Source of the DNA: a virus | Taxonomy: Duplodnaviria; Caudoviricetes | DNA: 64,000 nt | Reading direction: 5' to 3' (one strand) | Virus record (IMG/VR): IMGVR_UViG_2859564202_000001 | Shown: in pieces, positions 1 through 64,000 of the stretch | Layout of the letters: every line of letters begins with the position of its first letter | Position numbering within the stretch: the first letter of the stretch is position 1 | The notes under the pieces: generated by a model | The model's database searches: none | What the model was told of the DNA's origin: nothing | What the model saw: the letters and a program-made list of their open reading frames with translations, nothing else | Program-made: the position numbers and the translations under genes

Positions 1-3000
1 ACAAATCAAAGCGGTTCTTCTTATCGCCATAGGCAAGCTGATCAAGTGCTAGTGGCTTAATCTCAGTGGGTAGCTCATCATGGCTAAGCACACGCATATA
101 ACCCTGCTCATCAGAGAATTCTTCCGCGATCTTCTCCACCTGGTCAACGCCAACCGAGACACCCATACCCTTGTCATCGGCGTACATCTCCATGTACTGC
201 TGTACCCATTCATCCTTGGTGGCCTGGATAGGCTGGTGGTTCTCGTCCCTAACGACTTCCCACTCATAGCGACCTTGCTCATTCTCACCACGACGCATCT
301 TGCGACCTTGGTAGAGATCACCTACTGGTCCCATAAGAGTTTCTGCACGATAGAGCGCGTCAATCGGGTCGTGCTTCGCCTGCAGAATCGACTGCTGTGC
401 CGGTGCTGATGCAGCCATAGCTTCCTTGGTCAGACCAAGATTGCGGCACAATGCCACCATTTCCTGCTCTTTTTTACCAGCCACACCGGTAAAGAGCACC
501 TTAATTGCAGTCGCCTTCTGCGAACCCTCATAGTGGCTACGCAGCGCTTCTGGCGTTGGTTGACCTACGTCTTTAAAACCCTGCGCCGGATCAGCGCCGA
601 TATAGGTGGCATATTCCTTCAGCTTGCCAGGCGAACCTTTCGCACCCGTCTCGAAGCACTGCGCAACAGAAGCCATATGGTTTTCCATACCGTCAAAACG
701 CAAGGTCACCAAACCATCGCGGTTGGCAAAAGCCTGTGCATAGTGCTCATTGAGATCATCCATGTGTGCACGGTTGACCTCTAGCAATTCTTCGCGGCTA
801 ATCTCGCCGGCCTCGTATTCACGCTGGTAGCGGTTAAGCTCAGAGACAATAACCTTCATGTTCTCGGCCATTGCCGGATCATGGTGCTGCGCTACCTGTA
901 CATCGAGGCTGTCATGCAGAGTTAGCCCATAAAACATAGTGCCGTCCTCCATACGCTTACCATCACCAAGATCAAGCATGTTTGCCTCAACTGTGAGCCT
1001 GGACAATGCCTCCTCATGCGCCTTTTTCGGCAGATTGCCGACCAGACCTACAGAGTCACCATCGAAGTCACCGTCAAAGCTCTTCACCGACACAGGGTTG
1101 ACTGCCACACCGTGCAGATCATCATTAATAACCACACGCAAATAGCGCACACCACCATCGCGGATCACCGGATCACGCCACACCATTGCATAACCGTTAT
1201 CGAGAACGCCGAGTTCACGTGCCATCGAAGAGTTCATGGCTACTTCATCAACTGACAGGCGTGGATCACCTGTCCACACAGCAGTAGCGGAGTGTGACTG
1301 TCGCGCCGACATAAAGCCGTCCTTGAACACATTGTTCTTGGTCTCGATCCGGCTGGCGACAATATCATTAGCAATTCCATCAAAGCTTGCCTGCACCTTT
1401 TTCTGTGCTTGATCAACAAACTTCTGTGACTCGCTCAGTCGCTTTTCCGCAGCACGAGGCAACGTGCCGTGCTGCGCTTCCTCCTGGCGCAATGCGTCAA
1501 TCTTGGCTTGCTCTTCTGCCAGCTTGTAGCACGTATCAAAAATAGCCATATACCGCGTGGTGTACTCATGTCGAGAGGTACTACCGTCCGCTAAATCCTC
1601 ATCACTGCGCAAATGCGGGCTCAGTAGTGGCAACTGATACATGTCTGGATTATTAGGTGACTCTTCTAGCTGTGCACCATTGCGCAACTGTAACTGGAAA
1701 GGAATCTCCATAACACCACCAGCGCGACTGATCTGCTCAACAAAAGCTTCGCGCACCTGTGCACGATTAACACGATTATTCAGCTCACCGTTCTCATCGT
1801 AAATGCTTGGCATCTCGATGATATTGCGCTGCTCATTGGACTCGCTGAACCCCTCGCGCAACTCACCATACGGGGTGACATCAAGCCCCGTGACGCGAAG
1901 ATATTCCTGGAAGTTAGCCAATGCAGAGACGTTGTTGCCATAAAAGTGCTCCATAATCTCATGACATTCCTGGGCTTGGAGCACCCACGCCAGCTGAGAA
2001 GACGCTTTACGTCCTTGGCCCTCACGAACAGCTTCTTCATCATAGACATTGGTTTTCGCATCAACAGCCATATGCGTGACGATGAAGTTGAGATCACCAG
2101 AGGCACCTGGTTGAACACGAGTAGAACCATCATTATTCCTGAACACCACATCCTGCGGGTTGTTCATGAGCTCACGTGCCGTGCCACCATTAAAACGAGA
2201 AATGGCAGAAAACGGACTCATGACAACCTCTAGATCAGGGTTGTCTCGGAAAAACGCCACCTCTGATTCCAGCCCTGCTGCACGTGCATCAGCATCACTC
2301 ATCGCTGGATCAACAACAAGAGCGATCACACCCTTATTACCGTGAAAATCAGACAGCTTATCGCCGGCAACCAAGGGGCGCATCTCATCTTCCGTATCGC
2401 GAATAACATGGGTATTCGCAAAATCGGCAGAGACAATAATGCCATCTTCAAAGTTCCAACCGCCCAGCTGTATCATCGCAGTGCGTGCACCACCAGTCAC
2501 AGCGCTAGCCTGCATGATGTTCGAGAAAGTCATGTTCTGACGGTCATGTGGGTCAAAGCCCATCGCCCATGATTCTGGATGCGCTGCAACAGGTACTCGA
2601 TCAGCCGGATCACCAGGGGTAATCATGCCATCAGCGCCCACCTTCGCAGAAGGCAACAAATAGCGAACAGAACCCTGGTTCGCCGCCATACCAGTCATCA
2701 TGGGATCAAAGAAACCTTTACCCGCATCAACATCAAGTACAGAAATGTTACGCCCACCGGTAAGCACCAGCGCATCACGGGAGTTATCATTACGCGCATC
2801 AAAACCACGCTGCTGTGCTCGAATATCCTCCATCACATTCGCACCATCACGAATAGAGTTGTCGTAGCGCACACGCAAACTCGCAGTCTCAAGCAACGCA
2901 GCACGCCACTCATCGCTCAAACCTTCTTCGGCGCTGCGCTCGAAGAAGTCCACAGGGAAGCGATTGTCATACAGTCGCTTATATGCACTGTTGATGCTGG

Positions 3001-5851
3001 TTGTAGCACCCACTCGGGATCGCTCAGTGAACATCAAATCTTCTCGCACACGGTACACCAACGCCTCTGACATCACCTGCTCATAGCCTTTGAGCTTGGT
3101 ACGCTCTTCTAAACTCTTTGTCTCACCAGGCTTTTGTGGTACCACAGACGCGGTGTAGCCAGGGGCAAACATATAGTTCTCGCCACCATTAAATTTGGTG
3201 ACAATTTCACCATGCTCACCGCGAGTAAAAATCTGACCTATCTCACCCTGCACATGACGGGTGCGTTCACCGCGAACCTGCCCCTTACTATCTACTGCAC
3301 GACTATCCTTCGCACCAACACGTCGCTGTGCGGTCCACCGCACCACACCGTTATCGTCAACAGCAATATCGACCACATCAGCACCATTGCGGGAAATAGT
3401 CTCGGCAATGACAGTGCCAAATCGAGCCAACTGCGGGTCAAGATCAGGGTTATTAACCATTTTCTGCGCGGTCTCAGGATTAAATTTGAGCAACTGTTGA
3501 TTAATAACATCGTTATAGAATTCGTCACCGCGCAGTTCATCGCCAGTAATCGAAGTCGCTCGCAACGCGGCAATAATATCGTCATGGTTTGACCACAGGG
3601 ATTTAGCACTCGGCATGTGCTGAGCAACTGTCACCGGATTAAAACGCAAGCCGGTAACAGGATCAGGCTCCACCGTGCCGACATAATCATCAAGAACAAG
3701 GGCCGCGTGCTGACGCACACGATCCTCCACGGTCACAGCATTCATTGCTGAGGTCATCGCAGCAATCTGCTCATGATCACCATCGCGGATAGCAGCCATA
3801 TAATCATCGCGGTTAACCCCAGGGTTAAGCAGATCGGTTTCCTCACCTCGCAGCATCGCCCAATAGTCCTGCTTTATCGCCATGAGCTCATCCTCACCAG
3901 CAAAAGCCGGCATGAAGTCAGGATCATCGGCGTACTGTGCAGAAAGCGCAATCAGTTCTTCAACGCCGAGCTCTTCGGCCACACGCGCACGAGTAAGGGC
4001 GATATTGTTACCAAGCCACTCCGATGCTTTCGCTTCATTATCAAACCACTTTCCAGGACCAGCACTTCGATCACGTGCATCCTGAACGATCGAGAGCCCT
4101 TCACGCACCATGAATGCGGAACGATTCTTAGTGAAATATGCATCCTGTGCCTGCTCTAAAGCACGTGGGTGTCGAGCATTAGGCACACCAACAAGACCTT
4201 TGCCATCCTGTCGCTCAACCTCTCGACCGAGAGCAAATTTCACGAGATCGACAACTTCAGTTGGGCTTGGTTCATAATCAGTAGCCGGTGTCCACGTTCC
4301 ATCACCGTTCTCCATGCGCTCACGAGCTCGTAGACGTTCTTCCGCTGTTTGTTCGGCGGAATACTTAATCACAGTGCCAGAATCATAGACACGACCCACC
4401 CACTGTTCATTGGCGCGAGTATCAGTGAGACGAATATCAATACGGGTGCCCTCAATACGCACTTTAAGCTGTCCCGGCTCACGATCTGGCTCGATCCTAA
4501 AATCCACACCCTCATCCGACAGATACGTCAAAATAGCTTCCGAGCGCGCGATACCCTCATCAGACATGACCTTGTTGGGGTCAATTTTCTGACTCGCAAC
4601 ATCTGCGGTATCAATGAGTCCAGCACGCAGCCATGACGCTGCGGCACGGTATTCTTTAGCCGTCATAAACTGACCAATATTGGGCAGTCGCATCTGGTCA
4701 TTCTCGGTGATAGTGCGCCAGGCAATAGCTTCACCATTGACCCATTGAGTCAACGGTCGCACACCGCCTTTAGTGTCGTCTTCTCGATGAGTGCCCTCGT
4801 AAACATCATTATCTTGTAGGTGGATCGTTGCTAGATCAAGGTCCCTGATCATGCCAACACTCTCTTCGGACAGTGATAGCAGCTTGGTACCGTGCACACG
4901 GACTACTTCGCGGTCTGACCAGCGTGGATCATAAGGCGAAATAGGTAAACGACGACCACCCAGATCAGGTCCCTCAGGCAAACCATTAGGTCCAATTGCA
5001 GTGCCGACCATCTTGTCGAAACGGTGACGCAGCGCCTGGTACCCCTTTGAACCCTCACCCTCGCGAGCAATCGCACTAAACATGGGTGCTGCGTGAGGTG
5101 CCACCTCAGCAAAGGCAGCATTGACAGAGGCGAAGAATGCCTGAGTACTCCCCCGCTGCTCTACTGGTTCATAGGTTGCGAGATGCTCATCAACAAGCGC
5201 TCGGATCGCACGGCCATCAGAGGTGCTAAACTGCGACACACCAGCATCAACGTGCGTACCCCAGGTACCAAACATCTCGACACCTTCATAGAAGGCGTAC
5301 TCCCGGAAATAGCTCTCCATCGGATCAATGACAGGTAAACCCACACCCTCTGATTGGCGAACGGACTCTTGCGCGAGCGTTTGTTCAGCCTGGAATGTTG
5401 CTTGATCACGTGCCTGGAAAATAGCTGCCTGCTCTTGCTCATAAGCAGCTTGCTGTAGCGCTTGTGCCTGCTGCTGTTGGGCCACGAGATCCTGCTGCAC
5501 CAGCGCGTCATAAGATGACTTAATCGCCGTGTATTGCGGTGAATTAAGAATATTTCGCCTAGTTACCTTCGCGAACTGTGGTCGGTGTACACAGCCATGA
5601 GCTTCGGCATCAGCGGCGAAGGCATCATCGAAAGACGCAAACATGATGGCGCCATAGGTCGCTTCATCATTGAGGTCTAAGCCCTTATTGTTTGCTGCGC
5701 GCTGTTTCATCAAGGCTTCTGCTTGCCTATAGATACGCACAGCATCGTGATCACCCAGTGGAGCTTTGCCCCAGTGATCTTTTTGACCCCACTCTGAGCG
5801 CGCCATCTCAAGCGACCGTTCAAAAGCGTGTCGAAATAAAGTTTTGGACAT
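1..5851 (-). CDS. Giant single-polypeptide two-barrel (double-psi beta-barrel) DNA-dependent RNA polymerase, NCgl1702-like; 3' end runs off the window (>=1950 codons)
   Basis: ATG at 5851 follows a GGGAGG RBS, and the same frame is coding at position 1. Hand translation gives beta-like motifs DPHDRQNMTFSNIMQA, GWNFEDGIIVS, GDKLSDFHGNKGVI (2365-2327) and VVMSPFSAISRFN, then beta'-like VWRDPVIR and NPVSVKSFDGDFDGD (DFDGD at 1069-1055). All are in one frame. Not every codon was checked. Confidence 0.88.
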   Translation of the reverse strand, partial: MSKTLFRHAFERSLEMARSEWGQKDHWGKAPLGDHDAVRIYRQAEALMKQRAANNKGLDLNDEATYGAIMFASFDDAFAADAEAHGCVHRPQFAKVTRRNILNSPQYTAIKSSYDALVQQDLVAQQQQAQALQQAAYEQEQAAIFQARDQATFQAEQTLAQESVRQSEGVGLPVIDPMESYFREYAFYEGVEMFGTWGTHVDAGVSQFSTSDGRAIRALVDEHLATYEPVEQRGSTQAFFASVNAAFAEVAPHAAPMFSAIAREGEGSKGYQALRHRFDKMVGTAIGPNGLPEGPDLGGRRLPISPYDPRWSDREVVRVHGTKLLSLSEESVGMIRDLDLATIHLQDNDVYEGTHREDDTKGGVRPLTQWVNGEAIAWRTITENDQMRLPNIGQFMTAKEYRAAASWLRAGLIDTADVASQKIDPNKVMSDEGIARSEAILTYLSDEGVDFRIEPDREPGQLKVRIEGTRIDIRLTDTRANEQWVGRVYDSGTVIKYSAEQTAEERLRARERMENGDGTWTPATDYEPSPTEVVDLVKFALGREVERQDGKGLVGVPNARHPRALEQAQDAYFTKNRSAFMVREGLSIVQDARDRSAGPGKWFDNEAKASEWLGNNIALTRARVAEELGVEELIALSAQYADDPDFMPAFAGEDELMAIKQDYWAMLRGEETDLLNPGVNRDDYMAAIRDGDHEQIAAMTSAMNAVTVEDRVRQHAALVLDDYVGTVEPDPVTGLRFNPVTVAQHMPSAKSLWSNHDDIIAALRATSITGDELRGDEFYNDVINQQLLKFNPETAQKMVNNPDLDPQLARFGTVIAETISRNGADVVDIAVDDNGVVRWTAQRRVGAKDSRAVDSKGQVRGERTRHVQGEIGQIFTRGEHGEIVTKFNGGENYMFAPGYTASVVPQKPGETKSLEERTKLKGYEQVMSEALVYRVREDLMFTERSRVGATTSINSAYKRLYDNRFPVDFFERSAEEGLSDEWRAALLETASLRVRYDNSIRDGANVMEDIRAQQRGFDARNDNSRDALVLTGGRNISVLDVDAGKGFFDPMMTGMAANQGSVRYLLPSAKVGADGMITPGDPADRVPVAAHPESWAMGFDPHDRQNMTFSNIMQASAVTGGARTAMIQLGGWNFEDGIIVSADFANTHVIRDTEDEMRPLVAGDKLSDFHGNKGVIALVVDPAMSDADARAAGLESEVAFFRDNPDLEVVMSPFSAISRFNGGTARELMNNPQDVVFRNNDGSTRVQPGASGDLNFIVTHMAVDAKTNVYDEEAVREGQGRKASSQLAWVLQAQECHEIMEHFYGNNVSALANFQEYLRVTGLDVTPYGELREGFSESNEQRNIIEMPSIYDENGELNNRVNRAQVREAFVEQISRAGGVMEIPFQLQLRNGAQLEESPNNPDMYQLPLLSPHLRSDEDLADGSTSRHEYTTRYMAIFDTCYKLAEEQAKIDALRQEEAQHGTLPRAAEKRLSESQKFVDQAQKKVQASFDGIANDIVASRIETKNNVFKDGFMSARQSHSATAVWTGDPRLSVDEVAMNSSMARELGVLDNGYAMVWRDPVIRDGGVRYLRVVINDDLHGVAVNPVSVKSFDGDFDGDSVGLVGNLPKKAHEEALSRLTVEANMLDLGDGKRMEDGTMFYGLTLHDSLDVQVAQHHDPAMAENMKVIVSELNRYQREYEAGEISREELLEVNRAHMDDLNEHYAQAFANRDGLVTLRFDGMENHMASVAQCFETGAKGSPGKLKEYATYIGADPAQGFKDVGQPTPEALRSHYEGSQKATAIKVLFTGVAGKKEQEMVALCRNLGLTKEAMAASAPAQQSILQAKHDPIDALYRAETLMGPVGDLYQGRKMRRGENEQGRYEWEVVRDENHQPIQATKDEWVQQYMEMYADDKGMGVSVGVDQVEKIAEEFSDEQGYMRVLSHDELPTEIKPLALDQLAYGDKKNRFDL

Positions 5852-6276
5852 ACTAAAGTCCTCCCTTTTCTTTATTCTTTTGTCATATCACTAATGGACA
5901 TGCGGATGTGTGTAGTTACATCCATAATCATACTCTAAAACTTAATCGTTTTTAAAGTACTTTTAGAACTAGAAATGAAAGTTAAAAAACTTAGGTCTTT
6001 AGAGCACCGACAACCCCTCATCCGAGCTCAAAAATTTGTACTCGGCTGCCCTTGCGCATTAGGATTCTCTCAACTAAGACATGTTCACCACGGCACCAAA
6101 AAGACACCATTTTATGCCGCACATTTGTTCACTACATTCACTGAAAAATCTTGTTGACCACTGACAACTAGCAAGAAGCGGCAAATATGTGCGGCTTGGC
6201 ATAAACTGTGTCCATCGGTACCTGTGTAATAGACACACGGTAAACACGCACAAGATAAAACATTGCGAGATTTTTC

Positions 6277-7368
6277 ATGAGTACAAAACCCACTATTGTG
6301 TCCACATTTTCTGGTTGCGGTGGCCTCGATCTTGGCCTCCAAGAGGTCGGATTCGACCCCATTTGGGCCAACGACTTCTCAGAAGAAGCAGTCCAAACCT
6401 ATAAGCACAACATCGGTGACCACATTGTTCACGGCGACATCACTGAAATTGATCCGTTTACTGATGACACCATCCCTGACGGCGATCTCGTCACCGGCGG
6501 CTTCCCGTGCCAGGACTTCTCCATGATCTGGAAGCGTCCTGGACTCGACGGCAAGCGTGGCACCCTGTACCAAAACTTCCGTGACTTTGTTGCAGCAAAG
6601 AAGCCTAAAGCCTTTATCGCAGAAAACGTGAAGGGCCTACTCACTGCTAACCAGCACAAGGCTATTAAGACCATCATTGAAGACCTCGAAGCTGTTGAGC
6701 CTGGCTACATCGTCAAGCCTCGCCTGTACAACTTCGCTGAATACGGTGTCCCACAATTCCGCGAACGTGTGCTCATTGTTGGCATTCGCCGTGACACCGG
6801 CTTTGATTTCAAGCACCCAGCTCCTACCCATGGCCCTCGCGGTGACATGCCGTATAAGACTGCCGGCGAAGCGCTCAAAGGCGTGAAGGATGTCCCCACA
6901 AACAACAACCACATGAAGATCATGCCTCGCACCGTTGAAGTGCTTAAGCGCATCCCTGAGGGCGAAAACTTCACCGCGATCCCCAAAGATGACCCCTACT
7001 ACGTCAAGGGCATGATTAGTCACGTTTACCGTCGCTTGCACCGTGATGAGCCATCCAAAACCCTTATCGCCGGTGGCGGCGGGGGTACATGGGGATACCA
7101 TTATGAAGAAAATCGAGCATTGACCAACCGCGAGCGGGCTAGAATTCAATCGTTCCCCGATGACTTTGAGTTTTTGGGATCAAACACCGAAGTCCGCCGC
7201 CAAATCGGTAATGCTGTTCCTCCTGTAGGTATGCACGCTGTGGGTGAGCGACTGATGAACCTGTACACCGGGAATTACACTCCCGTCGATCTAGAGGAAC
7301 AGCACGCGTACCTGCAGACGCTCTCCATTAAGGAACGTCTCGCGCTGGCTGATCAGGAAGCTGATTAA
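6277..7368 (+). CDS. cglIM: DNA (cytosine-5) methyltransferase M.CglI
   Basis: C5-MTase motifs FSGCGG, GGFPCQDFS, ENVKG, PQFRERV and QIGNAVPP. Confidence 0.95.
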   Translation: MSTKPTIVSTFSGCGGLDLGLQEVGFDPIWANDFSEEAVQTYKHNIGDHIVHGDITEIDPFTDDTIPDGDLVTGGFPCQDFSMIWKRPGLDGKRGTLYQNFRDFVAAKKPKAFIAENVKGLLTANQHKAIKTIIEDLEAVEPGYIVKPRLYNFAEYGVPQFRERVLIVGIRRDTGFDFKHPAPTHGPRGDMPYKTAGEALKGVKDVPTNNNHMKIMPRTVEVLKRIPEGENFTAIPKDDPYYVKGMISHVYRRLHRDEPSKTLIAGGGGGTWGYHYEENRALTNRERARIQSFPDDFEFLGSNTEVRRQIGNAVPPVGMHAVGERLMNLYTGNYTPVDLEEQHAYLQTLSIKERLALADQEAD

Positions 7369-7376
7369 GTAGATAT

Positions 7377-8453
7377 ATGAAGCCCACCGTTAATGTTGTG
7401 TTCAATGCGCATCACCCCAAAGATACGCAGCCGTTGGATAAGTTCTTCGATAAAGAACTTAAAGACACACATCATCTCGATATAACGGTGGGTTATATCA
7501 GTGAGAAATCACTACAATATTTGCTTCTTATTGCAGGCACTCACCCCGACCTCACCATCACACTCACCTGTGGAATGCACGCTCGTGAAGGCATGACTGC
7601 TGCCCAACTGCATCATGCGCGAGTGCTCCATGACTACTTAAGCGACCATGATCGAGGCGGGGTGTTCGTTATTCCCCGATTGCGTTATCACGGCAAAATC
7701 TATCTTTTCCACAAGAACCAGCACACAGATCCTATTGCTTATATCGGTAGCGCTAACCTCTCAGCCATCGTTCCTGGGTACACCTCTACATTCGAGACCG
7801 GCGTCATCTTAGACCCCGCACCTGAAGATCTCGTGCTTCATCTCAACCGTGATGTCGTACCCCTATGTGTCCCCATTGACACCGCGCATGTCCCCATCAT
7901 TAAAGATCAAGAATCCCCGATGAAGCACGTCGCTGAAGCAACAGCTGTGTCCACCTCTGATGTTGTTGCCATCATGTCCAGCCCATTTACTTATAGTTTT
8001 GACCTTAAACTCAAAGCCACTGCCAGCAGCAACCTCAATGCTCATAACTCAGGCGGTGGCGCGCGCAAACAGAAAAACGGTAGCTTCCTTGCACGCAATT
8101 GGTATGAGGGCGAAATCATTGTCGGTGTCGAGACAACAAGACTCCCAGGTTACCCACAAAACAAATCCGAATTCACTGCGGTCACTGATGACGGCTGGTC
8201 ATTTGTTTGCAAAATCAGCGGAGGAAACGGAAAGAACCTACGCAGCAAAGGTGACCTGTCCATCCTCGGTACGTGGTTAAAGTCTCGATTCATTGAACAA
8301 GGTGCCCTGGAATACGGCGAGGATGCCACCCAAGAAAACATCGACCGTTTTGGGAGAACACATATGACCATGCGCTATCACCCAGATTTCGATGTGTGGT
8401 CATTCGATCTCAGCCAAACCCCGAAGCCTTCGACACAGATTGGGCAGGATTAA
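7377..8453 (+). CDS. cglIR: PLD-family (NgoFVII-like) restriction endonuclease subunit R.CglI
   Basis: HGKIYLF...YIGSANLS PLD motif; starts 8 bp after the MTase. Confidence 0.9.
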   Translation: MKPTVNVVFNAHHPKDTQPLDKFFDKELKDTHHLDITVGYISEKSLQYLLLIAGTHPDLTITLTCGMHAREGMTAAQLHHARVLHDYLSDHDRGGVFVIPRLRYHGKIYLFHKNQHTDPIAYIGSANLSAIVPGYTSTFETGVILDPAPEDLVLHLNRDVVPLCVPIDTAHVPIIKDQESPMKHVAEATAVSTSDVVAIMSSPFTYSFDLKLKATASSNLNAHNSGGGARKQKNGSFLARNWYEGEIIVGVETTRLPGYPQNKSEFTAVTDDGWSFVCKISGGNGKNLRSKGDLSILGTWLKSRFIEQGALEYGEDATQENIDRFGRTHMTMRYHPDFDVWSFDLSQTPKPSTQIGQD

Positions 8454-8454
8454 T

Positions 8455-10353
8455 TTGTCACACCACACTCACCTCAATAACTACATCACGAGCTTGAGTG
8501 ATAACGCTGATCTCCGTGAAAAAGTCACCGCAACCGTAGACGCTTTCCGCCATACCGTCATGGATGACTTCGACTACATCAGTGATCAACAAGTCCTGCT
8601 TTATGGCGATGTCCAAAGCGGTAAAACCTCACACATGCTGGGAATTATCGCAGATTGCCTCGACAGTACGTTTCACACCATTGTTATTCTGACCTCGCCT
8701 AACACACGGCTCGTGCAACAAACATACGACCGTGTTGCCCAAGCATTTCCAGATACTTTGGTGTGCGACCGTGACGGATACAATGATTTCCGTGCGAATC
8801 AAAAGAGCCTCACCCCGCGAAAATCTATCGTAGTCGTCGGAAAAATACCTGCAGTTCTTGGTAATTGGTTACGCGTCTTTAACGACAGTGGCGCACTTTC
8901 TGGACACCCTGTACTCATTATTGATGACGAAGCAGATGCGACAAGTCTCAACACCAAAGTAAATCAGTCTGATGTTTCGACCATTAACCACCAGCTCACT
9001 AGCATAAGAGACCTTGCCACAGGATGCATCTACCTTCAGGTCACAGGTACACCTCAAGCGGTGCTTCTTCAAAGCGACGATAGCAACTGGGCAGCGGAAC
9101 ATGTGCTTCACTTCGCACCTGGTGAGAGCTACATCGGTGGTCAACTTTTCTTTTCTGAGCTCAACAACCCTTATCTACGACTTTTCGCTAATACCCAATT
9201 TGACGAGGATTCTCGCTTCAGCGACGCCATTTACACCTATCTCTTAACCGCAGCACTGTTCAAACTTCGCGGTGAAAGCTTGTGTACCATGCTCATTCAC
9301 CCCAGCCACACTGCATCCAGTCATAGAGACTTCGCGCAAGAAGCCCGCCTCCAACTCACTTTCGCCTTCGAGCGATTCTATGAACCAATGATTCAGCACA
9401 ATTTCCAACGTGCTTATGAACAGCTCGCACAAACTGACAGCAACCTGCCACCCTTGAGAAAAATTCTTAACATTCTTGGTGGCATGGAAGATGACTTCTC
9501 CATCCACATCGTCAATAGCGACAACCCGACTGTTGAGGAAGATTGGGCTGATGGTTATAACATTATTGTCGGTGGCAACTCGCTTGGGCGCGGTTTAACA
9601 TTCAACAACTTGCAAACCGTTTTCTACGTGCGCGAATCCAAGCGACCACAAGCAGACACCCTGTGGCAGCACGCCCGCATGTTTGGCTACAAACGCCACA
9701 AAGACACCATGCGTGTGTTCATGCCGGCCACTATTGCTCAAACCTTCCAAGAGGTCTATCTCGGCAACGAAGCTATTAAAAATCAGCTCGATCATGGCAC
9801 GCATATCAACGACATTCGGGTCATTTTAGGTGATGGCGTCGCACCTACTCGTGCCAATGTTCTCGACAAACGCAAAGTTGGAAACCTCAGCGGTGGCGTC
9901 AACTACTTTGCCGCTGATCCTAGAATCAAGAATGTCGAAGCACTCGACAAAAAACTCTTGGCCTACTTAGACAAGCACGGTGAGGACTCCACCATCGGTA
10001 TGCGCGCGATAATCACCATTCTCAACGCCTTTACTGTAGACCCCAACGATCTCGACCTCGCGACCTTCAAGGCTGCGCTCCTTGACTTTGAACGCAACCA
10101 ACCTCATCTCACAGCACGTATGGTGCTGCGAACAAACCGCAAAGTCAATCAGGGTACAGGCGCCCTGCTCTCCCCTACTGATCAAGCTCTCAGCCGTGCA
10201 GAAGTCGCACACCCATTATTGATCCTATACCGCATTGAAGGTGTTAACGATGCTGCTGCGCAACGAGGTGAACCTACGTGGTCAAGCGACCCTATCTGGG
10301 TGCCTAATATTAAACTCCCTGGTCAACGTCAATTCTGGTGCGTAGACGGCTAA
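8455..10353 (+). CDS. cglIIR: SF2 helicase-like/Z1-domain ATPase subunit H.CglI
   Basis: GDVQSGKT Walker A, IIDDEAD, and Z1 motifs GGNSLGRGLT and DTLWQHARMFGY; probable TTG start at 8455 directly after the cglIR stop. Confidence 0.9.
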   Translation: MSHHTHLNNYITSLSDNADLREKVTATVDAFRHTVMDDFDYISDQQVLLYGDVQSGKTSHMLGIIADCLDSTFHTIVILTSPNTRLVQQTYDRVAQAFPDTLVCDRDGYNDFRANQKSLTPRKSIVVVGKIPAVLGNWLRVFNDSGALSGHPVLIIDDEADATSLNTKVNQSDVSTINHQLTSIRDLATGCIYLQVTGTPQAVLLQSDDSNWAAEHVLHFAPGESYIGGQLFFSELNNPYLRLFANTQFDEDSRFSDAIYTYLLTAALFKLRGESLCTMLIHPSHTASSHRDFAQEARLQLTFAFERFYEPMIQHNFQRAYEQLAQTDSNLPPLRKILNILGGMEDDFSIHIVNSDNPTVEEDWADGYNIIVGGNSLGRGLTFNNLQTVFYVRESKRPQADTLWQHARMFGYKRHKDTMRVFMPATIAQTFQEVYLGNEAIKNQLDHGTHINDIRVILGDGVAPTRANVLDKRKVGNLSGGVNYFAADPRIKNVEALDKKLLAYLDKHGEDSTIGMRAIITILNAFTVDPNDLDLATFKAALLDFERNQPHLTARMVLRTNRKVNQGTGALLSPTDQALSRAEVAHPLLILYRIEGVNDAAAQRGEPTWSSDPIWVPNIKLPGQRQFWCVDG

Positions 10354-10377
10354 ACCTCGCCACCACCAAAAAACATA

Positions 10378-10417
10378 CAAACACCGCTGTTGATTACGTT
10401 CAACAGCGGTGTTTTTT
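10378..10417. terminator. Bidirectional intrinsic terminator
   Basis: aaaacaccgctgttga-ttacgt-tcaacagcggtgtttt hairpin between convergent genes. Confidence 0.8.
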
Positions 10418-10431
10418 ATCGCTCACGACAC

Positions 10432-11955
10432 TTAAGCATCTTCAATACGCCTAAAGGCTCGCGCGACTTCTTTATCAAAGTGACCCTGGGCGAGATCACG
10501 CCAATGCGGAAGCTCCACCAGCATGATGCGGAATGCTCGGGTGGTCTTATATTTACCCATAGCAGACAGCGGATCATCCTCTGTGCCAGATAGAGCTTCT
10601 TCACCCTCAGAGTAGACACGCGACTGCTCCACTCCTGCTTGCGCGCGCATAAGTGCAATATCTTCCTGCGACAACGCCTCAATCAACACAGTGCCATCGA
10701 CAGCATTAACCAAGCCGTTGTTAGCAGTCACCCGGAAATTCGGATCTTGAGCAAAAGCGTGCAGGCTCTCATCATAGGCTGCAGTGAGCTCATCTTCGAG
10801 TGAGTCCTGCAGGATGTGGCCGAATTGATCAGCCAGCATATCTCGTGACACCTTGCCTTCGGCATAACGCTTCAACCGCATGTCAGCGAGCTTATGTTCT
10901 GCATTCTCCTGATCGTGAATGAATTCATCATTGACCTCTGCTTCTTCAGACAGAGATTTCTTTTTCACCTTCGTACCAGTAGCCACGGGGAAGCCCTGAG
11001 CACTGTCTTCGAACTCATCATCAAAAACGTCATATTCAGACTCCATGAAATCACGAGCATTCATGACAGACTCATCCCCCTCGTCATAATCCGGCGTGTC
11101 ATCGTACTCATCTTTCGCGATCATCGTGTCCACGATGTCCATGATTTCTGCTGAATACACATCCATATCCAGGCGTGCAATATCAGAGTCATCGAGCCCA
11201 GTCGCCTTTTTATAAATATCGACGGCACGCTGAGTACGAATCGACTGCGCCATGCGCTTTTCCAGCATCGCCATAAAGTCCGGTGCATTTTGATTCACAT
11301 CGAATTCATTAGCGCTCGACAGTGTTGGAATAGTCTGCAACGAGTATTCGCGACCCGGTTGGATAATCTGGTTAGCAAACAACATGAACGACATCGGCCA
11401 AATCGTTTCATTGCGTGACCACACCGGATACTGACCCGCACGGAAGACGATGGCGTTCTGCGATGGCAGAGTATTTAGGTCATTATAAGACACCACCGGC
11501 TCTTTTTCAGTTGCAGACGTGTACGACACTTTACCCTCGGTGCGCATAACTAACTGTGCCAAGTCACGGGTTACGGTCTTTGAATTTCTGCGTACAACAT
11601 GTCGCTCACCTGACCAATCCACCAACGTCTTAATCATTGTTTCGTCTGTGGATTTCAAGAAGATAATGTTGGACGTGTTGTGGGTCGGGATCATATCGTC
11701 AGTGATGTAGAGATGGTCACGGTCGGCAATGCTGATGCATTGCACGGTATCGCGGCGGGAGAATTCTACAGAGACGATTTCATTGTCTGCTGCGGGCACG
11801 TCGAGACGTGCCCGATCTGCTGGATCGAAGTTGTCGAGGATCTCTGGCGCCCGCGCTGCGACACCAGGCAGAAACACCTTATCCCCTCGTGCCAGCATCG
11901 CTTTAAGCTCTGCCGTGGTGACGATTCTGCGCTCGCCAGCAAGTGTTTGCGTCAT
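10432..11955 (-). CDS. C-terminal precursor of the fractured VirD4/TraG-like coupling protein: IntC (aa 1-93) plus C-extein (414 aa)
   Basis: Intein blocks F/G (VQCISIADRDHLYITDDMIPTHN) then +1 Thr, followed by the T4CP-like TSNIIFLKSTDETMIKTLVDWSG; has its own RBS (GAAGGGG). Confidence 0.85.
   Translation of the reverse strand: MTQTLAGERRIVTTAELKAMLARGDKVFLPGVAARAPEILDNFDPADRARLDVPAADNEIVSVEFSRRDTVQCISIADRDHLYITDDMIPTHNTSNIIFLKSTDETMIKTLVDWSGERHVVRRNSKTVTRDLAQLVMRTEGKVSYTSATEKEPVVSYNDLNTLPSQNAIVFRAGQYPVWSRNETIWPMSFMLFANQIIQPGREYSLQTIPTLSSANEFDVNQNAPDFMAMLEKRMAQSIRTQRAVDIYKKATGLDDSDIARLDMDVYSAEIMDIVDTMIAKDEYDDTPDYDEGDESVMNARDFMESEYDVFDDEFEDSAQGFPVATGTKVKKKSLSEEAEVNDEFIHDQENAEHKLADMRLKRYAEGKVSRDMLADQFGHILQDSLEDELTAAYDESLHAFAQDPNFRVTANNGLVNAVDGTVLIEALSQEDIALMRAQAGVEQSRVYSEGEEALSGTEDDPLSAMGKYKTTRAFRIMLVELPHWRDLAQGHFDKEVARAFRRIEDA
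11677..11955 (-). mobile_element. C-terminal half of a split class 3 intein (93 aa)
   Basis: Block F Cys (VQC), block G Thr-His-Asn, +1 Thr. Confidence 0.85.
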
Positions 11956-12181
11956 ACTATAAACCCCTTCAATTAAATCAAGTAATTAATATACTAACTT
12001 AATTGAGTTTATTTTTACGGTTTAATTTACTCTAAGCGAAGACGCCCGGAATCACCATAAGCACCGTTTCCAGACGCAGAAACTAATTGAGCATATTGTA
12101 AAATATAGCTATGCTGACAATGATTCCGCCACGACCATCTACACAGCTGACAGATAGAAGCGTTGAGAAGTGTTTTAAGTG

Positions 12182-12901
12182 TTAGCGATTAAAGCGCCCA
12201 CAAATATAACCAACAGCAAATCCAGCAAGAGCACTTGTTGTTGCGCTCTCGACAGGACGGGTGGCTATATCCTCGGCAGGACTATCGGGGCTATCAGCAT
12301 TATCTTCGTCATAAAAATCAGTGAGTATGCCATCAATAAAGTCATCCATGATTGATGTGATGAAACTGGCGACTGCAATGAGCAGCAGCGATACGCACAT
12401 AATCCATGCAGGTGCATCACTAAACGTATTAGGTGTGCTTGGGACGATGAATCCAAATGTAACAGAGTAGACAAGTCCGGGAATTAGTAGCGCATAAATA
12501 GCAATTAATACTACATAAGCAATAACAACACTGAACCTAGAAGAAGTCTTGTTGACGTAAAGCGCCATGCGACGTGCGATATGCGCGAACTCATGGCGAC
12601 CGTGCACTACTCTATACATTGTTATCGCCATGTAGATCGCCAGGATTACTACGGATACAATCATTGCAGTCGAAGTTAGCCCTTCGACCAATGGAGTTGG
12701 CGCAATCATCAAAACCAGCAGCAGCGCTCTAATCTTGCGGACGAATAATGTGCGCAACATACTTCCTGCAATTTGCATATTGCTAGGATCGTCTGTGCCC
12801 CTGCCACGTCCGCCCTTGAGGTAGTGGTCTTCAATTCTATTGGTATTAGTCACTGGACTTTTTTCTCCTTGTGTAAATGTTCCTGAAAATAGTAGACTCA
12901 T
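12182..12901 (-). CDS. Hypothetical integral membrane protein (about 4 TM segments)
   Basis: Hydrophobic segments and an acidic tail; start uncertain. Confidence 0.65.
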   Translation of the reverse strand: MSLLFSGTFTQGEKSPVTNTNRIEDHYLKGGRGRGTDDPSNMQIAGSMLRTLFVRKIRALLLVLMIAPTPLVEGLTSTAMIVSVVILAIYMAITMYRVVHGRHEFAHIARRMALYVNKTSSRFSVVIAYVVLIAIYALLIPGLVYSVTFGFIVPSTPNTFSDAPAWIMCVSLLLIAVASFITSIMDDFIDGILTDFYDEDNADSPDSPAEDIATRPVESATTSALAGFAVGYICGRFNR

Positions 12902-13194
12902 TCGACTTTTAGGAATGGCAATTAACTCTGTCGATGAAACTGTGAAGTAAAAGCAGTTTCAGTAAAAGCACATCTATACGTGCTCTCACTATCACTGTGC
13001 GCGCATCATAAAAACGCGCAAGCACTATATAAATATCAACAGTTTCTGCACAATAATCAGAAAACAATAAATAAGCTGGTCACCACAGCAACTCACCCCA
13101 CCCGGTCCCCCTTTTTTCCTCACTGACACCGGAGCCGCCTCAAGCACCACGCTGCAATCACAGAAGCTAGTTGAGCATATTGTAGAATATAACT

Positions 13195-15015
13195 ATGCCA
13201 ACACTGCTTATTGACACCCATCCGCATCTTGCAGCGCAACTTCTTGACCCTGGTTTAGGTGAACTTCTTACAGCCGGTTCCAACAAAAAAGTGCAGTGGC
13301 AGTGCCCTAAGCACTCCAATCACATCTGGACGGCCTCGGTTAATAACCGCACCAATGCAAAGAACCCGCGCTGCCCCTATTGTGCCGGAACACGAGTGTT
13401 GGCAGGTTTTAATGATCTCGCCACCACTCACCCGCATCTTGCTGTACAGCTGGTTGACCAAGATATTGCCGTCACCATTTCCGCTGGTTCTGGCAAAAGA
13501 CAACTGTGGCAGTGTGTAGTAAACCCAAAACACCAGTGGTTGGCTACGCCAAATAATCGCACGAGTACTAAATCTGCGAGTTCTGGTTGCCCCTACTGTG
13601 CCAACCGAGCGGTATTAGTCGGTGACAATGACTTTGCAACAACCTACCCCGAACTTGCAGCGCAATTAGTAGATCAATCTGCAGCGACAACCTTTACAGC
13701 CGGCCACAACAAGCCTGTTGAGTGGATCTGTTGCAAGCATGAACCACCATTTATCTGGAAAACCTCACCAATTTTGCGTGTACGACAGAACACCCAGTGC
13801 CCTGTGTGCTCAGAGCGAACTGTGGCGCCGGCGCTTAATGATCTTGCAACCACTCACCCTAAACTTGCCGAGCAAATTGCAGATCCTCAACCAAGTGGTG
13901 TGAGCGCCGCGGCCATTATCCCCACCATTAGCAGGGGTTCCCATACGCAATTAACATGGCAATGTTCTAAAAATCATGACCACCAATGGGTCGCCACAGT
14001 AAAGGATCGTGTTCGCGGAACAGACTGCCCCACCTGCGCAAATACAGGAACTTCACGCAAAGAGGCTGAACTTATTGAGGTCATCCGTGCATTATTCCCA
14101 AACACTGATGTCCAGCAAGGTGCGCTCATTAATGGACGTACCGGTAATCAAGGTGCATCGCCGTCAACCGATGTACTCATACCGTCCAAAAATCTCGCTA
14201 TCGAGTTCAACGGCCTGTACTGGCACTCTGAGCTTTTCATCAAAGATAAGCATTATCATGCGAACAAATCAGCTCTCGCAGAACAAGCCGGTGTGCAGCT
14301 CATTCATGTGTGGGAGGACGACTGGAATCTTCGCCGCGACATTGTGATCCGCATGATCGCACACAAGCTTCATGCAACCCATAACCTCAGTGCTGTTTTG
14401 CCTACCGAAACTACTGACTCACGTGTGGCAACCACCGCTTTCGCCCGTACACTCACACTGTCGGTGGTCTCTGGTTCACGCGCTGCTGCATTCTTGAACA
14501 GCAACCATATTCAGGGTGCTGTCTCGGCCACTAAGCACTTTGCCCTGTGCGACAACAACGACGATATTCGAGCACTCCTGTCGGTGCGCTCACCAAAAAA
14601 CAATGCCCGCATGTATCGCAAAAAAGGCACATGGGAAATCCAGCGCTATGCGACACTCGGTAACGTCCCTGGCGGTTTTACTAGGCTGCTGAAGTTTGCC
14701 GAGCACACACTCAACGAACACAGCACAGTACTCAAGCAATGGATCTCATTTTCTGCTGCTGATGTCTCTGACGGCAGCCTGTATCGAACTGCCGGTTTTA
14801 CCGCCGAGCAACAGCTTGCACCGGATTATCGCTATGTCGGTGGCGCAACAGGTTGGCGCCGAACACCCAAAGAAAGCTTCCAGCGCAAACGCTTTAGAGA
14901 CGACCCAGCGTTGCTATGGAACGAATCTTGGACAGAGCACGAAGCAGCGCTCAACAACGAGCTCTACAGAATCTACGATGCCGGCAAAACCCGGTGGGTT
15001 AAAAATGTTGCTTGA
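13195..15015 (+). CDS. Free-standing putative homing endonuclease: four zinc-ribbon repeats, a Vsr-like nuclease and a Hef-like C-terminus
   Basis: Repeated W.C...H.W...R...CP.C units; DVLIPSKNLAIEFNGLYWH...LIHVWEDDW; located between the intein halves in opposite orientation. Confidence 0.8.
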   Translation: MPTLLIDTHPHLAAQLLDPGLGELLTAGSNKKVQWQCPKHSNHIWTASVNNRTNAKNPRCPYCAGTRVLAGFNDLATTHPHLAVQLVDQDIAVTISAGSGKRQLWQCVVNPKHQWLATPNNRTSTKSASSGCPYCANRAVLVGDNDFATTYPELAAQLVDQSAATTFTAGHNKPVEWICCKHEPPFIWKTSPILRVRQNTQCPVCSERTVAPALNDLATTHPKLAEQIADPQPSGVSAAAIIPTISRGSHTQLTWQCSKNHDHQWVATVKDRVRGTDCPTCANTGTSRKEAELIEVIRALFPNTDVQQGALINGRTGNQGASPSTDVLIPSKNLAIEFNGLYWHSELFIKDKHYHANKSALAEQAGVQLIHVWEDDWNLRRDIVIRMIAHKLHATHNLSAVLPTETTDSRVATTAFARTLTLSVVSGSRAAAFLNSNHIQGAVSATKHFALCDNNDDIRALLSVRSPKNNARMYRKKGTWEIQRYATLGNVPGGFTRLLKFAEHTLNEHSTVLKQWISFSAADVSDGSLYRTAGFTAEQQLAPDYRYVGGATGWRRTPKESFQRKRFRDDPALLWNESWTEHEAALNNELYRIYDAGKTRWVKNVA

Positions 15016-15178
15016 TTCTGCAGATTAGTTACTGAAACTGAATTAATGTAGGCTGCGTATGGCCTATTTTTGCTGGTTGTACAGTGTTTTTCCGCATTCG
15101 TAAGGGATGAGTGACCTGTCAGGTTGCCACTTCTAACCAAATAATAAGTAATCAATTTTAAAGGAAAAGAATTAAAGC

Positions 15179-15558
15179 ATGTCTAAAAATACAAATATTT
15201 CGCCATTGCTCTCCTAGCACCCATCCTCGGCTTAGTCGCTGCAGGTTGCTCCACTACAGCTGAAGAGCCAGCTGCAACTCAGGTAGAAGAAACAACAGTC
15301 GCCCGAGTTGAACACGATACTTACGACACTATTGCTAACCAGCTACAAGATGCCGGTGTCTATGACGATGTGGCCTTTGCCGAAGGCTACTACCAGGAAA
15401 TGGCTGAGGTTGTATGTGAAGCACGCGAAGAGGGTATCACCCACGAGGACACCCTGCATATGCTCAATGACATGATGGCAATGAAACGATCTGGCGAAGT
15501 ACTCAATACGCTCGCTGATGTTCTCTATGCAAATGAATGCCCTGAATATCGAATCTAA
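15179..15558 (+). pseudogene. Small lipoprotein gene frameshifted in an A5 run (15185-15189)
   Basis: AAAGGA RBS and ATG 15179. Adding one A gives MSKKYKYFAIALLAPILGLVAAG|C (lipobox), in frame with ORF 15370-15558. Confidence 0.7.
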
Positions 15559-15597
15559 ATTGTTGGTTCACTCTGCATAGACACAACACCACACAAC

Positions 15598-15641
15598 AAA
15601 AAACAACCCCCTAAGGATAATCCTCAGGGGGTTGTTCTGTT
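15598..15641. terminator. Bidirectional terminator downstream of the IntN-bearing exon
   Basis: aacaaccccct...agggggttgtt hairpin with A/T tails. Confidence 0.8.
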
Positions 15642-15649
15642 TCGACTCA

Positions 15650-15969
15650 TTATGCTGCGCTTGCTGCATCCTGCTCGGCAGGAACCACAATCACTTCCCA
15701 CAAATGCTCATCACAAGCCTCTGTGGTTGAGCCATCTTTACGTGTCACAGTAAATACATCTCGCTCACCCTGTGGGAACACACCGTCAATCTCGCTGACT
15801 GTCCCCTTTGGGGTAAGCACCTTCATACCTGCTTCTGCTTCGCCCATCGTGACCCATCCATCAGGTGTTGCGATCTTCGCCGTCAACGGCTGCGCATTAC
15901 CTTGGAGAATCTTGTCTGAGGCTTCGCCATACACCTGAGTCAACTGCTGCAGTGTCTGCAGAATCAATG
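15650..15969 (-). CDS. VirD4-like gene exon 3: end of N-extein (TLILQTLQQLTQVYGEASDKILQGN) plus IntN
   Basis: In frame with exon 2 after removing the group II intron (A+CA = Thr); T4CP motif Q...QL...YG. Confidence 0.85.
15653..15895 (-). mobile_element. N-terminal half of a split class 3 intein (81 aa)
   Basis: Block A AQPLTAKIATPDGW starts with Ala; block B TEACDEHLWEV contains Trp. Confidence 0.85.
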
Positions 15970-18033
15970 ATGTCAATAGGTAACGCTTTGATCTTATCTC
16001 CACGTTTTCCCCTGACCCACACCGTACGTGCGACTTTCACCGCATACGGCGCTCCATCACTAGAGTTCTTATCCCTCCGGTGACTTGTGACCATTACTCC
16101 TGCTCTCATTACAAGAGCTATCAACGCTTCGATCACTACTTTTCAACACTCGTTCGACTGCTTATTATTCTTCGTCAGTCTACGCAAAACCGCTATCCAA
16201 AAACTTCTTCCTGAAACGGACCACTTACTAATAACTCGCCAATTGATTCTGCTGTTCTCGCCGTATATGGGATCTCCAAAAGTGTTAGCTCTCGGACTAC
16301 AGTAAACGCTCGTTTTCGTCTGTCGTGCTCTTGTTGGATCGCGAAACGACTCTCTCCACCGAAATACTCAACTGGTCTAAAATGCTGCTCACCTTGGCAC
16401 TCAATCAACAACCAGGGCTCGGTATCCTTGAAAACCAAAAAATCATAACTCAGTGGTCCTCCACCAACCCCCACCAAACCATCGAAAGTCTTTTGAGATT
16501 CAAACTGAAAATCATTCTTTAAAAGAAAGTCCCTGACATGTGACTCTTGGATTGATCCGTGCAAACAACCACACGATTGGCTAATACCCTGCCTCAACAT
16601 AATCCCAGCAACAGCATTTTCGGAGCCGCACATACATCGGCACAACCACATTTGAGACCGCCCACCACCAGGGTAAAACCTGTCATCCGTACGAGACAGC
16701 ACAGTCCACTGGTTAAATACCTTGCCAGTCAAATCTTCAAAAACAGCAGTTTCTCGTCGCTGTTCTATGCGATAGCACCCGCACGATATTGACCGACCCC
16801 GCAACAAAGACTGTTCCAATACGTCCCTTGTCGCTCCACACTCGCACTCGCAAAACCACGCCTTAGATAAGCGACCCCACTGCAGCACGTCCTCACCACG
16901 TCGAACAACAGACCATCGACCAAATGTGGAACCAACTAAATCCCTATTCTTTGAAAGCGACTCGATTTTTAGACAACCACACGATTTCGAATCACCATTC
17001 TTCAGTGACCCCGCAGCAAGATCTTTCTCAACACCGCAAGTACATCTGCAATGCCACATGGTGGTTTTCCTTCCTGTGGAGGAAACCCTACTTTCCGCTC
17101 GATCTATGACAGTCCATCGCCCAAACACCTGACCTATGAGATCCTGTAAGTTCTTACCCTGCATCCTTTTACGAACAGTCTCATAACGACGACAACCGCA
17201 CGATGCGGTTTCATCAGCGTTCTTAAATCTAGAGGCCGGTGCATCATACTCCCTGCCACAATCACAAAGACATTGATACCGAACCTCAATCTTGCCACTT
17301 TTGTTTACACGATCGTTAGTGCGATAAAGAACTTTTATATGCCCGAAAGTTTTACCGGATAAATCATTAAACTTTCGTCGCCGATGTTGTTGCGGTGCTC
17401 GTATTGTCATCTCAAACTACTTTCAAATATATACCTTTATTTGTATATATTACCCCTTTTAATTAATTAAACAAGCTTTCAGCCTTGATAACAAGTGGTC
17501 CATTTCACTATAAAGTTATTAAATATTGGCAGCTATTTCACGCCGAATATCTTTCCCAGTTCCGTTTCACCTATCCGTTACATGCTGCCCTTAGGTGCTC
17601 ACTCTGACCCTGCTCGCCTCGGATGTGCCTGTAACACATCAGGGAGGTTCATAAATTCAAGTCTTACTTGTCCCCTACGAGCACTAACGCATTTCTACGC
17701 CGAACAATTCAAGAGCCGTACATTCGCAAGTTCGTCAGTTATCTCACTCGATAACATTCTCACCCTAGGCAGTTTCTGGACACCCGGCATATCAGCGGCA
17801 CATCAGATCACTCTGACGCTTTCGTAGCTACTGTGATCAAATCCCAGCACCTTTACGACCGACCTTCTGCCGACTCTAACGGGCTTTATACAGTTCTATT
17901 TTGTTCAAACCGCATACCGTAGCTTGGTGTGCACATTTCAGGGCGTTACTCCGTCATTCTGTGTATCAATGAAACAGTTTCTTGCAACTTTAAGCTGCAA
18001 GAGCGTAGTTTTTCGCTACGCAACTGGTCGCAC
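15970..18033 (-). mobile_element. Group II intron (2064 nt) with a non-RT ORF
   Basis: 5' GTGCG at 18033. Domain V GAGCGCCGTATGCGGTGAAAGTCGCACGTACGGTGTG (about 16054-16018, CGC triad), a domain VI stem, and 3' AT at 15970. Removal restores GQEQQF-T-LILQTLQQL. Confidence 0.92.
16193..17410 (-). CDS. Group II intron-encoded putative homing endonuclease (four CxC/SCGC repeats plus a Vsr/DUF559-like nuclease)
   Basis: Four DLxGxxFGxWxV...CxCxCG...SCGC repeats; YDFLV...LIECQGEQH...HDRRK; no RT (YADD) motif. Confidence 0.82.
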   Translation of the reverse strand: MTIRAPQQHRRRKFNDLSGKTFGHIKVLYRTNDRVNKSGKIEVRYQCLCDCGREYDAPASRFKNADETASCGCRRYETVRKRMQGKNLQDLIGQVFGRWTVIDRAESRVSSTGRKTTMWHCRCTCGVEKDLAAGSLKNGDSKSCGCLKIESLSKNRDLVGSTFGRWSVVRRGEDVLQWGRLSKAWFCECECGATRDVLEQSLLRGRSISCGCYRIEQRRETAVFEDLTGKVFNQWTVLSRTDDRFYPGGGRSQMWLCRCMCGSENAVAGIMLRQGISQSCGCLHGSIQESHVRDFLLKNDFQFESQKTFDGLVGVGGGPLSYDFLVFKDTEPWLLIECQGEQHFRPVEYFGGESRFAIQQEHDRRKRAFTVVRELTLLEIPYTARTAESIGELLVSGPFQEEVFG

Positions 18034-19690
18034 TAAATTGTTGTTCTTGTCCCAGACCGATCGAGAGCATGGTTTCAAATCCCGCAATACCATGACCCTC
18101 ACTCTGAAGGTTTCCCAACTCGTCCAACATGAAACGAGTCTTATAATCCGGCTTCTGATTCTCACGCGTCATATACGAGGAATCGAAGTTCAGATCCACA
18201 AGCTGTTTGATGAGAATCAAAATCAACTTCGCATATTTCATAAGATGCGGAGGCGTTACGAAGAACACTGCCTTAGGCTTCTCCGAATACCGCACATTCA
18301 GAGCCGACACCGCATCAACCATCGCATCAACCTGCTTGATCATGTCATGACCCGGCATATTGATCTGTTCCTGCGTGAGTTGGTCAAGATTCAGTTTCTT
18401 CGTCTTAAACTGCACATGACCTGGAACAAAGTCACCAGCATCGTTTTTCACCAGCTCGATCAGCAGACCATTCTTAATGATCTTCTCATCGGTCACCGGA
18501 TCAGTAATAAACGCACGGCCTTTAAGGTTCGTTTGGTAGCCCTTGGTGAACTTGAAGTACAGAGTCTTGATCAACGTGCCAGAAGTACCATTGAGAATCC
18601 GCAAACGCAGGTACGCAGTATTACTCGGGAACGAGTCTTTAATATAGAACCGCGCCCAACCCTCAACCGACAGCGTGTCATCATGAACAAAATTCTTACC
18701 CAACGGCTTGGTGAACTTGGCGTCACTATACGCATCCCATTTCACCTGTGATCCAACCAGGTTGTAGCGCTTCACATAGGGGGCCGCAAAACGAACACCC
18801 ATGCGCCGTGGAAACGACAATCCGGCCAAGTCAACGTTCTGACTTAGTGTGCCTGAGGTTAACGTTGAAATTGTGGGGTCTGTAAAGAAGGACATCGCTG
18901 TAATCGCGATACCGTAGACCGACGCCATCATTTTTTCAGCGCCACCCATTGCTTTCAGGGCCTTATCTGCGTTGCCCACCAGAGTACGAACACTGGACTT
19001 TGGCAGACCGTCTGTGGCACTAAAGAACAAGGTGAGCATGTCTTTTTCTTTCTCACCCTCCCACAGAAACATTTCGTTCTCTTCGGCCTCTGTCACAGCA
19101 TCCTGGAACATCATGGCTGCATTTTCATCAGTCTCTAAGTTACCGAATTCACCGGCACGTGCACGTTCATTGAGTCGCTCAACGGGATTCTTCAGCTTCT
19201 TTGCCGAAAGCTGCACAAAGAGCTGGTAGCAGTTGTAGAGCGTGACCTTACCCCACATCTGATCAATACGTGTATCAAGCACCTTGGCATCCCAATTCTC
19301 AGCTGCAGCCTGCTTGCGCATCTCGCGCTCCTCTTCCAAATAGAAGTCGATAAGACCATAGGCTGCACGCTTGAAGGCATTGTTGGCCGCATTCGGCCAT
19401 ACCGGATCATCGGCACCGTCCACCGGAAAGAACACCTCTGCGATATTTTCCACATAGGTTGCGCACTTCATCCCGTTACCTTCGCGAGCTGCTTCGGCTG
19501 CTAATCCCAACGGGTTATAAATATCAGTTTTCAGGTTGTTAATCAGGTTAAACTGAACAACCTGAAAACCGCGCTTAGACATCCGAACATAATTTTTCTT
19601 CAGCAACTCGCCTTTAGGGTCGTTGATACACATATTGTTCGGTCGAGTTTCCCTCGTCCACATGTCGATCATTGGCTCAATGTAGGTCTG
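18034..19690 (-). CDS. VirD4-like gene exon 2 (P-loop continuation through Walker B)
   Basis: QTYIEPMIDMW, INDPKGEL, YNPL and RFMLDELGNL are T4CP motifs. Confidence 0.88.
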
Positions 19691-21355
19691 ACATGATCTT
19701 CAGGACTGTTCGCAACACAATCCTCGGGGGCGAACCCCTGCTCACGCTTTCACGTGAGATGAGATTATATGTTCATCTTAAGTGCTTAATAACTTAATAA
19801 GTTTGTCGAGAATCCCAATCAATTGAATCTAAACAACCACCATCAAACCACGCTCGCGCATCACTTAATCGAGGATGTCTTCCCTCACCATCAATAGAAC
19901 TGCTGCCATCCCAAAAAACCAAATAATTCAACTTATTGATTCTTGCGGCCTCGCGCTTAGCCACATCAGTTTCGGTCCAGACACGAATGAAACTCCTATA
20001 TCTAGATTGACCGCCAAACTCCGATTCAAGTTCATCTGCTCTACCCATCCAAAATCTAACAAGACTCTGGTCACGCTCGTCAGATGAATCAAACCAGTGG
20101 TCATTATGACTACGATCCCCATTCAATTCGATGAACATATCTCGGGATTTGATGTAGTAGTCAACATGAAAAGGATAACGATCATCCACAACCACATTTC
20201 GAAGTACATCGTCCATGCCAAAACGATTTTGAAGCAAAACTTCTAAGGCGTCCTCTGGTTTTGAATCATTTAATGTACCGTTCAATCTGCGAGCTTCGAA
20301 AATCTTCTCCCGAATTTCAGGTACCAAAACACTATCCGGCGCACCATAAAGCGATGTCATAGTTTCTTGTCTAGACTTTCGAACTTTTTCCGCAACTTCT
20401 GGGATTTGAGTCGGATAATCAACACCATGGCGATCATTCATCGTAGCCCTAAGGGTATTTTGCATTCTCAATAATATGTCTGGATCTTGATTCGGGTGCT
20501 CTACTCCATAACGTTCAACCAACGTGGCTGTTCTTTTCTCCCGCCCACGCTCAACAGCAACCTCATTGACAAACCGATCAAAGGTCGATTTATCAAAAAC
20601 GTTATCGACTCCGTAGCGCTCCCTGACTGTAGCAATCTGCTTCAACTTCCAACACTCATCTCGCAAAACTCTATAGCGGGACTCACCCAGAATCGACCTG
20701 AATACCTTTGCGTAATCCCCGAATCCACAATCTAACGCCATAATTTTCTTCGATCTTCCAGCTTGGTATAGATCATCAAATTCACAACTCATCTCCCTAT
20801 AGGCAGCTTCTACTTCATCATGGTTAAATCGTTTCTCAATAAAACTAATCTGATAATTTTGCACATCAGCTTTACTAAACCGAGTGCCCTTAACCAAATT
20901 CTGTTTCAATACCGATTGAATAGATAATCCGGTATGAGTTTTGATGTAGTCACCAGGGAAACCACGGAGGTACAAATCTGTTGCCTGTTGAAGAATTGTC
21001 ATAAAAATATTCTACTAAATTAATGACATTACTATCGACAAACCTATTAAGTTATCAAACAACATAAGAGTTAGATTTTTCTTCTGCCATGAGCTTGCAG
21101 TTCTACTCCCCCACAAGGGGATAATCGTTGAACCTACCGCATGGTGTCACGCACTGTAGCGGTGTGGCTGCTAAAGACCCATTGTTACGTGATCTCTTAG
21201 GATTTAACCTTAAGACCATCTCTTCTTTTCTTTCCGCTTTCGCAACCATATCGGTATGAGTTTTCACTCTGCCGTTTCGGTAAGAAGAGCTTTAGGGATT
21301 CAAAGCAATTAACCTAAAAGTATGCGCTTGTCACCAAACGCACAGGGCCTTAGTT
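19691..21355 (-). mobile_element. Group I intron (about 1665 nt) in the Walker A codons, ORF in the P8 region; exact 3' splice site ambiguous
   Basis: P1 AGGGU/GCCCU with a U.G wobble at 21356. P3 UUAGGUU/AAUCUAA. P7 A(C)GAUUA (21128-21122) pairs with UAAUCU (19767-19762). P9-like hairpins precede exon 2. Removal restores TRAGKG-QTYIEP. Confidence 0.88.
19794..21002 (-). CDS. Group I intron-encoded putative homing endonuclease (EDxHD/Vsr-like)
   Basis: (E/D)R(Y/H)GV(D/E) repeats; VDYYIKSRDMFIELNGDRSH nuclease motif; TAGAAT-N6-ATG suggests a leaderless promoter. Confidence 0.8.
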   Translation of the reverse strand: MTILQQATDLYLRGFPGDYIKTHTGLSIQSVLKQNLVKGTRFSKADVQNYQISFIEKRFNHDEVEAAYREMSCEFDDLYQAGRSKKIMALDCGFGDYAKVFRSILGESRYRVLRDECWKLKQIATVRERYGVDNVFDKSTFDRFVNEVAVERGREKRTATLVERYGVEHPNQDPDILLRMQNTLRATMNDRHGVDYPTQIPEVAEKVRKSRQETMTSLYGAPDSVLVPEIREKIFEARRLNGTLNDSKPEDALEVLLQNRFGMDDVLRNVVVDDRYPFHVDYYIKSRDMFIELNGDRSHNDHWFDSSDERDQSLVRFWMGRADELESEFGGQSRYRSFIRVWTETDVAKREAARINKLNYLVFWDGSSSIDGEGRHPRLSDARAWFDGGCLDSIDWDSRQTY

Positions 21356-22597
21356 ACCCTTACCTGCACGAGTCATAGCCAACACCAGCGTATTCACCGG
21401 AGCTTCATCAACCACATAAGCACCAGCTGGTCGCTGCGGCTCATAATCGGGAAACTCCCAATCCTCATTGATGTGCTGCGCGACAGTATCTTGCTTACCA
21501 GTCTTGTCACGATTACTACCACCAGGATTCCACTCAATCTTTGCTGGATTAAAGAACCGTCGCAGCTCGGGAAGATTCGGGACATCTGATTTGTCAAAAA
21601 TCGCATGGCTAAATTCGTTGTCAATCATCGGCAAGCTCTTTGTGATCGGTTGTCCTGCACCGTCATAGAGCACTTCACCCTTTTCAGAGACAATTTCACC
21701 AGTGTCATTGTCGATAATTGTCTCCTGTGCAAACTGCGTTACATCCACCTTTTTCAAGCCCTTATTCGACAGCATCACATGGGAAATCATGCTTGAGGGC
21801 TGGACTGGTGAGTGTGCACCGACATCGGGGAACAGACTCAAATCGCGCACAATCTCCTGCGGAATCGCCAAACGTGCGTCATTGGTGTGCTGGTTAATAT
21901 CGGTGGTGTCCACAGCGACGTTTTGTGTTTCTAGCTGACGCATCATTGCTGCGCGTGACATCGCATACACACCCGCTGCAACCGCAATCACAAACGTCAC
22001 CCGAATAATGCCCACATGACCAAATAACAGCCAGCTACCCACCGAATTATCAATAGGTTCTGGTGCATCAAAGCCATGTTCTGCGAACACACTAGCTACA
22101 TAATCGGCGTACCACACTGGCTCTTTAGGCACGCTACGCGTACAGTCGCCAAAATTATTGCCAAATTCATCAAGCGGTTGGTAGCACGTGGTGTGAGCAC
22201 TACTGGTGCCGATTTGCTGTTCGACAGCAACATAATAGGGTCTCACACCAAGCTCATCAAAAAGCTCTTTGTCATTAGGTGAGCCAGTATTCATCATGGT
22301 CTGGATCAGCAGCCCGATACCGCCCCAGGCCAGCCACATCACAACCAGGACAAACACGCCCAGAATCGCAGCACCCACCTCAACCCACATCGGTGAGCGC
22401 ATTTCTCCGATTTCACCGCGTGCCAGTTGCTGCTCATTGTGTACGTCACGGTTGCGGGCTTTATCCGTCACCCGCTGTTTTCGCAGCTGATCAAAGGTCC
22501 GATCAGTCTGCTTTAGATCTTTGGTGCCACCACCTTTGAAGGCTTTGCCACCAGACACATTGTCATAATCGCGTTTACTTGAACCGAATAATGCCAT
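21356..22597 (-). CDS. VirD4-like gene exon 1 (two TM segments up to Walker A, NTLVLAMTRAGKG)
   Basis: ATG 22597 with GAAAGG RBS; two TM helices; ORF stops immediately after GKG. Confidence 0.88.
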
Positions 22598-22700
22598 TGC
22601 CCTTACCTTTCTGTTGTTTTTTCTATACAAATGCCCGCCACACAATCACTTATGTGGCGGGCATCAACCCAATCGCCTATACAGCCCGCGCAACGATCTT

Positions 22701-25196
22701 TTAGAAGAAGGCTGCGCCAGCGACCATGCCGGCAATCAGCCCCACAATGAGGACGGCAATCAAAATGATGTTGTTGCTGCGATCCTGCTGCTTGACTGAC
22801 TCAACAAACGTCATGGAGTTCGCCTCTGCTTGGGTGGCTCGATCGCGCTCAATAACAATCTCCGCCTCATGCGCCTCATTATTTACACGAATTTGCTCTT
22901 CCATGCGCTTGAGCGCCGCCTCAGCATCAAGACGTGCTGTGGTAATTTCCCGCTCAGCACGTTCCTCCGATGCAGCGACAATAGTGTCGCGACGCTTAAG
23001 CTCTGCTGCGAATTCCGCTTCCTGACGCTCAAGTGCCTTGCGCTGGGAGGCGATCATCTTATCGGTCTCGACGCGGATACCCTCGATGCGCTCTTCGGCT
23101 TCCTTGGTCAACTGTGCCACACGATTATCTGCAGCAAGCTTCTGCTCATTCACCGATGCCAAACGCAGGTCATCTTCGCGGTGATCAGCAATAAACTTGT
23201 CAAGATCAACAATGAAACCATCGAAAGCTGCTCGTTGCAGTTCTGCCTGGCGCTCCACAATCGGGCGCAATTCGTCAATAATGCGAGATTCTGCAGCGTT
23301 AGCCCGTTCACCAGCACGTGCACGACGCAGCGTGTTCATGCGTGCGGTGTAATCCTCAATGGTGCGATCCCGCAGGCTCGTCAGCTCTCGACCTACCGCT
23401 TCTAGTGATGCGGTATGGCGAGGCATATGACGGCGATCATACTCCACGCGCTGCTCCGCGATCTTTGCCATGACATATTCTTCACGGTTCGCCTCATACT
23501 CCTGCTGCAATTGCTGACGACGCTCTGACTCCACACGCTGTTGATCACCAGCCATAACATCGCGGTCACGCTCAATGGCACGGTAAACCTCGTAGAATTC
23601 GGAATCCTTATTATCCAGTCCAAGATCACGAGCGATCTCAAGATTAGAGCGATCATTAAGCGCAATGTACATCGCGCGCACTTCTTCGTAGTCACGCTGA
23701 TGCTGATCAAGCAGCTGACCATTAAACACAGCCACCAATGTACGAAGCTGATCACCTAACCACGGTGTAGTCTCCTGGAATTGCGGCATCGCCACCTGGA
23801 ACGGTGCCCTGGTCAAAGCATTATTGAAGTTTGCCTCATCGACATACAGCCCCAAGTCGTCATTAACATAACGTTTGGTGACAGCATCACCCACTTGATC
23901 GGCATCAAAGCTGCGGGCATCAGCTGCGTGCACCTGTGCCAATGCTGCCTGTGAATCCTGAACCGGATTGTAAGCCAGTGCTTGTGCAAGTTCTTCTCGC
24001 AAAGCATTAAGTTCTGAACCAGTCTTTGCTTGCACGGACTCAGACACACCACGAATCAGCGCCTGGATCTGCTCATCGGACATGCCGGCTACAGGTGCCG
24101 GTGCAGCAACAACATCGGATGCACCAAAATCTGGTTCATCATCACTGCCGAAAGGATCGTCTTCTGCTACATCACCAAAAGGATCTGCATCAGCTGTTGC
24201 TTCGACAACCTCCTCATCCTCTGGCTCAGTAACCTCGGCATCGTCAATACCAAATCCATCACTGAAATCCGGTACATCCACCTGTTCTGCTAGTGCGACA
24301 TCATCAGGGCTCTCAATAACCACTGTGTCATGGGACTCCTGTGCATCAACATCCACTACGTCTGCGCTGTGAAGCACCGGCTGTGGTGCCACATGATGCT
24401 TGCCCTGCAACTTGGTGAACACATGCACAATATTGTCAATGATCTCTGCACTGCTCGGATAGGAATCCACATCAAGCTTCTCGCGAATGAGGTCATCCGT
24501 GATAACTCCCGCTGCATTGACACCCTCAAGACCATAAGGCACGTCGCCATCTTCGTCATCAATATCCACCTCAGAGGTCTCATTCAGCACCTCTAGGAAG
24601 GTGGCAATGACCTCAAAATCAACCACGTCTTCGAGGTCAGCAGCACCGCTAAGCACATCGCCGACCTCGGAAAAAATGTCACCGCGTGCCGAAGCGCTAT
24701 TTTTCGCGGGCACCTTAAACACCACCAGCTCACCCGTGTCAGGTTCAATTGCAGCCACTCCGTAGTGCCAGCGTGCTTTGTTACGCAGTAAATCAAACTC
24801 ATCCATGCGATCGAAAGAATCTGCATCAGGAATGACACCAAGCACATCGCTGTCAAGAAGTTCTGGAGTGACAACGGAATGAATATCATCGTTGACCACC
24901 AGGTTGATGATCGTGCCTTTATCCTCGCGGTTCTTTTCCTTAGCGTTGAGCCCACCGAATTGTGAATCGTGAGTTGGCAACAGCATGACTACCCAACCGG
25001 TCTCACCTGGCAAAGCGAATGCGTCATTGCGACGCATGACCTCGACTGCAGCACCTGGTTCGGTTTCCTGAATGACTGAGGCGAGTCGTTCTTCTTTGCG
25101 CAGTGGCTTTACTGCTGCATCGCCAGAAACAGCCCCCTCCCCCACTCCATGAGAACCTTTCGCTTTGGTGAAGCGATTTTTCAATGAATCGAGCAT
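22701..25196 (-). CDS. Hypothetical acidic/coiled-coil protein with a C-terminal membrane anchor
   Basis: 831 aa ORF with a long E/R/Q helical region and a hydrophobic C-terminus. Confidence 0.75.
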   Translation of the reverse strand: MLDSLKNRFTKAKGSHGVGEGAVSGDAAVKPLRKEERLASVIQETEPGAAVEVMRRNDAFALPGETGWVVMLLPTHDSQFGGLNAKEKNREDKGTIINLVVNDDIHSVVTPELLDSDVLGVIPDADSFDRMDEFDLLRNKARWHYGVAAIEPDTGELVVFKVPAKNSASARGDIFSEVGDVLSGAADLEDVVDFEVIATFLEVLNETSEVDIDDEDGDVPYGLEGVNAAGVITDDLIREKLDVDSYPSSAEIIDNIVHVFTKLQGKHHVAPQPVLHSADVVDVDAQESHDTVVIESPDDVALAEQVDVPDFSDGFGIDDAEVTEPEDEEVVEATADADPFGDVAEDDPFGSDDEPDFGASDVVAAPAPVAGMSDEQIQALIRGVSESVQAKTGSELNALREELAQALAYNPVQDSQAALAQVHAADARSFDADQVGDAVTKRYVNDDLGLYVDEANFNNALTRAPFQVAMPQFQETTPWLGDQLRTLVAVFNGQLLDQHQRDYEEVRAMYIALNDRSNLEIARDLGLDNKDSEFYEVYRAIERDRDVMAGDQQRVESERRQQLQQEYEANREEYVMAKIAEQRVEYDRRHMPRHTASLEAVGRELTSLRDRTIEDYTARMNTLRRARAGERANAAESRIIDELRPIVERQAELQRAAFDGFIVDLDKFIADHREDDLRLASVNEQKLAADNRVAQLTKEAEERIEGIRVETDKMIASQRKALERQEAEFAAELKRRDTIVAASEERAEREITTARLDAEAALKRMEEQIRVNNEAHEAEIVIERDRATQAEANSMTFVESVKQQDRSNNIILIAVLIVGLIAGMVAGAAFF

Positions 25197-25242
25197 AACC
25201 CCTGCTTTCTGCTGTATTTCGAGAATCTACGTATTCGAAAAC

Positions 25243-25289
25243 TATTAAAGTCGCGTAATTAATATAACACTAATTACGCGACTTTAATA
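25243..25289. repeat. Perfect 19-bp inverted repeat
   Basis: tattaaagtcgcgtaatta-9 nt-taattacgcgactttaata. Confidence 0.85.
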
Positions 25290-25335
25290 TTGAGTTTCTT
25301 TATGTTTAAAACTTATTTAAGCGACCCCAGAGTAA

Positions 25336-27123
25336 TTAACCTTCGACACGCTTTATCACCACACGGGCCGTAGACACACGGTTAGTCTTATTACGCATCT
25401 GACCATCGACATCAACGTAAATGTCACGCACTTCTGGGTAGGTATTAATAAAGGTCGCCACTTCAGTGACCACTTCCCGCTGCAAAGACCGCACCGCACC
25501 ACGGGCACCACCAGATTCAGCACTTTCCTCCACCTGATCCACAAGCAGAAACTCCATAACCTTTTGTGAACAGTGCAGTTTCACGCCGTGGCGTTCATAG
25601 ACCTCAGTAGCCACATCCTGCAGCTTCTTGCTAATAATCCTGTCCTGTGTCGTCTCCGACAGCGGTTGAAAAGGCACAATTTCATCTACACGACCAAGAA
25701 GCTCAGGTGGAAAACCCTTATTCTTGATCGACGTGTGAATGTTTTTCACAAAGTCTTTGATCGCCCGACCATCGCCCGTGTCATCAGTGGCATAGTTCGA
25801 AATTGTCTCGAAAATCTCAGAACCAGCGTTAGTTGTCATGACGATATAGGTATTAAGAAAACTCACCTCACGGTTGTAATCGTCAGATAGTCGGCCATCA
25901 TCAAGTACCTGCAGTAACAACCGCGCAATAGCTCGATCAGCTTTCTCAACCTCATCGAGCAGGACAATAGCGTTACCCTGGTCAGCGACACGACGAGTGA
26001 GCTCAGACCTGAAAAGGTCAAGACTTGATTCTAAGGCGAACTCTGACATGTCAAAACGAATCAATCGCCCAGTGTCATCACCAAAGAGCACCCGTGCTAG
26101 TTGCTTGACCAGCTCTGTTTTACCGACACCAGTAGGCCCGGTGAACAAGAAGTTCGACAGTGGCCGTGATTTATCATGAAGATCCGCCACCACCAGCTGC
26201 AAACGACGTGCTACCACAGTGGTGGCAAGACTTTGCGCCATTACCTTCTCATCAAGCTTGTCTTTAATGCTCGTACCATCGACCTTGAATGCAATATCGA
26301 CACCAATAGCATCGTGGAGCACATCACCGAGCAGATCCATATCCATCGGCTTGCCGGAAAGTCGATGCCAACCAACCATCGCATCAAGGACACGAATGGA
26401 TTTACGAGGCTGGACAGAACTCGGCATAAAACGCTCAGTGGTGGAGTAAATCTGCTCAAAAACGTGGTCGTCATAGAACTGATCACTTACGCCATAACGA
26501 TCTGCCATACCACGCAAAATCGCCACAGTGGTCTTCTGATCGGTCGGCGTTAGTCGAATTTCCTGCAAACGCTCCGTCAATGCTTGGTTCGGCCTGATGT
26601 GTTCGTGAAATTCTTCGAGAGTTGTCGCAGCGATAACGCGCACACCAAGGACACCAGACATCGCCAAAATCGGCTTGATTGCCTCTACCGCAGCATTAGA
26701 CAGCTGCACAATTTGGTGAAACTCATCAACGAACAGCACCAATTCATGACCTTCGTGCTTGCGATAGGCAATGGCGTCCTCAAACACACCTTTAATACGC
26801 GCAGCCATTTGCGCCGGGGTGCTCAAATCCGCAACCATTTTCGCTACATCGACCTCGATGTAGTTACGCTCTGGATCTTTCACCAGTGCTTGCTGTACCA
26901 ACGTAGTTTTACCCGAACCAGCAGGACCCACAAGCATGACATTAGAAATCTCTGGACGCATCAGCGCGGCCATAATCTTATTGACTTCTTCTTCGCGCCC
27001 AATAATCTCACGCACCGGTACAGCAACAGGCGCTGCATACGAGCTCAAATAAGGGTACTTGTCTTCATCAATCTCACGATTAATCGACTCTCCCACCAAC
27101 GTACCCGCCACAACCTGGGTCAT
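25336..27123 (-). CDS. ClpB/ClpC-like double AAA+ ATPase lacking the N-domain
   Basis: IIGREEE, GPAGSGKT, LFVDEFH; second module GPTGVGKTE, RFDMSEF, LLDEVEKA, LLQVLDDGRL. Confidence 0.9.
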   Translation of the reverse strand: MTQVVAGTLVGESINREIDEDKYPYLSSYAAPVAVPVREIIGREEEVNKIMAALMRPEISNVMLVGPAGSGKTTLVQQALVKDPERNYIEVDVAKMVADLSTPAQMAARIKGVFEDAIAYRKHEGHELVLFVDEFHQIVQLSNAAVEAIKPILAMSGVLGVRVIAATTLEEFHEHIRPNQALTERLQEIRLTPTDQKTTVAILRGMADRYGVSDQFYDDHVFEQIYSTTERFMPSSVQPRKSIRVLDAMVGWHRLSGKPMDMDLLGDVLHDAIGVDIAFKVDGTSIKDKLDEKVMAQSLATTVVARRLQLVVADLHDKSRPLSNFLFTGPTGVGKTELVKQLARVLFGDDTGRLIRFDMSEFALESSLDLFRSELTRRVADQGNAIVLLDEVEKADRAIARLLLQVLDDGRLSDDYNREVSFLNTYIVMTTNAGSEIFETISNYATDDTGDGRAIKDFVKNIHTSIKNKGFPPELLGRVDEIVPFQPLSETTQDRIISKKLQDVATEVYERHGVKLHCSQKVMEFLLVDQVEESAESGGARGAVRSLQREVVTEVATFINTYPEVRDIYVDVDGQMRNKTNRVSTARVVIKRVEG

Positions 27124-27194
27124 CTTCCCACCTTTACAAAAAAGTTAATTGAATTTAATAATTAATTAAATACTACACTTTATTAACTAATTTG

Positions 27195-27818
27195 TTAATG
27201 CAGATTATCCCCGTAAATATTGTCCCAGTGCTCAACAAAAGACACCTCGGTCTGCTGTGCCGCACCCATAGCGGTGCGCCACTGCTCTTGTGACATATAC
27301 ACCCATGGACTGTCCATACATGGTGGATACGCCTTCATCCGCATAAGCCCAAAAGGGCCAACAATCATGGCTGCGGAAGTACCTAGACATAGACCAATAA
27401 GCACACCGATAAAACCACCGAGCATAAGCCCTAAAGCTGGCCCACCCACGATGAGTATGCACAAGCCAATAAACAACCCGACCATGAGCTTTTTCATCGC
27501 CTCAAAGGAATACACCCGCTTCATCACCCAGACGTAAGGCTGCGACTCATCTGGCTGATAATGCAAAAACTTCGTCGTGTCACCGCCCATGCCATCTGCA
27601 CCATCACCGAAATTCACCAACATCACCTCGGCCTCAATCTGATGAATACCTGCCGGCACACCCAATAGCGACGCTGCATCATCAAGGGTAACTAGTTCAG
27701 TGTTGTTAAGACCAAGACTATGAAACTGTGCTTCAAGCTCTGCAATTTTTCGATCATCCTGCGATTTAGACATCGCGGACACCCGCTGCCATATCAACGT
27801 GCACAACGCTGTCGTCAT
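27195..27818 (-). CDS. Hypothetical membrane protein
   Basis: Two Gly-rich TM helices; likely start is MSKSQ, coupled to the upstream stop. Confidence 0.65.
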   Translation of the reverse strand: MTTALCTLIWQRVSAMSKSQDDRKIAELEAQFHSLGLNNTELVTLDDAASLLGVPAGIHQIEAEVMLVNFGDGADGMGGDTTKFLHYQPDESQPYVWVMKRVYSFEAMKKLMVGLFIGLCILIVGGPALGLMLGGFIGVLIGLCLGTSAAMIVGPFGLMRMKAYPPCMDSPWVYMSQEQWRTAMGAAQQTEVSFVEHWDNIYGDNLH

Positions 27819-28881
27819 CTCTACAGCCAGCTATACTGCGGGTTTTCTCCGCATACGCCAACACATCGTCCACAGCGGAATTATCAACGGCACCAACTTT
27901 GCGCCCTTGTGCTTTCTTCGCACGCTGCTTGTCCCGCTTACAGTGAGTTTTCTGCTCCTGAGCAGCCTGTTTCTGCGCCACCAGTTCATCTACACGCGCT
28001 TGCTTCGCAGCCTTTTTCTCGGCCCGCCGTTGTGCTGCAGCAGCTTTCCCTGACTGCTCCGCTACAAATTCTTGAGCCTTACGCTTACGCTCAATCTCTT
28101 TATCGCGCTCAGCTTGGGTTCGCTTGCGTTGTGCATCGCGCTCCAACTGCTTAGCCGCGCTCGTTTTACGTCGAGCTTCTTGGCGGTGGTTCCACCAGCC
28201 GGCCACATCAATACCATCGGCTCGCCCAATAATGACGCGATCTTTTTTACGTGCGCTCGCCTGCACCACACCATGAGCGTGCACCGTGACACCCAATTTC
28301 TGAGCCACCACACATGCCCGACACTCACAGTCACGCAGACCAGAGCCATAATCCTCTAGTTGCGCTGGATCATTATGCAGCTCACGACCAAGCTTGTGGT
28401 GATAACGTCGCTGGGTTTCTACCAACATATGCTGACGCAAGGACGCGATATAGTTACCAACAGCAACAGCATCTGACGCAACTGGCTTTTTCGCTTTTTT
28501 CGCTTCTGCTCGGGCTGCAATATCCGAGGCAATATCGCACTTGATGCCCTCCCAGATCACTGAATCCATTTCGACAGGATCTGCTTCCTCGTAGACTGTG
28601 CCTGACATGCGCTGCTCATAGCGCAATAGCGCATACACCACCATGACGATGACAGTCACAAAAATCGGCACGTACAACAGTGGCAAGCCGGCGCCAATAA
28701 TAAACACCAGAACCGCGAGCGCACTAAGAATCCCGCTCACAATTATATGGATTACCCATCGAGACTCAGTGATCTCAGTAACGCTCACTCGGTGATCTGC
28801 GGCATCTCGGGTCACCTCACAACGAGTTGTGCGATTCCACGTGTGAAATATGATCTCATTCTCCGGCGTTCCCATTTTCAT
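27766..28881 (-). CDS. Hypothetical membrane protein with a basic coiled-coil tail
   Basis: Two TM helices, CECRAC motif and a K/R/Q-rich tail. Confidence 0.65.
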   Translation of the reverse strand: MKMGTPENEIIFHTWNRTTRCEVTRDAADHRVSVTEITESRWVIHIIVSGILSALAVLVFIIGAGLPLLYVPIFVTVIVMVVYALLRYEQRMSGTVYEEADPVEMDSVIWEGIKCDIASDIAARAEAKKAKKPVASDAVAVGNYIASLRQHMLVETQRRYHHKLGRELHNDPAQLEDYGSGLRDCECRACVVAQKLGVTVHAHGVVQASARKKDRVIIGRADGIDVAGWWNHRQEARRKTSAAKQLERDAQRKRTQAERDKEIERKRKAQEFVAEQSGKAAAAQRRAEKKAAKQARVDELVAQKQAAQEQKTHCKRDKQRAKKAQGRKVGAVDNSAVDDVLAYAEKTRSIAGCRDDDSVVHVDMAAGVRDV

Positions 28882-29027
28882 AACTGTCTACCTACTTTCC
28901 TGACGTGAAAAAATACTATATTTACCCCTCTGTAATATTAGTACTTTAAAAGTAGACTTTTATATAGCTAAAAATAAACAACAACCCCGCTCCCAGCACA
29001 GCTGAAAACGGGGTTGTTATAAAGCGC

Positions 29028-29876
29028 TTACGCTTCGTAGCCTTGGTCGTAGCTCTTATCTACAGACCGTGATTCTTGAGGTAGCGCTAATTGTTCAAGC
29101 TCGGATCGCTGTGGTTGACCAAGATTCGCAAACTGCGGAATCTCGGTGCTGATCTCACTATTAACCTGGTTGGCACTAAACCCCGATGCAGATGCCCCAG
29201 CGTTGCTGTAGTCATCGCCACCACCAAAGTAGTTTTGTGCTAGTCCTGCGAGACCGCCCGTCGCACCGCCAATACCAGCACCAGTGACACCGCCAAGCGT
29301 GGAGTAACCAAGACCACCTCCTTGAATAGCGCCCGACAAGGAATCAGCCAACCCCTCATGACCAGACTCAGCTAATTTATCGTGCACTTTATCCGCACCA
29401 AAACCGGCTGCACCGCTGGCCATCGCGGATTTAATCACACCCGGACCGCCGTCTTTGAGATACGATCCCAAGCCGCCTGCAATGGCAGAATAAGCACTAG
29501 CCTTCATCGAGCCACCCTCGGCCTGAATTGCATCATTGGCAAGCTTGGTGAACACACCAGCTCCGGCACCAGCGAGCCCTTTGCCGACCATGTTGCGGGC
29601 CTTCGAGGACAAACTTTGACCATCTTCAAAATCGCTATACGCAAGCCCTGCGCCTGTAGCAGCACCTGCCAAACCTGCACCCAGATTGCCGTATTGACCC
29701 ATGAAACCGCTGTTTTCTGATCCAGAATTCTGTGCGCTGTTGTTGACCTGTCCAAAACTCATCTGCTGATTCTGGGCCTGCTGATTATTCTGAGAGTTGC
29801 TGAGAAACTTATCTTTTGCCCATCCTGCTGCAACGGGGGCAACTGTGCCAGCAACCGCTAGAAGCGGAAATGCCAT
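29028..29876 (-). CDS. Gly/Ala-rich hypothetical protein
   Basis: AGGAGA RBS; glycine-zipper-like segments. Confidence 0.65.
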   Translation of the reverse strand: MAFPLLAVAGTVAPVAAGWAKDKFLSNSQNNQQAQNQQMSFGQVNNSAQNSGSENSGFMGQYGNLGAGLAGAATGAGLAYSDFEDGQSLSSKARNMVGKGLAGAGAGVFTKLANDAIQAEGGSMKASAYSAIAGGLGSYLKDGGPGVIKSAMASGAAGFGADKVHDKLAESGHEGLADSLSGAIQGGGLGYSTLGGVTGAGIGGATGGLAGLAQNYFGGGDDYSNAGASASGFSANQVNSEISTEIPQFANLGQPQRSELEQLALPQESRSVDKSYDQGYEA

Positions 29877-29966
29877 ATCAATCTTCTCCTACATTGTGCT
29901 GTTCATGATCTGAGACAAACACCCCAACAATCAAAAAGTTTGTTGGGGTGTGGTGTATTGCGCCTT

Positions 29967-30848
29967 TTAAAACGGTGGCTCGTTATCCATCTGAGGTTGT
30001 GCTGCCGGCTGCTGCGTCTGCGGTGCCAGAGCTGCTGCTACTGCTGGCGGCTGCGTCTGCGGTGCCAGAGCTGCTGCTACTGCTGGCGGCTGGTTAAACG
30101 GATTCCCAGCAGGTGCCTGCGGTGCCTGAGCTGCTGCTGCCTGCTGCTGCGCGGTTGCATGAGCTACCGCGTCTGCATAGACAGGGGCTCCTGCATATGC
30201 TGGCTGCTGGCCCTGTGGCACTGGTGCCTGGAATTGCTGATTCTGCATAACTGGCTGCGGTGCCACCTGTGGTGCTTGAGCCTGGGTCGCTTGGGCTTGT
30301 GCAGCCTTCTGCGCTTCTGCTGCTTGGCGATTCATTGCCACAGCCATAAACTGCTGCTGCTGAATATTCATCGCGTCCGAAATAGGAACCCCAGATGGCT
30401 GCAGAGACTTAGTGTTCATGACCGCAGGGAGAGACTTGCCGTCCTTGGTCTTCGGGAACATGACATCAGCCTTGACCAACATGGAGTAACCAACTGTCTC
30501 ACCGTCTTTGCTCAAGAGCGGGGTCATATGGTTGCGCCCCTGTGCTGCCACCGTCTGCATCGCTTGAATCTGCGCATCAGAATACGCAACACCTGTGTTG
30601 CGCTGACCGTCCTTAGTGTCAAGATGCAGATGAGGCATAGTCTGTGGTGCAAGATTCGCATTCGCACGAGTGCCGTCAGCGTCAATCGGAATCTGCGCTA
30701 CCTGAACATCCACAAAGTGGACAGTGTTACCCTTTTCGGTCACATGCTTGGCGCTGTCGTAGACGTTGACAACAAGATCTACACCTTTAGTAGACGCGTT
30801 CGGATTGATGACATTGCCATCTTTATCCTTGCTTCGAAAATTAGCCAT
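29967..30848 (-). CDS. Hypothetical protein with a P/Q/A-rich linker and an SSB-like acidic tip (DNEPPF)
   Basis: Beta-rich N-domain, low-complexity linker, C-terminal MDNEPPF. Confidence 0.7.
   Translation of the reverse strand: MANFRSKDKDGNVINPNASTKGVDLVVNVYDSAKHVTEKGNTVHFVDVQVAQIPIDADGTRANANLAPQTMPHLHLDTKDGQRNTGVAYSDAQIQAMQTVAAQGRNHMTPLLSKDGETVGYSMLVKADVMFPKTKDGKSLPAVMNTKSLQPSGVPISDAMNIQQQQFMAVAMNRQAAEAQKAAQAQATQAQAPQVAPQPVMQNQQFQAPVPQGQQPAYAGAPVYADAVAHATAQQQAAAAQAPQAPAGNPFNQPPAVAAALAPQTQPPAVAAALAPQTQQPAAQPQMDNEPPF
30012..30089. repeat. Exact 39-bp tandem duplication (QPPAVAAALAPQT x2)
   Basis: ctgcgtctgcggtgccagagctgctgctactgctggcgg occurs twice. Confidence 0.9.
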
Positions 30849-31074
30849 GATACAAACCCTTTCACACTAATTTGTTCGGGACTTTTTATATTACTTCCCA
30901 GAACAATTCTTATTAAGTATTAATGTGAAGCATAATCACCTTGTCAAACAAATGCAATACTTTTCTTTAAAACTTATGAGATTCATTTACCATTGCTGAA
31001 ATATACTTTTAAATTAATAAAAGAACACTTCGACTTAATTCATATCAAAGTGTTCTTTTTTTTTAATCAACCGC

Positions 31075-33843
31075 CTACCCCAATCCACCATCACGGGTAC
31101 TCCGCAGCTGTGAATCCAGCACAGCTCGATCCACAGCATCACGAATCAGTGGCTGCACTCGCTTATCTAGCGCAACTGTTCTACCCCGCTTAATCTGCAC
31201 CGACTCCGGTTGTACATGTCGTTGCACCACCTCGAACGCTGGTTGCGTGGTCTCCTGATCAATTTCTTGTTGTCGCTGTGCTACCAACTCACGCTCACGA
31301 CGAGCCTGCTCTTCCGCTGCACGCTGAGCGCGTTGTCGCGCCTGCTCTCTAATTCTGGCAAGCATGGCACTACGCAAAATACCTGTACGGGATACCTCAC
31401 TACTGGTTGCTTCCATGCGAGTTATGTCCGCGCCGGCATGATCAAGCTCTTCTGCCACTGCTTCTGGTTCCTGCTGCGAACTGATCATCCACTCCCGAGC
31501 GCGTTCAAAAGCATAACGTCGCTGGGTGACTAACTCACCGTAACTACGCACAATGGGCTGACTGACCTTCTGATCGCTAAACCAGTCATAGTGAAGATCG
31601 TGCAGGTCAGCGCCACGCACCTGCTCAAAATCATGCTCCGGTCGAAACACGACCTGAAACCTGCCACGCAAGGTGTGCACTGGATCATGAGCGCTCACAT
31701 CACGACTATCACGTAACTCTTCGTCAAGGTATGTGCGCACAGAATCAGATACATCAGCGACCGGCAACTCAATTGTTTGCTGCTGTATCTGGCGTTCATC
31801 TGCACCCTCTCCCCCAGATTCACGTAGATCTGCTGCATCCATCAATACAGCATCACCTTCAACCTCTAAACGTGCACCGAGCTGTGCCCATTCTCGTCGC
31901 AAATCATCAATTTTTTGCTGATAGGTCACCATCATGCGCTCAATTCGGCCATCCAGGACCGCACGCCCAGCTTTACCCTCAGCGCCTGTTCGAGCCAATA
32001 ACCCACCACCGGGTTGGTCATAAAGTTGCCGACCCAAAGCTTCAGCTGCACGTTCATCGCTCATGCGTGCCAAAGAACGATCTGCCCGCAGTGCACGCAG
32101 ACCCACAACCCTTTTACCGTAATCAGCAACCTCAGCCCATTGCTTCTCCCACTGACCGACAGGTGGGGCAAAGGTCAAAAAGTGCTGGTACTTGGATTGG
32201 CACATCGCATGATACTGCTCCTCAGTGTCATAAAAACTCCACATTACCTGTGAGGTGGGATCAGCCAAACCTTGAGAGTTAGCGTCCTCCCACGAGCGTT
32301 TTTTCACGGCAAAGGCTTCTCGTTGTTCTCGGTGATGATTCAAGCGTGCTGAATACGACCGCAAACGCAGCCCAAATTCCTCAATACTTGGCTCAGGCTC
32401 TTCTTTCCCCACCTCTTGTGATCCACTACTACCCTGCTCGTCTAGATCCTTGCTCTTCTTCCGCGCAATACCATCGAGCAAATCCTCATAGTCTTGACGC
32501 ATGACTGTCAACATGGCCGTAGAGACATCGCGTTGCTCATCGGAAATCGCGGATAGGACACTGTAGACACCGTTCATGGCCTGCTCAATGATCTTTTCGC
32601 GGCCATTATCAATCAAACGCTGGGTGTCCTGCTTGCTTAAACCTTCTTTAACGCGGCGTTTTTGCGCATACTGATAGACCTGCGACAGTGCTGCCGGCAT
32701 CGGTGAATCAGTCTCACCAAGTCGCGCCTCCACCAACTCGCGCACTAATCTATTCGGCTTATCCATTTCCTTGGCATTGGTCGATGCACGCCACAGTCGC
32801 TTATCCTCTGGCAAACAAGCGACCACAAATTGCGCAGCACTTTCTTGGGTGAGCTGATGAAACGCCCAGCGCTTGACGTAGCTGGTGACATTGCGTTTTT
32901 CATACCCCACTGCTGCTGACAAGTGCGCCATATGCTGATGCTGATCAAGCCAGGCGTCAATACCACGCCGCAAAATAGCCTTACCTGGCTTATTGATTTT
33001 GCCTTTTTGCGTACCATCAGCAGCCCGGTGTCCATAACCAGCATCCACCATGGTCAAGTGGGCGTGCACATGCTTCGTATCAACCTGAATCACGCCGACA
33101 TAGCGCAAATCATCATAATGACGCTGGGCTAGACGATCCACACCATGCATGACAGCCATGCGTAGCTTCATTTGGTCAACCTGGCCGCGATAATCACCAG
33201 CACGCTTAATATCGAGATCCTCTGGAATAAGGCCATGCGCGGTCAGGTAATCCTGGGTAAAAGATAGGACCACTTTCATCACGGTATGCCTATTTTCATA
33301 GAGCTCTTGGACGTTATTACTTGCTGCATGAAGATCATCATGTGACAGCGAGACATCGCCATACCCAAAGGCCACTCCCCCATTACCCTGAGCCCTCAGC
33401 ATGAGATCATGAACGCGCTGCCCATCCTGGGTAGTAAATTCCGCGAGTTCCCTCGGGTGCACAGGTTGTGATGGGTTGGTGGTGTCGGAGTCTGTATTCA
33501 CGCCCGCTCGCAATGCTGCTCGCCGGGCGCTGCGTTCTGCACGACGTTGTTTCAAGGTCGCGCGGCGACCTTGCCGGCCACGACGAGAGTTCATTTCAGG
33601 TTGCTGGTCATAGTCTGCGTTACTGTCCGTGGTGAGCTGCTCCACGGCACTATCACGTGCCATATACCGCATGATGAAATCATCTAATTTATTGCGCACA
33701 ATAGGTGCTACTGCTTCTACCGCATCGCTGCGTGCCATATAGCCAGAGATATATTTACCTGGCGATGATCCTCGTGAACCTTTGCCATTTGCCTGCTTAA
33801 TCGTATATTCATTGCGCACGATAATGGCTTGTTTCAAACTCAT
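31075..33843 (-). CDS. Relaxase, MobL-like HUH family
   Basis: YMAR catalytic-Tyr-like motifs, VVLSF and the HUH motif IQVDTKHVHAHL. Confidence 0.8.
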   Translation of the reverse strand: MSLKQAIIVRNEYTIKQANGKGSRGSSPGKYISGYMARSDAVEAVAPIVRNKLDDFIMRYMARDSAVEQLTTDSNADYDQQPEMNSRRGRQGRRATLKQRRAERSARRAALRAGVNTDSDTTNPSQPVHPRELAEFTTQDGQRVHDLMLRAQGNGGVAFGYGDVSLSHDDLHAASNNVQELYENRHTVMKVVLSFTQDYLTAHGLIPEDLDIKRAGDYRGQVDQMKLRMAVMHGVDRLAQRHYDDLRYVGVIQVDTKHVHAHLTMVDAGYGHRAADGTQKGKINKPGKAILRRGIDAWLDQHQHMAHLSAAVGYEKRNVTSYVKRWAFHQLTQESAAQFVVACLPEDKRLWRASTNAKEMDKPNRLVRELVEARLGETDSPMPAALSQVYQYAQKRRVKEGLSKQDTQRLIDNGREKIIEQAMNGVYSVLSAISDEQRDVSTAMLTVMRQDYEDLLDGIARKKSKDLDEQGSSGSQEVGKEEPEPSIEEFGLRLRSYSARLNHHREQREAFAVKKRSWEDANSQGLADPTSQVMWSFYDTEEQYHAMCQSKYQHFLTFAPPVGQWEKQWAEVADYGKRVVGLRALRADRSLARMSDERAAEALGRQLYDQPGGGLLARTGAEGKAGRAVLDGRIERMMVTYQQKIDDLRREWAQLGARLEVEGDAVLMDAADLRESGGEGADERQIQQQTIELPVADVSDSVRTYLDEELRDSRDVSAHDPVHTLRGRFQVVFRPEHDFEQVRGADLHDLHYDWFSDQKVSQPIVRSYGELVTQRRYAFERAREWMISSQQEPEAVAEELDHAGADITRMEATSSEVSRTGILRSAMLARIREQARQRAQRAAEEQARRERELVAQRQQEIDQETTQPAFEVVQRHVQPESVQIKRGRTVALDKRVQPLIRDAVDRAVLDSQLRSTRDGGLG

Positions 33844-33934
33844 TTTCCCACCGCTCTTTCTTTAACTACAACAACAGCGCCCCCACCAAAAAAACGGTAA
33901 CGACGCTGTTGCTTCTCTTGATGCCTCACCTTGG

Positions 33935-34537
33935 CTAAAGCACGACGTTGCGTGCCTCTTGCTCCACAAACCGGGATTCAACACCACGTCTAAACAGCAC
34001 TCGTTCGGTGTCCGTAATCTTCACCTGTGCATTACCGCGTGCATCGTCAACGCCTGCATCCGCCATCATTATGTGCGCATAGACATAGCTCCGGCTCACC
34101 TCGATAGATGCGACATAACGCATATCCTCAAAAAACGTTCCCTCAAGCCCCAAGAGCCCATTCATCACGGCTAAACGCAATTCCATGAGATCAATCTCTG
34201 GATGGGTGTCCGCATAAATATCCTGACCAAAATAGTTCGGATCAAAGCTCATGATTCCATGCTCACTGAGATAGCTCTTATCAAAAACGACAATCGCTGA
34301 GATAACCGTATGCCCGCACGCAAACAAATCCTGAATATCTTCTGCAGCAGTTGCTACATCGTCATTACTCAGCGACGCATCCCCATAACCGAAGCACGAG
34401 CCTCCGTCATCGGCTCTCAACCCTCGGGCTGCAATATTGCGCTGGATATGCTCATAGGGTGCTAGTTGCGTCTTGGTTGCGCCGCGACCTTTGACCAGGC
34501 GCTGTTCGATCATGACCATAGCGTCGTCAAGTTTCAC
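33935..34537 (-). CDS. Degenerate paralog of the relaxase core domain
   Basis: Collinear similarity to the relaxase (FGYGD.SLS.DD, HTV, M.LR.AVM.G, D.RYV..I.V); HVHAH is replaced by YVYAH. Confidence 0.75.
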   Translation of the reverse strand: MKLDDAMVMIEQRLVKGRGATKTQLAPYEHIQRNIAARGLRADDGGSCFGYGDASLSNDDVATAAEDIQDLFACGHTVISAIVVFDKSYLSEHGIMSFDPNYFGQDIYADTHPEIDLMELRLAVMNGLLGLEGTFFEDMRYVASIEVSRSYVYAHIMMADAGVDDARGNAQVKITDTERVLFRRGVESRFVEQEARNVVL

Positions 34538-34625
34538 TGTATTTCTCCTGTTGCCTTATGTGTGTACAGCTATGAAAAAATCGGCGCCAACAGCACAAAC
34601 ATGCTTAAAGTAGCGCCGATCCTCG

Positions 34626-35879
34626 TTATAGATCTAGCCCGCGTTCTGCAATTTTCTCATCAAACTTGCGCCCCTCCGCAGGTGATGCGTCATAGCCATG
34701 CTTTTGCTCGCGAATATATGCCTCACGCACAGATTCTTGAGTCTGAATCTTCTGTGCAACACGTCGGCTGGCTTCTCGCTGCGCGGTCTTAGCCCGTGAC
34801 TCGCGATCAAAATCAAGCTCTGTCGCAGAAATCTCTGCAGCACTGACACTTGCTGGCGCCTCTACCTCGGCGGTATTGACAACATCATCTGCATCAAGAT
34901 CAATCACGTCATCGAATTCAAGCTCATCAAGATCATGAATAACATCGTTAATCTCTGCAGCACTGACAGTTGGTGCTGCATCAACCTCAGTCTCAATATC
35001 GCTATCCCGCTCAGCCTCCCGCTCCACCACAGGCTCCTGGGCGCGAATCTTCTCGTTGTAGAACTCGGTAACCTCGCGCTCCCACTCACTCATACCAGCG
35101 GTGTCATCAAGATCATGGGCGAGGAATTGCTCAGCATCAAAGCTCTCTTCCGCACCAACAAGCACGGGTTCAGTCTGGAAGGAAATGCCAGCAAGTTTCG
35201 CCATCAACTGTGCTGCGCTCAGCGCTCGCTCCTGCTCAAGGCGCTGTGCATGTGCACTGACACCGGTACGGGTGCGGTTAGCATCAGCGAAAATATCTTT
35301 GCCTTCAATCTCTGCACGAGAAATTGACTCAGAGAAATCCTTGTCCGCCTCGCCCGCTTCACGCTGGCTACGGTAGTCCTCAAACATGCTGGTGAGCTCA
35401 TAGCCAGAGGATTCTTGACTAAAATCCACACCATGAATCTCAGATAAGCCCACAAGCACAATCGGTGGCGCATCCTGCGACTCTGGTGCCACGACAGTGA
35501 CATCGGCATTCATGGGTAGTTCCCACGGCAGGCTCGTCATCATCTCGCGCGGTGGCTGGAAACCTTCTAGATACAGACCTTTATCAATGAGCTCTTTATG
35601 CTGCTGTGGACTGAATTTATAAAATCCACTAAAACGCTGTTGGTTTTCTGAATCAAACGTAATTTTTTGAATGTCGTACGGTAGCTGCGACAATGCAGTC
35701 ACGCTGTCGATGGCACCCTCAACGTGCAATACCGGCTCATGCTGCGTGCCAATAAACTCAACTTCAACAACATCTGGGGTAAACACCGCGTACACCGGTG
35801 CATCGAGCTGTACCTTTTCACCCTGTTCGGCAACCCGCTGCGCTGCGGGTGAATTGGTGTTAAAACCTGCAAGCTTCAT
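34626..35879 (-). CDS. Acidic hypothetical protein
   Basis: 417 aa ORF in the operon. Confidence 0.7.
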   Translation of the reverse strand: MKLAGFNTNSPAAQRVAEQGEKVQLDAPVYAVFTPDVVEVEFIGTQHEPVLHVEGAIDSVTALSQLPYDIQKITFDSENQQRFSGFYKFSPQQHKELIDKGLYLEGFQPPREMMTSLPWELPMNADVTVVAPESQDAPPIVLVGLSEIHGVDFSQESSGYELTSMFEDYRSQREAGEADKDFSESISRAEIEGKDIFADANRTRTGVSAHAQRLEQERALSAAQLMAKLAGISFQTEPVLVGAEESFDAEQFLAHDLDDTAGMSEWEREVTEFYNEKIRAQEPVVEREAERDSDIETEVDAAPTVSAAEINDVIHDLDELEFDDVIDLDADDVVNTAEVEAPASVSAAEISATELDFDRESRAKTAQREASRRVAQKIQTQESVREAYIREQKHGYDASPAEGRKFDEKIAERGLDL

Positions 35880-35926
35880 ATCATTTCTCTTTTCTCTACG
35901 TATCGTGTGTCAGGCGTGGTAACTAG

Positions 35927-36625
35927 CTAGTTGCGAGCTGCTGCAACAGCGTCGTTGAGGGCGTCGTGTCGGTTCTTATCGTCTGACTCTTCTGGCTCAG
36001 ACTGTGCCTGTTGCGCCAGAGTCTCTTCAGCCTGTTGAGCCGAGTAAATGGCATCAAGTTTGCGCTGCTTTTTGGCTTCTTTAGCCTGCTGCTTAGTCAG
36101 CTTCTTTTCTGCTCGTGCGCGCTTCGCGTCGTCGCGAGAAATCTTTTCACGACCTGCGTATAACCCCTGTCGCAAAGTCATGGTGAAGCGCCACAATGCA
36201 CCAAAAATAAGATTGAGCACTTTCATGACCACCAGTGCCAGCACAATCATGAGAAACAGCACCGGGATGACCCAGCTAAAGAGGAACCCATCAGTAGTGG
36301 AGATAATCACACCAGCAGAAGCGCCGATGCTGGAAATAACCAGACTTGGCAGTACTGATACTCCCCACGTACCGATGATGGTGACCACAGTGCCAGCTGC
36401 AAGGATCGCTACCGGCCACACGGCGATGGCAAAAACCAGGAAAGCAAACCAACCACCAAGTGAACCAGTGAGCTTCCAGACCTTATCGACCCACGAAGGC
36501 CATCCACCGGTGCGTGCATTAATTGGTTCAACCGTGTTAACCGCTACCGCTTCTGCAATCTCAGCCTGTGCTGCATCATGAGCGTGCTGCAATTGACGCT
36601 GTTTCTTATTTTTCGCTCGTGCCAT
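35927..36625 (-). CDS. Hypothetical membrane protein
   Basis: About 3 TM segments and a charged tail. Confidence 0.7.
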   Translation of the reverse strand: MARAKNKKQRQLQHAHDAAQAEIAEAVAVNTVEPINARTGGWPSWVDKVWKLTGSLGGWFAFLVFAIAVWPVAILAAGTVVTIIGTWGVSVLPSLVISSIGASAGVIISTTDGFLFSWVIPVLFLMIVLALVVMKVLNLIFGALWRFTMTLRQGLYAGREKISRDDAKRARAEKKLTKQQAKEAKKQRKLDAIYSAQQAEETLAQQAQSEPEESDDKNRHDALNDAVAAARN

Positions 36626-36746
36626 AGTGCCTATCTCAATTCCTTTTTAATGCAAGTATGTTTGTCACTTTCTTTTTATAATATTAAAAGACAAAACCCC
36701 CAATAGCTAGTCACCAACTAACTATTGGGGGTTGCCCCAGAAACTT

Positions 36747-37463
36747 TTAGCCCGAGTATTTCACACCACCGGGGACAGTACGTGCTTCGAGGTTACGAAT
36801 TTTGCCGTCGATCACGTCATAGGCAAGGCGTGAGGTAGAGGTTGTTTCTGCCTCACCACCAGAGCGCTTCGACTTCATCGTCACCGTGGATACATAGCTG
36901 TACTCTGTACCATTAATGCGAGTAACCACGGATTCTAAGCTGCTAAAGCGGTTGGACAGATCTGCATCATAGGCATAGTGCACTTCGCCAGTTGGATCGG
37001 TGCGAGCAATGCCCGCCATTTCACCAGGCATAAACACCGACATAAACTGTGATTCTTCATCCAGGTCATAAACCCGCATCACTTGCTCGCGCACATCAAG
37101 GTAGTCGCGCACGCTGTCCCACGTCAGCGCCATGGACAAAAATTCTCGAACAACAGCATCATCTGCAGCCTTGTGTTCAATATCCATACCACCGGTAGCG
37201 TCACGCACCACCTGCTCAAGTTGGCCCTCAAGCTTACTGTTTAATGCATCACGTTCCTGTTGCAAGGCCATAATCTCACCAGTTTGACGCTTAAGTACAG
37301 CATGTCGATCCGCAGAGGTGCTGGTGGCAACAATAATGACCACCACTGCCAAGATCAACGCAATGATCATGACGATATTGCGAACAAAAAAGCGCTTGAC
37401 CTGATCGAACATCGGCTCGTCCTCAGTTACACCACTCTGGTTATCTACATTTCGTGTCGTCAT
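36747..37463 (-). CDS. Bitopic membrane protein, possible VirB8/TcpC-like conjugation component
   Basis: N-terminal TM, coiled coil and alpha/beta C-domain; context only. Confidence 0.55.
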   Translation of the reverse strand: MTTRNVDNQSGVTEDEPMFDQVKRFFVRNIVMIIALILAVVVIIVATSTSADRHAVLKRQTGEIMALQQERDALNSKLEGQLEQVVRDATGGMDIEHKAADDAVVREFLSMALTWDSVRDYLDVREQVMRVYDLDEESQFMSVFMPGEMAGIARTDPTGEVHYAYDADLSNRFSSLESVVTRINGTEYSYVSTVTMKSKRSGGEAETTSTSRLAYDVIDGKIRNLEARTVPGGVKYSG

Positions 37464-38473
37464 TATCTGTTCTCCTGTTTGTTCAGCTGAGCGATCTCTA
37501 GTGCCCGCTGCAGCTCATCAACGAAAATAGCCTCGCCCTCAAGCCCCCCGCCTTCACTGCCAGCACGTGCAGCGCTCGCCTCTGCATTTGTGCCGTGGGC
37601 ACCAAATTCACTTGGTGAGGTGGTTGCACCAATACGCTGGTGTCCTTCATAGGTATGCGCCAACGCCAGCGAGCTAAACACGCCGGTGTTGATGTTGTAA
37701 TCGGCTGTCACCCACGCCAACAGCGCACCGTCACGCTCACCTCCGGTCAAGCGGGCCTCCCACATCACCACAACGTGCTCGGTATCTGACATCGACAGTG
37801 TAGGGGTCACAGTCCATCCCCAGGACTCAGCCCCCATCGGCGCCCAGGTGGGTCGGTTGTTATCTCCGACAACAACTTCTTGTGGCTGGTACCAACGACC
37901 CGCCGCAGGAAATTCACCTGTCGTACCAGCAGAGACCGTGAATTTCGGTTTCAGCTCATCAACAATTGTCTTGAACTGCTCGGTCGCGGCATCATCATCA
38001 ACACTGGTAATAATGCCGGCTAACTGATTCTGTAAGTCAGCCACATTCTGTGCACGTGAGGTTGCTGCGTCAAATTGACTAGCAAGAGTCTCTTTTTTGG
38101 GCATTGTCTCTGCAGTGTTTTTTAAGTCGTTGACTTCATTACGCAGAGTGACAATCTGCTCATTGTTTGCACTCACCTTGTCGTCAAAGCCGCCCGAGGT
38201 GGTACTGATCCACAACGTTGTACCAATAAATACGGCGCCAGCCAGTACTGTGACAGCGATACGACCCAAACCAAACAATGGCTTACGCTTACGTGCATCT
38301 TCTTGCGCTTTTGCTAAACGACGTTTACGGATTTGTTCTGCACGACGACGCAGATCATCACCGGTAATCTTCTCGAACGCCTGCTTTTCTTTGTCGCTGC
38401 GCACTTCCCCATTGACGACCCCATCGACAGAGATGGGCTTAAGGTCATCCGACCCGCCATTATTCTCAGCCAT
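37463..38473 (-). CDS. Bitopic membrane protein, probable conjugation component
   Basis: Single TM plus coiled coil; stop overlaps the next start. Confidence 0.6.
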   Translation of the reverse strand: MAENNGGSDDLKPISVDGVVNGEVRSDKEKQAFEKITGDDLRRRAEQIRKRRLAKAQEDARKRKPLFGLGRIAVTVLAGAVFIGTTLWISTTSGGFDDKVSANNEQIVTLRNEVNDLKNTAETMPKKETLASQFDAATSRAQNVADLQNQLAGIITSVDDDAATEQFKTIVDELKPKFTVSAGTTGEFPAAGRWYQPQEVVVGDNNRPTWAPMGAESWGWTVTPTLSMSDTEHVVVMWEARLTGGERDGALLAWVTADYNINTGVFSSLALAHTYEGHQRIGATTSPSEFGAHGTNAEASAARAGSEGGGLEGEAIFVDELQRALEIAQLNKQENR

Positions 38474-38603
38474 ATTAAACCCCTTTTAAAGTTACTAAGT
38501 TATTGAAGTTTCTAGAATATAAGTTATTACACAAAAACGGGGTGCACAAGCGCCAACCAGCAGCTCGCACGCCCCGTCACACCAACCCAGCGATGAAAAA
38601 AAC

Positions 38604-40265
38604 TTATCCTGCAGGAGTAGTTCGAGTTGGGTTAGTCATTTCGCCAATTTCTTTACCAGCCGGAATCTGTACACCAGAGAACACTGAGTTTGTCTCAGCC
38701 TGGGTGTTGCGGAACACCTTGAAGTTCACGCCCCATCCATCCAGACTCAAGGTATCCAGACCAGGTGAGCGGTCATTCAACGATGCATGACCAATAGCTG
38801 CATTAGGCTCTGCATTACCAGGGCCCAACATGTCCACAACAACCTCATTGCTGACATACATCGCAACGTGATTCGGTGCACCAAGAAGCACATCGCCAGG
38901 TAACAAATCGTTCTCTGACATGGTGGCAAGATTGCCGATTTCCTCCCAACGGCCCGATCCTGTGCCCACAACGTATTCATACTGTGCTGCTGTTGGACCT
39001 GCTGGGAACGTATCATCCGTGCCCGACCAGCGAATAGCGGTAGCAACGCCACGGTCACAGGATGCGTAATACGGATCACCGGTGAGCACTTCATCATGGA
39101 TATAGCGGTAAATATCAGTACCGTCATTGCCACGAGAATCAGCCAGATAAGGATGTGAAATAGTCACCATTGCTTCTGCAGCGGACGTATTTCCACCTGA
39201 GGTGCGGTCCTCTTCAGGACAATCATTAAGAGCATCCTGCTCATCACGCGCCGTGGATTTTGCTGCTGCACCATCAGCCATAGCGATCACAGACTCACCC
39301 AAGGTTGAGTTCTTTTGCCAACCACCCATCTGCGCGTACCACTTAGATGCTTGCTCTGCACGAATGGGTGCATTACCTGCGACATCTGCCGGGCGCTCCC
39401 ACTCACGCAGGAAGTACTCGGACGCTGCGGTGGGGCTATTGCTACTGGAGTTTTTATTATCAACCATTTCCAGAAAAACCTTGCGATCGCTTTCATTATC
39501 GCCACTAATAGCAAATGCAAGCTGCACGTCGATGTAATGCCAGTCTCGGTTTCTATCGGCGGCAAAATCTAGCAACATCTGTGTGCGCCCTGCTGTCCAC
39601 TGCCCAAGCCCAATACCCATCGGCTGAGGTTCAAAGTTCTTATCCCACGCAGCTCTCTTCCGAGGACCGATGGTATTTGGTTCATCAAAAATACCCTCCA
39701 CCGCAGTCGGGTCGATACCTGATTCTGTCTCAAAGTTGCCCAAGACACCGGCGATATTTTGATCATTCATCCCAAGATACGACAGCGCACCGTACACCAA
39801 CTTCGCGTTCTCAGTCATATCACCTGCGTCAATGGTAAACGGGTTGGCCGTTACTGGCGGCTCACACAACTCGATAATGCCGTCTTTTCGACCTGCCGGC
39901 ACCACAATCATCGACACAATCAACGCAATAGTCGTCACCGACGACAACACCGAGCCTGTACCTGCCAGCATTGCGCCTACACGTGCAGTGATCATGCCAC
40001 CTGTGGCAGCAGAGATACCAGTACCGGCAGACAGGGCAAGCCCCATCATTCGTGTCCACAGGTTTTTAGCCAAATTACCCATAGAGCGAGCACCATTGGC
40101 TGCAAGTGCTGCAGTACCAAAACCTACACGTAGTGCGCCATAACCTAAGCCTTGTGCAGCTGAGCGGGTCTTATCTTTTGCTTCATCAACAAACCCCGAG
40201 CTTCCCGAGTCACCATTATCAGGTGCATCGGGGGCATCATTTGGTTCTATAAAATCATTAGCCAC
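38604..40265 (-). CDS. Bifunctional cell-wall hydrolase (phage-tail-lysozyme-like plus NlpC/P60/CHAP-like), VirB1 analogue
   Basis: IAGVLGNFETESG and GIGLGQWT; C-terminal ASCDRGV...LLPGDVL...HVAMY. Confidence 0.82.
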   Translation of the reverse strand: MANDFIEPNDAPDAPDNGDSGSSGFVDEAKDKTRSAAQGLGYGALRVGFGTAALAANGARSMGNLAKNLWTRMMGLALSAGTGISAATGGMITARVGAMLAGTGSVLSSVTTIALIVSMIVVPAGRKDGIIELCEPPVTANPFTIDAGDMTENAKLVYGALSYLGMNDQNIAGVLGNFETESGIDPTAVEGIFDEPNTIGPRKRAAWDKNFEPQPMGIGLGQWTAGRTQMLLDFAADRNRDWHYIDVQLAFAISGDNESDRKVFLEMVDNKNSSSNSPTAASEYFLREWERPADVAGNAPIRAEQASKWYAQMGGWQKNSTLGESVIAMADGAAAKSTARDEQDALNDCPEEDRTSGGNTSAAEAMVTISHPYLADSRGNDGTDIYRYIHDEVLTGDPYYASCDRGVATAIRWSGTDDTFPAGPTAAQYEYVVGTGSGRWEEIGNLATMSENDLLPGDVLLGAPNHVAMYVSNEVVVDMLGPGNAEPNAAIGHASLNDRSPGLDTLSLDGWGVNFKVFRNTQAETNSVFSGVQIPAGKEIGEMTNPTRTTPAG

Positions 40266-40294
40266 AATGCACTCTCACAATCAATAAAAAAAAT

Positions 40295-41785
40295 CTAGAA
40301 ACGGAATTCAACAGCATCGGAACCTTGGGCAACCTGAGTATTTTCCACTGCCTGATCAAGCTGTGTTTCCGAGATCAACAGTTGTTGCAGGAGTTGGCGC
40401 TGGTAGCGCTGCTTTTCATTGAAATAGTCCTGGTACGCCTGTGCCAGATTGTTTTTTAAATCAATAAGTGGCTTGGCACCTTCACTGAGCACATGATCTT
40501 CTAGGCGATCACCGTTGCTTAAGACCCACTCCATTTGATTGGCATTCCATGTCGCTTTAGTTTGATACGCGTGATCTGTAATCCAGGTCATAGCATCTTG
40601 ATTCCCTGGGACAACATCCTTGAGGTAGCCATCAAGTGTGGTGCCTAAGCGCCAATCAAAGTCATAACCGCCACCAAAAATATGATCGGTGACCAGGCGG
40701 TATGAGTTGTATTGATAGCCCTCACTCATCAGATTATCCAGCGACGCAGCCATGAACGTCTTGTCCTCCCAACCTGGGACAGATTTCCCGGTGGGGTCCT
40801 CAGCGAGCTGCTTGGTAACATCGACACTTGCCAAACCTTCGATACGATCACCGCGAATTGACTCATGCGGAATAGGCTCAATCAGCGACACGCGCTCACC
40901 CATAATGGTCGCGCTCGTAACGCCGAGCGCCTCCTTGTAATTCTCGATGCGACCAAGCAGTGCGTTCATACGTGAAAGTGACGTATCTAGTGCCTGTCGG
41001 TGACCCACCTCCGTATCTGTCATAGAGGTCTGCCAATACAACGCACGGAGATCAATCTGTTCGTCATTTAATGCCGGCAACGTCGCCAAAGTCTCTGCCG
41101 CTGGATTGAGCATGATGCGCCACTGGTCGTGATCAATAAAGGAATCGTCATAGCCTTGAGCCTTCATATTCTCCGAGGTCAAGTTTGTACTATCGACTTC
41201 GACAAGCTCTTTCTTTGCACGCATTGTGATGTTGAGAACCTGCATATCAAAGCCCTCAGGGGCCTCAAGCATGAGCCCAATTCGACCATCACCAAAGCTA
41301 TAAATGGAACCCACAGTTGCTTGAGAGACATCTGCTGCTTTGGGGCTGGTGCCAAGGTCTTTCACACCGGTGACATAGGCAAAATAATCCTCAGCATTAG
41401 TGGACATATTGGCGGGAACAGCAAACTTAATAACAGCAAAAGCCCGTGTGCCCTCTACATTTTTCCAAAAGCCTGCGAGCTCGCTGACCTGGTTGGTTCG
41501 TGATGATCGAAACTCGGCGTTGTACGTGGCTGTTTGAGAAAAATCAATGTTGCCGGCCTGCACTGCGTAAACAATTGTGCTGCCAAAAAGCAAAGACCCT
41601 GATACCACTGCTGCACCCGAAATAAGTGCTACCCGCTCGATCGTGTAGTGCTGGCCTAAACGAAAGCGGCTGACAATACGATCGACTTTCTTCTGCATAC
41701 CCTCTTTATTTGATGATGACTTTTTCTGCTTTGCTTTTCTCTGCACAGTATTTGTCATAGCTCTACCCCATTTCTTTAATGACAA
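40295..41785 (-). CDS. Membrane-anchored extracytoplasmic hypothetical protein
   Basis: N-terminal TM; lies in the conjugation operon. Confidence 0.7.
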   Translation of the reverse strand: MSLKKWGRAMTNTVQRKAKQKKSSSNKEGMQKKVDRIVSRFRLGQHYTIERVALISGAAVVSGSLLFGSTIVYAVQAGNIDFSQTATYNAEFRSSRTNQVSELAGFWKNVEGTRAFAVIKFAVPANMSTNAEDYFAYVTGVKDLGTSPKAADVSQATVGSIYSFGDGRIGLMLEAPEGFDMQVLNITMRAKKELVEVDSTNLTSENMKAQGYDDSFIDHDQWRIMLNPAAETLATLPALNDEQIDLRALYWQTSMTDTEVGHRQALDTSLSRMNALLGRIENYKEALGVTSATIMGERVSLIEPIPHESIRGDRIEGLASVDVTKQLAEDPTGKSVPGWEDKTFMAASLDNLMSEGYQYNSYRLVTDHIFGGGYDFDWRLGTTLDGYLKDVVPGNQDAMTWITDHAYQTKATWNANQMEWVLSNGDRLEDHVLSEGAKPLIDLKNNLAQAYQDYFNEKQRYQRQLLQQLLISETQLDQAVENTQVAQGSDAVEFRF

Positions 41786-41934
41786 ACTTATTTTAACTAT
41801 TTAAAGACTAATTAAATTTAACACAATTAAATAAACAAACATACTGCATTATTTAACTCAACTAACGCCCCCAAAACATACAAAAAGCACACCCTCAGAC
41901 ATCTGAGAATGTGCTTTTTGTGCGGTGCTGAATC

Positions 41935-42336
41935 TTAGCCACCTGTACCGAAACCGGTAACCGTATCGCCTGCACCAGACGCAAAGTTCAGCGCAAGTGT
42001 GATACCACCAACTAGGAACGCACCACCGACAATGATGAGCAAAATAGTGGTGAACCACTGAATCTGCTGACCACTCTGACCACCGAAGAGCTTGCGCATC
42101 ACGTTGACAAAGCCCCAAATCACAGCAGCACCACCAACAAGTGCCAGCAGCGAACCACCAATAATCATGAGGTAGTCAGTCGAGTTTTCAAGGAACGACT
42201 GTAGATCCCAACTCTCACCCGTGGTGTACTGATCAGCACCATCCCAACCGGTGCCACCCTGTGCAACATAACTAACATTTCCAGGAATTGACATATTCAC
42301 CCTACTTTCCACACTATTCCCATAAGTAATAAACAA
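41935..42336 (-). CDS. Small two-TM protein, VirB2/pilin-like
   Basis: Two hydrophobic helices joined by a short basic loop; start probably MSIPGN. Confidence 0.55.
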   Translation of the reverse strand: MFITYGNSVESRVNMSIPGNVSYVAQGGTGWDGADQYTTGESWDLQSFLENSTDYLMIIGGSLLALVGGAAVIWGFVNVMRKLFGGQSGQQIQWFTTILLIIVGGAFLVGGITLALNFASGAGDTVTGFGTGG

Positions 42337-42451
42337 CTTTTGTTATCACCTAGTAACTTAGTCTGTTTTTTAGTGGGTTTCAATTCCTAAATACATTTAT
42401 TATTTGGTTAATTAATAAGGATTAATCACCCCAGAAGAGTATATTAAAGGC

Positions 42452-42493
42452 ATAAAGAATCCCCATACACTTTGCGTGTATGGGGATTCTTTA
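42452..42493. terminator. Hairpin/terminator at the island border
   Basis: taaagaatccccatacac-tttgc-gtgtatggggattcttta. Confidence 0.75.
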
Positions 42494-42517
42494 CGTCATC
42501 AACTAATCAAATACTAA

Positions 42518-42580
42518 TTATCCTGTGCTGGTGGAGTTGATGAAGACGAAGTTTACTGGTTATACAACACAGTATCTAGC
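42518..42580 (+). pseudogene. 3' remnant of a paralog of ORF 46665-47426
   Basis: LSCAGGVDEDEVYWLYNTVSS versus LACAGATNTEGVYWLYNTVTS. Confidence 0.65.
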
Positions 42581-42686
42581 TTAAATACTCAGGAAAAACT
42601 CTATGGACGTGCAGTGAAATGCTCCCATTTTGAGCTAAAAATCATATACATAGCAACAGGAAGCATTTCCACGAGAGATCGCAACG

Positions 42687-44198
42687 CTACCGGTTGTCCT
42701 CGTAAAACGCATATCCCTCACGTGTTGTCGATTCATCGACAACACGTGCAACAATCGGCAACATTGGTGGCACGTGCCTATGACCCTTCCAACCGACATT
42801 CCTCGGATCATTTCTTGACGGCACCTCGTTCACCGGCACCCCTTCTTCAGAAACCGCCAATCTAGCAGAATTATGCGTCTTATTATATCTTGGCTGTTCC
42901 AGCTTAATATATAAAGCCTCCTTCTCTTTTGCCTCAGCCTGGGTAAAGCAAGATTCAAGATGAAATGTAGCCATCGTAGAAAACCACGGCGATACTAGCC
43001 TATGATGTGCGTGGTTAATAGACCCTAAGCCGGCATGCTCCCTCAACCGTACAAGAGGGTTTATTGTCTCCCCGATATACAAAAGCTGACCTTCGCGATC
43101 AAACGCCCTATAGATCCAATGTCGATTGACGAAAGATGAATCATCAAATTTCTTAAGAATCTCTGGATACAATGCCAAAACTTCCTTATAACATTCCACC
43201 TTCTGAGTAGCAATGCGCCTATGCTGCTGATAATAATCAGCAATGTTTACGCGTAAAACATCAGGGTGATTCGTCGCAAGTATCATTTTTCTCGTCATCG
43301 GCAAGGGCTCTGGCTCGTCTAGTCCTTCCGAAAACTTATGTAGAGGTGGGCGAAAACGACCATCCTCCCAATATTGCTCGTGTTCAATTAAAGAGCTGAT
43401 CGCCTGAGTATCCTCCCACTCAACTGATTCAACAAGCTTTCTAATCCTTGCCTCTGCACCCCACCACTCTTGGTCAAGCATTAGACATCTGACCAACTCC
43501 TCCATTTCCCGGGAAAGATCTTGTACAGGGCGCCCACGGTGATCCTGTAAGTAGTAATCAGAATCTTCCAAAGGATTCCAATTTTCAGATACCTCGTCTA
43601 AAGCCTGCTGCACCTCTACTTCTTCACGCAGCTCCCCTTGTTCAATAGCTCCCAAAACATCTGTGACAACCGCTAGTGCATGGTCGATATAGTATGAATC
43701 CGGCTTTGGTATCCAAAACTCAGGAGACCATTGATAGTCACCCCGTTGCCTTGTCACTTCAGCTTGCAGATACTGCTCCACCTCATCAACATCAGCAGCC
43801 GACGGCTGAAAAGGAAGTTCCAGGTTCGTATACCATTCTTGGAGCTCACTAAACTTTAGATTCAGCTCTTCAAGCCCTTCAAATCCAGTTTCACTAGAAG
43901 AAAGATCCTCAAGATCTCGAAGAGCCCAAGAAAAGCTTTCCAAGGATCGCTCAGCGAAGGATATATTGCTGATTAGATCGCTAACGAACCAGTAGCTATT
44001 CATGTTCTTACCGCTCCACGAGGTCGCGTCAGCTTCTGAATCATAAGCAAAGAAAGACTCAATCATGAATTGATCTCGCCAACCATCATCCTTCTTGAGT
44101 ATTGTATTTTCCCCAGTTACTTCATCAATGAGTAGCGAATATACTACTTCTTTCGCGGTGTTATAAAGTTCAAACAACCATACAGGTCGATCAATCAC
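42687..44198 (-). CDS. Protein with a C-terminal GIY-YIG nuclease domain
   Basis: WIYRAFDREGQLLYIGET...RLREH...E..YI....PRYN. Confidence 0.78.
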   Translation of the reverse strand: MIDRPVWLFELYNTAKEVVYSLLIDEVTGENTILKKDDGWRDQFMIESFFAYDSEADATSWSGKNMNSYWFVSDLISNISFAERSLESFSWALRDLEDLSSSETGFEGLEELNLKFSELQEWYTNLELPFQPSAADVDEVEQYLQAEVTRQRGDYQWSPEFWIPKPDSYYIDHALAVVTDVLGAIEQGELREEVEVQQALDEVSENWNPLEDSDYYLQDHRGRPVQDLSREMEELVRCLMLDQEWWGAEARIRKLVESVEWEDTQAISSLIEHEQYWEDGRFRPPLHKFSEGLDEPEPLPMTRKMILATNHPDVLRVNIADYYQQHRRIATQKVECYKEVLALYPEILKKFDDSSFVNRHWIYRAFDREGQLLYIGETINPLVRLREHAGLGSINHAHHRLVSPWFSTMATFHLESCFTQAEAKEKEALYIKLEQPRYNKTHNSARLAVSEEGVPVNEVPSRNDPRNVGWKGHRHVPPMLPIVARVVDESTTREGYAFYEDNR

Positions 44199-44338
44199 GT
44201 TTTACCTCCGTTGAGGTACACAGCCCTATCGAGCGTTCTTCGTTTACAGTAGACCCTTGTAGCTATTCCAACACTGAAATTGTCTGATTTTAAGAGGCAG
44301 GCAACTAAAAACTTAAAACCTGGAAAAACTCGCTTAAA

Positions 44339-44701
44339 TTGGTTACGCTTCATCTGCCCTACTTAAAACAGCGGATCAGAAAGCAAAAGATTATGTCCAA
44401 CCTGCCAACTGAGGTTTACCTATCAAACCAAAATCAAAATGAAACCATCTTAGCCCTCAAAACGTGGCTATCACCTAGCGTGGCAAAGGTGGAATATGGC
44501 GGATCCTCAATTTCTGTGGCAAAGCTACTGGACAATCCCTATGAGGCATTAAACATCGCCCGCCATGAAGAACCCAAATCCTGGCAAACGGTCGCAAGAA
44601 TTCACTTCGATTCTTCTGAAGAGGCCACTGTCATTGTGACAATGAAAGGTTTAGGTGGAACAGATCGTATCCGACTCACTATTTCTCAGTCAGAAAGCTA
44701 G
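44339..44701 (+). CDS. Hypothetical protein
   Basis: ORF only; probable start MSNLP. Confidence 0.45.
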   Translation: MVTLHLPYLKQRIRKQKIMSNLPTEVYLSNQNQNETILALKTWLSPSVAKVEYGGSSISVAKLLDNPYEALNIARHEEPKSWQTVARIHFDSSEEATVIVTMKGLGGTDRIRLTISQSES

Positions 44702-44908
44702 CATGCAAATGTAGTTACTAAGCCCGTTCCAATACCATTATGTAGCCCTTTAACTAACTAAGCTGCAGATTATTGAAATCGGCACTATTTTCAAAACAGG
44801 CCTAAATAGCACATATTTTCTATCATCGTGTATCACGTGTCGTACCGAAAGTTTATAATGGGCATTGTATCCACCACTGGATATCCGACATAAACAAGGA
44901 GGCACCTG

Positions 44909-45133
44909 ATGACCAAGCGAAATATCACTACTGTCCGCACAGAAGACGGATGGGGCAACCGCCGAGACAATGCGTCCCGGCTATCAAAAAGCTTCGACAC
45001 CCAATCAGAAGCGATTGCTGCCGCTAAAGTGACTGCTCAGCGAGAAAAGTTGGAGCATCGTATCCAGGGCCGGGATGGAAAAATCCGTGAAGCCAACTCT
45101 TATGGGAATGATCCACACCCACCTAAGGGCTGA
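44909..45133 (+). CDS. DUF2188-family small protein
   Basis: FDTQSEAIAAA...IQGRDGKIREANSYGNDPHPPKG; AAGGAGG RBS. Confidence 0.85.
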   Translation: MTKRNITTVRTEDGWGNRRDNASRLSKSFDTQSEAIAAAKVTAQREKLEHRIQGRDGKIREANSYGNDPHPPKG

Positions 45134-45168
45134 GTTTCACAATCCACAATACGTTCCAACCTGCCCGA

Positions 45169-45217
45169 TTAAAGGCTCAGTGGCCAATCAGCTTAGCTGA
45201 TTGGCCACTGGAATTGG
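45169..45217. repeat. 49-bp palindromic element, copy 1
   Basis: cagtggccaatcagc-tta-gctgattggccactg; 47/49 identical to 49255-49303. Confidence 0.9.
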
Positions 45218-45525
45218 GGCAAGCACTAAGTCGTAAGCGAGTACAATGGACAGCACCTAATAAGAATTGTAGAAACCGTTGAACGCAGCTTTAGCTTGAT
45301 TGCAGCAGCGTTTCCAAGTCATTCAGGACTTCTTGCGCCCCTTTAGAGCCAACTTCCGAAATCCAATAGGAGCTGTCAGCCGGGTACATCTTAGGAAAAT
45401 TCTTACTTGCTTCGCCCAACATCTCAAGAACTTGAGGATTGTCAATGTCAGGTGAAGCAAAAAAATTTTCTATCAACATAAGAGTTTCAGTCGCCTTCTC
45501 AGAGAAAGAATTCTTGACGAGGATT

Positions 45526-46173
45526 CTAGGAATGTCCCTCTGATAGAGAATGGCGACTGAACCGCTTCGCCTCCATCCACTCATCAGTCTCCCAGTCAAG
45601 TACAAACCCTCTCCCCTGCCCCGCCACGGCGTGTCGTATGTTCAACTGATAGCTGCGGTAAGTATCCCCGTCCAACTTTGACCACGCGATTCTCGGTCGC
45701 TCGACTCCAAGTATTTCCCACGCACGCTCATACACGTCACGGTCAATCGGGGCATGAAGAAACACGTAGACTTCTTCCACAGCTGGATGTCCCAGCACAG
45801 ATAGGTACTTGAGAGTCATATTCAACCACTTCTGCGCATGCCCGTAGTGGAACTGGAATGTCGGTCTCTCCGGGTGAGGGTTCTCCGCAAAAAAGGCAAC
45901 TAGATCCTCGCACCAAACCTGGTGCTGCTGGTCGAATTCGTCTTGGGACCTGATACCACCGAAAGAGTGCACAAAACTGACAATCTTGTCGCAAGACGTG
46001 GCCTTCAGCTCCTTAGCTCTAGGGTGTGACCCCATCCCCCAGAGGGTCCGCTGCACATCTCGATAAGCTGGCCAACATACAGATCTGATGGTCTCGTCAC
46101 TGTGAGGCGCCGAGGCAACCCTTCTTCCAAAATAGAAAGCAGTGAGTGAGGTGAGCCGACGTTCGGGATTCAT
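45526..46173 (-). CDS. Hypothetical protein, possibly HhH-GPD-like
   Basis: YGHAQKWLNMTLKY...LHAPID...WSKL pattern. Confidence 0.6.
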   Translation of the reverse strand: MNPERRLTSLTAFYFGRRVASAPHSDETIRSVCWPAYRDVQRTLWGMGSHPRAKELKATSCDKIVSFVHSFGGIRSQDEFDQQHQVWCEDLVAFFAENPHPERPTFQFHYGHAQKWLNMTLKYLSVLGHPAVEEVYVFLHAPIDRDVYERAWEILGVERPRIAWSKLDGDTYRSYQLNIRHAVAGQGRGFVLDWETDEWMEAKRFSRHSLSEGHS

Positions 46174-46664
46174 GACTTCACTTTACCCATTTCGGCATCC
46201 CATCCCTGGCTGAAACCAAAAGATTCCAAGGTTAGTCAATAACCACCGCTGACGTGTTGATGCATCACATTAATGACCGGTCCTATGAGTTCTGGTTTCA
46301 CTACAGCGACCTTGAGCATTAGGCGCACCTAATTGCATTAATCCCACTGAGGTTGAGATTGTCACTAGCAATAGGGGTGTTCTCACGTGCGAGTCGTACA
46401 GCGAGTTTACATGCAAAATCTTTGCGTTATCGAGCAATCTTGGCATGAATCTGAGCAACTTTACGGTGCTGTTTCTTCTAGCTGTCACTTACCTTTTAAC
46501 GGTGCCTTTCATCAGCCTTTTGCTTACGTGAAAGATCACGTTGCGCACGCTTAAACTGACGAAGCAGAGATTATAAGTTCACGAGTGCCGTCGGAATCGA
46601 CAACGGCTGCAAAAGAGTTGAACCCCATATCAAGAGCCGCATGATGATCATTATTATTCAAATC

Positions 46665-47426
46665 TTAACCGTCTTTTACAGCACCAATAAACTCTTCGCT
46701 AGTTACTGTGTTATACAACCAATAGACCCCCTCCGTGTTGGTTGCACCAGCGCAGGCTAATACAGGCGTATCTCTTGCTAAAGGTGCAGCTAAATGGACA
46801 TCATCAAAAGTCGGTGAATCAATTTCACTTCTAACAGAGACTGTGGCAGTTAAGAATTGACCTGATTTATTTCGTGGAAGCTCTATGTATGGGCTTCCGG
46901 AACCTTGTTCTTGCGCTTGGCAAAACACATCTTCCTGATTGAAATAAAACGGATCATGATTAGAAAGTACTATGTCAAAATCTACCACTGAATATTCAGG
47001 TAGATTCTCATCAAATATATAAACTCGACAAGTATCTGACTTCAATTGACTCAAACGAATAGTCGCTGTTTCTCTAAATCTTTCGCGCTGCAAGTCCCAC
47101 GAATATCGCAATCTAGCCACGTGAAACACTCCAGCGGAAAGTTCCTTTCCTCTAAACGGGGTGCCTTTTTTAAAAATATCATTGTGGAAAACAAGACGTT
47201 TTATGTCGGTAGGTTTTTTCTCACGTTTTACATGAAAGCGTTGTTCAGCATGCCTCTCAGTTTTATCATGCAATGACAAATGAATCGGTTGAGCACCATC
47301 GCTATAAGAAGGCGTAATATAAAAATCGGCCTTCTTCGAAGTAAAAAGAAATGGGATACCTAACACCCTATCTGTGCCCCCACTAAACGCAATACAAATT
47401 TCATCAATAGTATTATGCCGACTCAT
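46665..47426 (-). CDS. Hypothetical protein
   Basis: 253 aa AT-rich ORF; a paralog fragment at 42518 supports coding status. Confidence 0.65.
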   Translation of the reverse strand: MSRHNTIDEICIAFSGGTDRVLGIPFLFTSKKADFYITPSYSDGAQPIHLSLHDKTERHAEQRFHVKREKKPTDIKRLVFHNDIFKKGTPFRGKELSAGVFHVARLRYSWDLQRERFRETATIRLSQLKSDTCRVYIFDENLPEYSVVDFDIVLSNHDPFYFNQEDVFCQAQEQGSGSPYIELPRNKSGQFLTATVSVRSEIDSPTFDDVHLAAPLARDTPVLACAGATNTEGVYWLYNTVTSEEFIGAVKDG

Positions 47427-47607
47427 TTGATGCCCCTAGTTATTGTGACCTTACAGTCAATCAAAGATATAGTCTGTCGAGCGGTACCGCTTATAAACGC
47501 CACGCCAAGCTAGAATTACCATCCCCTAGCCTCAACTACGGAGCAGGACCAGTAGCATTGGTAAATCAGTAGTAAACTCGCTCGTTTATAAACTTGTTTG
47601 GATTTAC

Positions 47608-48159
47608 TCACACAGGCTCAGATTCTGAGAACTCTCTAATCGCGGAGTCCAAAATACTGTTAGTGGCCTGTTCTAGCAATGGAAAGTTAATATAAGTAGC
47701 TGGGCGCACTTTCTGGCCACTATCAATCATCTCTTTTTGTCGCCAAGCTGAATTGTAAATTTCTCTCAGCAATTCTTTTATTTCTGAAAGACTTTCTCGG
47801 ACAATTGGTGCCCAGAGGGACAGATCGAGTTCGTCTACCGCCATTTTAAATTTAACGTAAGTAGAAAAATCGTTGTCGCTTTGCCCCTCAGCATGTTTAA
47901 CTAAATCTTCACGAAACTCTGCATCTAACCGATTCATCTCAATTGTATGCTCATGATTCGCTCTTTCAATAGCATGTAAAAATCTAATAACAGCCAAGCG
48001 CTGGCTTTCTCTAAACTCGCTGCGAGCAACCTTCAGGTTTACCTTCGCTTCTTTTCTAAAGTCCAAGTACCGGTCCACATATTTCAATACAGCTGTGAAT
48101 ACAGCAACAAGCAAACCGCCTGACACCCCTATTAATAAACTTTCTAAATTTATGGGCAA
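47608..48159 (-). CDS. Hypothetical protein with an N-terminal TM
   Basis: TM plus helical domain. Confidence 0.6.
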   Translation of the reverse strand: MPINLESLLIGVSGGLLVAVFTAVLKYVDRYLDFRKEAKVNLKVARSEFRESQRLAVIRFLHAIERANHEHTIEMNRLDAEFREDLVKHAEGQSDNDFSTYVKFKMAVDELDLSLWAPIVRESLSEIKELLREIYNSAWRQKEMIDSGQKVRPATYINFPLLEQATNSILDSAIREFSESEPV

Positions 48160-48308
48160 CGCTGCTATCTTCTTTTCTCTAATTATGTGGATCAGATCAG
48201 TTAATTGTCATAATAGTGTTAATCTCAACCTCAAAGATGATTTCCAGACGCATTGATTGAAATCACAAACTCAGTTCCGCTGGATACATCTTCAAAAGTG
48301 TTATATGA

Positions 48309-49241
48309 CTACGAAAGAAAATAACGCTCTTTAAACTCCGGCGAACAGGCTTCCATGACACTACTCATCATTGTTTTATTCTCTTGCCTCTTCGTTTTAT
48401 TCTTCTCTCGAGCGAGGATTCGCTTCTCCCAGTACGGTTCTGCCTGAAGCATCTTTTGTGGTGAAAGCTTAAAATTCCCGTGCTCATTAGTCCAAATGAA
48501 AGAGTTGGGGGTAAAAATTTCTGAGTTGAACATATAGTTCGCTAAATCTACAGACCAAGAAAACTCTCGACTTTCAGAAAAATGGTACTGACAAAGACGA
48601 CCCAAAAGAGCACAAATCCAGTCTGCAAACTGAACAGTTCCGTATAAATGACTGTCCGCCTGAAGCGGTATATCAACCACTCTGCTCAAATCTTTATCTG
48701 CATGGCGGCTAAAAATTGTGCTACCTAAAGTGGACACCGCTCTCGTTCGGTTATCAGCCTCAGTCGCATCCATGATGACCATAATCTCATCATCCTTTGA
48801 GGCACCAATCGACCCAACGCGCTTAATAGTTTGAATCAAACAATGCTTTTCTCGCTCCTGAGTCGATTCGCAGCTGATGCTCACTGGACCGAGTGGCTTC
48901 TCTTGCCCAAAGAAAAAAACGTTTCCTCTAGATCGCTTAAGCTCTCTCGATATTCGTTTCAAGGCGGGAATCATTTCACTCCCATACTTATTATAGTTTT
49001 TGGTAGTAAGGAGACTCGCCCCTTTCTTTTCCCATCGTCGCGGATGAACATTTGCTGCACGAATTTCTTCAGCTAAAAGACGCTCTTTAATATGTTCGAA
49101 GTAACCACCAAATCGACGAACCTCGACTTCAGGGATGACAAATCCGCCATAGCCAAAAACAGGGTTTTCATGATACTTTTTATGCTTTGGACTGATATAG
49201 GGGCCTACATGCCCAAATTCATCCAAGTATACAATCAACAA
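48309..49241 (-). CDS. DUF3800-family protein
   Basis: VYLDEFG N-terminus and DSHLYGTVQFADWI; AAGGAGG RBS. Confidence 0.82.
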   Translation of the reverse strand: MLIVYLDEFGHVGPYISPKHKKYHENPVFGYGGFVIPEVEVRRFGGYFEHIKERLLAEEIRAANVHPRRWEKKGASLLTTKNYNKYGSEMIPALKRISRELKRSRGNVFFFGQEKPLGPVSISCESTQEREKHCLIQTIKRVGSIGASKDDEIMVIMDATEADNRTRAVSTLGSTIFSRHADKDLSRVVDIPLQADSHLYGTVQFADWICALLGRLCQYHFSESREFSWSVDLANYMFNSEIFTPNSFIWTNEHGNFKLSPQKMLQAEPYWEKRILAREKNKTKRQENKTMMSSVMEACSPEFKERYFLS

Positions 49242-49254
49242 AATAAATACCTCC

Positions 49255-49303
49255 TTAAAGGCTCAGTGGCCAATCAGCTTTGCTGATTGGCCACCGGAAT
49301 TGG
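49255..49303. repeat. 49-bp palindromic element, copy 2, abutting the DUF3800 RBS
   Basis: Near-identical to 45169-45217. Confidence 0.9.
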
Positions 49304-49508
49304 CGCGTTACCCGTTTTTCAGAGCCGCCACCGTACTCCTTAATATTAAGGAGAATGTTGCACTTGCGCAACCTCAATTACTGTTGTCGCATCTATCTAG
49401 TGCAAAGAATACCCCTTTCCATCACCCCTTTGTCTAAAAAATACAATCAGACAAGAGCTAACACAACGACCGCAGAGATCCCTCTCCACGGTCATTGTGT
49501 TTTACACG

Positions 49509-52500
49509 CTATTTAACGCCTTTATCACCCTTCTCGGTTACGCCACTCCCCTGCTGTGGATCTGCTTCAGTGCCACCTACACTGTTGCCGTCCATGTTTG
49601 CCATGCGACCGCTTACCGCTGCTGAACGCATTGCTGCATTCATCGCCTGGCCGGTCACAGAAGGCTTCTGACCTCGCTGTGCACGGATACCGTTCTTAGC
49701 ACTGACACCGCTGCGCTGTGCGCCTCGACCGCCTTGAGTTGCTCCACCACGGCCACCAGAGCGTCCGCTGCCACCCATCGCGTCGCGAACATTAGCACCC
49801 ATCTGACCAGGCTGACCGATTCCTCGTACAGCCTGTGATGCCAGTGAGCCAGCAACGTTCGCGCCCATAATTTGAGCTGATGACGGTGCACGCGTGTTTG
49901 CTGTGTGCGCGGTGTTGGCCTGGTTGTTCTGCACAAATGCTTGTGCATGACCAGACTCTTGGTAGTGAGCCTGACCAGGCGCCACTGGTCCATGTGATGC
50001 ATTGACCACATGTGCGGCACCTGTTGAGCCAGTAGCTCCACCGGAAACAGCGTTGTTGATCATTCCCGCACCAGCTGCAGCATTACCCATCGCACCCTGG
50101 ACAGTACCTGCGCCTTGTGCTGCAGAGCTTGCTGCGCCCGCTGCACCGATCACACCTGCGACACCGGCAATACCAGCTGCCCCCTGTGCCATCTGACCAA
50201 AGCTTGCGCCAGAGGAACCAGCATCCGCATTGGTCACAGCATTCTGAATCTGACCTGGAACCTGAGACAAGTGCTGTGCTGCCTCGGTGACCTTGCCAGC
50301 CACATCAACACCACCCATACCGCCTGCAGCATAAGCGCTGTTCACACTGTCACCTACCTGCTGTCCCATGGACGCCAGCTGAGTATTGAGCGCTGAGCCA
50401 GAAAGATCGCCAAGCTGCTTGCCGGCCTTTCCAGCAGGTGCTTCAGTGGCTTGAGCACTAAGTTGCTCCATACCAGCTATGGAACCTGCTGGTGCAAGAC
50501 CCTGAGACGCTGCAATCTGAAGAGCTGCGTCATTCATGGCCTGATCGGAACTCGACACAGATCCACCAGCGAGAGCGCCCATTGGGGTGCCACTCTGCAA
50601 TGCAGCCTCGCTCATGTTCAGACCTGCGCTTGAATCGGTCGCACTGTAATCAGCACCGGTAGTTCCGACTGTGCCCGCAGCACCCGAGACATCTGCACCA
50701 TAGGTGTCTGGAATCTTGGACAGACCAGACTCAGTGACACTGCTTGCCAGAGACTGATCGTCCATGACATCCGCTGCAGTGGTAATGCCACTCGATTTCA
50801 CACCAGATTTCTCCATCATGGTTCCTGACGAGCTCAGACCAGCCATCTTCATTTCAGCTTCAGCAGCACTCATTGGTGTGCCATCAGCATGAAGCGGGTT
50901 ACCCTGTGCATCAACGCTCGCACCCTCACCGTCGAGAGTGGTTCCATCGGAGCTATACGCAGCATTGCTAAATGACGCGCGACCAGCACCATCAACAACA
51001 CCGTCTACAAAATCAGCGTTAGCATCAGCAGAAGCAATTGCATCTCCATCTGCTACATAGTCGCCATCAACGGTAGCGTCACCACCTGCTGCGAACGCAC
51101 CATCACCGTCGCCGTTGATAACGCCATCTGCATAATTATCGAGCGCATCCGTAGCATACTTACCGACTAATCCGGCACCAGCCACAGTTGTGACAACCTT
51201 CGCCAGACCAGCAGCCTTCTCACCCAAGCCTGAATCGCTACCGCCACCTGATCCACCAGAGCCTGAATCAGATCCACCACCGTCACCATCACGGTTGAGT
51301 ACCATATGTGTCGCACCAATACCAAGACCCGTTGCGGCTGCACGACGCATCATGCCGTCACCAGAGGTAGCACCTGCAGAAGAGACCTGTGTATCCAAGA
51401 AGCGGTTAATAACACTGGTCACGGCTTCATCGACACCTGATACCAAAGATCCGCGCACCTTCATCGCAATAATCGTGAAGATGATGACCCCCATGGATGA
51501 GGCCACTGTGATCACCATGCCGGCAATCGCCCAGTTGCCTGAGGTAGCTAGTGCCATACCGACTAGCCCCATACCAGCACCGGCAACCAGCTCAGCACTC
51601 TCGTTACTACTTAAGGAATCAGCCAAAGGTTGTTCAAAGAGTGCTGGTACAGCCATCAAGAACCGGGTAATGAGCTGGTACAAAATGATCGTTCCGATAA
51701 CCTCTACGAGCATAGCGATGGTGTACACAATGACCTTGGCAACACCAGCAATAAAGCCCATCGCAGCAAAAGGAACGGCACCAATGAGCGACAGCGTGCG
51801 TCGAATCGTATTAAACAGCATGGCACCGGCGTAACCGATACCGATCACGATGAAGCTACCCATCAGGGACATTGCAGAGAACCAGTACACAAAGTTCATG
51901 GCACCAGAACCGATAAGACTCACTGCGCTATGCGATGCACGGGTGTAGCTTGACGCAGAAGTGGACGTAGAAAAGACACTTGCATCAGCTGGATGGAATG
52001 AGGTGTTGAGGAAGTTGTACATCGTCAAGGGCGACATATTGCAGTCACTTCGGTAGTCCCCGACCACAGCACGAGAACCTGTCACGACTGAGTTGTTGCA
52101 TGACGCTGTCGCATCACCAGATTTAAATGACACCGCATTGCGGTCAATAGGTCGTCCCTGCAGACCAGCTGAGTCGCTGACCTCAAGCAATGGATTGTTC
52201 GCATCAGCTAATTCAGCAGCAGTGATCTCATTAAGACCAGAGGCTGTGTTGTAACCAGTAACCCAGGCCATTACATCACCACCGGCAACAGCTTCGCCAC
52301 TTCCCTCTTTCGAGGTCAAAGATTCCATCGCACTTCGAATAGAGGTTTCGAAACTGCCAGAGGAGATACTGTCGTTGTCGATATAACGACTCAGTAGCGC
52401 GATGGTTCCCTGGAAAATAGTCGTCGCCGAACTTGATGAGGTCCCATCGGTGCCAGAATTGGCTGGATCCGCCATCTTTTCCATCCAGTCCATGCTATAG

Positions 52501-53975
52501 CCTAGATCCATGGAACCTGGATTCTTAAAAGTAGTAAAACTCTCATTTGATTGAGCATTAATTTCCAACGCCGAATTGCGTACCATCCGCATGGACTGCC
52601 CTGTTGGCGCCTGATCCTCCAGACTCCACGCCAGTGTTACTTTGTCAGGAACACGCATACGGGTGTTTTCTGCCCATGATTGGAAATCCACGTAGGTGGA
52701 CAACACAATCTTTGTCGCATTTGATCCAGCACTTGTGGAACTACCGCTGTCGAGGAAGGAATCCAGCGCACCGGTATAAGAGACACCAAGCAGTGGCAGG
52801 CCAACGACACCGTACACGACGCGGATAACAACCTTTTTAAACGCTGATCCCTTGTCCATGCGTCGAAACATCAACGCACCCATCATAAACAGACCAATGG
52901 AGACAGGAATAACGATGAGCCAGCCCACAGTCACTGACCAGTTATAGATCAACCCGAAGAAATCAGTCATTCCTTCAAACGGTGTTCCTTCTGTGGTCTG
53001 CCCACCAGCCATATTCTCAGTGAATGTCTTGTTAGTATTCTGAGATACTGGTCCAACGAGCAGTCTAAATGGGTTTATGGTGCTCAAGATATTCAGCACA
53101 GTGTTAAAAACCAGATCAATGCCTCCGGAGATGATGTACGCGATCATCATCGCGTACCCCATGCCCTTACGCTGAGCAAAATCAGTCTGCGAATCCTCCG
53201 CCTTTGAGCTATCAAAGCCTAAGCCACTCAGTGTCGCGCCAAATAATGCAAAGTGATAAGGCCCTTGAAAGGCATGATCAGCTAGAGAATCATAGGAGTA
53301 CGTTTTCTCGTTGTTGGCAACACCATTACCAAAGAACCAACCAGAGTCCTCGTTGTGTTTCGCGTCAGCATAACCAAGGACATTGCCTCCGTTGGCGGCC
53401 TTACTGAGAATGCCCTCCCACACCTTAAGACCGGCGTCCTCAGAATCGAGGAACTCGTTCGGTCCGCCTTCCTCTACACCGGCAGTAGCTGCCCGACCAT
53501 TGCCATAGAACGATGCCATCGCAGAGGCCATACGGTACATGGAGTAATCAGGGGCTTTATCAAGGTTCTGTTCTTTACGTTGCTCTTCGTTTTTCGCATC
53601 GTAGAAGCACTTCAAGACATCTTCTGCTTCGAGACACTTCTCGATAATGTGCATTTCACCTAAGTTCTCGGTGATGCACTTAAGAAGCATCTCGGTGTCA
53701 CCATCACTGGGACAAATCGCTTCAAAGGCAACCTCGCCCATAGCACCGACAACCTGGGCAATAATAGCGCTGGCGAAAGCATTAGCTTCACGTTCCTTGT
53801 TACCAAACGCACCAAAGCTCAAACCCACTGAGATCAAGAGCGTCATGACAACAGCCATCGTTCGGCGTCGCCACGTCTTGTGTCGGTTGTGTTTAAGCTC
53901 CATGCGCGCAATCTCAGCATCTACGTCCTGCTCACTAAGCTGTACAGGTTGCGGTTCTAAAACTGTCGCAGTCAC
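49509..53975 (-). CDS. Large polytopic membrane protein, VirB6/TraG-like, with a Gly/Ala/Ser-rich tail
   Basis: 1488 aa with multiple TM clusters and a long low-complexity C-terminus; co-oriented with the conjugation genes. Confidence 0.7.
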   Translation of the reverse strand: MTATVLEPQPVQLSEQDVDAEIARMELKHNRHKTWRRRTMAVVMTLLISVGLSFGAFGNKEREANAFASAIIAQVVGAMGEVAFEAICPSDGDTEMLLKCITENLGEMHIIEKCLEAEDVLKCFYDAKNEEQRKEQNLDKAPDYSMYRMASAMASFYGNGRAATAGVEEGGPNEFLDSEDAGLKVWEGILSKAANGGNVLGYADAKHNEDSGWFFGNGVANNEKTYSYDSLADHAFQGPYHFALFGATLSGLGFDSSKAEDSQTDFAQRKGMGYAMMIAYIISGGIDLVFNTVLNILSTINPFRLLVGPVSQNTNKTFTENMAGGQTTEGTPFEGMTDFFGLIYNWSVTVGWLIVIPVSIGLFMMGALMFRRMDKGSAFKKVVIRVVYGVVGLPLLGVSYTGALDSFLDSGSSTSAGSNATKIVLSTYVDFQSWAENTRMRVPDKVTLAWSLEDQAPTGQSMRMVRNSALEINAQSNESFTTFKNPGSMDLGYSMDWMEKMADPANSGTDGTSSSSATTIFQGTIALLSRYIDNDSISSGSFETSIRSAMESLTSKEGSGEAVAGGDVMAWVTGYNTASGLNEITAAELADANNPLLEVSDSAGLQGRPIDRNAVSFKSGDATASCNNSVVTGSRAVVGDYRSDCNMSPLTMYNFLNTSFHPADASVFSTSTSASSYTRASHSAVSLIGSGAMNFVYWFSAMSLMGSFIVIGIGYAGAMLFNTIRRTLSLIGAVPFAAMGFIAGVAKVIVYTIAMLVEVIGTIILYQLITRFLMAVPALFEQPLADSLSSNESAELVAGAGMGLVGMALATSGNWAIAGMVITVASSMGVIIFTIIAMKVRGSLVSGVDEAVTSVINRFLDTQVSSAGATSGDGMMRRAAATGLGIGATHMVLNRDGDGGGSDSGSGGSGGGSDSGLGEKAAGLAKVVTTVAGAGLVGKYATDALDNYADGVINGDGDGAFAAGGDATVDGDYVADGDAIASADANADFVDGVVDGAGRASFSNAAYSSDGTTLDGEGASVDAQGNPLHADGTPMSAAEAEMKMAGLSSSGTMMEKSGVKSSGITTAADVMDDQSLASSVTESGLSKIPDTYGADVSGAAGTVGTTGADYSATDSSAGLNMSEAALQSGTPMGALAGGSVSSSDQAMNDAALQIAASQGLAPAGSIAGMEQLSAQATEAPAGKAGKQLGDLSGSALNTQLASMGQQVGDSVNSAYAAGGMGGVDVAGKVTEAAQHLSQVPGQIQNAVTNADAGSSGASFGQMAQGAAGIAGVAGVIGAAGAASSAAQGAGTVQGAMGNAAAGAGMINNAVSGGATGSTGAAHVVNASHGPVAPGQAHYQESGHAQAFVQNNQANTAHTANTRAPSSAQIMGANVAGSLASQAVRGIGQPGQMGANVRDAMGGSGRSGGRGGATQGGRGAQRSGVSAKNGIRAQRGQKPSVTGQAMNAAMRSAAVSGRMANMDGNSVGGTEADPQQGSGVTEKGDKGVK

Positions 53976-54220
53976 TTGCCCGCCACCCCCTCAATATTCG
54001 TTTTAAACAATTGCTTAAAAAGTTTCATTAATCCCCAATTCAAAGTTATTTTAGAATGGAATATAGAAACTTTAACACATTAAAATTGAATATTAAATGT
54101 TGTTTAAAGTCGAAATTGTGAATCCAGATGGATGGGTATATCCAGCTCAAGACGTAAAAACCACCCTGTACACCATCAGGTACAGGGTGGTTAAAGCGGG
54201 GTGCTTTAAGTGAAATAGCT

Positions 54221-54802
54221 TTATTCAGTGGGCTTATACGAGTCAAGCTCCGTACCCATGTCATACAAGTCAGGAGATTCGCCATCAAAAAACAACTCAC
54301 AATACTCAGGGACCCCATCACAGTAATCACCTAATGTAATACGAGATGCCGAGGATTCAGCCTCTAAATCTGTAAATCCCAATTCAGACAAATGAGCGAT
54401 GACATCACTACGCACCTCGTCAAGCTTCTCGCTTCGCGCGCCACCAAAGTACCAAGATTCCAAATAGCCAACAGCCTGGTAATCCGCAGCGAATTGGAAA
54501 CCATCACCCAAGCGCTCCGCAGCCGCCTGCGCATCAGCTTTATCAAAGCCCTTACCTACAGCGTTGTCCACAGCCACAGCAGCAGATGATCCATCAGCCA
54601 CAGCAGAACGCATAAAGGTGTCTAATTGAGCATCCTTATCAACAGCTGCAGAATCTGTTGTGTCAGCCGATGCAGAAGATGAGCCAGTACTGCTACTACT
54701 AGCACCGCTACTGTCCGGGCCGTCAGCATCACTAGAGCAAGCAGATAAGCCAAACATCAGCGTACTGACAGCCAGCAGCGCAAGAGTTTTATTCTTCAAC
54801 AT
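54221..54802 (-). CDS. Lipoprotein
   Basis: Signal peptide with LSAC lipobox and a Ser-rich linker. Confidence 0.8.
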   Translation of the reverse strand: MLKNKTLALLAVSTLMFGLSACSSDADGPDSSGASSSSTGSSSASADTTDSAAVDKDAQLDTFMRSAVADGSSAAVAVDNAVGKGFDKADAQAAAERLGDGFQFAADYQAVGYLESWYFGGARSEKLDEVRSDVIAHLSELGFTDLEAESSASRITLGDYCDGVPEYCELFFDGESPDLYDMGTELDSYKPTE

Positions 54803-55206
54803 GAGTTACGTCCTTAATATATACAGCAGTCGTGGTGTGGACCATGACTGCTGTAGAAGTCTCCCCCTGCACCCATGGTTAGCGTACTTTAATATTTATA
54901 ACCCAAACCATATTATTTCGCAGAATTATGTGCAAAATGTAGCGACTGCGCTACTACCCCCGGTAGAACATGGGGGGATTTAAAGAGGAAATAGCGCCGA
55001 ACATACGTGAAATAGAGACAAGCAAATAGTCTATCAGAGCACATAAAGGTGCCATACCCACTCTTTCAACTGATGACATAGGCATTCCACCCGAATGAGT
55101 AGTCGCACAACCAAGACAAATCAACGCTGTGTTACCCAACCGGATGGTGTAAGAAGCACTGAAGACTTGATTTAAAGTCATCCCCCGCTGACGGCCTTGA
55201 ATTTCT

Positions 55207-56154
55207 CTAGCCACCTGAAACCAGTTGTGGGATGTTTTCGATTATCTGTTTACCTACAAGATTTAACATTGTAGTGAAGGCTTTATCGCCGGCTTTTATG
55301 CTGAGTTCCTTCAACTTTTCAAAAGCATTCTGGATAAAACCTTTATTCGGAGACTCCTTCTTCAACTCATCCGCGATGGATTGAATGCTTTCTTCGGCTT
55401 CAGCTCTAGCTTCCCCTAAGTCGAACTTTTCAGGATTAATGGTCTGCATAATCTTCAGTAGGTCATCCACGGACAATCCCTTCTGCACAGCTTTAGCGCT
55501 GTTACCAATGGCTACAGCTCCATTGGCTTGAGTGATTGTAGTTTCGTAGTTATTTTCAATGTGCTTCATGACCGTGGCATTAACCTTTTCGCTGCTTGGT
55601 AGTTCATCCAGAGGAGTTGCGTGTGTGAGGTCGGCAATCATGGAAGTCATTAGAGTTCGGATGCGGTCCACAATTCCCGAAAAATAAGAGTTATCTAAGT
55701 AAACATTTAAATTCAAAATTTGATTTAATGGCGCGTACTGATCATTATGAAGATCGCGGACCCGAAGTAAATTCGGGGGCGATAAATTAATCCCATCCTG
55801 CCTAGTCGACCATTCAATTAGCGTTTGAATCGGCTGATCAAAATGCAGCTCTTCAGGGAAATACTTACGAGCTCTTTCAGGAACATTATGTGGCCCCAGT
55901 ACCATATTAGACATTATTGAATTACCAGCTTGAATTTTCGCGAATACAGGAGGTCCTTTCAATTTGCGATATTCCGGAATACCATCAATGGAGCCATAAC
56001 CATTTAATTCATTTTTCGCCCACTCTTGTAAAGAGTCCGAGTTAGTATCACTTCCAAGGAAGATACACGCCCGAAGAAGCTCCGTTAATGGACGCTCTTC
56101 TATTAAGCCTTTTCTGATGGATACAAGCAGAGAATCAGTCATGCTAAATATCAT
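55207..56154 (-). CDS. AbiTii-domain protein (putative anti-phage)
   Basis: LTELLRAC..LG...LQEWAKNELNGY....PEYR N-terminal signature. Confidence 0.72.
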   Translation of the reverse strand: MIFSMTDSLLVSIRKGLIEERPLTELLRACIFLGSDTNSDSLQEWAKNELNGYGSIDGIPEYRKLKGPPVFAKIQAGNSIMSNMVLGPHNVPERARKYFPEELHFDQPIQTLIEWSTRQDGINLSPPNLLRVRDLHNDQYAPLNQILNLNVYLDNSYFSGIVDRIRTLMTSMIADLTHATPLDELPSSEKVNATVMKHIENNYETTITQANGAVAIGNSAKAVQKGLSVDDLLKIMQTINPEKFDLGEARAEAEESIQSIADELKKESPNKGFIQNAFEKLKELSIKAGDKAFTTMLNLVGKQIIENIPQLVSGG

Positions 56155-56190
56155 AATCCATCAAACATTTGATCGGTGTCAATCAATGCG

Positions 56191-56349
56191 TTCTGGACTG
56201 AGGTGACCACCATGCAAGACGAGGTGGACCTAGTGATCACCAACCCGCCGTTTTCTCTGTTCCGTGAGTTCCTGAGTTGGCTATTACACGGTGACGTGTT
56301 GTTTTCTATCATCGGTAACGCGAACGTAATCACATATCTAGGTGCCTGA
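56191..56349 (+). pseudogene. Fragment of an M.EcoRI-family adenine methyltransferase
   Basis: DEVDLVITNPPFSLFREFLSWL...FSIIGNANVITY. Confidence 0.75.
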
Positions 56350-56498
56350 ATCTAGATTAAAACTATAAACATTATTTAAAACCATTGCCTTATTGGAGCA
56401 TGCTGCAAGCTTTTCGCGGTGGGCTTGCAACATCTTACATCAGAATGAATGATGTTAAACACCTAATAAGTTCAAGTAGTTAAAAGGAAATATCAACA

Positions 56499-56876
56499 AT
56501 GTTACGAAAAGCATCTATCACGCTAATGATATCCGTTACGCTCTTAACATGTGCCTCTCCAGCACAGGCACTGTCATCACAAGCACTCTCGTCAGAAAGC
56601 TCCACTTCGCAGAGTGATTCTCCTACGCAATTTGTTGCGAGTATAGCTGCGCCCTTCAATAAGAACTTAACCTATGAGCAGCGCAAAGCCATTCGTTTCG
56701 GACCTACGACAGAACAAGAAGCAGAACAATGCTTGGCAAAGTATGGTCGCGATGGCGAGGGGCCATGGCCTGCTATTGCTATCTATCCTGACTGCTCCTT
56801 CGATACTATCGAACAAGATTTCTATGATCAAGCAATATCCAAAGCCCTCTCAGTAATCAGTCTGGGAAGCTCCTAG
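56499..56876 (+). CDS. Small secreted protein
   Basis: Sec signal ending in AQA; AAAGGA RBS. Confidence 0.7.
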   Translation: MLRKASITLMISVTLLTCASPAQALSSQALSSESSTSQSDSPTQFVASIAAPFNKNLTYEQRKAIRFGPTTEQEAEQCLAKYGRDGEGPWPAIAIYPDCSFDTIEQDFYDQAISKALSVISLGSS

Positions 56877-56993
56877 AAGACTCGTAACGACCAAAAGCAC
56901 CGAGAACAGATGCAACTCAAGCCCATTTACATCTGTTCTCGGTGCACTCGTATTTATAGCCTCGCGCATAGCTTCCAAAATCCAGAATCAGAT
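56827..56993 (+). repeat. About 167-bp direct repeat, copy 1 (gene 3' end plus terminator)
   Basis: Matches 62546-62713. Confidence 0.9.
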
Positions 56994-57020
56994 GGCGCAA
57001 TTAAATCAAGATCTCAGAAC

Positions 57021-58844
57021 TCATTTTTCAATCTCTTCTTTTAGGGCACCCGTCATCAATTGAGCTATCGGCCATTCATTAAAAACTGCGCGTCGATCAA
57101 CCGAAAGCTGAGTAAGCAAAAAATTCGCCTCTTCTCTATCGTCAAGAAGCAAAGCGCAACCAATCATAATCTCGCTATAGTTGTCTGGGTGCATTGTTTG
57201 ATCAAGATTATGCCTAAAAGATCGAATTTCTGTTCTTTGTGAATCCAGTAATCCAGTTTGGCGATACAAAATTTGCCAACCATTAAGCCTGTAAATTGGC
57301 GACTCTTCTCGATCTCGTTCCACGAGCCAATCATTGAGAGCTTGAGCTGCTATAAGAAATGCAGTTTTCCTGCTCTGCTCAGAATCAGCTGCCTTAATTA
57401 GGCGAAGCACCATCCATGTGGCGAGATTATCAACATCAACAGTTTCTTCAAGCGCTGAATAGAAATCAACAAGCTTATCCAAATGCAGATTCAATACTGA
57501 TGGAAGCCATCGATTATCAATGAGCTCGTACGGCGTCACTCGCTCGATTGAGGAGTCGCTCCGATCCGTTGAAGGTGTCATAGCAAAATGATGACGCTTG
57601 GAAATTACTTCATGATAAGTCCACTCCCCTGCAACATCACCAGGGTGAGCTATCAACGCAAGATTCCAACGACCAAAAGGCTGCAATATAAGTCTAGTCT
57701 CATCTTTAACCTCTAAATTCTTTACGTATTCTCCCTTAACGGCTGTTCGATACACAATATCCAACTGCCAGAACTGTTTTTCTGTAATCTCACCAATTCG
57801 AATAAGGGACGGATCAATATTGAAATGGTTAGCTATTTCTACCAACTGACGAAGAACACCCGCTTCATCCTTAAGGTCAGCCACAGTCCGGTTCGAGTTA
57901 ATCTTCAACACAACAGGTTCTTCATTAATAAAAAACGTATTCGCCTGAAGCACTCCTAGGAAGAACTCAATGTCTTTTAACCGTTCAGGAAGACTATCTT
58001 GAAACTCAACCGTAACGCTCCCCGGAGCATCAATGGCGAGCTTTTGTAGGCGGAGAGTAATCCCCTTTCCGATTTTCAATTCAATGTGCTCATCATCAAT
58101 GTTTCGATGCAAAACATTGTCATAGACGACCCCATTACACGAAACATTATAATTGGCTTGATGAAACTGCATATTCGGGGGTATTATTTCTACGGTGGCA
58201 TTGACGAACTGTTCAATTCCATCCCCAGTACGAATAATGATCGAATGGTCTGGCGAACTACCATCATATACAGCCAGCTTATCCCTATTAAGGGGTTCAG
58301 CCGATTTAACAGTAATTGATTCCATATTTTCATAGAGATAGTTACTGGGGTTCTCGACTATCTTTTCTTGCCTCGATGCGAGCGCTAATGCGATTATGGC
58401 TTCCATTCGATCTTCATCAGATGGTAACCGTTTTAAGCGGACGCTAATTGTCTTTTGGCCCGGCTTCGCTTTACTCAGTAGATCATGAATATAAAACGGT
58501 TTCAAAAGAACATACTTTGGATATTTCTTATTTGATTTCTTATCAATATCAACCACAAAAAATAAGAGACCAGCCAGTGTCACGAAGCCTCGTAGATCAA
58601 CTACTGAGACCGGATAGCTATTTAAGTCGGCAGCCTTGGCATTAACCTTTCGCCCTTTAATCTGAACATTCACCCGACCCCCAAAGCTACGCTTAGCTCC
58701 AGAAGCATCATTACTAATATCTATGTGTCCATCTGTAAAAGTGGTTTTATCATTTTCACTAAAAAACCCCTCTAAATGCGCACATGAATCGATCATCTTG
58801 CCTATTTTTCGAACCGCAGTTTTCTCTGTTTTCGATGTACTCAT
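57021..58844 (-). CDS. DUF4365-like PD-(D/E)xK nuclease-domain protein (putative defence)
   Basis: NDKTTFTDGHIDI...VNVQIKG N-terminal motif and a helical C-terminus. Confidence 0.68.
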   Translation of the reverse strand: MSTSKTEKTAVRKIGKMIDSCAHLEGFFSENDKTTFTDGHIDISNDASGAKRSFGGRVNVQIKGRKVNAKAADLNSYPVSVVDLRGFVTLAGLLFFVVDIDKKSNKKYPKYVLLKPFYIHDLLSKAKPGQKTISVRLKRLPSDEDRMEAIIALALASRQEKIVENPSNYLYENMESITVKSAEPLNRDKLAVYDGSSPDHSIIIRTGDGIEQFVNATVEIIPPNMQFHQANYNVSCNGVVYDNVLHRNIDDEHIELKIGKGITLRLQKLAIDAPGSVTVEFQDSLPERLKDIEFFLGVLQANTFFINEEPVVLKINSNRTVADLKDEAGVLRQLVEIANHFNIDPSLIRIGEITEKQFWQLDIVYRTAVKGEYVKNLEVKDETRLILQPFGRWNLALIAHPGDVAGEWTYHEVISKRHHFAMTPSTDRSDSSIERVTPYELIDNRWLPSVLNLHLDKLVDFYSALEETVDVDNLATWMVLRLIKAADSEQSRKTAFLIAAQALNDWLVERDREESPIYRLNGWQILYRQTGLLDSQRTEIRSFRHNLDQTMHPDNYSEIMIGCALLLDDREEANFLLTQLSVDRRAVFNEWPIAQLMTGALKEEIEK

Positions 58845-59382
58845 TATGTATGAGACTTCCTTTTCTCGACTAACCGTTTCTCTCCTGATTCTATAATCTG
58901 GAACATGAAAGGTTTGACACGCTCACCTGGAATTAAAGGTGTCTCAGTCCATCAACTTGAGATATGAGTGACGAAAGACCCCCTCACAGAAAGCATCAAT
59001 TTCGCTACCGAGTCAAACCACGACGCTGATTTAATTTCGTCAAAGAAAGTCATGCTTAACAACTCTGGTTTTTCAGCCTCAGCGACAACCAAACCGATAA
59101 AGTCCCCTTGATAAGTAAGCCTCAACGCCATAATTCGGCGGGACTTCATGGACATTGCTGTGGCTGTCTCCTCGGAAAGGCTATACAGGTCGACCCCGGA
59201 GCAGCAGCCAAAAGAAAGGCACTGAAAGACTTTCCTGAAGACGAGTTTGGTAGGAATGCTAGCCGGGCAGGGTTTAGCGTTGGTCTACTTTTCTTAGGAA
59301 TTGTCGTCAGCTACATCGCCAATATCGATTTACTGACAAAACCCACTCTACCTAGTTACGCCTGCAACTATCAGGTAATTCT

Positions 59383-59853
59383 CTACCATTCTCGTGAGGC
59401 CGTCGATTTACTAAAAACCAAATCACCAGGACCTAACGCAGGCATGAGGATCTGCGTGTGGAATGCACGCTGCCCTAAATCAGACACGGCCTGTCGTGCA
59501 TATGGCACCAGAGTAAAAATCGCATGGTTGTTAAAATAATCCACCATTGCATCAGATTCCGTTAAATAAACCTTATTCTCAGGAATCAAATAGATTGCTT
59601 CAGGCTCTACCGTTATCTTTCCGTCGGGAACCTCGATGGACACCCTCAATGAAACCTCAATGATTCGCGGCACACCTTCTTCGTCTTTACTCTTGTCGTT
59701 AACAGTAACTCCAAGTTTAAACTCAGGACGATCTGATGGTTCCTCAATTTTGACCGATAACGCACTGAGCTCCCGATACTTTACATCCGCAAGAACTAAG
59801 TGCTGCACTAACTCATCATGATGAGAAGGTAGATGCGCTGACATGATGTCCAT
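59383..59853 (-). CDS. SecB-like chaperone
   Basis: Beta-sheet followed by AIFTLVPYARQAVSDL...LMPAL, the SecB C-terminal pattern. Confidence 0.75.
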   Translation of the reverse strand: MDIMSAHLPSHHDELVQHLVLADVKYRELSALSVKIEEPSDRPEFKLGVTVNDKSKDEEGVPRIIEVSLRVSIEVPDGKITVEPEAIYLIPENKVYLTESDAMVDYFNNHAIFTLVPYARQAVSDLGQRAFHTQILMPALGPGDLVFSKSTASREW

Positions 59854-59896
59854 CCTTGTCTTGGTATTTCAATCTCAACCTATAAAACCCGAAACA

Positions 59897-60280
59897 CTAC
59901 GCCAAAATGGGCTTTTCCCAATCAACGTAGGGCGGGGCAGCTTCCTGGCCGGACACGGATACGTGATTGTTTGTCCTCGACTCATACTCTTGATAGAGGG
60001 TGGCAGAAGAGCTAACCCTATAAGATATAGAAGCATCTACCGCTAGCGCATAGCGTCGGATCGTAGACAGAGTGGGATTTGCATCGTAGTGCTCAAATTG
60101 AGAAATAGCACTCTGGGAAACGCCCATCCGATTAGCCACCTCGTCTTGGCTAATGCCAGCTTTCTTTCTCAAAGCTACAAGTGAGTCAAGGAATTCACGC
60201 TGGGAAGCCAGAAGAGCTTTAGCTTTAGCTTTCATCGCTTTCTTACTGTGCGTCATGAGTTTTACCTTATATCCTCTCAT
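59897..60280 (-). CDS. XRE-family HTH antitoxin (HigA-like) with a C-terminal extension
   Basis: LRKKAGISQDEVANRMGVSQSAISQFE...NPTLSTIRRYA. Confidence 0.85.
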   Translation of the reverse strand: MRGYKVKLMTHSKKAMKAKAKALLASQREFLDSLVALRKKAGISQDEVANRMGVSQSAISQFEHYDANPTLSTIRRYALAVDASISYRVSSSATLYQEYESRTNNHVSVSGQEAAPPYVDWEKPILA

Positions 60281-60334
60281 TCAATTTTTTCTAAAAACTC
60301 GCCAATGGGGGTAGTTCGTTGATGTTAAGACGAA

Positions 60335-60844
60335 TTAATCTACTGGTGATCCATCAGCACTTAATTCGTCCCACAGTTTCACAGCAATTTCAATCTCGGT
60401 GTTTTGACGGTGTTTGGTGATTGTGTCATCAGTATTGATTTCTTTCTCGTGCGCATGAAGACCCAGAAACCAGTCACAACCTGATTTTTCAACATAGTAG
60501 AGTCGCATCAATATTGAGTATCCATCACTGTATATCCCAGAAACTGGATCTTGATCTCTTACGAAAATGTCGTTCCATCTAATCTCAAACATATCCAGCT
60601 GCGGTTGACTGGAAATACTCTTAACATGCTCTTCGGGGGTCAATCGCCCCCTCTCCGCTAGCTCCAAACGATCTTCGATAAGAGCTTCCGCATCCGCTTC
60701 GGTCAACATATTGAAGACATACTTTCTCTTCAATATGTCCATTATTTTCTCTACAGTTTCTTCAATATGGTTATCAGAGCAGTTATAACGCCAGTGATAA
60801 TGCACCGGTTTACCACCACTGCAGATGCTTTGCTTAATGACCAT
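60335..60844 (-). CDS. Putative RelE/HigB-like toxin
   Basis: MFEIRW...MRLYY...LHAHEK pattern; upstream of the HTH and SecB genes. Confidence 0.6.
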   Translation of the reverse strand: MVIKQSICSGGKPVHYHWRYNCSDNHIEETVEKIMDILKRKYVFNMLTEADAEALIEDRLELAERGRLTPEEHVKSISSQPQLDMFEIRWNDIFVRDQDPVSGIYSDGYSILMRLYYVEKSGCDWFLGLHAHEKEINTDDTITKHRQNTEIEIAVKLWDELSADGSPVD

Positions 60845-61482
60845 CTACGCATGGTAGCTAAATTGACATGGCCGTCCCGAGAAATAGTCTTTGCGTGACA
60901 TAACTCATATATCATAAAACTACGGAACCTGAGCCGCAGCAGTTTTACCTGGAACAGTCGATTCGACGTCCTACTGGTGGTCCTATCGCACCCCCTCAGG
61001 GCACCATCTAGCTGCAGGTTCACCTCGCTTGGGTCCGAGACTACCTAGTGACTGGCAGCAGTGGAGATGGGATAGCTCAGAACCTCCGTCAGCTGCACCG
61101 TGGGAAGATGACCGTTGGATTCCGTATGACGGTAATATATCCACACCAAACTGGACGATTGGCCCTTCCCCTTCGCCTGACTAACCCAGCAACGCCAGCT
61201 TCAATCTGATACAACTATGGAATGCTACGAAAAATTCTTGAGCAGAAACTAGACGTATCCCTGCCTCAGACATAGCGCTCGGGGGGGATGGCTACGAGGG
61301 CAGGGATACATACATGATCATACCTTCGACGCTGTTCGCGCGCATTTCCTACACTGAAATTGTGAACAGGTTATGCTCCAGCGCTCTGCTTCTGGAGCAT
61401 AACTCACCATCTGAGGGAGTTTTTCCTTCCAATGTGTGCAAACACGAGTAAGTAGATTCAAATTTGCTGATAAACCTGTAAT

Positions 61483-62322
61483 TTATGAACTCAAGGAAGA
61501 CCCAAAGAAAGGTACGCTATCGTCCTGGACCGACTTATCTGTCACTTCGAACAAGTAATGCACCTCCGAATACGTGCCATCTGGATAAATTAATTCTGCA
61601 GCAAACCACATTTGCCCAGTACGATCTTCCGGTGCTGTGAAGGTAAGCTCACCGGTCTTCTCATCAATGACAATAGTTGCCCCCATGAGTTCCGCATCTT
61701 CAACTGACCCATAACGATCGCGAACCACCTTAGCTCCCTGCGGAACCCCGCCAATCGCTCCATCCCCAGCAATGACCGTCATCGGAACTTTAATACTCTG
61801 ACCATTACGAACCCGTTGAGAATCTATGCTCTGAACACTGTAGTAAAAACTATCTGATACCTCGACTACTGAATGAGGTGTCACTATGTCAATAGAACTA
61901 TCAGGGTAGACCACTCTTACAGTTACTCGATCTATATAAGATCGCGTCACTTCCCCAGGGTTGTAACTAATAGTTCCGGCGCCTCCAAAAGTATGCCGGA
62001 TCACTCCTGTCTGTGAATCCAGCCGGGAGGTGACTACGCCATCGCTAACGGCGACTGCAAATGTGTCACTGTCAAGGACGAACCGAGTCCCCTCTGGTAA
62101 TTCCGCAAAGTTTTCAACGGTCTGTGAGACCGAATTAGGCAAACCTGCATCATTATTTATCGAGCCGAGACGCGTTTCTAACGACTCGTAATCCGGCTCG
62201 TAAAGAGCCGCCATGGGTACATTTTCCTGTGCAATTGCAACACTCGCGCCATTAACCGTTGTCCCAAATACTAACGAACATGACAGAATGGCAGTAACCA
62301 AAGTGCGTGACTGTACCAACAT
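61483..62322 (-). CDS. Secreted protein with two Rib/YPDG-like Ig domains
   Basis: Signal peptide; VVYPDSS and IYPDGT motifs. Confidence 0.75.
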   Translation of the reverse strand: MLVQSRTLVTAILSCSLVFGTTVNGASVAIAQENVPMAALYEPDYESLETRLGSINNDAGLPNSVSQTVENFAELPEGTRFVLDSDTFAVAVSDGVVTSRLDSQTGVIRHTFGGAGTISYNPGEVTRSYIDRVTVRVVYPDSSIDIVTPHSVVEVSDSFYYSVQSIDSQRVRNGQSIKVPMTVIAGDGAIGGVPQGAKVVRDRYGSVEDAELMGATIVIDEKTGELTFTAPEDRTGQMWFAAELIYPDGTYSEVHYLFEVTDKSVQDDSVPFFGSSLSS

Positions 62323-62545
62323 CCCTCTACACCACTTTCTGAATTAGAAATCCTCTATTCTCCCTCATACTATAGGGACAGGGTGTCTCAATATCATTGT
62401 GGTATCGAACTGACCTCTTTTCAGAAACGTCTGTTGACCCGTCTTTTTTGTACTGCACAAGAAAGCACCGCCTCGACACTCCAACTCGAAGTCAGTGCTT
62501 TTCTACCATTAAAAGTGATAAGGCCCTTGAAAGGCATGATCGTCC

Positions 62546-62713
62546 ATCAAGCAATATCCGAAGCCCTCTCAGTAATCAGTCTGGGAAGCTCCTAGACGAC
62601 TCGTAACGACCAAAAAGCACCGAGAACAGATGCAACTCAATCTCATTTACATCTGTTCTCGGCGCACTCATTTCCATAGCCCCACTCGTAGCTTCCCAAA
62701 TCCGGAATCAGAT
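62546..62713 (+). repeat. About 167-bp direct repeat, copy 2
   Basis: Matches 56827-56993. Confidence 0.9.
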
Positions 62714-62788
62714 TTCAGCAACCCCACGACGAAGAATAACCGACACACCTGCGTAAACGGTCATCTGGAATACTGCCCTTTAGAGATG

Positions 62789-62843
62789 CCACTGCATGTC
62801 ACTCCACTACGGCAAGATAGTGGAGTGACATGCAGTGGTTTTT
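62789..62843. terminator. Long 21-bp-stem hairpin with a T-tract on the + strand
   Basis: ccactgcatgtcactccacta-cggcaaga-tagtggagtgacatgcagtgg-ttttt. Confidence 0.7.
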
Positions 62844-62931
62844 AGCTGAGATTTCCACGTGCGGGATCGAAAGTGCCTTTGGCTCCACGGAGAAGGCGCC
62901 CGGCCACACGGTAGACTATTGCATCACTTAA

Positions 62932-63876
62932 TTAGTTTTCATGCCCCTGCAGAAAAGTGCCACGGTTGTCATGATTGACGACAAACTTAATTAATGGTCC
63001 TCGTTGCGCAGCAATAACGGACAGGTGGTGAAGAGTAAGAACTAAATCTTGAAGCTTTGGATCGCTCTCAAGTTCTTTGATATTCAATCCCAGCTCAAGT
63101 GCTTTACTGACCGAAATGTGTCGATTATGCGCAAGAGTAACGGAATGATCAGCGAGCTCTTTGATAGCGCGAGTGGCTTTTTCTTCTTTGTCAGGCTCGT
63201 CTAAAAACATACCCTTTTCAAGCCACTGCTTAACCATCGAGTTGGACCACTGAATAGCTTTTTTAGCTTCACCCAACATCGTGGGGTTGTATTTATTCAA
63301 GATCACCTGCCATATATGAGCAGTCTGCGGATTCTCAGAGACCTCTTTCTTCGCTTGCTCAAATTCTTCCAATAACCCGTGTGCCGGTAGGCCGTTAAAC
63401 TGAGGATCAATGGGGCCAAGACTAGAATGCTTCCCCATAACAATCTCTTTGGACGAAAGTGCGATCATTGTTCCTGCTGACATTGCGAGTTGGGGGACAA
63501 TGACTCTGAAATCTTGACCAAAGAGTGCGTGAATGTAATCTACTAACGACTCTGTCGCAGCAACATCTCCACCCGGAGTGTGGAGGATAAGATCGAGACC
63601 TTTACTCTGATCCAACTTATGGAGCGCAGTCATAAAACTGTTTTTATCAGTATCATTTACCGAAAAATCCGTAGATTGCCCGGAAAATCGTCGACCATTT
63701 TCTAACCACGCTGAATAATAGACGATTACATTTCGACCAGTATGTTCAAACAGTGCTTGTAGCGCTTCTCTACGTTTATCGCTTACTGCGTCAACATCAT
63801 TTATTTGTCTAATCTTGTACTGATTATCTTGGTAAATCTTAGAAATTTCATCAGTAATCTCTGCCCAGTTCCCCAT
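62932..63876 (-). CDS. SDH/S49-family Clp-fold serine protease
   Basis: LILHTPGG, AMSAGTMIAL and SSLGPIDPQ. Confidence 0.85.
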   Translation of the reverse strand: MGNWAEITDEISKIYQDNQYKIRQINDVDAVSDKRREALQALFEHTGRNVIVYYSAWLENGRRFSGQSTDFSVNDTDKNSFMTALHKLDQSKGLDLILHTPGGDVAATESLVDYIHALFGQDFRVIVPQLAMSAGTMIALSSKEIVMGKHSSLGPIDPQFNGLPAHGLLEEFEQAKKEVSENPQTAHIWQVILNKYNPTMLGEAKKAIQWSNSMVKQWLEKGMFLDEPDKEEKATRAIKELADHSVTLAHNRHISVSKALELGLNIKELESDPKLQDLVLTLHHLSVIAAQRGPLIKFVVNHDNRGTFLQGHEN

Positions 63877-64000
63877 GTAGCTATCCTCTACTCGACCACA
63901 CTAACGTGGCTGGTCGCTGTTGCTCAAAAAAATCTAAGAAACTTAAGTCACTGGGTAATACTTCTACCGACTCAGATTCCAAATAGCGATAAAAGTCCTC

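Follow-up and report, generated by a model that had tools for sequence, protein, structure and literature searches.

NCgl1702 of Corynebacterium glutamicum, a Candidate Single-Chain RNA Polymerase from a Family Encoded Beside Conjugative Coupling Proteins

The window (the whole 64-kb stretch of DNA that was analyzed) contains at its left edge the gene NCgl1702 (cg1995) of the Corynebacterium glutamicum CGP3 island, with an intact reading frame. The encoded protein is very probably an active two-barrel polymerase. We give about an even chance to the reading that it is an element-owned DNA-dependent RNA polymerase, i.e., an intact single-chain two-barrel enzyme belonging to a transfer module with a MobL relaxase and a giant VirD4-type protein. 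The fused polymerase itself is not new. NCgl1702 (2169 aa) has already been described as a beta::beta' fusion (PMC2919709, PMC7824862) and, by the account given in PMC2919709, was predicted in 2003 to be a fused single-chain relative of both large RNAP subunits. The findings on structure, distribution and synteny are additions of the present analysis.

Results

The Reading Frame of NCgl1702 Is Intact

By translation, a minus-strand frame was found to be open from an ATG at position 5851 to base 2 (1950 codons). In the nearest genome, which shares 100% of 31-mers with the window, the frame extends 219 codons past the left edge to a stop, which gives a total of 2169 aa. The ATG is preceded by a strong Shine-Dalgarno sequence, GGGAGG. 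The gene and its motifs are located as follows:

2-5851, minus strand: NCgl1702/cg1995 ORF, codons 1-1950 of 2169, with the last 219 codons beyond the left edge; the length matches PMC2919709
2441-2458, minus strand: WNFEDG, aa 1132-1137, from the translation
2330-2365, minus strand: GDKLSDFHGNKG, aa 1163-1174, from the translation
2189-2218, minus strand: SPFSAISRFN, aa 1212-1221, from the translation
1055-1069, minus strand: DFDGD, the catalytic, metal-binding aspartate triad, aa 1595-1599, from the translation; kept across 60 homologues

An earlier note on this DNA had placed these four motifs in a single frame. All four were indeed found in one minus-strand frame, and the translation contained zero stops between them. 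The note had also remarked that the gene was missed by the ORF track; a listing of complete ORFs would skip it, because the frame runs off the left edge of the window. Where the note proposed an NCgl1702-like single-chain beta/beta' polymerase, the gene is NCgl1702 itself, as identified by the length of 2169 aa and the adjoining CglI restriction-modification genes (cg1996-98). The protein agrees with the NCgl1702 of the literature in its length, its position next to cglIM in CGP3, its two barrels, switch 2 and funnel and its lack of a flap insert, and there is no sequence difference between them.

The Core Has the Active Site and Fold of Two-Barrel RNA Polymerases

Eight active-site residues are universal to two-barrel RNAPs: DxDxD, an R and a P in the beta'-type barrel, and a D and two K in the beta-type barrel (PMC2919709). 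NCgl1702 was found to have all eight (D1136, K1165, K1173, R1559, P1561, D1595, D1597, and D1599), conserved at 97% or more among 60 homologues. The features of the core are:

1922-2773, minus strand: beta-type double-psi beta-barrel region without a flap, aa ~1027-1310, with invariant D1136, K1165, K1173, and R1219 (VIA-align)
2-1876, minus strand: beta'-type half, aa ~1326-1950 in the window and continuing to ~1985 (profile, Foldseek, and VIA-align)
within 2-1876, minus strand: beta'-type barrel with R1559, P1561, and D1595/D1597/D1599, and the lid, rudder, and switch-2 region
632-646, minus strand: GAKGS F-loop in the beta'-type half
368-385, minus strand: LQAKHD, trigger-loop-like, in the beta'-type half

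The family profile matched beta'/Rpb1 chains with an E-value of 6e-11, covering residues 242-491 of E. coli beta' together with a SGARGS-type loop; the aligned segment comprises the lid, rudder, and switch-2 region. Structure prediction, which had been proposed as a check, gave a confident model of the core (pLDDT 89.9, pTM 0.87) that carries the two-barrel RNAP fold and has a bridge-helix-like helix in the beta'-type half. Foldseek matched this model to a bacterial beta' at E 7e-12. By VIA-align about 500-650 residues of the beta' half superpose on the largest subunits of cellular RNAPs (Z 15.7 for Pol I A190, 15.5 for Rpb1, 15.3 for archaeal A', and 13.0 for Mtb beta'), while the beta half matched the beta subunit of the phiKZ nvRNAP (Z 12.4), plastid beta (12.4), AR9 (12.1), and Xanthomonas beta (11.9). 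The profile, Foldseek, and VIA-align matches show that the shared motifs are no coincidence. Pfam scores were below the curated cutoffs (20.1 bits against 23.4 for Rpb2_6 and 19.5 against 25.3 for Rpb1_2), and NCBIfam scores were about 15 bits against cutoffs above 800.

The flap (SBHM) insert is absent from the beta-type barrel, with only 26 residues between D1136 and G1163 of GDK, and was previously reported to be missing from NCGL1702-like enzymes (PMC7824862). Because all of them lack this insert, the same work groups the NCGL1702-like enzymes with RdRPs and YonO. Such a grouping would fit an RNA-templated polymerase related to the eukaryotic RdRPs, or another polymerase such as a PolD-like DNA polymerase, with a role in conflict or defense, and the VIA-align Z-scores for QDE-1 (13.7, over the whole core), ZmRDR2 (9.9), and PolD (8.5) point the same way. 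We nevertheless find this quite unlikely. The beta' half aligns to the cellular largest subunits over ~500 residues and with higher Z-scores, the family profile spans the lid, rudder, and switch-2 region, and both switch 2 and the funnel, which are absent from RNA-dependent enzymes, were found in NCgl1702 (PMC2919709). The conserved neighbors described below are genes for DNA transfer and not for defense.

Cellular RNAPs (RpoB/RpoC and Rpb2/Rpb1) share with NCgl1702 the active-site residues, both barrels, beta1/protrusion, lid, rudder, switch 2, funnel, bridge helix, and trigger-loop histidine, with Z-scores of 12-16. NCgl1702 differs in being one chain, beta followed by beta', with no flap insert and no detected lobe, in having no known alpha, omega, or sigma partners, and in its extra N-terminal region of ~620 aa. 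The phage RNAPs (phiKZ/AR9 nvRNAP, crAss-like gp66, P23-45 gp96, and P74 gp62; Z 6.7-12.4) are likewise highly diverged two-barrel enzymes of mobile genomes and independent of the host polymerase. They are viral, however, and some are packaged in the virion, whereas the NCgl1702 family is found on plasmids and islands beside a gene for a coupling protein.

A further single-chain enzyme is YonO of Bacillus phage SPbeta; it too is encoded by a mobile element and combines both barrels in one polypeptide. YonO has been proven to act as a processive DNA-dependent RNAP on the late genes of its own element (PMC5467207). It has 839 aa and is phage-borne, and in contrast to it NCgl1702 keeps an alignable beta' lid, rudder, and switch 2 and a protrusion-like domain. 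Comparison of the family profile with YonO by hhalign gave a probability of 0.08 (E 0.63), with the limited sensitivity of a single-sequence template. In the literature searched, no member of the NCgl1702 family was found to have been tested biochemically or genetically. The statement that such polymerases lack biochemical characterization therefore holds for this family in that literature; YonO, a different enzyme that was characterized in 2017 (PMC5467207), had gone unmentioned.

The N-Terminal Half Contains a Protrusion-Like Domain and a Family-Specific Region

Three parts were distinguished in front of the barrels:

5321-5851, minus strand: N-terminal extension, partly Q/A-rich, aa 1-177; most family members start at ~aa 178
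3452-5320, minus strand: family-specific region, aa 178-800 (~620 aa), confidently folded (pLDDT 87.8) with no known fold matched
2702-3439, minus strand: beta1/protrusion-like domain, aa ~805-1050 (VIA-align)

The N-terminus of roughly 1000 aa had been said to hold no recognizable domain. This stands for aa 178-800, for which Pfam and NCBIfam gave nothing, Foldseek nothing below E 0.1, and the ESM Atlas no usable match. VIA-align matches of this region to sigma-28 (Z 3.9) and the MotA C-terminal domain (Z 3.8) were scattered and too weak for an assignment. It does not stand for aa ~805-1050, where plastid beta (Z 7.2), Xanthomonas beta (6.4), Thermus beta1 (6.3), AR9 (6.2), vaccinia (5.6), and Mtb B1B2 (5.5) all matched over the same range. 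The first 177 residues are an extension that is absent from most members, several of which carry one of 160-280 aa.

A profile of aa 178-800 retrieved 290 clusters (50% identity) at E <= 0.001. Among the best 150 of these 290 clusters the region was located at or near the N-terminus of proteins of mostly 1800-3100 aa; a few were short and may be fragments.

The Polymerase Gene Follows a Coupling-Protein Gene in Almost All Loci

In 2010, 98% of NCgl1702 was reported to be without a relative anywhere (PMC2919709). Now at least 443 homologues and, by the profile of aa 178-800, 290 clusters at 50% identity are visible, and the family has a conserved synteny. It is mainly actinobacterial and carried by plasmids and islands, and, unlike YonO, it had zero matches in 50,697 phage records. 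In 76 of 79 loci the polymerase gene is directly preceded, in the same orientation, by a gene for a VirD4-type coupling protein (T4CP); the other three comprise a distant homologue and two contigs of 5.5 kb. The co-orientation with a conjugation cluster proposed in the earlier note is thus borne out in a stronger form than claimed.

In related loci the T4CP gene is a single ORF of 1300-1750 aa, and the gap between it and the RNAP gene is only ~170 nt. Conserved partners in the module are an 831-aa protein (71/79 loci) and a ClpB-like AAA+ ATPase (58/79), and in all five genomes checked a MobL relaxase homologue was encoded in the same orientation ~12 kb upstream. The 722-aa and 831-aa module proteins had no match in Pfam, NCBIfam or PDB sequences. 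The same module was found on the Gordonia plasmid pGKT2, for which transfer between genera has been reported, and on distant Staphylococcus plasmids, where the polymerase has 25% identity with all motifs kept. The distant carriers also include Lactococcus plasmids.

This gene order bears on a different role for the enzyme. Coupled to transfer, it could act as a primase or an early polymerase on the single strand being moved, either at the donor transfer site or in the recipient; it would make primers for the complementary strand or first transcripts and may be exported via the T4CP. We regard this as possible. The gene lies immediately after the T4CP gene in the 76 loci and near it on the Staphylococcus plasmids, the conserved ClpB-like ATPase is a possible unfoldase, and the annotation of a 55.5-kb Staphylococcus plasmid (57 features) lists no primase. 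The absence of a flap and of a promoter-opening apparatus would matter less on single-stranded templates, and the single-chain two-barrel QDE-1, which also uses single-stranded DNA, matched the entire core. The protein ends in a disordered, P/Q/G-rich tail, for which the family shows no conservation. The lid, rudder, bridge helix, trigger loop, and protrusion are typical of a polymerase that transcribes processively and exceed what a primase requires, and CGP3 carries its own annotated primase, priP.

The putative export of the protein would have parallels. Sog (ColIb-P9) and TraC (RP4) are conjugative primases, large polymerases encoded by transfer regions, and are exported with the DNA; N4, crAss-like phages, and P23-45 deliver their virion RNAPs together with the DNA. 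The likeness to Sog and TraC would be functional, if NCgl1702 primes the incoming strand, since the folds are unrelated (Toprim or archaeo-eukaryotic primase against double-psi barrels); neither a Toprim nor an archaeo-eukaryotic primase domain was matched in the protein by Pfam or NCBIfam.

A Restriction-Modification Cassette Interrupts the Locus in C. glutamicum

In the window the surroundings of the polymerase gene are:

5852-6276, no strand: divergent intergenic region (AT-rich, 39% GC) separating cglIM from the RNAP gene, with a promoter-like site and the Shine-Dalgarno sequence
5956-5927, minus strand: promoter-like site with -35 TTTAAA and -10 TATGAT
6277-10353, plus strand: CglI restriction-modification cassette with a C5 methylase, a NgoFVII-type nuclease, and a Z1/DEAD protein (PMC8002715, PMC4267653)
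10414-10379: strong terminator
10432-22645, minus strand: VirD4-type T4CP gene in four pieces (21353-22645, 17993-19672, 15653-16003, and 10435-11955) that map onto single ORFs of related loci
22701-27123, minus strand: 831-aa uncharacterized protein and ClpB-like double AAA+ ATPase, the conserved module partners
31075-33843, minus strand: MobL relaxase of the same module

No multi-copy promoter-like motif that could serve as a private promoter was found in the 64-kb window, and the conserved motif upstream of the polymerase gene did not recur in the flanks of the 79 loci. A conserved palindrome is located upstream of the gene. A structured RNA leader was considered and rejected, since RNAalifold found no consensus structure upstream of the gene and covariation in a hand-drawn hairpin was not above that of shuffles (50/500).

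The opposite-strand CglI cassette and the strong terminator separate the T4CP gene from the polymerase gene. As the cassette lies between the two genes and the T4CP gene is in pieces, the copy in C. glutamicum may have ceased to function in its original context. It could even be a relic, i.e., an intact frame that has lost its function in a degenerate island with broken transfer machinery. CGP3 has been called cryptic in the literature, and of 301 genomes sampled from the order just one carried the gene. Yet 2169 codons free of stops, with all invariant residues and a strong Shine-Dalgarno sequence kept, are unlike decay, and cg1995 mRNA was increased (log2 3.27, p 6e-13) in the induced subpopulation (PMC6173762, Table S3). 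A relic is therefore improbable, and a pseudogene was rejected on the basis of the stop-free frame, the kept active-site residues, the Shine-Dalgarno sequence, and the mRNA induction. The prophage-free strain MB001, which is without cg1995, serves as a working host strain, and the gene therefore appears dispensable for the host.

Discussion

In NCgl1702 a beta-like half, consisting of the protrusion-like domain and a flap-less barrel with two lysines and an aspartate, is fused to a beta'-like half with the lid, rudder, switch 2, DxDxD barrel, funnel, bridge helix, and trigger loop, and the ~620-aa family-specific region lies in front of both. Read as the RNA polymerase of its element, the enzyme would, upon induction or transfer of the element, synthesize RNA from element DNA with no need of the host polymerase. 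As YonO shows, transcribing the genes of an element processively is within the reach of a single-chain two-barrel enzyme (PMC5467207). The frame, residues, fold, synteny, carriage, and mRNA induction described above are observations; we infer that the product is RNA rather than DNA, that the template is DNA, and which genes are served. Transcription of element genes as the main role is given slightly less than an even chance, whereas priming, or action on the transferred strand, is a more doubtful candidate for that role.

The missing RNA-exit flap and the lack of any sigma-like partner leave initiation on double-stranded DNA unexplained, which counts against an RNA polymerase. In place of the flap/sigma apparatus, the N-terminal region and the protrusion may take on the handling of template or promoter. 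Also counted against an RNA polymerase were the lack of a private-regulon motif, the restriction-modification cassette together with the T4CP pieces, and the dispensability in MB001.

There is a small chance that the enzyme plays in conjugation the part that a virion RNA polymerase plays in infection. It would then be passed to the giant T4CP, perhaps unfolded by the ClpB-like ATPase, enter the recipient with the single strand, and make the first RNAs (primers or early transcripts) independently of the polymerase of the new host. If true, such a recipient-entering polymerase would help elements to cross genus boundaries.

NCgl1702 is the founding member of a family predicted more than 20 years ago. 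The new point is its context: the polymerase is a standing component of a relaxase/T4CP transfer module on actinobacterial plasmids and islands, which raises the question why a DNA-transfer system carries a cellular-type RNA polymerase of its own. Being transmissible, the plasmid pGKT2 is a tractable model for this question. For C. glutamicum, the module context adds to the signs that part of the "prophage" CGP3 is a conjugative element.

Reading Frame and Identity of the Polymerase Gene

The polymerase gene begins at an ATG at 5851 on the minus strand, preceded by the Shine-Dalgarno sequence GGGAGG, and its frame contains no stop codon down to base 2, which amounts to 1950 codons inside the window. 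A genome sharing 100% of the sampled 31-mers carries the identical sequence and another 219 codons to the stop, giving a protein of 2169 aa. The earlier note had placed beta-type motifs and DFDGD in a single frame and named an internal stop between them as refuting evidence. No such stop was present, and all four motifs were found in the intact frame.

Motifs in the translation of the polymerase frame
aa 1132-1137, minus strand, WNFEDG
aa 1163-1174, minus strand, GDKLSDFHGNKG
aa 1212-1221, minus strand, SPFSAISRFN
aa 1595-1599, minus strand, DFDGD

The frame was also said to be missing from the ORF track; a track of complete ORFs would indeed omit it, since the ORF runs off the window.

Upstream of the gene, on the opposite strand, lie three genes encoding a C5 cytosine methylase, an NgoFVII-type nuclease and a Z1/DEAD protein. 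This is the composition of the CglI restriction-modification system (PMC4267653), whose genes cglIR-cglIIR-cglIM are cg1996-cg1998 within the CGP3 island, cg1890-cg2071 (PMC8002715). The description as an NCgl1702-like polymerase was correct, and with a length of 2169 aa and the CglI genes as neighbors the protein is the founding member NCgl1702 (cg1995) itself, more than a relative. It is thus not new to the literature: its discovery is credited to Iyer, Koonin and Aravind 2003 by PMC2919709, which describes a beta::beta' fusion with two barrels, switch 2 and the funnel.

The Polymerase Core and Terminal Regions

Curated models gave sub-threshold matches only (Rpb2_6, E 4e-4; Rpb1_2, E 1e-3). 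A profile built from 47 family members matched beta'/Rpb1 chains at E 6e-11, aligning to E. coli beta' 242-491, i.e., the lid, rudder, switch 2 and NADFDGD barrel, with a SGARGS-type loop as second aligned segment. All eight universal two-barrel residues, as listed in PMC2919709, are present (D1136, K1165, K1173, R1559, P1561, D1595, D1597, and D1599), each at least 97% conserved among 60 homologues, so the two-barrel active site is complete. The segment QxxLQAKH, in which Q1820, L1823, Q1824, and K1826 are largely invariant and the histidine near-invariant, was read as the trigger loop. The flap is absent: the distance from D1136 to the lysine motif GDK is only 26 residues.

The structure prediction proposed in the earlier note gave a confident AlphaFold model of aa 1001-2010 (pLDDT 89.9, pTM 0.87), for which Foldseek ranked bacterial beta' first (E 7e-12). 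Residues 1326-1985 resembled Pol I A190 (Z 15.7, 536 aligned), Rpb1 (Z 15.5), archaeal A' (Z 15.3), and M. tuberculosis beta' (Z 13.0, 509 aligned), and aa 1027-1310 the second-largest subunits of phiKZ, plastid, AR9, and Xanthomonas (Z ~12). Among single-chain enzymes the scores were Z 13.7 for QDE-1, 10.8 for P74 gp62, 10.6 for P23-45 gp96, and 6.7 for crAss gp66. The beta' half retains the elements with which RNA is synthesized processively on a DNA template. Both the original observation and the identification as a single-chain beta/beta'-like polymerase are borne out.

The N-terminal region of about 1000 aa had been described as having no recognized domain. This holds for aa 178-800, which matched no known fold or family in structure and sequence searches, and not for aa ~805-1050. 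In a confident model of aa 151-1050 (pLDDT 87.8), the latter aligned, over the same range throughout, with the beta1 domain, or N-terminal protrusion, found in numerous second-largest subunits, among them plastid beta (Z 7.2), Xanthomonas beta (Z 6.4), Thermus beta1 (Z 6.3), AR9 (Z 6.2), vaccinia (Z 5.6), and M. tuberculosis B1B2 (Z 5.5). The single scores are middling, but because ten independent RNA polymerases agree, a protrusion-like domain is credible on the model.

A profile of aa 178-800 matched 290 clusters at E <= 0.001 among 1.84 billion representatives. In the best 150 of these the region lies at or near the N-terminus of proteins mostly of 1800-3100 aa, with a few short matches that are possibly fragments. 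It is a family hallmark rather than a borrowed domain. Most family members lack both the first 177 residues and the C-terminal ~160, in which P makes up 18%, Q 14% and G 13%.

Family and Carriers

A word-indexed search returned at least 443 homologues with 42-56% identity in the core; those with organism names came from Gordonia, Rhodococcus, Arthrobacter, Streptomyces, and other actinobacteria. Almost all of the 194 loci from 185,579 species genomes were actinobacterial; Clostridia, Lachnospiraceae, and Coriobacteriia contributed a few. The 2010 statement that NCgl1702 has no relatives is superseded by these searches. The family is sporadic: among 301 genomes sampled from the same order, only one carries the gene. 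Plasmid carriers include Rhodococcus fascians (270 kb), Gordonia sp. KTR9 (pGKT2), and Streptomyces (639 kb), and Staphylococcus plasmids (55-65 kb) and Lactococcus plasmids have distant homologues at ~25% identity. No match was found among 50,697 phage records, and YonO of phage SPbeta was not detected by the family profile.

The frame was in two parts in Arthrobacter sp. Hiyo8 (L077; 503 + 1370 aa) and Streptomyces toxytricini (L080; 398 + 1648 aa), which may reflect frameshift, assembly error or decay. In pGKT2 (L082, NC_018580.1, 20001-25808) the RefSeq start is ~450 codons late, leaving a CDS of 1487 aa; the protein match runs from locus position 20001, and a small opposite-strand ORF is annotated across the true N-terminus.

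The Transfer Module

The neighborhood is the most informative result of this analysis. In 76 of 79 loci the polymerase gene directly follows, on its own strand, one large gene for a VirD4-type coupling protein (T4CP; median 1349 aa), in line with the proposed co-orientation with a conjugation cluster; the remaining three are two 5.5-kb contigs and the locus of one distant homologue. Further upstream partners are homologues of the window's 831-aa protein (71 loci) and of its ClpB-like AAA+ ATPase (58 loci), and downstream a 600-730-aa protein (73 loci). All five genomes examined have a MobL relaxase gene of the same orientation ~12 kb upstream.

The order in pGKT2 is mobL, LysM protein, AAA ATPase, 866 aa, T4CP of 1412 aa, polymerase, 112 aa, 778 aa. 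According to Jung et al. (2011), cited in PMC5640721, this plasmid can move from Gordonia into Rhodococcus and Nocardia. On a 55.5-kb S. aureus plasmid the order is mobL, AAA ATPase, 727 aa, T4CP, two genes, polymerase-like gene, topoisomerase, lysozyme. This polymerase-like protein (1787 aa, E 7e-64) retains all motifs, and no primase was found among the plasmid's annotations.

The window's T4CP gene is divided among four pieces, and the 4.1-kb CglI cassette (6277-10353) sits between it and the polymerase gene, beyond a strong terminator at 10414-10379. The gap is ~170 nt at other loci. Insertions recur in this spacer: six other loci (L003, L008, L012, L040, L055, and L069) carry inserts of 0.9-4.6 kb at positions about 5200-7600, some with a DUF4379-type endonuclease gene.

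In the window (1-64000) and the related loci L083/L085 the module includes, besides the MobL relaxase and the giant VirD4-type protein, a ClpB-like double AAA+ ATPase and a lysozyme; Pfam identified no VirB4-type ATPase among their ORFs of at least 150 aa. Of the two ClpB-like double AAA+ ATPases encoded by CGP3 (window 25336-27123 and L002:6764-8731), the first alone is part of the conserved transfer module. Homologues of the second were present in 47 loci, where they lie downstream and on the opposite strand.

Upstream Region, Repeats and Expression

The 425 bp upstream of the gene have 39% GC compared to 52% for the gene and contain a promoter-like site. An imperfect palindrome, GTATGATCTATAnATAGTTATG, is located ~45 nt 5' of the start codon in at least 12 actinobacterial genera (L013:7459-7564, L014:7474-7579, L019:7471-7576, L035:7471-7576, L046:7402-7507, L079:7438-7543, and others); the window has only a loose counterpart (5890-5940, minus strand). 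Short complementary G/C runs flank the palindrome, and a GC hairpin with a T-run lies between it and the T4CP stop. The palindrome may act as an operator, promoter or hairpin; RNAalifold gave no consensus structure for the region, and covariation was not above that of shuffles.

Two repeats are intergenic within the island: a direct repeat of ~170 nt (56827-56993 and 62546-62713; 87-97% identical, ~5.7 kb apart) and a 52-nt repeat with a long perfect hairpin (45169-45220 and 49255-49306; 94% identical, 4.1 kb apart).

In the SOS/prophage-induced subpopulation the mRNA of cg1995, listed as 'hypothetical protein', is induced along with the element (log2 fold change 3.27, p 6e-13; PMC6173762 Table S3).

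Function of NCgl1702

NCgl1702 is very probably catalytically competent, and it would make RNA on element DNA without the host enzyme. Transcription of element genes may be its main role, a reading we hold tentatively; the lack of any repeated promoter motif in the window or in the flanks of the 79 loci speaks against a private regulon. A somewhat less likely main role is priming, or acting early on the strand being transferred, and as a primase alone NCgl1702 retains far more machinery than priming requires. An RNA-templated or DNA-making enzyme fits less well, both with the beta' features and with the neighboring genes. The fixed position of the polymerase gene beside the coupling protein of a transfer module makes the question of NCgl1702 function sharper and testable.

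What the first reader, a model, noticed from the sequence alone, without database searches (positions are those of the whole stretch)
10432..22597. One conjugative coupling-ATPase gene needs group I splicing, group II splicing and protein trans-splicing
Seen in the sequence: four apparently separate minus-strand ORFs join in frame into one VirD4/TraG-like protein of about 1405 aa. Exon 1 (22597-21356) ends TRAGKG. A group I intron follows. Exon 2 (19690-18034) runs QTYIEP...FMLDELGNL...QQF. A group II intron follows. Exon 3 starts at 15969 with TLILQTLQQL...KILQGN. A split intein follows, and the C-extein starts at 11676 with TSNIIFLKSTD. Each insertion hits a conserved T4CP motif, and each is associated with its own Vsr-like endonuclease gene. 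Established: self-splicing elements favour conserved ATPase motifs. Inference: all three element classes in one conjugation gene is exceptional, and I know of no description of it. DNA transfer could depend on three splicing events. Ordinary annotation would call these pseudogene fragments.
Basis: partly seen in the sequence, partly recalled or inferred. Interest (0 to 1): 0.97.

Follow-up and report, generated by a model that had tools for sequence, protein, structure and literature searches.

The report
Coupling-protein gene needing three splicings
One DNA-transfer ATPase gene of an integrated mobile element is cut into four pieces by a group I intron, a group II intron and a split intein. 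Each carries its own homing-endonuclease gene, so a whole protein needs two RNA splicings and one protein trans-splicing.

Summary
Four minus-strand pieces join into a 1405-aa VirD4/TraG-type coupling protein. It aligns without gaps across all three junctions to 12 uninterrupted actinobacterial homologs.

- **Interruption 1 (21356-19692)** is an IA2-type group I intron with a homing-endonuclease ORF in P8. Rfam misses it and its phage relatives, but homology and covariation support it.
- **Interruption 2 (18033-15970)** is a group II intron. Its ORF is a zinc-ribbon plus Vsr/EDxHD-fold endonuclease, not a reverse transcriptase, and the genome holds no RT.
- **Interruption 3** is a class-3-type (Ala1, W-C-T) split intein in a "fractured gene" layout.

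The case is not unique. 96 of 120 listed homolog clusters carry the same split C-half, the same group I intron sits at the same site in six other loci, and related loci hold up to three group II introns.

Splicing itself was not shown, because the RNA data were uninformative. The parts are known kinds; I found no description of the triple combination or of this large split class-3 intein family.

The parts
21357..22597 (-). Exon 1 of the T4CP gene. It starts at ATG 22597 (the open frame reaches back to TTG 22645) and ends ...TRAGK + GG of the last Gly codon.
   Evidence: ORF. 42% identity to residues 11-424 of P0001. Gap-free junction alignment. One-base shifted 5' splice site inferred and PMC4227781.
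19692..21356 (-). Group I intron, IA2-like, 1665 nt. P1 is GGGU/GCCC, with the U-G pair closing the loop. It has P2-P9, P7.1/P7.2 and P9.1/P9.2, the ORF lies in L8, and it ends in G19692 (omega-G).
   Evidence: About 72% identity over 240 nt to intervening sequences of Herelleviridae phages. The same intron sits at the same site in L022-L027. RNAalifold and pair counts show covariation. Rfam finds nothing, but it also misses the relatives.
19794..21002 (-). Intron-encoded homing endonuclease, 402 aa (DUF7487). It has a helical N-terminal part and a C-terminal Vsr/EDxHD-like nuclease.
   Evidence: Pfam DUF7487. PHROG homing endonuclease families. 51-53% identical orthologs in the same intron in L023, L024, L025 and L027. 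Fold search top hits are 1cw0_A Z 6.8 and 3r3p_B Z 5.8.
18034..19691 (-). Exon 2. It runs from U (third base of the Gly codon) + QTYIEP..., through Walker B-like FMLDELGNL, to ...GQEQQF + A (first base of the Thr codon).
   Evidence: Pfam T4SS-DNA_transf. 73% identity to P0001 residues 423-976. Junctions.
15970..18033 (-). Group II intron, 2064 nt. It has a 5' GUGCG, domain V with a CGC triad, domain VI with a bulged A, and a 3' ...AU. EBS2 UUGUUC and EBS1 UGAAUU match GAACAA-C-AAUUUA at the end of exon 2.
   Evidence: Rfam RF02004 at 133.1 bits (17982-17773) and RF00029 at 62 bits (16054-15970). Sequence. EBS/IBS search.
16193..17410 (-). ORF inside the group II intron, 405 aa. It has four zinc-ribbon repeats of about 65 aa plus a C-terminal Vsr/EDxHD-fold nuclease, and no reverse transcriptase or maturase.
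   Evidence: PHROG 374/559/9084 endonuclease families. No RT family in Pfam. AlphaFold model pLDDT 90.7. VIA-align gives 1cw0_A Z 10.3 and 3r3p_B Z 10.0 over residues 283-403.
15896..15969 (-). Exon 3, the end of the N-extein. It runs from CA (completing the Thr codon) + LILQTLQQLTQVYGEASDKILQGN.
   Evidence: Weak TraG-D_C match to profile positions 30-59.
15653..15895 (-). N-terminal half of the split intein, 81 aa (AQPL...HLWEVIV...). It starts with Ala and carries block B His and Trp. The stop codon is at 15652-15650.
   Evidence: Homologous to the first ~75 residues of contiguous 356-363-aa inteins at the same site in P0034, P0055, P0057, P0058 and P0113, and to the N-halves of L013 and L015.
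15600..15638 (-). Terminator-like hairpin (18-bp stem followed by a T run) directly after the N-half stop codon.
   Evidence: sequence.
13195..15015 (+). Free-standing homing-endonuclease gene between the intein halves, on the opposite strand (606 aa). It has four DUF4379 treble-clef zinc fingers, a nuclease region and a C-terminal domain.
   Evidence: Pfam DUF4379 at 1.1e-40. PHROG 559/3339. Weak REase MTES_1575 match. 40% identical over its full length to the gene at the same place in L013.
12182..12901 (-). ORF of 239 aa between the halves, hydrophobic with no family. It is probably cargo and not part of the splicing apparatus.
   Evidence: No Pfam, PHROG or NCBIfam match. No similarity to the ORF at the analogous place in L013.
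11677..11955 (-). C-terminal half of the split intein, 93 aa. It has its own ATG with GAAGGGG 8-9 nt upstream, a block F Cys (VQC), and ends THN.
   Evidence: 96 of 120 listed homolog clusters have the same layout. Cys73, His81, Thr91-His92-Asn93 and Thr+1 are invariant in 39 sequences.
10432..11676 (-). C-extein (TSNIIFLKST... to the acidic C-terminal tail), stop codon included.
   Evidence: Weak TraG-D_C match to profile positions 56-125, contiguous with exon 3. 39% identity to P0001 residues 992-1406. Junction.
10379..10414 (-). Terminator-like hairpin after the C-half gene.

Best explanation
The stretch is a single VirD4/TraG-type coupling-protein (T4CP) gene. It belongs to an integrated mobile element that also carries a MobL relaxase, a ClpB-like ATPase and a lysozyme. 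Three unrelated self-splicing elements have colonised the gene at invariant motifs, each with a homing-endonuclease gene.

**Predicted expression path (inferred, not shown)**
1. One transcript runs from upstream of 22597 to the terminator at about 15600.
2. The IA2 group I intron (21356-19692) removes itself. It rejoins the Walker A codons GG|U CAG, using a 5' splice site one base upstream of its U-G pair.
3. The group II intron (18033-15970) removes itself without any maturase and rejoins UUU A|CA UUG.
4. Translation gives a precursor of about 1072 aa that ends in the 81-aa N-intein half.
5. A second transcript gives the 507-aa C-precursor.
6. The two intein halves associate and splice by the class 3 route. 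Cys73 of the C-half attacks the Asn-Ala bond, the acyl group passes to Thr+1, and Asn93 cyclises. The result is the 1405-aa protein with ...ILQGN-TSNIIF....

The endonucleases serve to spread the elements at the DNA level. They are not needed for splicing.
For: **Gene and context**
- Junction continuity with 12 homologs, and GKGQ invariant in 120.
- A single T4CP in the genome, in four pieces.
- Context genes.

**Group I intron**
- Phage homologs at 1e-20.
- The same intron at the same site in six other loci, with the endonuclease ORF 51-53% conserved.
- Covariation: P7 47/48 cells paired with compensatory GAUUAU/AUAAUC, GACUAU/AUAGUC and GAUCAU/AUGAUC; P7.1 40/40; P7.2 32/32; P9 46/47.
- The one-base offset recurs in 6 of 7 T4CP alleles and in a viable phage's tail-tube gene, compared with an intronless phage. 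It matches RT-PCR-proven splicing after G in BcISt1 (PMC4227781).

**Group II intron**
- Rfam 133 and 62 bits.
- GUGCG...AU ends and EBS/IBS matches.
- Endonuclease-bearing group II introns in viable phages are a precedent (PMC12350094).

**Intein**
- Contiguous inteins sit at the identical site.
- 96 of 120 clusters carry the split C-half.
- The W-C-T, HN and T+1 residues are invariant.
- The same gene order, with an orthologous endonuclease gene, occurs in L013.
- The C-half has its own RBS and terminators.
Against: - No spliced RNA or ligated protein was observed. Two raw-read RNA runs gave no reads at all on the stretch, and contigs of two RNA runs carry only the unspliced sequence. Contigs show presence only.
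- The genome holds no reverse transcriptase or maturase (genome 100% complete), so group II splicing would have to be protein-independent or helped by a host factor.
- Rfam does not recognise intron 1.
- Its 5' splice site breaks the usual rule that a U precedes it.
- The related allele L022 does not fit the shifted-site rule.
- If my recall that this is the cryptic CGP3 region of Corynebacterium glutamicum is right, the element may no longer transfer, and selection on the gene may be relaxed.
Confidence: 0.7

Rival explanations
1. The anatomy is right, but the gene is functionally dead in this genome. At least one element no longer splices in vivo, so no full-length coupling protein is made and the pieces are a recently inactivated relic of a cryptic element. 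The most likely failure is the maturase-less group II intron.
For: - No RT or maturase anywhere in the genome.
- Only unspliced sequence in RNA-run contigs (weak).
- Unspliced exon 2 reads into the intron and ends ...NYALAA, a tmRNA-tag-like tail that would favour degradation (lead).
- From my recall, the region is a cryptic, silenced prophage-like element.
Against: - 1405 codons in four pieces have no stop or frameshift, and all motif residues are kept.
- The ribozyme cores are complete.
- The intein catalytic residues are intact and identical to those conserved in 39 relatives.
- All three endonuclease ORFs are intact.
- Endonuclease-bearing group II introns without RT sit in essential genes of viable phages (PMC12350094).
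Confidence: 0.25
2. Intervening sequence 1 splices at the canonical sites, after U21356 and after G19692. That leaves an extra U, so the message is frameshifted after GKG and encodes a truncated protein.
For: The U-G pair and the terminal G are both present, and taken at face value they predict GGU+UCAG.
Against: - The same one-base pattern is kept in six diverged T4CP alleles with intact exons.
- It is also kept in the essential tail-tube gene of a viable Enterococcus phage, whose exon 2 differs from an intronless relative only at synonymous positions of the in-frame reading.
- Splicing after G was shown by RT-PCR for related IA2 ribozymes (PMC4227781).
Confidence: 0.04
3. The pieces act as separate polypeptides that assemble non-covalently, without RNA or protein splicing.
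For: Fragmented enzymes held together by remnants of mobile elements exist (abstract of PMC3045599, listed).
Against: - Break 1 cuts through the Walker A loop, and exon 2 and exon 3 have no start codon or RBS of their own at the junctions.
- The intein halves keep every catalytic residue, which non-covalent assembly would not need.
Confidence: 0.02

Closest known systems
"Fractured genes": split inteins with a free-standing homing-endonuclease gene between the halves (Dassa et al. 2009, PMC2677866)
   Same: There are two ORFs, each carrying half an intein plus half of an enzyme. A free-standing Vsr-like endonuclease gene lies between them, and the C-half has its own expression signals.
   Different: - The host gene is a conjugative coupling ATPase in an actinobacterial integrated element, not a phage replication or repair gene.
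- The intein is class-3-type.
- The halves are 81 and 93 aa, against 88-105 and 33-54.
- The endonuclease gene is on the opposite strand, and extra cargo lies between the halves.
[quoted passage not shown] 2020, PMC7891396)
   Same: It is naturally split, has no N-terminal nucleophile, and uses an internal block F cysteine as the first nucleophile.
   Different: - AceL NrdHF deviates from the W-C-T triplet; this one keeps W, C and T.
- That paper found no split form among 1701 class 3 inteins and called them very rare.
- Here 96 listed 90%-identity clusters share this split form.
Group B IStrons such as BcISt1: IA2 group I ribozymes that splice after a G (Tourasse et al. 2014, PMC4227781)
   Same: It has IA2 architecture with P7.1/P7.2 and P9.0-9.2. 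The U-G pair directly closes the P1 loop, the U is intron base 1, and the 5' exon ends in G.
   Different: - There is no IS element.
- Mobility is by a Vsr/EDxHD-like homing endonuclease encoded in P8.
- The host is a high-G+C Gram-positive element.
[quoted passage not shown]
   Same: The group II ribozyme carries a zinc-ribbon-repeat plus Vsr-fold endonuclease ORF and no RT. [quoted passage not shown]
   Different: - It lies in a bacterial chromosome-borne transfer element, not a phage.
- A split intein is added in the same gene.
- No RT exists anywhere in the host genome.
Ll.LtrB group II intron in the relaxase gene of pRS01 (abstract of PMC7293003)
   Same: A conjugation gene can only be expressed after self-splicing.
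   Different: Ll.LtrB has a standard RT/maturase and is the only interruption. Here there are three layers, and the interrupted gene is the coupling protein.
Trichodesmium erythraeum ribonucleotide reductase gene with four inteins and three group II introns (from my recall; not checked here)
   Same: Several introns and inteins pile up in one conserved gene.
   Different: It has no group I intron and no split intein in that gene, and it is a housekeeping gene rather than a transfer gene.

Membership tests
Group I intron (subgroup IA2) | [quoted passage not shown] | tested here: met
   AGGGU pairs with GCCCU, and GGGU/GCCC is kept in 7 of 8 aligned sequences. The splice site is shifted one base 5' of the U-G pair. 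This is atypical, but it is documented for group B IStrons.
Group I intron (subgroup IA2) | Conserved core helices P3-P9 with P7.1/P7.2, supported by covariation | tested here: met
   RNAalifold on 8 sequences recovers P2, P4-P6, P7, P7.1, P7.2, P8 and P9. Paired cells are 47/48, 40/40, 32/32, 35/40 and 46/47, with compensatory changes. P3 was read by eye only (UUAG/CUAA, CCAG/CUGG, ACUU/AAGU; sequences).
Group I intron (subgroup IA2) | Terminal guanosine (omega-G) as the last intron base | tested here: met
   With the shifted 5' site the intron ends in G19692. G followed by one pyrimidine before the Gln codon occurs in 6 of 7 alleles.
Group I intron (subgroup IA2) | Match to the curated Rfam model | tested here: inconclusive
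   There is no hit even at E up to 10. The same search also misses the phage relatives, including one annotated as a group I intron.
Group I intron (subgroup IA2) | Self-splicing activity | not testable with these tools
   Read laying gave no joints. The raw-read runs had no reads on the stretch.
Group II intron | 5' GUGYG, domain V, domain VI with a bulged A, and a 3' AY | tested here: met
   GUGCG at 18033. RF00029 at 62 bits covers D5/D6 and ends ...CCUAUUGACAU at 15970. RF02004 at 133 bits lies in D1.
Group II intron | EBS1/EBS2 in domain I complementary to the 5' exon end | tested here: met
UGAAUU (nt 375-380) pairs with AAUUUA, and UUGUUC (nt 327-332) pairs with GAACAA.
Group II intron | Intron-encoded reverse transcriptase/maturase | tested here: not met
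   The ORF has no RT domain and the whole genome has no PF00078 match. This feature is typical but not obligatory: ORF-less and endonuclease-bearing group II introns are known (PMC12350094).
Class 3 intein | No Cys/Ser/Thr at intein position 1; Trp at block B:12, Cys at block F:4, Thr at block G:5; terminal His-Asn; nucleophile at +1 | tested here: met
   Ala1. ...EHLW in the N-half, with H74 and W76 invariant in 8 sequences. VQC...PTHN|T in the C-half, with C73, T91, H92, N93 and T94 invariant in 39 sequences.
Naturally split intein | Halves encoded by separate genes, each fused to an extein, and kept in evolution | tested here: met
   A stop codon and terminator follow the N-half, and an ATG with an RBS precedes the C-half. 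The same layout occurs in 96 of 120 listed clusters and in L013 and L015.
Naturally split intein | Protein trans-splicing activity | not testable with these tools
EDxHD / Vsr-like homing endonucleases | Vsr-type nuclease fold in the catalytic domain | tested here: met
   Group II ORF: 1cw0_A Z 10.3 (rmsd 2.8, 105 aa) and 3r3p_B Z 10.0 (97 of 98 aa) are the two best of 48,161 chains.
EDxHD / Vsr-like homing endonucleases | The same fold in the group I ORF and in the free-standing ORF | tested here: inconclusive
   Group I ORF: the same two top hits, but Z 6.8 and 5.8 from a model with pLDDT 78. Free-standing ORF: only DUF4379 repeats, shared PHROG families and a weak MTES_1575 match. There is no BLASTP similarity to the group II ORF nuclease.
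Type IV coupling protein (VirD4/TraG) | T4SS-DNA_transf / TraG-D_C domains with Walker A and B | tested here: met
   PF02534 on exon 2. PF12696 is split between exon 3 and the C-extein. Homologs carry PF10412 + PF02534 + PF12696 and are named T4SS conjugative DNA transfer proteins. Walker A TRAGKGQT is rebuilt across intron 1.

The most novel reading that the evidence does not exclude
Actinobacterial transfer elements of this type carry a large, so far undescribed family of naturally split class 3 inteins in their coupling protein. Their T4CP gene is a general landing pad for group I introns, for maturase-less endonuclease-bearing group II introns, and for inteins. In this genome all three layers are functional, so production of the coupling ATPase, and hence DNA transfer, is gated by two ribozymes and one protein trans-splicing reaction. 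Those steps could act as checkpoints that respond to conditions.
Probability: 0.35. Interest if true: 0.9.

Novelty: new variant of a known kind. Interest (0 to 1): 0.8.

Why it matters
- **A testable model.** If the organism is the one I recall, it is a culturable and genetically tractable bacterium. One gene there would require a group I ribozyme, a protein-free group II ribozyme and a split class 3 intein, so each step can be tested by ordinary RT-PCR, mutagenesis and mass spectrometry.
- **Split class 3 inteins.** They have been reported as very rare. A family of about a hundred diverged natural pairs with Thr+1 and no N-terminal cysteine would give protein chemists a ready set of orthogonal ligation tools with few cysteines.
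- **Group I introns.** The intron adds non-IStron members to the ribozymes that cut one base away from the U-G pair, which bears on how group I introns choose their 5' splice site.
- **Annotation.** Pipelines call these pieces hypothetical proteins or pseudogenes. That hides the transfer machinery of a widespread class of actinobacterial elements.

Tried and rejected
- **Rfam for intron 1.** Gathering threshold, and E-value thresholds down to a 1.7-kb stretch, found nothing. A control on phage relatives was equally negative, so this is not evidence against a group I intron.
- **RNA evidence.** One search for runs and one lay of reads were made. Runs X24 and X21 (raw reads) had no reads on the stretch, so they are no test. 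Contigs of X18 and X16 showed only the unspliced form and no joints.
- **Canonical splice sites for intron 1.** I first took the one-base misfit for a frameshift mutation. I rejected that after finding it in six other alleles, in a phage, and in the literature.
- **A suppressor tRNA reading four bases.** There is no tRNA gene in the window.
- **Near-identical DNA in phage and plasmid collections.** Only the D5/D6 of the group II intron matched, to RT-bearing introns of Firmicutes plasmids.
- **Intron 1 DNA in 301 genomes of the same family.** It was found only in G001.
- **Sequence search of the three endonucleases against PDB.** No hits.
- **Foldseek on the whole 405-aa model.** No clear hit. 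VIA-align was needed.
- **The 239-aa ORF between the halves.** It has no relative at the analogous place in L013.
- **Literature search for a prior description.** Nine full-text searches covered CGP3 with intron or intein, Corynebacterium glutamicum with group II intron, and inteins in coupling proteins. None described this locus. The library lacks most subscription journals.

Full report
**1. Observation**

I joined them in a script: exon 1 to 21356/7, exon 2 19690/1-18034, exon 3 15969-15896 and C-extein 11676-10432. The join has no internal stop. From ATG 22597 it is 4215 nt, which is 1405 codons.

A search with exon 2 for longer proteins found hundreds of uninterrupted relatives of 1330-1430 aa in Gordonia, Rhodococcus, Nocardiopsis, Arthrobacter and Microbacteriaceae. 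They carry PF10412, PF02534 and PF12696 and are named type IV secretory system conjugative DNA transfer proteins.

Twelve of them align with the joined protein without a gap at TRAGKG|QTYIEP, GQEQQF|TLILQTLQQL and KILQGN|TSNIIFLKST. All 120 listed read GKGQ[TG][YV]IEP. The nearest held genome (G001, 3.3 Mb, one contig, 100% of the window's words) contains this protein only once, in these pieces.

**2. Context**

The window also encodes:
- a MobL relaxase;
- a ClpB-like double AAA ATPase directly upstream of the T4CP gene;
- a lysozyme;
- a C5 methylase with NgoFVII-type and Z1/DEAD restriction genes;
- a 1950-aa protein with a faint RNA polymerase beta match.

The same core order recurs in metagenomic and genomic loci L013, L022-L027: ClpB-like ATPase, a protein of about 700-890 aa, the T4CP, then a protein of about 1900 aa.

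I treat that as an inference.

**3. Intervening sequence 1 is a group I intron with a shifted 5' splice site**

*Rfam.* Rfam finds nothing. Rfam 15 is equally blind to its relatives, including one annotated as a group I catalytic intron.

*Homology.* Blastn links bases 42-292 of the insert, at about 72% identity and E 1e-20, to non-coding inserts in essential genes of Herelleviridae and other phages. The genes include tail tube, portal, tail lysin and exonuclease.

*Other T4CP alleles.* The protein search with exon 1 showed that 39 of 120 listed N-terminal fragments stop just after GKG. Six fetched loci have the same insert at the same codon. Four of them carry a DUF7487 ORF 51-53% identical to the window's 402-aa ORF, and two are ORF-less at 412-422 nt.

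*Structure.* RNAalifold on eight ORF-trimmed sequences recovers P1, P2, P4-P6, P7, P7.1, P7.2, P8 and P9. The pair counts show many compensatory changes. P7 appears as GAUUAU/AUAAUC, GACUAU/AUAGUC and GAUCAU/AUGAUC. In the window the ORF lies in the loop of P8.

*The splice sites.* P1 (GGGU/GCCC) puts the usual cut after U21356, and the family-conserved terminal G is G19692. Together they would leave an extra U and a frameshift. I found the same one-base pattern in six of seven T4CP alleles.

It also occurs in Enterococcus phage phiEF17H. Its tail-tube exon 2 differs from the intronless phage EFGrNG only at synonymous positions of the in-frame reading.

Tourasse et al. 2014 describe exactly this for group B IStrons. 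The U of a U-G pair that closes the P1 loop belongs to the intron, and the 5' exon ends in G, as proven by RT-PCR for BcISt1. Hence the intron is 21356-19692 and the message reads AAG GG|U CAG.

**4. Intervening sequence 2 is a group II intron without a reverse transcriptase**

- Rfam gives RF02004 (133 bits, 17982-17773) and RF00029 (62 bits, 16054-15970).
- The insert starts GUGCG at 18033 and ends AU at 15970.
- The Thr codon is rebuilt as A|CA.
- UUGUUC and UGAAUU in domain I match GAACAA-C-AAUUUA at the exon end.
- Its D5/D6 is 87-90% identical to introns of Firmicutes plasmids that carry LtrA-type RTs.

Here the 405-aa ORF has four zinc-ribbon repeats and a C-terminal domain. In a confident model (pLDDT 90.7), that domain's two best structural matches among 48,161 chains are E. 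coli Vsr (Z 10.3) and the I-Bth0305I catalytic domain (Z 10.0). No RVT_1 match exists anywhere in the genome.

[quoted passage not shown] It is a group II ribozyme with CapR/DUF4379-like repeats plus an EDxHD/Vsr-like nuclease.

Related T4CP loci hold further group II introns of the same Rfam class. L026 has three and L022 has one.

**5. Interruption 3 is a split class-3-type intein in a fractured-gene layout**

*Contiguous relatives.* Five uninterrupted-gene homologs carry a contiguous 356-363-aa intein with a LAGLIDADG domain exactly between QGN and TSN. Its ends are homologous to the window's 81-aa N-half and 93-aa C-half.

*Signals.* The N-half is followed by a stop codon and an 18-bp terminator hairpin. 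The C-half has its own ATG with GAAGGGG upstream.

*Spread.* Searching with the C-half ORF gave 96 of 120 listed clusters with the same design. Each has a start codon, about 85-130 residues of intein C-half, then TSNI(V/I)FLKST.

*Conserved residues.*
- In 39 C-halves, Cys73, His81, Thr91-His92-Asn93 and Thr+1 are invariant.
- In 8 N-parts, the block B His and Trp are invariant, and position 1 is Ala, Cys or Pro.

That is the class 3 signature.

*Same layout elsewhere.* L013 has the same layout. Between its halves, on the opposite strand, lies an endonuclease gene 40% identical over its full length to the window's 606-aa DUF4379 protein.

*Literature.* This is the arrangement of Dassa et al. 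2009. Hoffmann et al. 2020 found no split form among 1701 class 3 inteins and described one metagenomic case as the first. I found no paper on inteins in coupling proteins.

**6. What is not shown**

None of the three splicing reactions was observed. The complex predictor was not available. The Vsr fold is firm for one endonuclease, suggestive for the second, and only family-based for the third.

**7. Verdict**

The claim of uniqueness is not. The T4CP family of these elements is broken at at least six sites by introns and at one site by an intein. Group I plus group II introns in one gene are already published.

What appears new is threefold:
- the triple combination in one gene of a bacterial chromosome;
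- the size of the split class-3 intein family;
- the extension of the shifted-splice-site IA2 ribozymes beyond IStrons.

Noticed in passing
window 17990-18033 (minus strand): If the group II intron is not spliced, exon 2 reads on into the intron and ends ...AKNYALAA. That resembles the end of a tmRNA (ssrA) degradation tag. An earlier first-reader note flagged it. I only confirmed that the letters are there.
   Followed up: partly
loci L022, L023, L024, L026 (ClpB-like ATPase gene upstream of the T4CP): The neighbouring double-AAA ATPase gene carries LAGLIDADG/Hint domains in several related elements (products of 991-1365 aa, against 595 aa in the window). A second gene of the same module is therefore also an intein target.
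   Followed up: no
proteins P0241-P0360; loci L026, L027: The T4CP family shows recurrent breaks at other sites: near PVNTMV (40 of 120 fragments), after GKGQT.IE (10), after TDIYN (11), and near AEKMMAS..AITAM (10). In L026 three of them are group II introns. In L027 a group I-like P1/P2 follows MLSIG.
   Followed up: partly
locus L015: A C-half ORF and a 99-aa N-half ORF of the same split intein lie 5.3 kb apart. Five opposite-strand genes lie between them, and no long N-extein sits nearby. The setting includes a ribonucleotide reductase small subunit and a UvrD helicase.
   Followed up: no
window 31075-33843 and 33935-34537 (minus strand): Two adjacent ORFs both match the MobL relaxase profile, at positions 2-359 and 63-168. 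This may be a duplicated or broken relaxase.
   Followed up: no
window 2-5851 (minus strand): A product of at least 1950 aa downstream of the T4CP has only a faint RNA polymerase Rpb2 domain 6 match. A protein of about 1876 aa sits at the same place in L013. Earlier notes read it as a single-chain two-barrel RNA polymerase.
   Followed up: no
window 42687-44198 (minus strand): A 503-aa ORF has a C-terminal GIY-YIG nuclease domain. This is possibly another free-standing homing endonuclease in the element.
   Followed up: no
loci L004, L005, L008, L009, L011: Several phage relatives of intron 1 are followed by IS605/TnpB-type transposase genes. They are IStron-like and sit inside portal and exonuclease genes of Staphylococcus and Clostridium phages.
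   Followed up: partly

What the first reader, a model, noticed from the sequence alone, without database searches (positions are those of the whole stretch)
15970..18033. Group II intron carrying a Vsr-like, Cys-repeat endonuclease instead of an RT/maturase
Seen: GUGCG start, a canonical domain V with a CGC triad, domain VI, an AU end and exact frame restoration. The 405-aa ORF ends just upstream of domain V, which is the domain IV position. It has four CxC..SCGC repeats and a Vsr/DUF559-like nuclease, with no RT motifs. A candidate EBS2 UUGUUC (17707-17702) is complementary to exon GAACAA. Established: bacterial group II introns normally encode RT-maturases, and the non-RT cases I know of mostly carry LAGLIDADG enzymes. 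Inference: this intron spreads by DNA-break homing and splices without a maturase or borrows one in trans.
Basis: partly seen in the sequence, partly recalled or inferred. Interest (0 to 1): 0.88.

Follow-up and report, generated by a model that had tools for sequence, protein, structure and literature searches.

The report
Endonuclease-carrying group II intron, conjugation gene
A self-splicing group II intron interrupts the DNA-transfer (coupling) ATPase gene of an integrated conjugative element and carries a DNA-cutting homing enzyme where a reverse transcriptase normally sits; it is real, but this kind of intron was described in phages in 2025, and what is new here is the bacterial setting, the enzyme's position in RNA domain II and a homing site shared across two phyla.

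Summary
The feature is real. Rfam finds a group IIB domain I (RF02004, 133 bits) and domains V/VI (RF00029, 62 bits) at the stated ends. Removing 18033..15970 rejoins the coupling-protein frame exactly as in intact Rhodococcus and Gordonia homologues.

The 405-aa ORF has four Cys-rich repeats. Its C-terminal domain has Vsr and I-Bth0305I as best structural matches (Z 10.2 each). It has no RT or maturase motifs, and the nearest complete genome has none either.

One claim is wrong. The ORF lies in domain II, not domain IV: covarying helices for domain III and a stub of domain IV follow the ORF.

The kind is not new. Merk, Jones and Eddy (NAR 2025) described phage group IIB introns with Zn-repeat plus EDxHD/Vsr endonucleases, and the AR9 enzyme is a homologue (hhalign 98%). 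This scan has also noted phage examples before.

New here:
- a lineage of at least nine further copies inserted at one codon of coupling-protein genes, in low-GC elements (two named Bacillota) and in high-GC or actinobacterial-type ones
- the domain II placement
- a repeat module that Pfam does not recognise

Homing by DNA break repair and maturase-free splicing are inferred, not shown.

The parts
18034..19690 (-). Upstream exon of the coupling-protein (VirD4/TraG-like) gene. IBS2 GAACAA is at 18046..18041 and IBS1 AAUUUA at 18039..18034.
   Evidence: tblastn to the intact Rhodococcus T4CP, aa 426-977, 72% identity. Pfam T4SS-DNA_transf. IBS/EBS covariation.
15970..18033 (-). Group IIB intron, 2064 nt, GUGCG...AU
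   Evidence: Rfam RF02004 at 133 bits and RF00029 at 62 bits. The junction is exact against intron-less homologues.
17556..18027 (-). Domain I. Basal stem 18027..18021 with 17563..17556. EBS2 at 17707..17702 and EBS1 UGAAUU at 17659..17654.
   Evidence: RNAalifold on 5 introns. Coordinates. Compensatory EBS1/IBS1 and EBS2/IBS2 changes in 6 introns.
16146..17550 (-). Domain II. Basal stem 17550..17544 with 16152..16146. It encloses the endonuclease ORF and a conserved post-ORF hairpin (16180..16156).
   Evidence: The 7-bp stem is fully paired in 5 introns with both-side changes.
16193..17410 (-). Homing endonuclease ORF, 405 aa. Four Cys-rich repeats (about aa 15-284, 17368..16559) and a Vsr/EDxHD-like nuclease (aa 285-405, 16558..16196).
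   Evidence: PHROG 374/559/9084 'homing endonuclease'. Model pLDDT 91. Vsr and I-Bth0305I at Z 10.2. hhalign to the AR9 intron endonuclease, 98.2%. Invariant E289, D323, E337 and nearly invariant H343, D363, K366.
16137..16144 (-). J2/3 linker GAAAAGUA
   Evidence: Conserved in all copies.
16087..16136 (-). Domain III
   Evidence: Covarying helices. The homologous domain III lies before the ORF in the RT-encoding intron of L005 and in the AR9 and MarsHill introns.
16056..16084 (-). Domain IV, reduced to a short hairpin with no ORF
   Evidence: 7 pairs, 5 of them with both-side changes.
16019..16054 (-). Domain V with CGC triad
   Evidence: RF00029 alignment. Nearly invariant in 8 copies.
15972..16018 (-). 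Domain VI with bulged branch-point candidate A15977
   Evidence: RF00029. Covarying stem with one unpaired A.
15893..15969 (-). Downstream exon (..LILQTLQQL..QGN), up to the start of the split-intein N part
   Evidence: tblastn to Rhodococcus T4CP, aa 977-998.

Best explanation
This is a splicing-competent group IIB intron that has lost its reverse transcriptase/maturase: domain IV is now a 29-nt hairpin. It carries in domain II a homing endonuclease made of four Cys-rich, presumably zinc-binding, DNA-reading repeats and a Vsr/EDxHD-type nuclease.

Inferred mechanism:
1. When the conjugative element meets a related element whose coupling-protein gene lacks the intron, the enzyme cuts that allele near GG-N-CAR-GAN-CAR-CAR-TTY-A|C.
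2. Break repair then copies the intron in.
3. At the RNA level the ribozyme removes itself by branching at A15977. It is guided by EBS1/IBS1 and EBS2/IBS2, and no intron-encoded maturase is available in this genome.
4. Removal restores the coupling-protein frame.

Shown here: the RNA anatomy, the endonuclease fold and homology, the shared insertion site, and the absence of RT in the nearest genome. Inferred: cleavage, homing and splicing.
For: - Rfam matches for domain I and domains V/VI.
- All six domains are recovered with compensatory changes: 22 of 51 pairs in domains III-VI, plus the domain II basal stem and the EBS/IBS pairs.
- The junction is exact against intact homologues.
- The endonuclease model has pLDDT 91, with Vsr and I-Bth0305I as top PDB matches.
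- It is homologous to the AR9 group II intron endonuclease.
- The ORF is intact, with conserved catalytic residues across 46 relatives.
- The same intron, endonuclease and insertion codon occur in L002, L005, L014, L094, L102, L265, L267 and L269/L271, whose exons are only 61-78% identical at the DNA level.
- The nearest complete genome has one domain V hit, no RVT_1, no GIIM and one copy of the endonuclease.
Against:
- RT absence was checked in G001, the nearest held genome (100% of sampled words), not in the window's own assembly. A plasmid-borne RT cannot be excluded.
- The host gene also needs two more removals to be whole: a candidate group I intron with an unresolved 3' end, and a split intein. 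Selection for splicing in this particular copy is therefore not proven.
- Intron identity between copies is not clearly above exon identity, so recent homing events are not visible.
Confidence: 0.8

Rival explanations
1. The intron is a dead relic: loss of the maturase and insertion of a 1.2-kb gene into domain II have disabled splicing, and the coupling-protein gene is a pseudogene.
For: - The genome has no maturase.
- The host gene is cut by three elements.
- None of 60 sampled relatives carries the element.
Against: - Every helix, including the domain II stem that brackets the ORF, is kept by compensatory substitutions across 5-8 diverged copies.
- The exons stay open and in frame in all copies.
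- The catalytic domain V is nearly invariant.
Confidence: 0.07
2. The intron still moves by retrohoming, using a reverse transcriptase supplied in trans by another group II intron. The endonuclease would be a passenger.
For: RT-encoding introns with almost the same domain V sit in the same gene in Virgibacillus (L005).
Against: - No RVT_1 or GIIM match in the nearest complete genome, and only one group II intron there.
- The domain IV stub lacks the usual protein-binding arm.
- Strict fidelity to one site, together with an intact endonuclease, fits DNA homing.
Confidence: 0.05
3. The endonuclease also acts as the splicing helper (maturase) for its own intron, as some group I intron LAGLIDADG proteins do.
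For: - No other maturase is present.
- A conserved hairpin with an invariant loop lies just after the ORF inside domain II and could be a protein-binding site.
Against: No evidence either way from sequence.
Confidence: 0.12

Closest known systems
Phage group IIB introns encoding CapR-like repeat plus EDxHD/Vsr-like homing endonucleases (AR9, PBS1, MarsHill, S6; Merk, Jones and Eddy, NAR 2025, PMC12350094)
   Same: - IIB backbone hitting Rfam D1D4-5, CGC triad, AU 3' end.
- Domain V is 83% identical to that of AR9.
- No RT.
- The endonuclease is a set of Zn-type repeats followed by a homologous Vsr-like nuclease.
- A second intron in the same host gene, a group I intron in AR9 and a candidate one here, carries its own endonuclease gene.
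   Different: - The host is a bacterial integrated conjugative element, not a phage.
- The target is a coupling-protein gene, not a phage RNA polymerase gene.
- The ORF lies in domain II, whereas the phage ORFs end 36-90 nt from the intron end, which is domain IV.
- The repeats are a W-x-C-x-C-x-C-G...S-C-G-C module with no Pfam CapR, DUF4379 or DUF723 match in 46 members.
I-Bth0305I and the EDxHD homing endonuclease family; E. coli Vsr
   Same: The nuclease fold matches at Z 10.2 for each. Acidic, His and Asp residues are conserved.
   Different: 14-20% identity. I-Bth0305I is encoded in a group I intron of a phage recA gene and has a different DNA-binding region. Activity of the protein here is untested.
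Group II introns encoding LAGLIDADG endonucleases (fungal and algal mitochondria, Thiotrichaceae rRNA; PMC13190283)
   Same: The RT/maturase is replaced by a DNA homing enzyme on a group II ribozyme. That paper argues for repeated modular assembly.
   Different: A different enzyme family. The reported ORF sites are domain IV, domain III or domain IB, none in domain II. Those introns sit in rRNA or cox1 genes.
Ll.LtrB and other RT-encoding group II introns in conjugation genes
   Same: A group II intron inside an essential transfer gene, so splicing gates conjugation.
   Different: Ll.LtrB is class IIA, carries an RT/maturase in domain IV and moves by retrohoming.

Membership tests
Group II intron (class IIB) | 5' GUGYG and a domain I matching a IIB covariance model | tested here: met
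   GUGCG at 18033. RF02004 at 133.1 bits against a gathering score of 34.5.
Group II intron (class IIB) | Domain V with a catalytic triad and a 2-nt bulge; domain VI with a bulged A 7-8 nt from the 3' end | tested here: met
   RF00029 at 62 bits. CGC triad. A15977 unpaired in a covarying stem.
Group II intron (class IIB) | EBS1/IBS1 and EBS2/IBS2 pairing with the 5' exon | tested here: met
   Pairs kept through both-side changes in six introns with different exons.
Group II intron (class IIB) | Splicing by branching, with ligated exons | not testable with these tools
Phage-type endonuclease-encoding group II introns (Merk et al. 2025) | No RT; ORF with an EDxHD/Vsr-like C-terminal nuclease homologous to the AR9 enzyme | tested here: met
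   hhalign 98.2%, E 4e-14. BLASTP 27% over 137 aa. No RVT_1.
Phage-type endonuclease-encoding group II introns (Merk et al. 2025) | N-terminal repeats related to Pfam CapR, DUF4379 or DUF723 | tested here: not met
   No such hit at E 0.1 in any of 46 family members. Fold similarity of the repeats was not tested, because the fold searches covered only the nuclease domain.
Phage-type endonuclease-encoding group II introns (Merk et al. 2025) | ORF in the usual domain IV position | tested here: not met
   Domain III and a domain IV stub follow the ORF. In the AR9, MarsHill and RT-encoding introns, domain III precedes the ORF.
EDxHD/Vsr homing endonucleases | Vsr-like fold with conserved acidic, His and Asp residues | tested here: met
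   1cw0_A and 3r3p_B at Z 10.2. E289, D323, E337 invariant; H343, D363 in at least 90%.
EDxHD/Vsr homing endonucleases | Site-specific cleavage of the intron-less allele | not testable with these tools
   Needs a biochemical assay.
Group II intron RT/maturase proteins | RT domain and X/maturase domain | tested here: not met
   No Pfam RVT_1 or GIIM in the ORF or anywhere in G001.

The most novel reading that the evidence does not exclude
This is the first described member of a widespread, undescribed lineage of RT-less group IIB introns with four properties:
- They carry their homing endonuclease in domain II, an independent acquisition from the phage cases.
- They home to one codon of type IV coupling-protein genes in conjugative elements: low-GC ones (two named Bacillota) and high-GC or actinobacterial-type ones.
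- They splice without any maturase.
- In the two high-GC copies they have evolved an in-frame ...NYALAA stop tail that mimics the host tmRNA degron, so that unspliced product is destroyed.
Probability: 0.4. Interest if true: 0.68.

Novelty: new variant of a known kind. Interest (0 to 1): 0.55.

Why it matters
It extends endonuclease-driven group II introns, published only for phages, to bacterial conjugative elements.

It also indicates that the swap from reverse transcriptase to endonuclease happened more than once. Here the gene sits in domain II and domain IV is reduced to a stub, whereas in phages it sits in domain IV.

The intron lies in the coupling ATPase, so its splicing would gate DNA transfer.

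The family offers natural intron-plus and intron-minus pairs for three tests:
- maturase-free group II splicing in bacteria
- the cleavage specificity of an untested nuclease family
- competition among three kinds of self-splicing element in one gene

Tried and rejected
- The single-sequence fold was useless, at pLDDT 32. The alignment-based fold worked.
- Foldseek with the whole beads-on-a-string model gave no match at E <= 0.001. VIA-align found the nuclease matches.
- I looked for the intron around 240 more distant endonuclease relatives from genomes, metagenomes and IMG/VR. Only L014/L015, L094 and L102 have a domain V directly after the gene; L099 and L100 show one only upstream. No viral contig has one. 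The 575-664-aa relatives (L007, L272) are not in group II introns.
- MT836027, an ICE-like scaffold set aside by Merk et al., has neither this coupling protein nor this endonuclease.
- Rfam found no family in the first insertion, 19691..21355, even at E 5.
- No sigma-70-like promoter was found on the minus strand upstream of the ORF.
- hhalign found no significant similarity between this endonuclease family and the two other endonuclease-like ORFs of the host gene (probability about 1%).
- Intron identity against exon identity showed no sign of recent transfer.
- No paper in the library holds 'group II intron', 'coupling protein' and 'homing endonuclease' together.

Full report
WHAT IS THERE

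On the minus strand, 18033..15970 is a 2064-nt group II intron. Rfam places group-II-D1D4-5 (RF02004, 133.1 bits, E 5e-29) at 17982..17773. It places the domain V/VI model (RF00029, 62 bits, E 9e-10) at 16054..15970, and these are the only two Rfam hits in the window. The intron starts GUGCG and ends AU. Domain V carries a CGC triad.

The host gene is a type IV secretion coupling protein (Pfam T4SS-DNA_transf). Its closest plasmid homologues are uninterrupted 1412-aa genes on Rhodococcus fascians pGS01 and Gordonia pGKT2, at 72% and 71% identity. tblastn with the Rhodococcus protein shows residues 426-977 ending at 18032/18034 and residue 977 resuming at 15970/15969. The split codon A|CA gives the Thr that the intact genes have at that position. 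Frame restoration is therefore exact.

THE ORF

ORF 17410..16193 (405 aa) has four repeats of the pattern W/Y-x-C-x-C-x-C-G ... S-C-G-C and a C-terminal domain with the motif I-E-C-Q-G-E-Q-H.

- Pfam has no significant match and no RT.
- PHROGs assigns it to homing-endonuclease families 374, 559 and 9084.
- It has 937 relatives at E <= 0.001.
- A 46-sequence alignment keeps every repeat Cys in at least 90% of sequences. E289, D323 and E337 are invariant; H343, D363 and K366 are present in at least 90%.
- The alignment-based model has pLDDT 91.
- Residues 284-405 best match E. coli Vsr (1cw0_A, Z 10.2, rmsd 2.8, 106 residues) and the I-Bth0305I catalytic domain (3r3p_B, Z 10.2).

RNA ANATOMY AND ONE CORRECTION

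I aligned the ribozyme parts of five to eight related introns.

- EBS1 (UGAAUU, 17659..17654) pairs with IBS1 (AAUUUA, 18039..18034).
- Both pairings are kept through changes on both sides in introns whose exons differ. For example, IBS1 AGUAUA pairs with EBS1 UGUACU in L002, and AGUUCA with UGAACU in L094.
- Domain I closes at 18027..18021 with 17563..17556.
- The next helix, 17550..17544 with 16152..16146, brackets the ORF. It is fully paired in five introns with compensatory changes.
- After it come the linker GAAAAGUA (16144..16137), a 50-nt domain (16136..16087), a 29-nt hairpin (16084..16056), domain V and domain VI.
- RNAalifold on eight copies of this 3' part gives 51 pairs, of which 22 show both-side changes. 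It leaves a single unpaired A (15977) in domain VI.

The 50-nt domain is domain III. Its conserved core (..UGAUAG-stem-UUGUAAUG-stem-GGAGURAUGG..) aligns with the domain that lies before the ORF in three other introns: the RT-encoding intron of the same gene in Virgibacillus (L005), and the AR9 and MarsHill introns.

So the endonuclease gene sits in domain II, and domain IV is a stub with no ORF. Another first-stage note on this genome (e1-5753874) reads domain II as well.

RELATIVES AND HOMING SITE

The closest protein relatives sit between two halves of coupling-protein genes, flanked by RF02004 and RF00029 hits. These are P0002 (62% identity) and P0004 (Virgibacillus sp. AGTR, 55%).

A domain V/VI model built here (R1) was run over 240 loci encoding relatives from genomes, metagenomes and IMG/VR. 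It found a domain V directly after the endonuclease gene only in L014/L015, L094 and L102, and upstream only in L099 and L100. It found none in viral contigs. Three further close relatives (P0005, P0021, P0034) gave the same result.

In every one of these the intron lies after the codon aligned with residue 977 of the Rhodococcus protein. The site reads GG-N-CAR-GAN-CAR-CAR-TTY-A|GUGCGAC.

Locus G+C ranges from 35% to 61%. Two low-GC copies come from named Bacillota (Virgibacillus, a Lachnospiraceae MAG). The window (48% G+C, actinobacterial-type T4CP) and two high-GC copies (L002 61%, L267 55%) make up the rest.

Exon DNA identity between copies is 61-78%, ribozyme 63-87% and endonuclease gene 59-68%. 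The association is therefore old and there is no sign of a very recent jump. More distant relatives (39% identity or less) are free-standing or lie in other contexts.

NO MATURASE

The nearest held genome (G001) is one contig of 3.3 Mb, scored 100% complete, and shares 100% of the window's sampled words. It has one RF00029 hit, no RVT_1, no GIIM and one copy of the endonuclease.

MECHANISM

Shown:
- an intact six-domain ribozyme under structural selection
- an intact endonuclease homologous to a known homing family
- one conserved target site

Inferred:
- The enzyme cuts intron-less coupling-protein alleles when two related elements meet, and repair copies the intron in.
- The RNA splices without an intron-encoded maturase.

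COMPARISON WITH WHAT IS KNOWN

Merk, Jones and Eddy (NAR 2025, PMC12350094) reported four phage group II introns (AR9, PBS1, MarsHill, S6). These encode three to five CapR/DUF4379/DUF723-like domains plus an EDxHD/Vsr-like nuclease. All are class IIB, hit D1D4-5 or D1D4-7, have a CGC or AGC triad and end in AT. They share host genes with endonuclease-bearing group I introns.

The window's intron shares the backbone signature. Its domain V is 83% identical to that of AR9. Its nuclease domain is homologous to the AR9 enzyme (BLASTP E 2e-7; hhalign 98.2%).

It differs in four ways:
- Setting: a conjugative element in a bacterial chromosome.
- Target gene: a coupling protein.
- ORF position: domain II here. 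The phage ORFs end 36-90 nt from the intron end.
- Repeat module: no CapR, DUF4379 or DUF723 hit in 46 members.

A 2026 survey of LAGLIDADG-bearing group II introns lists ORFs in domain IV, domain III and domain IB only. No paper in the library combines 'group II intron', 'coupling protein' and 'homing endonuclease'. This scan has already followed up phage examples of the 2025 kind (e1-5482984, e1-5647182).

VERDICT

The feature is real and well supported. It is a new variant of a recently described kind, not a new category.

CONTEXT

The same host gene is cut twice more. A 1665-nt insertion lies after the Walker A GKG. A split intein lies after QGN. Each is accompanied by its own endonuclease-like ORF. 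Details are under Noticed in passing.

Noticed in passing
window 19691-21355 (-): A 1665-nt insertion sits exactly between ..TRAGKG and QTYIEP.. of the Walker A motif of the same coupling-protein gene. It holds a 402-aa ORF (21002..19794; Pfam DUF7487, PHROG 3339 'homing endonuclease', F-I-E-L-N-G-D-x-x-H motif). A P1-like pairing AGGGU/GCCCU with a U.G at the 5' junction, plus 72% identity of its first 240 nt to unannotated gaps in Enterococcus and Staphylococcus Herelleviridae phages, suggest a group I intron. However, Rfam finds nothing even at E 5, and an in-frame 3' end would need a terminal U, not G.
   Followed up: partly
window 15650-15892 (-) and 11680-11955 (-): Split intein in the same gene. 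The N part starts A-Q-P-L-T-A-K-I-A-T-P-D-G-W right after ..QGN, contains ..DEHLW, and ends at a stop followed by a strong terminator (15638..15600). The C part opens ORF 11955..10432, has ..V-Q-C-I-S.. and ends ..I-P-T-H-N|T-S-N-I-I-F-L, rejoining the homologue's sequence. Ala1 plus the W, C, T pattern looks like a class 3 intein, and it is naturally split 3.7 kb apart.
   Followed up: partly
window 13195-15015 (+) and 12182-12901 (-): Two ORFs lie between the intein halves. One is a plus-strand 606-aa protein with four DUF4379 treble-clef zinc fingers, a weak REase_MTES_1575 match and PHROG 559/3339 'homing endonuclease' hits. This resembles the 'fractured gene' layout of Dassa et al. 2009. 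The other is a 239-aa membrane-like ORF with no family. By hhalign the 606-aa protein is not detectably related to the intron's endonuclease.
   Followed up: partly
window 17990-18033 (-): If the intron is not spliced, exon 1 reads on as S-A-T-S-C-V-A-K-N-Y-A-L-A-A-stop. The nearest genome's tmRNA tag is AEKSQRDYALAA, so the tail ends in the host's own degron YALAA. The high-GC relative L002 encodes the identical 14-residue tail although the DNA differs at six positions, all synonymous (sequence). The low-GC copies (L005, L014) lack it. With only two lineages, and a region that also forms ribozyme hairpins, this is suggestive only.
   Followed up: partly
L005:198-2218; L014:590-685; L094:1547-1668; L102:153-235; L100:912-1007; L267:1592-1688; L269:2026-2121; L271:313-408 and 1216-2346: Coupling-protein genes of related elements carry further group II introns at other codons (about aa 486, 525, 679/691 and 938 of the Rhodococcus numbering). 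One has an RT (L005) and an almost identical domain V. In L271 another insertion holds a DUF723/DUF7487 endonuclease gene. This gene family looks like a hot spot for self-splicing elements.
   Followed up: partly
window 2-5851 (-); L002:7169-9218; L005:6812-9209: Downstream of the coupling-protein gene, in the window and in relatives, lies a very large ORF (over 1950 aa here). Its homologues carry faint RNA_pol_Rpb1/Rpb2 hits. It may be an element-encoded single-chain RNA polymerase.
   Followed up: no

What the first reader, a model, noticed from the sequence alone, without database searches (positions are those of the whole stretch)
19685..21360. Group I intron whose canonical splice sites do not give the expected frame
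Seen: P1 places the 5' site after the U of GGU (21356, U.G wobble). The likely terminal G (...GAUCAUG, 19692) is followed by an extra U before CAG ACC UAC. Using both canonical sites gives GGU UCA GAC CUA CAU UGA, a frameshift and stop. Three options are in frame: (a) intron 21355-19691 ending in U; (b) intron 21356-19692 with the 5' cut after G; (c) terminal G at 19688, which drops the Gln and shortens the usual GK-x6-P spacing. P7 shows a compensatory change (GAUUA/UAAUC rather than GACUA/UAGUC), which suggests the ribozyme is maintained. Inference: non-canonical splice-site chemistry or alternative 3' sites that limit protein output.
Basis: partly seen in the sequence, partly recalled or inferred. 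Interest (0 to 1): 0.7.

Follow-up and report, generated by a model that had tools for sequence, protein, structure and literature searches.

The report
Group I intron that splices after G
A self-splicing group I intron splits a conjugation motor gene, and its one-nucleotide frame problem goes away if, like a published class of related ribozymes, it cuts its 5' end after a G, one base before the usual U-G pair.

Summary
On the minus strand a VirD4/TraG coupling-protein gene is interrupted inside its Walker A codons (GKG|QT) by a 1665-nt group I intron carrying a 402-aa endonuclease ORF in P8. Joining the textbook sites (after U21356 and after G19692) leaves one extra U and a stop.

The extra nucleotide is not an error or decay.
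- Two independent RNA-library assemblies carry the same base.
- About 20 diverged introns of this family sit at the same site and all read AAG GG-N1 ... G-N2-CAR. The G is invariant, N2 is U, C, A or G, and exon 2 is intact.
- In two relatives (L025, L026) no in-frame join puts a U at the 5' cut.
- An Enterococcus phage tail-tube intron and a Silviavirus IStron of the same ribozyme lineage show the same offset.
- Twort orf142 introns serve as canonical controls.

Tourasse et al. 2014 (PMC4227781) showed experimentally that group B IStron ribozymes, which share this intron's core, splice after a G, with the U as first intron base.

Option (c) is refuted. This is a new member of a known kind. 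This scan met the same offset before on other DNA. Splicing in this host was not observed.

The parts
21357..22597 (-). Exon 1 of the VirD4/TraG-type coupling-protein gene. It runs from ATG 22597 (a GAGG motif lies a few bases upstream) and ends ...ACU CGU GCA GGU AAG GG at G21357.
   Evidence: Translation. The exon tiles against the intronless Gordonia pGKT2 allele. Homologues read ...TRAGKGQTYIEP.
19692..21356 (-). Group I intron, 1665 nt. The first base is U21356 and the last base is omega-G19692.
   Evidence: Core homology to phage group I introns and IStrons. Family comparison. Published splice rule for the homologous ribozyme class (PMC4227781).
21344..21360 (-). P1 and internal guide. 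Exon AGGG (21360-21357) pairs with CCCU (21347-21344). U21356 (first intron base) pairs with G21348. The L1 loop AACUAAG is 21355-21349.
   Evidence: Sequence and centroid fold. The same layout is seen in about 20 family members and in CbISt4 and the Silviavirus IStron.
21322..21343 (-). P2 hairpin: 21343-21335 pairs with 21330-21322 around a GUGA loop.
   Evidence: The helix covaries across the family alignment.
21196..21212 (-). A 17-nt core motif, TAAGGTTAAATCCTAAG. It is identical in the window, the phage relatives and CbISt4. The T4CP-site relatives have close variants of it.
21121..21126 (-). P7 5' strand GAUUAU. G21126 belongs to the putative guanosine-binding G-C pair.
   Evidence: There are five compensated P7 versions in the family, while the G-C and A-U pairs never vary.
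19794..21002 (-). Intron ORF of 402 aa (P0001), a putative homing endonuclease, lying in the loop of P8.
   Evidence: Pfam DUF7487 at E 2.3e-10. PHROG homing-endonuclease families phrog_3339 and phrog_12131. Orthologues of 41-53% identity occupy the same position in the related introns.
19763..19768 (-). P7 3' strand AUAAUC, followed by J7/9 UCAU (19762-19759).
19702..19758 (-). 3' peripheral helices. P9 is 19758-19741 with loop UGAAAG. P9.1 is 19738-19727. P9.2 is 19724-19702 with loop GUUGCG.
   Evidence: The helices are conserved with compensations in the family and in the phiEF17H intron, and the P9.2-plus-tail region aligns with Twort I2/I3.
19692..19701 (-). 3' tail GAAGAUCAUG. A19694-U19693 form P9.0 with A19760-U19759. 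G19692 is omega-G.
   Evidence: P9.0 covaries across the family: AU/AU, AA/UU, GU/AC, AC/GU. The tail aligns with the tails of Twort I2/I3.
18034..19691 (-). Exon 2. It starts with U19691, the third base of the Gly codon, then CAG ACC UAC AUU GAG... (QTYIEPMIDMW...). I did not place its downstream end myself; 18034 is taken from an earlier first-reader note on the group II intron that follows.
   Evidence: Pfam T4SS-DNA_transf. 73% identity to full-length actinobacterial coupling proteins. The downstream end comes from note e1-5753882 and is unchecked.

Best explanation
The intron belongs to a lineage of subgroup IA2 group I ribozymes that place the 5' splice site one base pair upstream of the usual U-G pair. 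The same lineage forms the published group B (IS607-type) IStrons. The 5' exon ends with G21357, which pairs with C21347. U21356 is the first intron base and pairs with G21348 at the edge of a 7-nt loop. The 3' end is ordinary: a 2-bp P9.0, then omega-G19692. U19691 is therefore the first base of exon 2 and the third base of the Gly codon. Splicing gives ...GGU AAG GG|U CAG ACC..., which restores TRAGKGQTYIEP. After the first step, the first base of exon 2 probably takes the place of U21356 opposite G21348 (P10), so that the guide sequence pairs continuously across the ligated junction. The 402-aa ORF in P8 is presumably the homing endonuclease that keeps the intron at this Walker A site. What is shown: the anatomy, its conservation, the frame logic and the homology. 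What is inferred: the chemistry in this particular intron, taken from the published BcISt1 experiment, and the P10 exchange.
For: 1. Sequence. Window exon 1 up to 21357 and exon 2 from 19691 tile exactly on the intronless Gordonia pGKT2 allele GGT AAG GGT CAG ACC.
2. Conservation. About 20 diverged introns of the family at the same site read AAG GG-N1...G-N2-CAR. The base before N2 is G in 19 of 21. N2 is U, C, A or G, all giving Gly. In the close trio L020/L021/L027, N2 changes together with neighbouring synonymous sites while the intron tail is identical.
3. L025/L026. Here the Lys codon is AAA, so the P1 GGG is the whole Gly codon. These loci read AAA GGG|U...UUUG|CAA with no N2. No in-frame join puts a U at the 5' cut, and the only join that also ends the intron in G cuts after the third G. 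The guide UUGCCC is perfectly complementary to the junction GGG|CAA. The exon 2 stretches compared differ only synonymously.
4. N2 pairs with the guide base opposite N1 in 19 of 20 loci, using U-G, C-G, A-U, U-A and G-U. N1 pairs with it in 17 of 20 (L014 values).
5. Other host genes show the same offset. phiEF17H tail tube reads CAG|U...CUG|UUC ACA. The intronless EFGrNG reads CAG TTC ACG...(QFTYLTSAKVK), and every exon 2 difference is synonymous in that frame. The Silviavirus tail lysin IStron reads UGGGG|U...ACGG|U GAU.
6. Controls. Twort orf142 I1-I3 are in frame with U(-1) and omega-G.
7. Literature. Group B IStrons insert after AGGG, TGGG or GAGG. Their U is the first intron base and the U-G pair is shifted by one bp. 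For BcISt1 this was shown by RT-PCR of ligated exons and of circular-intron junctions (PMC4227781).
8. Homology to those IStrons.
Against: No spliced RNA of this locus was seen. The two raw-read RNA runs had no reads on the stretch, and the contigs hold only the unspliced form. The published experiment concerns BcISt1, a distant relative that I did not compare directly, and not this intron. This intron lacks two group B IStron traits: the 3' end is AUG rather than CGG, and there is no transposase and no long AU-rich stem. Where N1 equals N2, as here, the mature mRNA is the same whether the cut falls before or after the U, so the choice rests on relatives. The ORF-less clade L010/L144 has A, not G, at the position before N2 and does not fit cleanly. 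A G-C pair at the cleavage site conflicts with what is established for other group I ribozymes, where the U-G wobble is treated as completely conserved (PMC11835236).
Confidence: 0.8

Rival explanations
1. The 5' cut is canonical, after U21356 of the U-G pair, and the intron ends one base later at U19691. The terminal nucleotide would then be a non-G base preceded by G.
For: It keeps the U-G wobble at the cleavage site in the 14 of 20 family members where N1 is U. It gives the same mature mRNA as the best explanation in this window.
Against: It needs a last intron base that varies (U, C, A, G) after an invariant G, with nothing for the guanosine-binding G-C pair of P7 to hold. That pair is invariant. 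It fails in L025/L026, where a cut after the U cannot give an in-frame product. Six members have A, not U, at N1. BcISt1 circle junctions place the U inside the intron.
Confidence: 0.05
2. Both textbook sites are used and the mRNA is frameshifted (GGU UCA GAC CUA CAU UGA). The gene would then be inactive here, or full-length protein would arise only from rare mis-splicing or ribosomal frameshifting, which would throttle expression.
For: In this genome the gene carries three intervening elements, and no spliced RNA was seen. Only one of the 41 genomes searched, the one holding the window's DNA, carries the element.
Against: The same arrangement is kept in about 20 diverged elements with intact exon 2 and synonymous-only divergence. 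It also occurs in a phage tail-tube gene, where a throttle makes little sense. The three contexts share no slippery sequence: GGU U CAG, CAG U UUC and GGU U GAU.
Confidence: 0.07
3. The 3' splice site is the G of CAG at 19688, which drops the Gln.
For: It is in frame and uses a U and a G.
Against: Gln follows GKG in all 94 homologues in which the motif was found. Most family members have CAA at that codon, so no G is available. The covarying P9.0 places omega-G at 19692.
Confidence: 0.01
4. U19691 is a sequencing or assembly error, or a recent 1-nt insertion in a decaying pseudogene.
For: None beyond the frame problem itself.
Against: Contigs from two independent RNA libraries agree with the window base for base. 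The held genome G001 matches the intron at 100%. The extra base is present in diverged relatives.
Confidence: 0.01

Closest known systems
Group B (IS607-type) IStron ribozymes: BcISt1 of Bacillus cereus, CbISt1-4 of Clostridium botulinum and its phages, SrISt1 (Tourasse, Stabell and Kolsto 2014, PMC4227781)
   Same: Subgroup IA2-type core. The 17-nt motif is shared with CbISt4 of phage D-1873. Insertion follows a GG-ending site (AGGG here). The U is the first intron base and pairs with G directly at a loop. The 5' splice site follows a G, and the intron ends in G.
   Different: This intron has no TnpA/TnpB transposon module and no long AU-rich inverted-repeat stem. Instead it carries an endonuclease ORF in P8. 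Its 3' end is AUG, not CGG. The host is an actinobacterial-type conjugation gene, not a Firmicute or Fusobacterium locus.
Staphylococcus phage Twort orf142 (tail-tube) introns I1-I3. I recall I2 as the crystallised Twort ribozyme.
   Same: The P7, P9, P9.2 and 3' tail architecture is homologous. The tail GUAACAUAAUUG compares with UGAAGAUCAUG here. L1 loops of 7-11 nt are closed by the U-G pair.
   Different: The Twort introns splice canonically after the U of the U-G pair and are in frame that way. The 5' half of the core (P3-P6) differs.
Herelleviridae relatives: the Enterococcus phage phiEF17H tail-tube intron and the Silviavirus (CIFT_MFB_MRSA28/32) tail-lysin IStron
   Same: 68-72% identity over the P3-P8 core. 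Both show the same one-base offset between the U-G pair and the frame-restoring 5' site.
   Different: The host genes differ. The phiEF17H intron has no ORF inside the ribozyme, and the Silviavirus element carries an ISBth15-like TnpB.
EDxHD / Vsr-like homing endonucleases (I-Bth0305I, PMC3239194)
   Same: An intron-borne endonuclease. The C-terminal stretch FIELNGDRSHNDHW resembles the E-D-x-H-D pattern. That paper lists a Corynebacterium glutamicum ATCC 13032 protein as a family member.
   Different: The protein has no sequence match to any solved structure. Pfam reports only DUF7487. Membership is therefore unproven.

Membership tests
Group I intron (Rfam RF00028) | Conserved catalytic core (P3-P8) recognisable by profile or by homology to known members | tested here: met
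   The window gives no RF00028 hit even at E up to 10. However, the core is 68-72% identical to phage introns and aligns with CbISt4, which is annotated as a group I intron. The ORF-less family member L010 matches RF00028 at 36.4 bits, E 4.9e-6, below the gathering score of 50.
Group I intron (Rfam RF00028) | P7 helix with a guanosine-binding G-C pair, supported by covariation | tested here: met
   Five compensated P7 versions occur across the family, and the G-C and adjacent A-U pairs are invariant.
Group I intron (Rfam RF00028) | Terminal guanosine (omega-G) preceded by P9.0 | tested here: met
   G19692. The G is present in 19 of 21 family members, and the 2-bp P9.0 covaries.
Group I intron (Rfam RF00028) | 5' exon ends in U, which forms the U-G wobble at the cleavage site | tested here: not met
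   A U-G pair exists (U21356-G21348), but the reading frame here, in L025/L026 and in the phage genes requires the cut one base earlier, after G.
Group I intron (Rfam RF00028) | Guanosine-dependent self-splicing | not testable with these tools
   RNA contigs show only the unspliced form, and the raw-read runs had no reads on the stretch.
Group B IStron-type ribozyme (Tourasse et al. 2014) | Insertion after a GG-ending site (AGGG, TGGG or GAGG), with U as the first element base | tested here: met
   AAGGG|U at 21361-21356. The rule is stated in PMC4227781.
Group B IStron-type ribozyme (Tourasse et al. 2014) | U-G pair shifted one bp from the splice site and followed directly by a loop | tested here: met
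   GGGU/GCCC closes the 7-nt loop AACUAAG.
Group B IStron-type ribozyme (Tourasse et al. 2014) | Sequence homology of the ribozyme core to named group B IStrons | tested here: met
   Window against phage D-1873 CbISt4: 78% over 68 nt, E 6e-4, with the 17-nt motif shared. Window against the Silviavirus IStron: E 3e-7. The Silviavirus core against a Selenomonas ruminantium plasmid: E 7e-23, and against C. botulinum plasmids: E down to 2e-17. These are species that host named IStrons.
Group B IStron-type ribozyme (Tourasse et al. 2014) | IS607/IS605-type transposase ORFs and a long AU-rich inverted-repeat stem near the 3' end, with the 3' end reading CGG | tested here: not met
   The only ORF is the DUF7487 protein in P8. 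The 3' end is CAUG. This is therefore not an IStron, only the same kind of ribozyme.
EDxHD / Vsr-like homing endonuclease | Vsr-like catalytic domain with the E-D-x-H-D residues | tested here: inconclusive
   Pfam finds DUF7487 only. PHROG homing-endonuclease families match at E 5.8e-7. There is no PDB sequence match. A motif-like stretch can be seen by eye.
VirD4/TraG type IV coupling protein (host gene) | T4SS-DNA_transf domain and a Walker A motif | tested here: met
   PF02534 in exon 2. Full-length homologues of 1000-1700 aa share 62-73% identity. TRAGKGQT is restored by the proposed splice.

The most novel reading that the evidence does not exclude
The habit of splicing after G may not be an IStron oddity. 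It may be the rule of a widespread IA2 ribozyme lineage that also includes endonuclease-bearing introns in conjugative coupling-protein genes and ORF-less introns in Herelleviridae tail-tube genes. Natural variants at this site have A-U (L018, L145, L010) or an A.A mismatch (L020, L021, L027) where the U-G pair normally sits. This suggests that the lineage selects its 5' splice site without any wobble pair, using a G-C pair at the cleavage site and a guide that pairs continuously across the ligated junction. Intron catalogues that require a U before the intron would miss such introns systematically.
Probability: 0.5. Interest if true: 0.6.

Novelty: new member of a known kind. Interest (0 to 1): 0.4.

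Why it matters
The U-G wobble at the 5' splice site is treated as an invariant of group I introns. One recent database discarded 16,427 candidates for lacking the U (PMC11835236). The 2014 IStron paper reported one experimentally supported exception and asked for more work on it. This window and its relatives extend that exception beyond transposon-linked IStrons to homing-endonuclease introns and plain phage introns. They also supply natural 'mutants': the U-G pair replaced by A-U or by a mismatch, and a reading frame shifted by one base relative to P1. These could guide experiments on how this ribozyme lineage measures its cleavage site. For annotation, the practical rule is that such genes must be joined as GG|U, not GGU|; otherwise intact genes are called frameshifted pseudogenes.

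Tried and rejected
- Rfam on the window, at the gathering threshold and at E up to 10, found no group I hit.
- RNA evidence. Raw-read runs X22 and X23 had zero reads on the stretch, so they are no test. Logan contigs X3 and X16 hold only unspliced DNA-like sequence.
- The search for related loci with the endonuclease in genome contigs returned only two distant Lachnospiraceae loci, which I did not follow up.
- Literature searches for 'CGP3 intron', 'group I intron + coupling protein', the Bastillevirinae intron paper, the B. cereus intron survey and the Silviavirus paper gave nothing on the splice-site question.
- The PDB sequence search with the endonuclease found no match.
- I considered and rejected ribosomal +1 frameshifting, because the three host contexts share no slippery motif.
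- I considered and rejected a split protein, because there is no in-frame start before QTYIEP and the Walker A loop would be cut.
- I considered and rejected other upstream U sites, because none restores GKGQT.
- The minimum-free-energy fold of the P1-P2 stretch does not show P1. Only the centroid does, and the z-score is -0.76, so folding energy alone says little.
- The L014 row of my table was mis-parsed.


Full report
**What is there.** The stretch lies in a minus-strand gene for a VirD4/TraG-type coupling protein. Exon 1 (22597-21357) ends ...TRAGKG. Exon 2 begins QTYIEPMIDMW and carries the T4SS-DNA_transf domain. Full-length homologues of 1000-1700 aa come from Gordonia, Rhodococcus, Nocardiopsis, Arthrobacter and many metagenomes. 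The 94 of the 120 listed in which the search pattern was found read TRAGKGQ(T/G)xIEP. About 1665 nt lie between the exons and hold a 402-aa ORF. Pfam calls the ORF DUF7487 and PHROGs call it a homing endonuclease. Further downstream the same gene holds a group II intron (Rfam hits at 17982-17773 and 16054-15970) and ends in an intein-like fragment. Those features are other findings of this scan.

**Is it a group I intron?** Rfam finds nothing in the window, even at E up to 10. Nevertheless, bases 21313-21075 are 68-72% identical to introns of Enterococcus and Staphylococcus Herelleviridae phages, with E down to 6e-20. A 17-nt motif is identical in the window, those phage relatives and CbISt4. 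An ORF-less relative at the same gene position (L010) matches RF00028 at E 4.9e-6, below the gathering score, and the Twort introns score above it. P2, P7, P9, P9.1, P9.2 and a 2-bp P9.0 can be read off the sequence and covary in the family alignment. The ORF sits in the loop of P8.

**The frame problem.** P1 is GGGU/GCCC closing a 7-nt loop, so the textbook 5' site is after U21356. The tail GAAGAUCAUG ends in G19692. Joining the two sites gives GGU UCA GAC CUA CAU UGA. U19691 is not an error. Contigs of two RNA libraries from different studies match the window over 15500-22800 without a difference.

**Comparative test.** Searching with exon 1 showed that many metagenomic homologues have ORFs that stop right after GKG. 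I fetched these and the loci found with the endonuclease alignment. This gave about 20 introns of the same family at the same site.
- All read AAG GG-N1 | intron ... G-N2 | CAR ACN.
- The G before N2 is present in 19 of 21, and a covarying P9.0 precedes it.
- N2 is U, C, A or G, all of which give Gly.
- N1 is U opposite a guide G, A opposite U, or A opposite A (L014 values).
- Exon 2 is open wherever it was read.

The extra base is therefore a conserved trait. Option (c) falls because most members have CAA at that codon.

*Deciding between a cut before or after N1.* L025 and L026 have AAA for Lys, so the GGG of P1 is the whole Gly codon. They read AAA GGG|U...UUUG|CAA with no N2. No in-frame join puts a U at the 5' cut, and the only join that also ends the intron in G cuts after the third G. 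The guide UUGCCC is exactly complementary to the junction GGG|CAA. The exon 2 stretches compared between the two loci differ only at synonymous positions. In addition, N2 pairs with the guide base opposite N1 in 19 of 20 loci, using five pair types. That is what P10 would do if N2 is the first exon base. In the close trio L020/L021/L027, N2 varies like the neighbouring synonymous sites while the intron tail stays fixed.

**Other host genes.** The phiEF17H tail-tube gene reads ...ACG CAG U|...AACUG|UUC ACA UAC. The intronless phage EFGrNG reads CAG TTC ACG TAC... (...STQFTYLTSAKVK), and every exon 2 difference is synonymous in that frame. Using both textbook sites would give a different, unconserved tail. 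The Silviavirus tail-lysin element reads UGGGG U...ACGG U GAU GCG, for LWGDAADW. As controls, Twort orf142 I1, I2 and I3 are in frame with U(-1) and omega-G, and their tails align with the tails here. A different, short group I intron at the same Walker A site (L012) is also canonical, GGU|...G|CAA.

**Literature.** A note from an earlier run of this scan pointed to Tourasse, Stabell and Kolsto 2014, which I read. Group B IStrons insert after AGGG, TGGG or GAGG. The following U is the first base of the element. [quoted passage not shown] For BcISt1, RT-PCR of ligated exons and of circular-intron junctions showed splicing after G.

The Silviavirus element fits that group. It has an ISBth15-like TnpB, a TGGGG target, a CGG end and a long AU-rich stem. 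Its core matches a Selenomonas ruminantium plasmid at E 7e-23 and C. botulinum plasmids at E down to 2e-17, both species that host named IStrons. The window's core matches CbISt4 of phage D-1873 directly (E 6e-4, with the shared 17-nt motif). CbISt4 itself reads GAGG|U...G-CCUC and ends CGG. The field otherwise treats the U as completely conserved (PMC11835236).

**Conclusion.** The intron is 21356..19692. Exon 1 ends at G21357 and exon 2 starts at U19691. This tiles exactly on the intronless Gordonia allele. It is a new member, bearing an endonuclease and not an IStron, of a ribozyme kind whose odd 5' site is already published. This scan has met the same offset on other DNA (e1-2842610, e1-2403855, e1-5768320, e1-5768329).

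**Open points.**
- Splicing in this host was not observed.
- The ORF-less clade L010/L144 has A where omega-G should be, or else gains a second Gln.
- The endonuclease family assignment is unproven.
- The identity of the organism was not established. A paper mentions a Vsr-like endonuclease in Corynebacterium glutamicum ATCC 13032, which is only a lead.

Noticed in passing
window 15970-17982 (-): A group II intron (Rfam RF02004 at 133 bits and RF00029 at 62 bits) with a 405-aa ORF (17410-16193) interrupts the same coupling-protein gene downstream of exon 2. L010 and L144 also carry an RF02004 hit downstream of their group I intron.
   Followed up: partly
window 15653-15967 (-): The third exon ends with about 80 residues (AQPLTAKIATPDGW...DEHLWEV) that match intein-bearing phage proteins in PHROGs, and then a stop. 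It looks like the N-half of a split intein. Some homologues carry a LAGLIDADG intein.
   Followed up: no
P0125-P0244; L019:2660-2900: The Walker A region of this coupling-protein family is a hot spot for insertions. Homologue ORFs break off after PVNTMV, after PVNTI, after GKG and after GKGQTVIE. L019 has a second group I-like intron only 17 nt downstream of the first.
   Followed up: partly
L010:6567-7000, L144, L145: In a clade of the same intron family, L145 keeps an endonuclease ORF while L010 and L144 have none at that position. All three have an extra 3' hairpin. L010/L144 end ...CUGCAA|CAA, so either the terminal base is A or the product gains a second Gln. L145 ends ...CUGGG|CAA. This is unresolved.
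   Followed up: partly
L012:7047-7358: An unrelated 312-nt group I intron sits between the same Gly and Gln codons, with a canonical U-G pair and terminal G (GGU|...AACG|CAA).
   Followed up: partly
L003:2444-2813; L139:4459-6310: An Enterococcus phage tail-tube gene and a Silviavirus tail-lysin gene carry elements of this ribozyme lineage, and both need the cut after G. In GenBank the exons are annotated as separate or truncated genes.
   Followed up: yes
L147:4332-4401: There is a RAGATH-18 RNA hit (61.7 bits) near the 3' end of the phage D-1873 IStron. I guess it is the TnpB guide-RNA scaffold.
   Followed up: no
window 15500-22800; runs X22, X23: Two 2026 RNA-seq runs with the same species label have no reads at all on this stretch, while 18 older runs hold it fully. 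Some laboratory strains of the species apparently lack the whole element.
   Followed up: no
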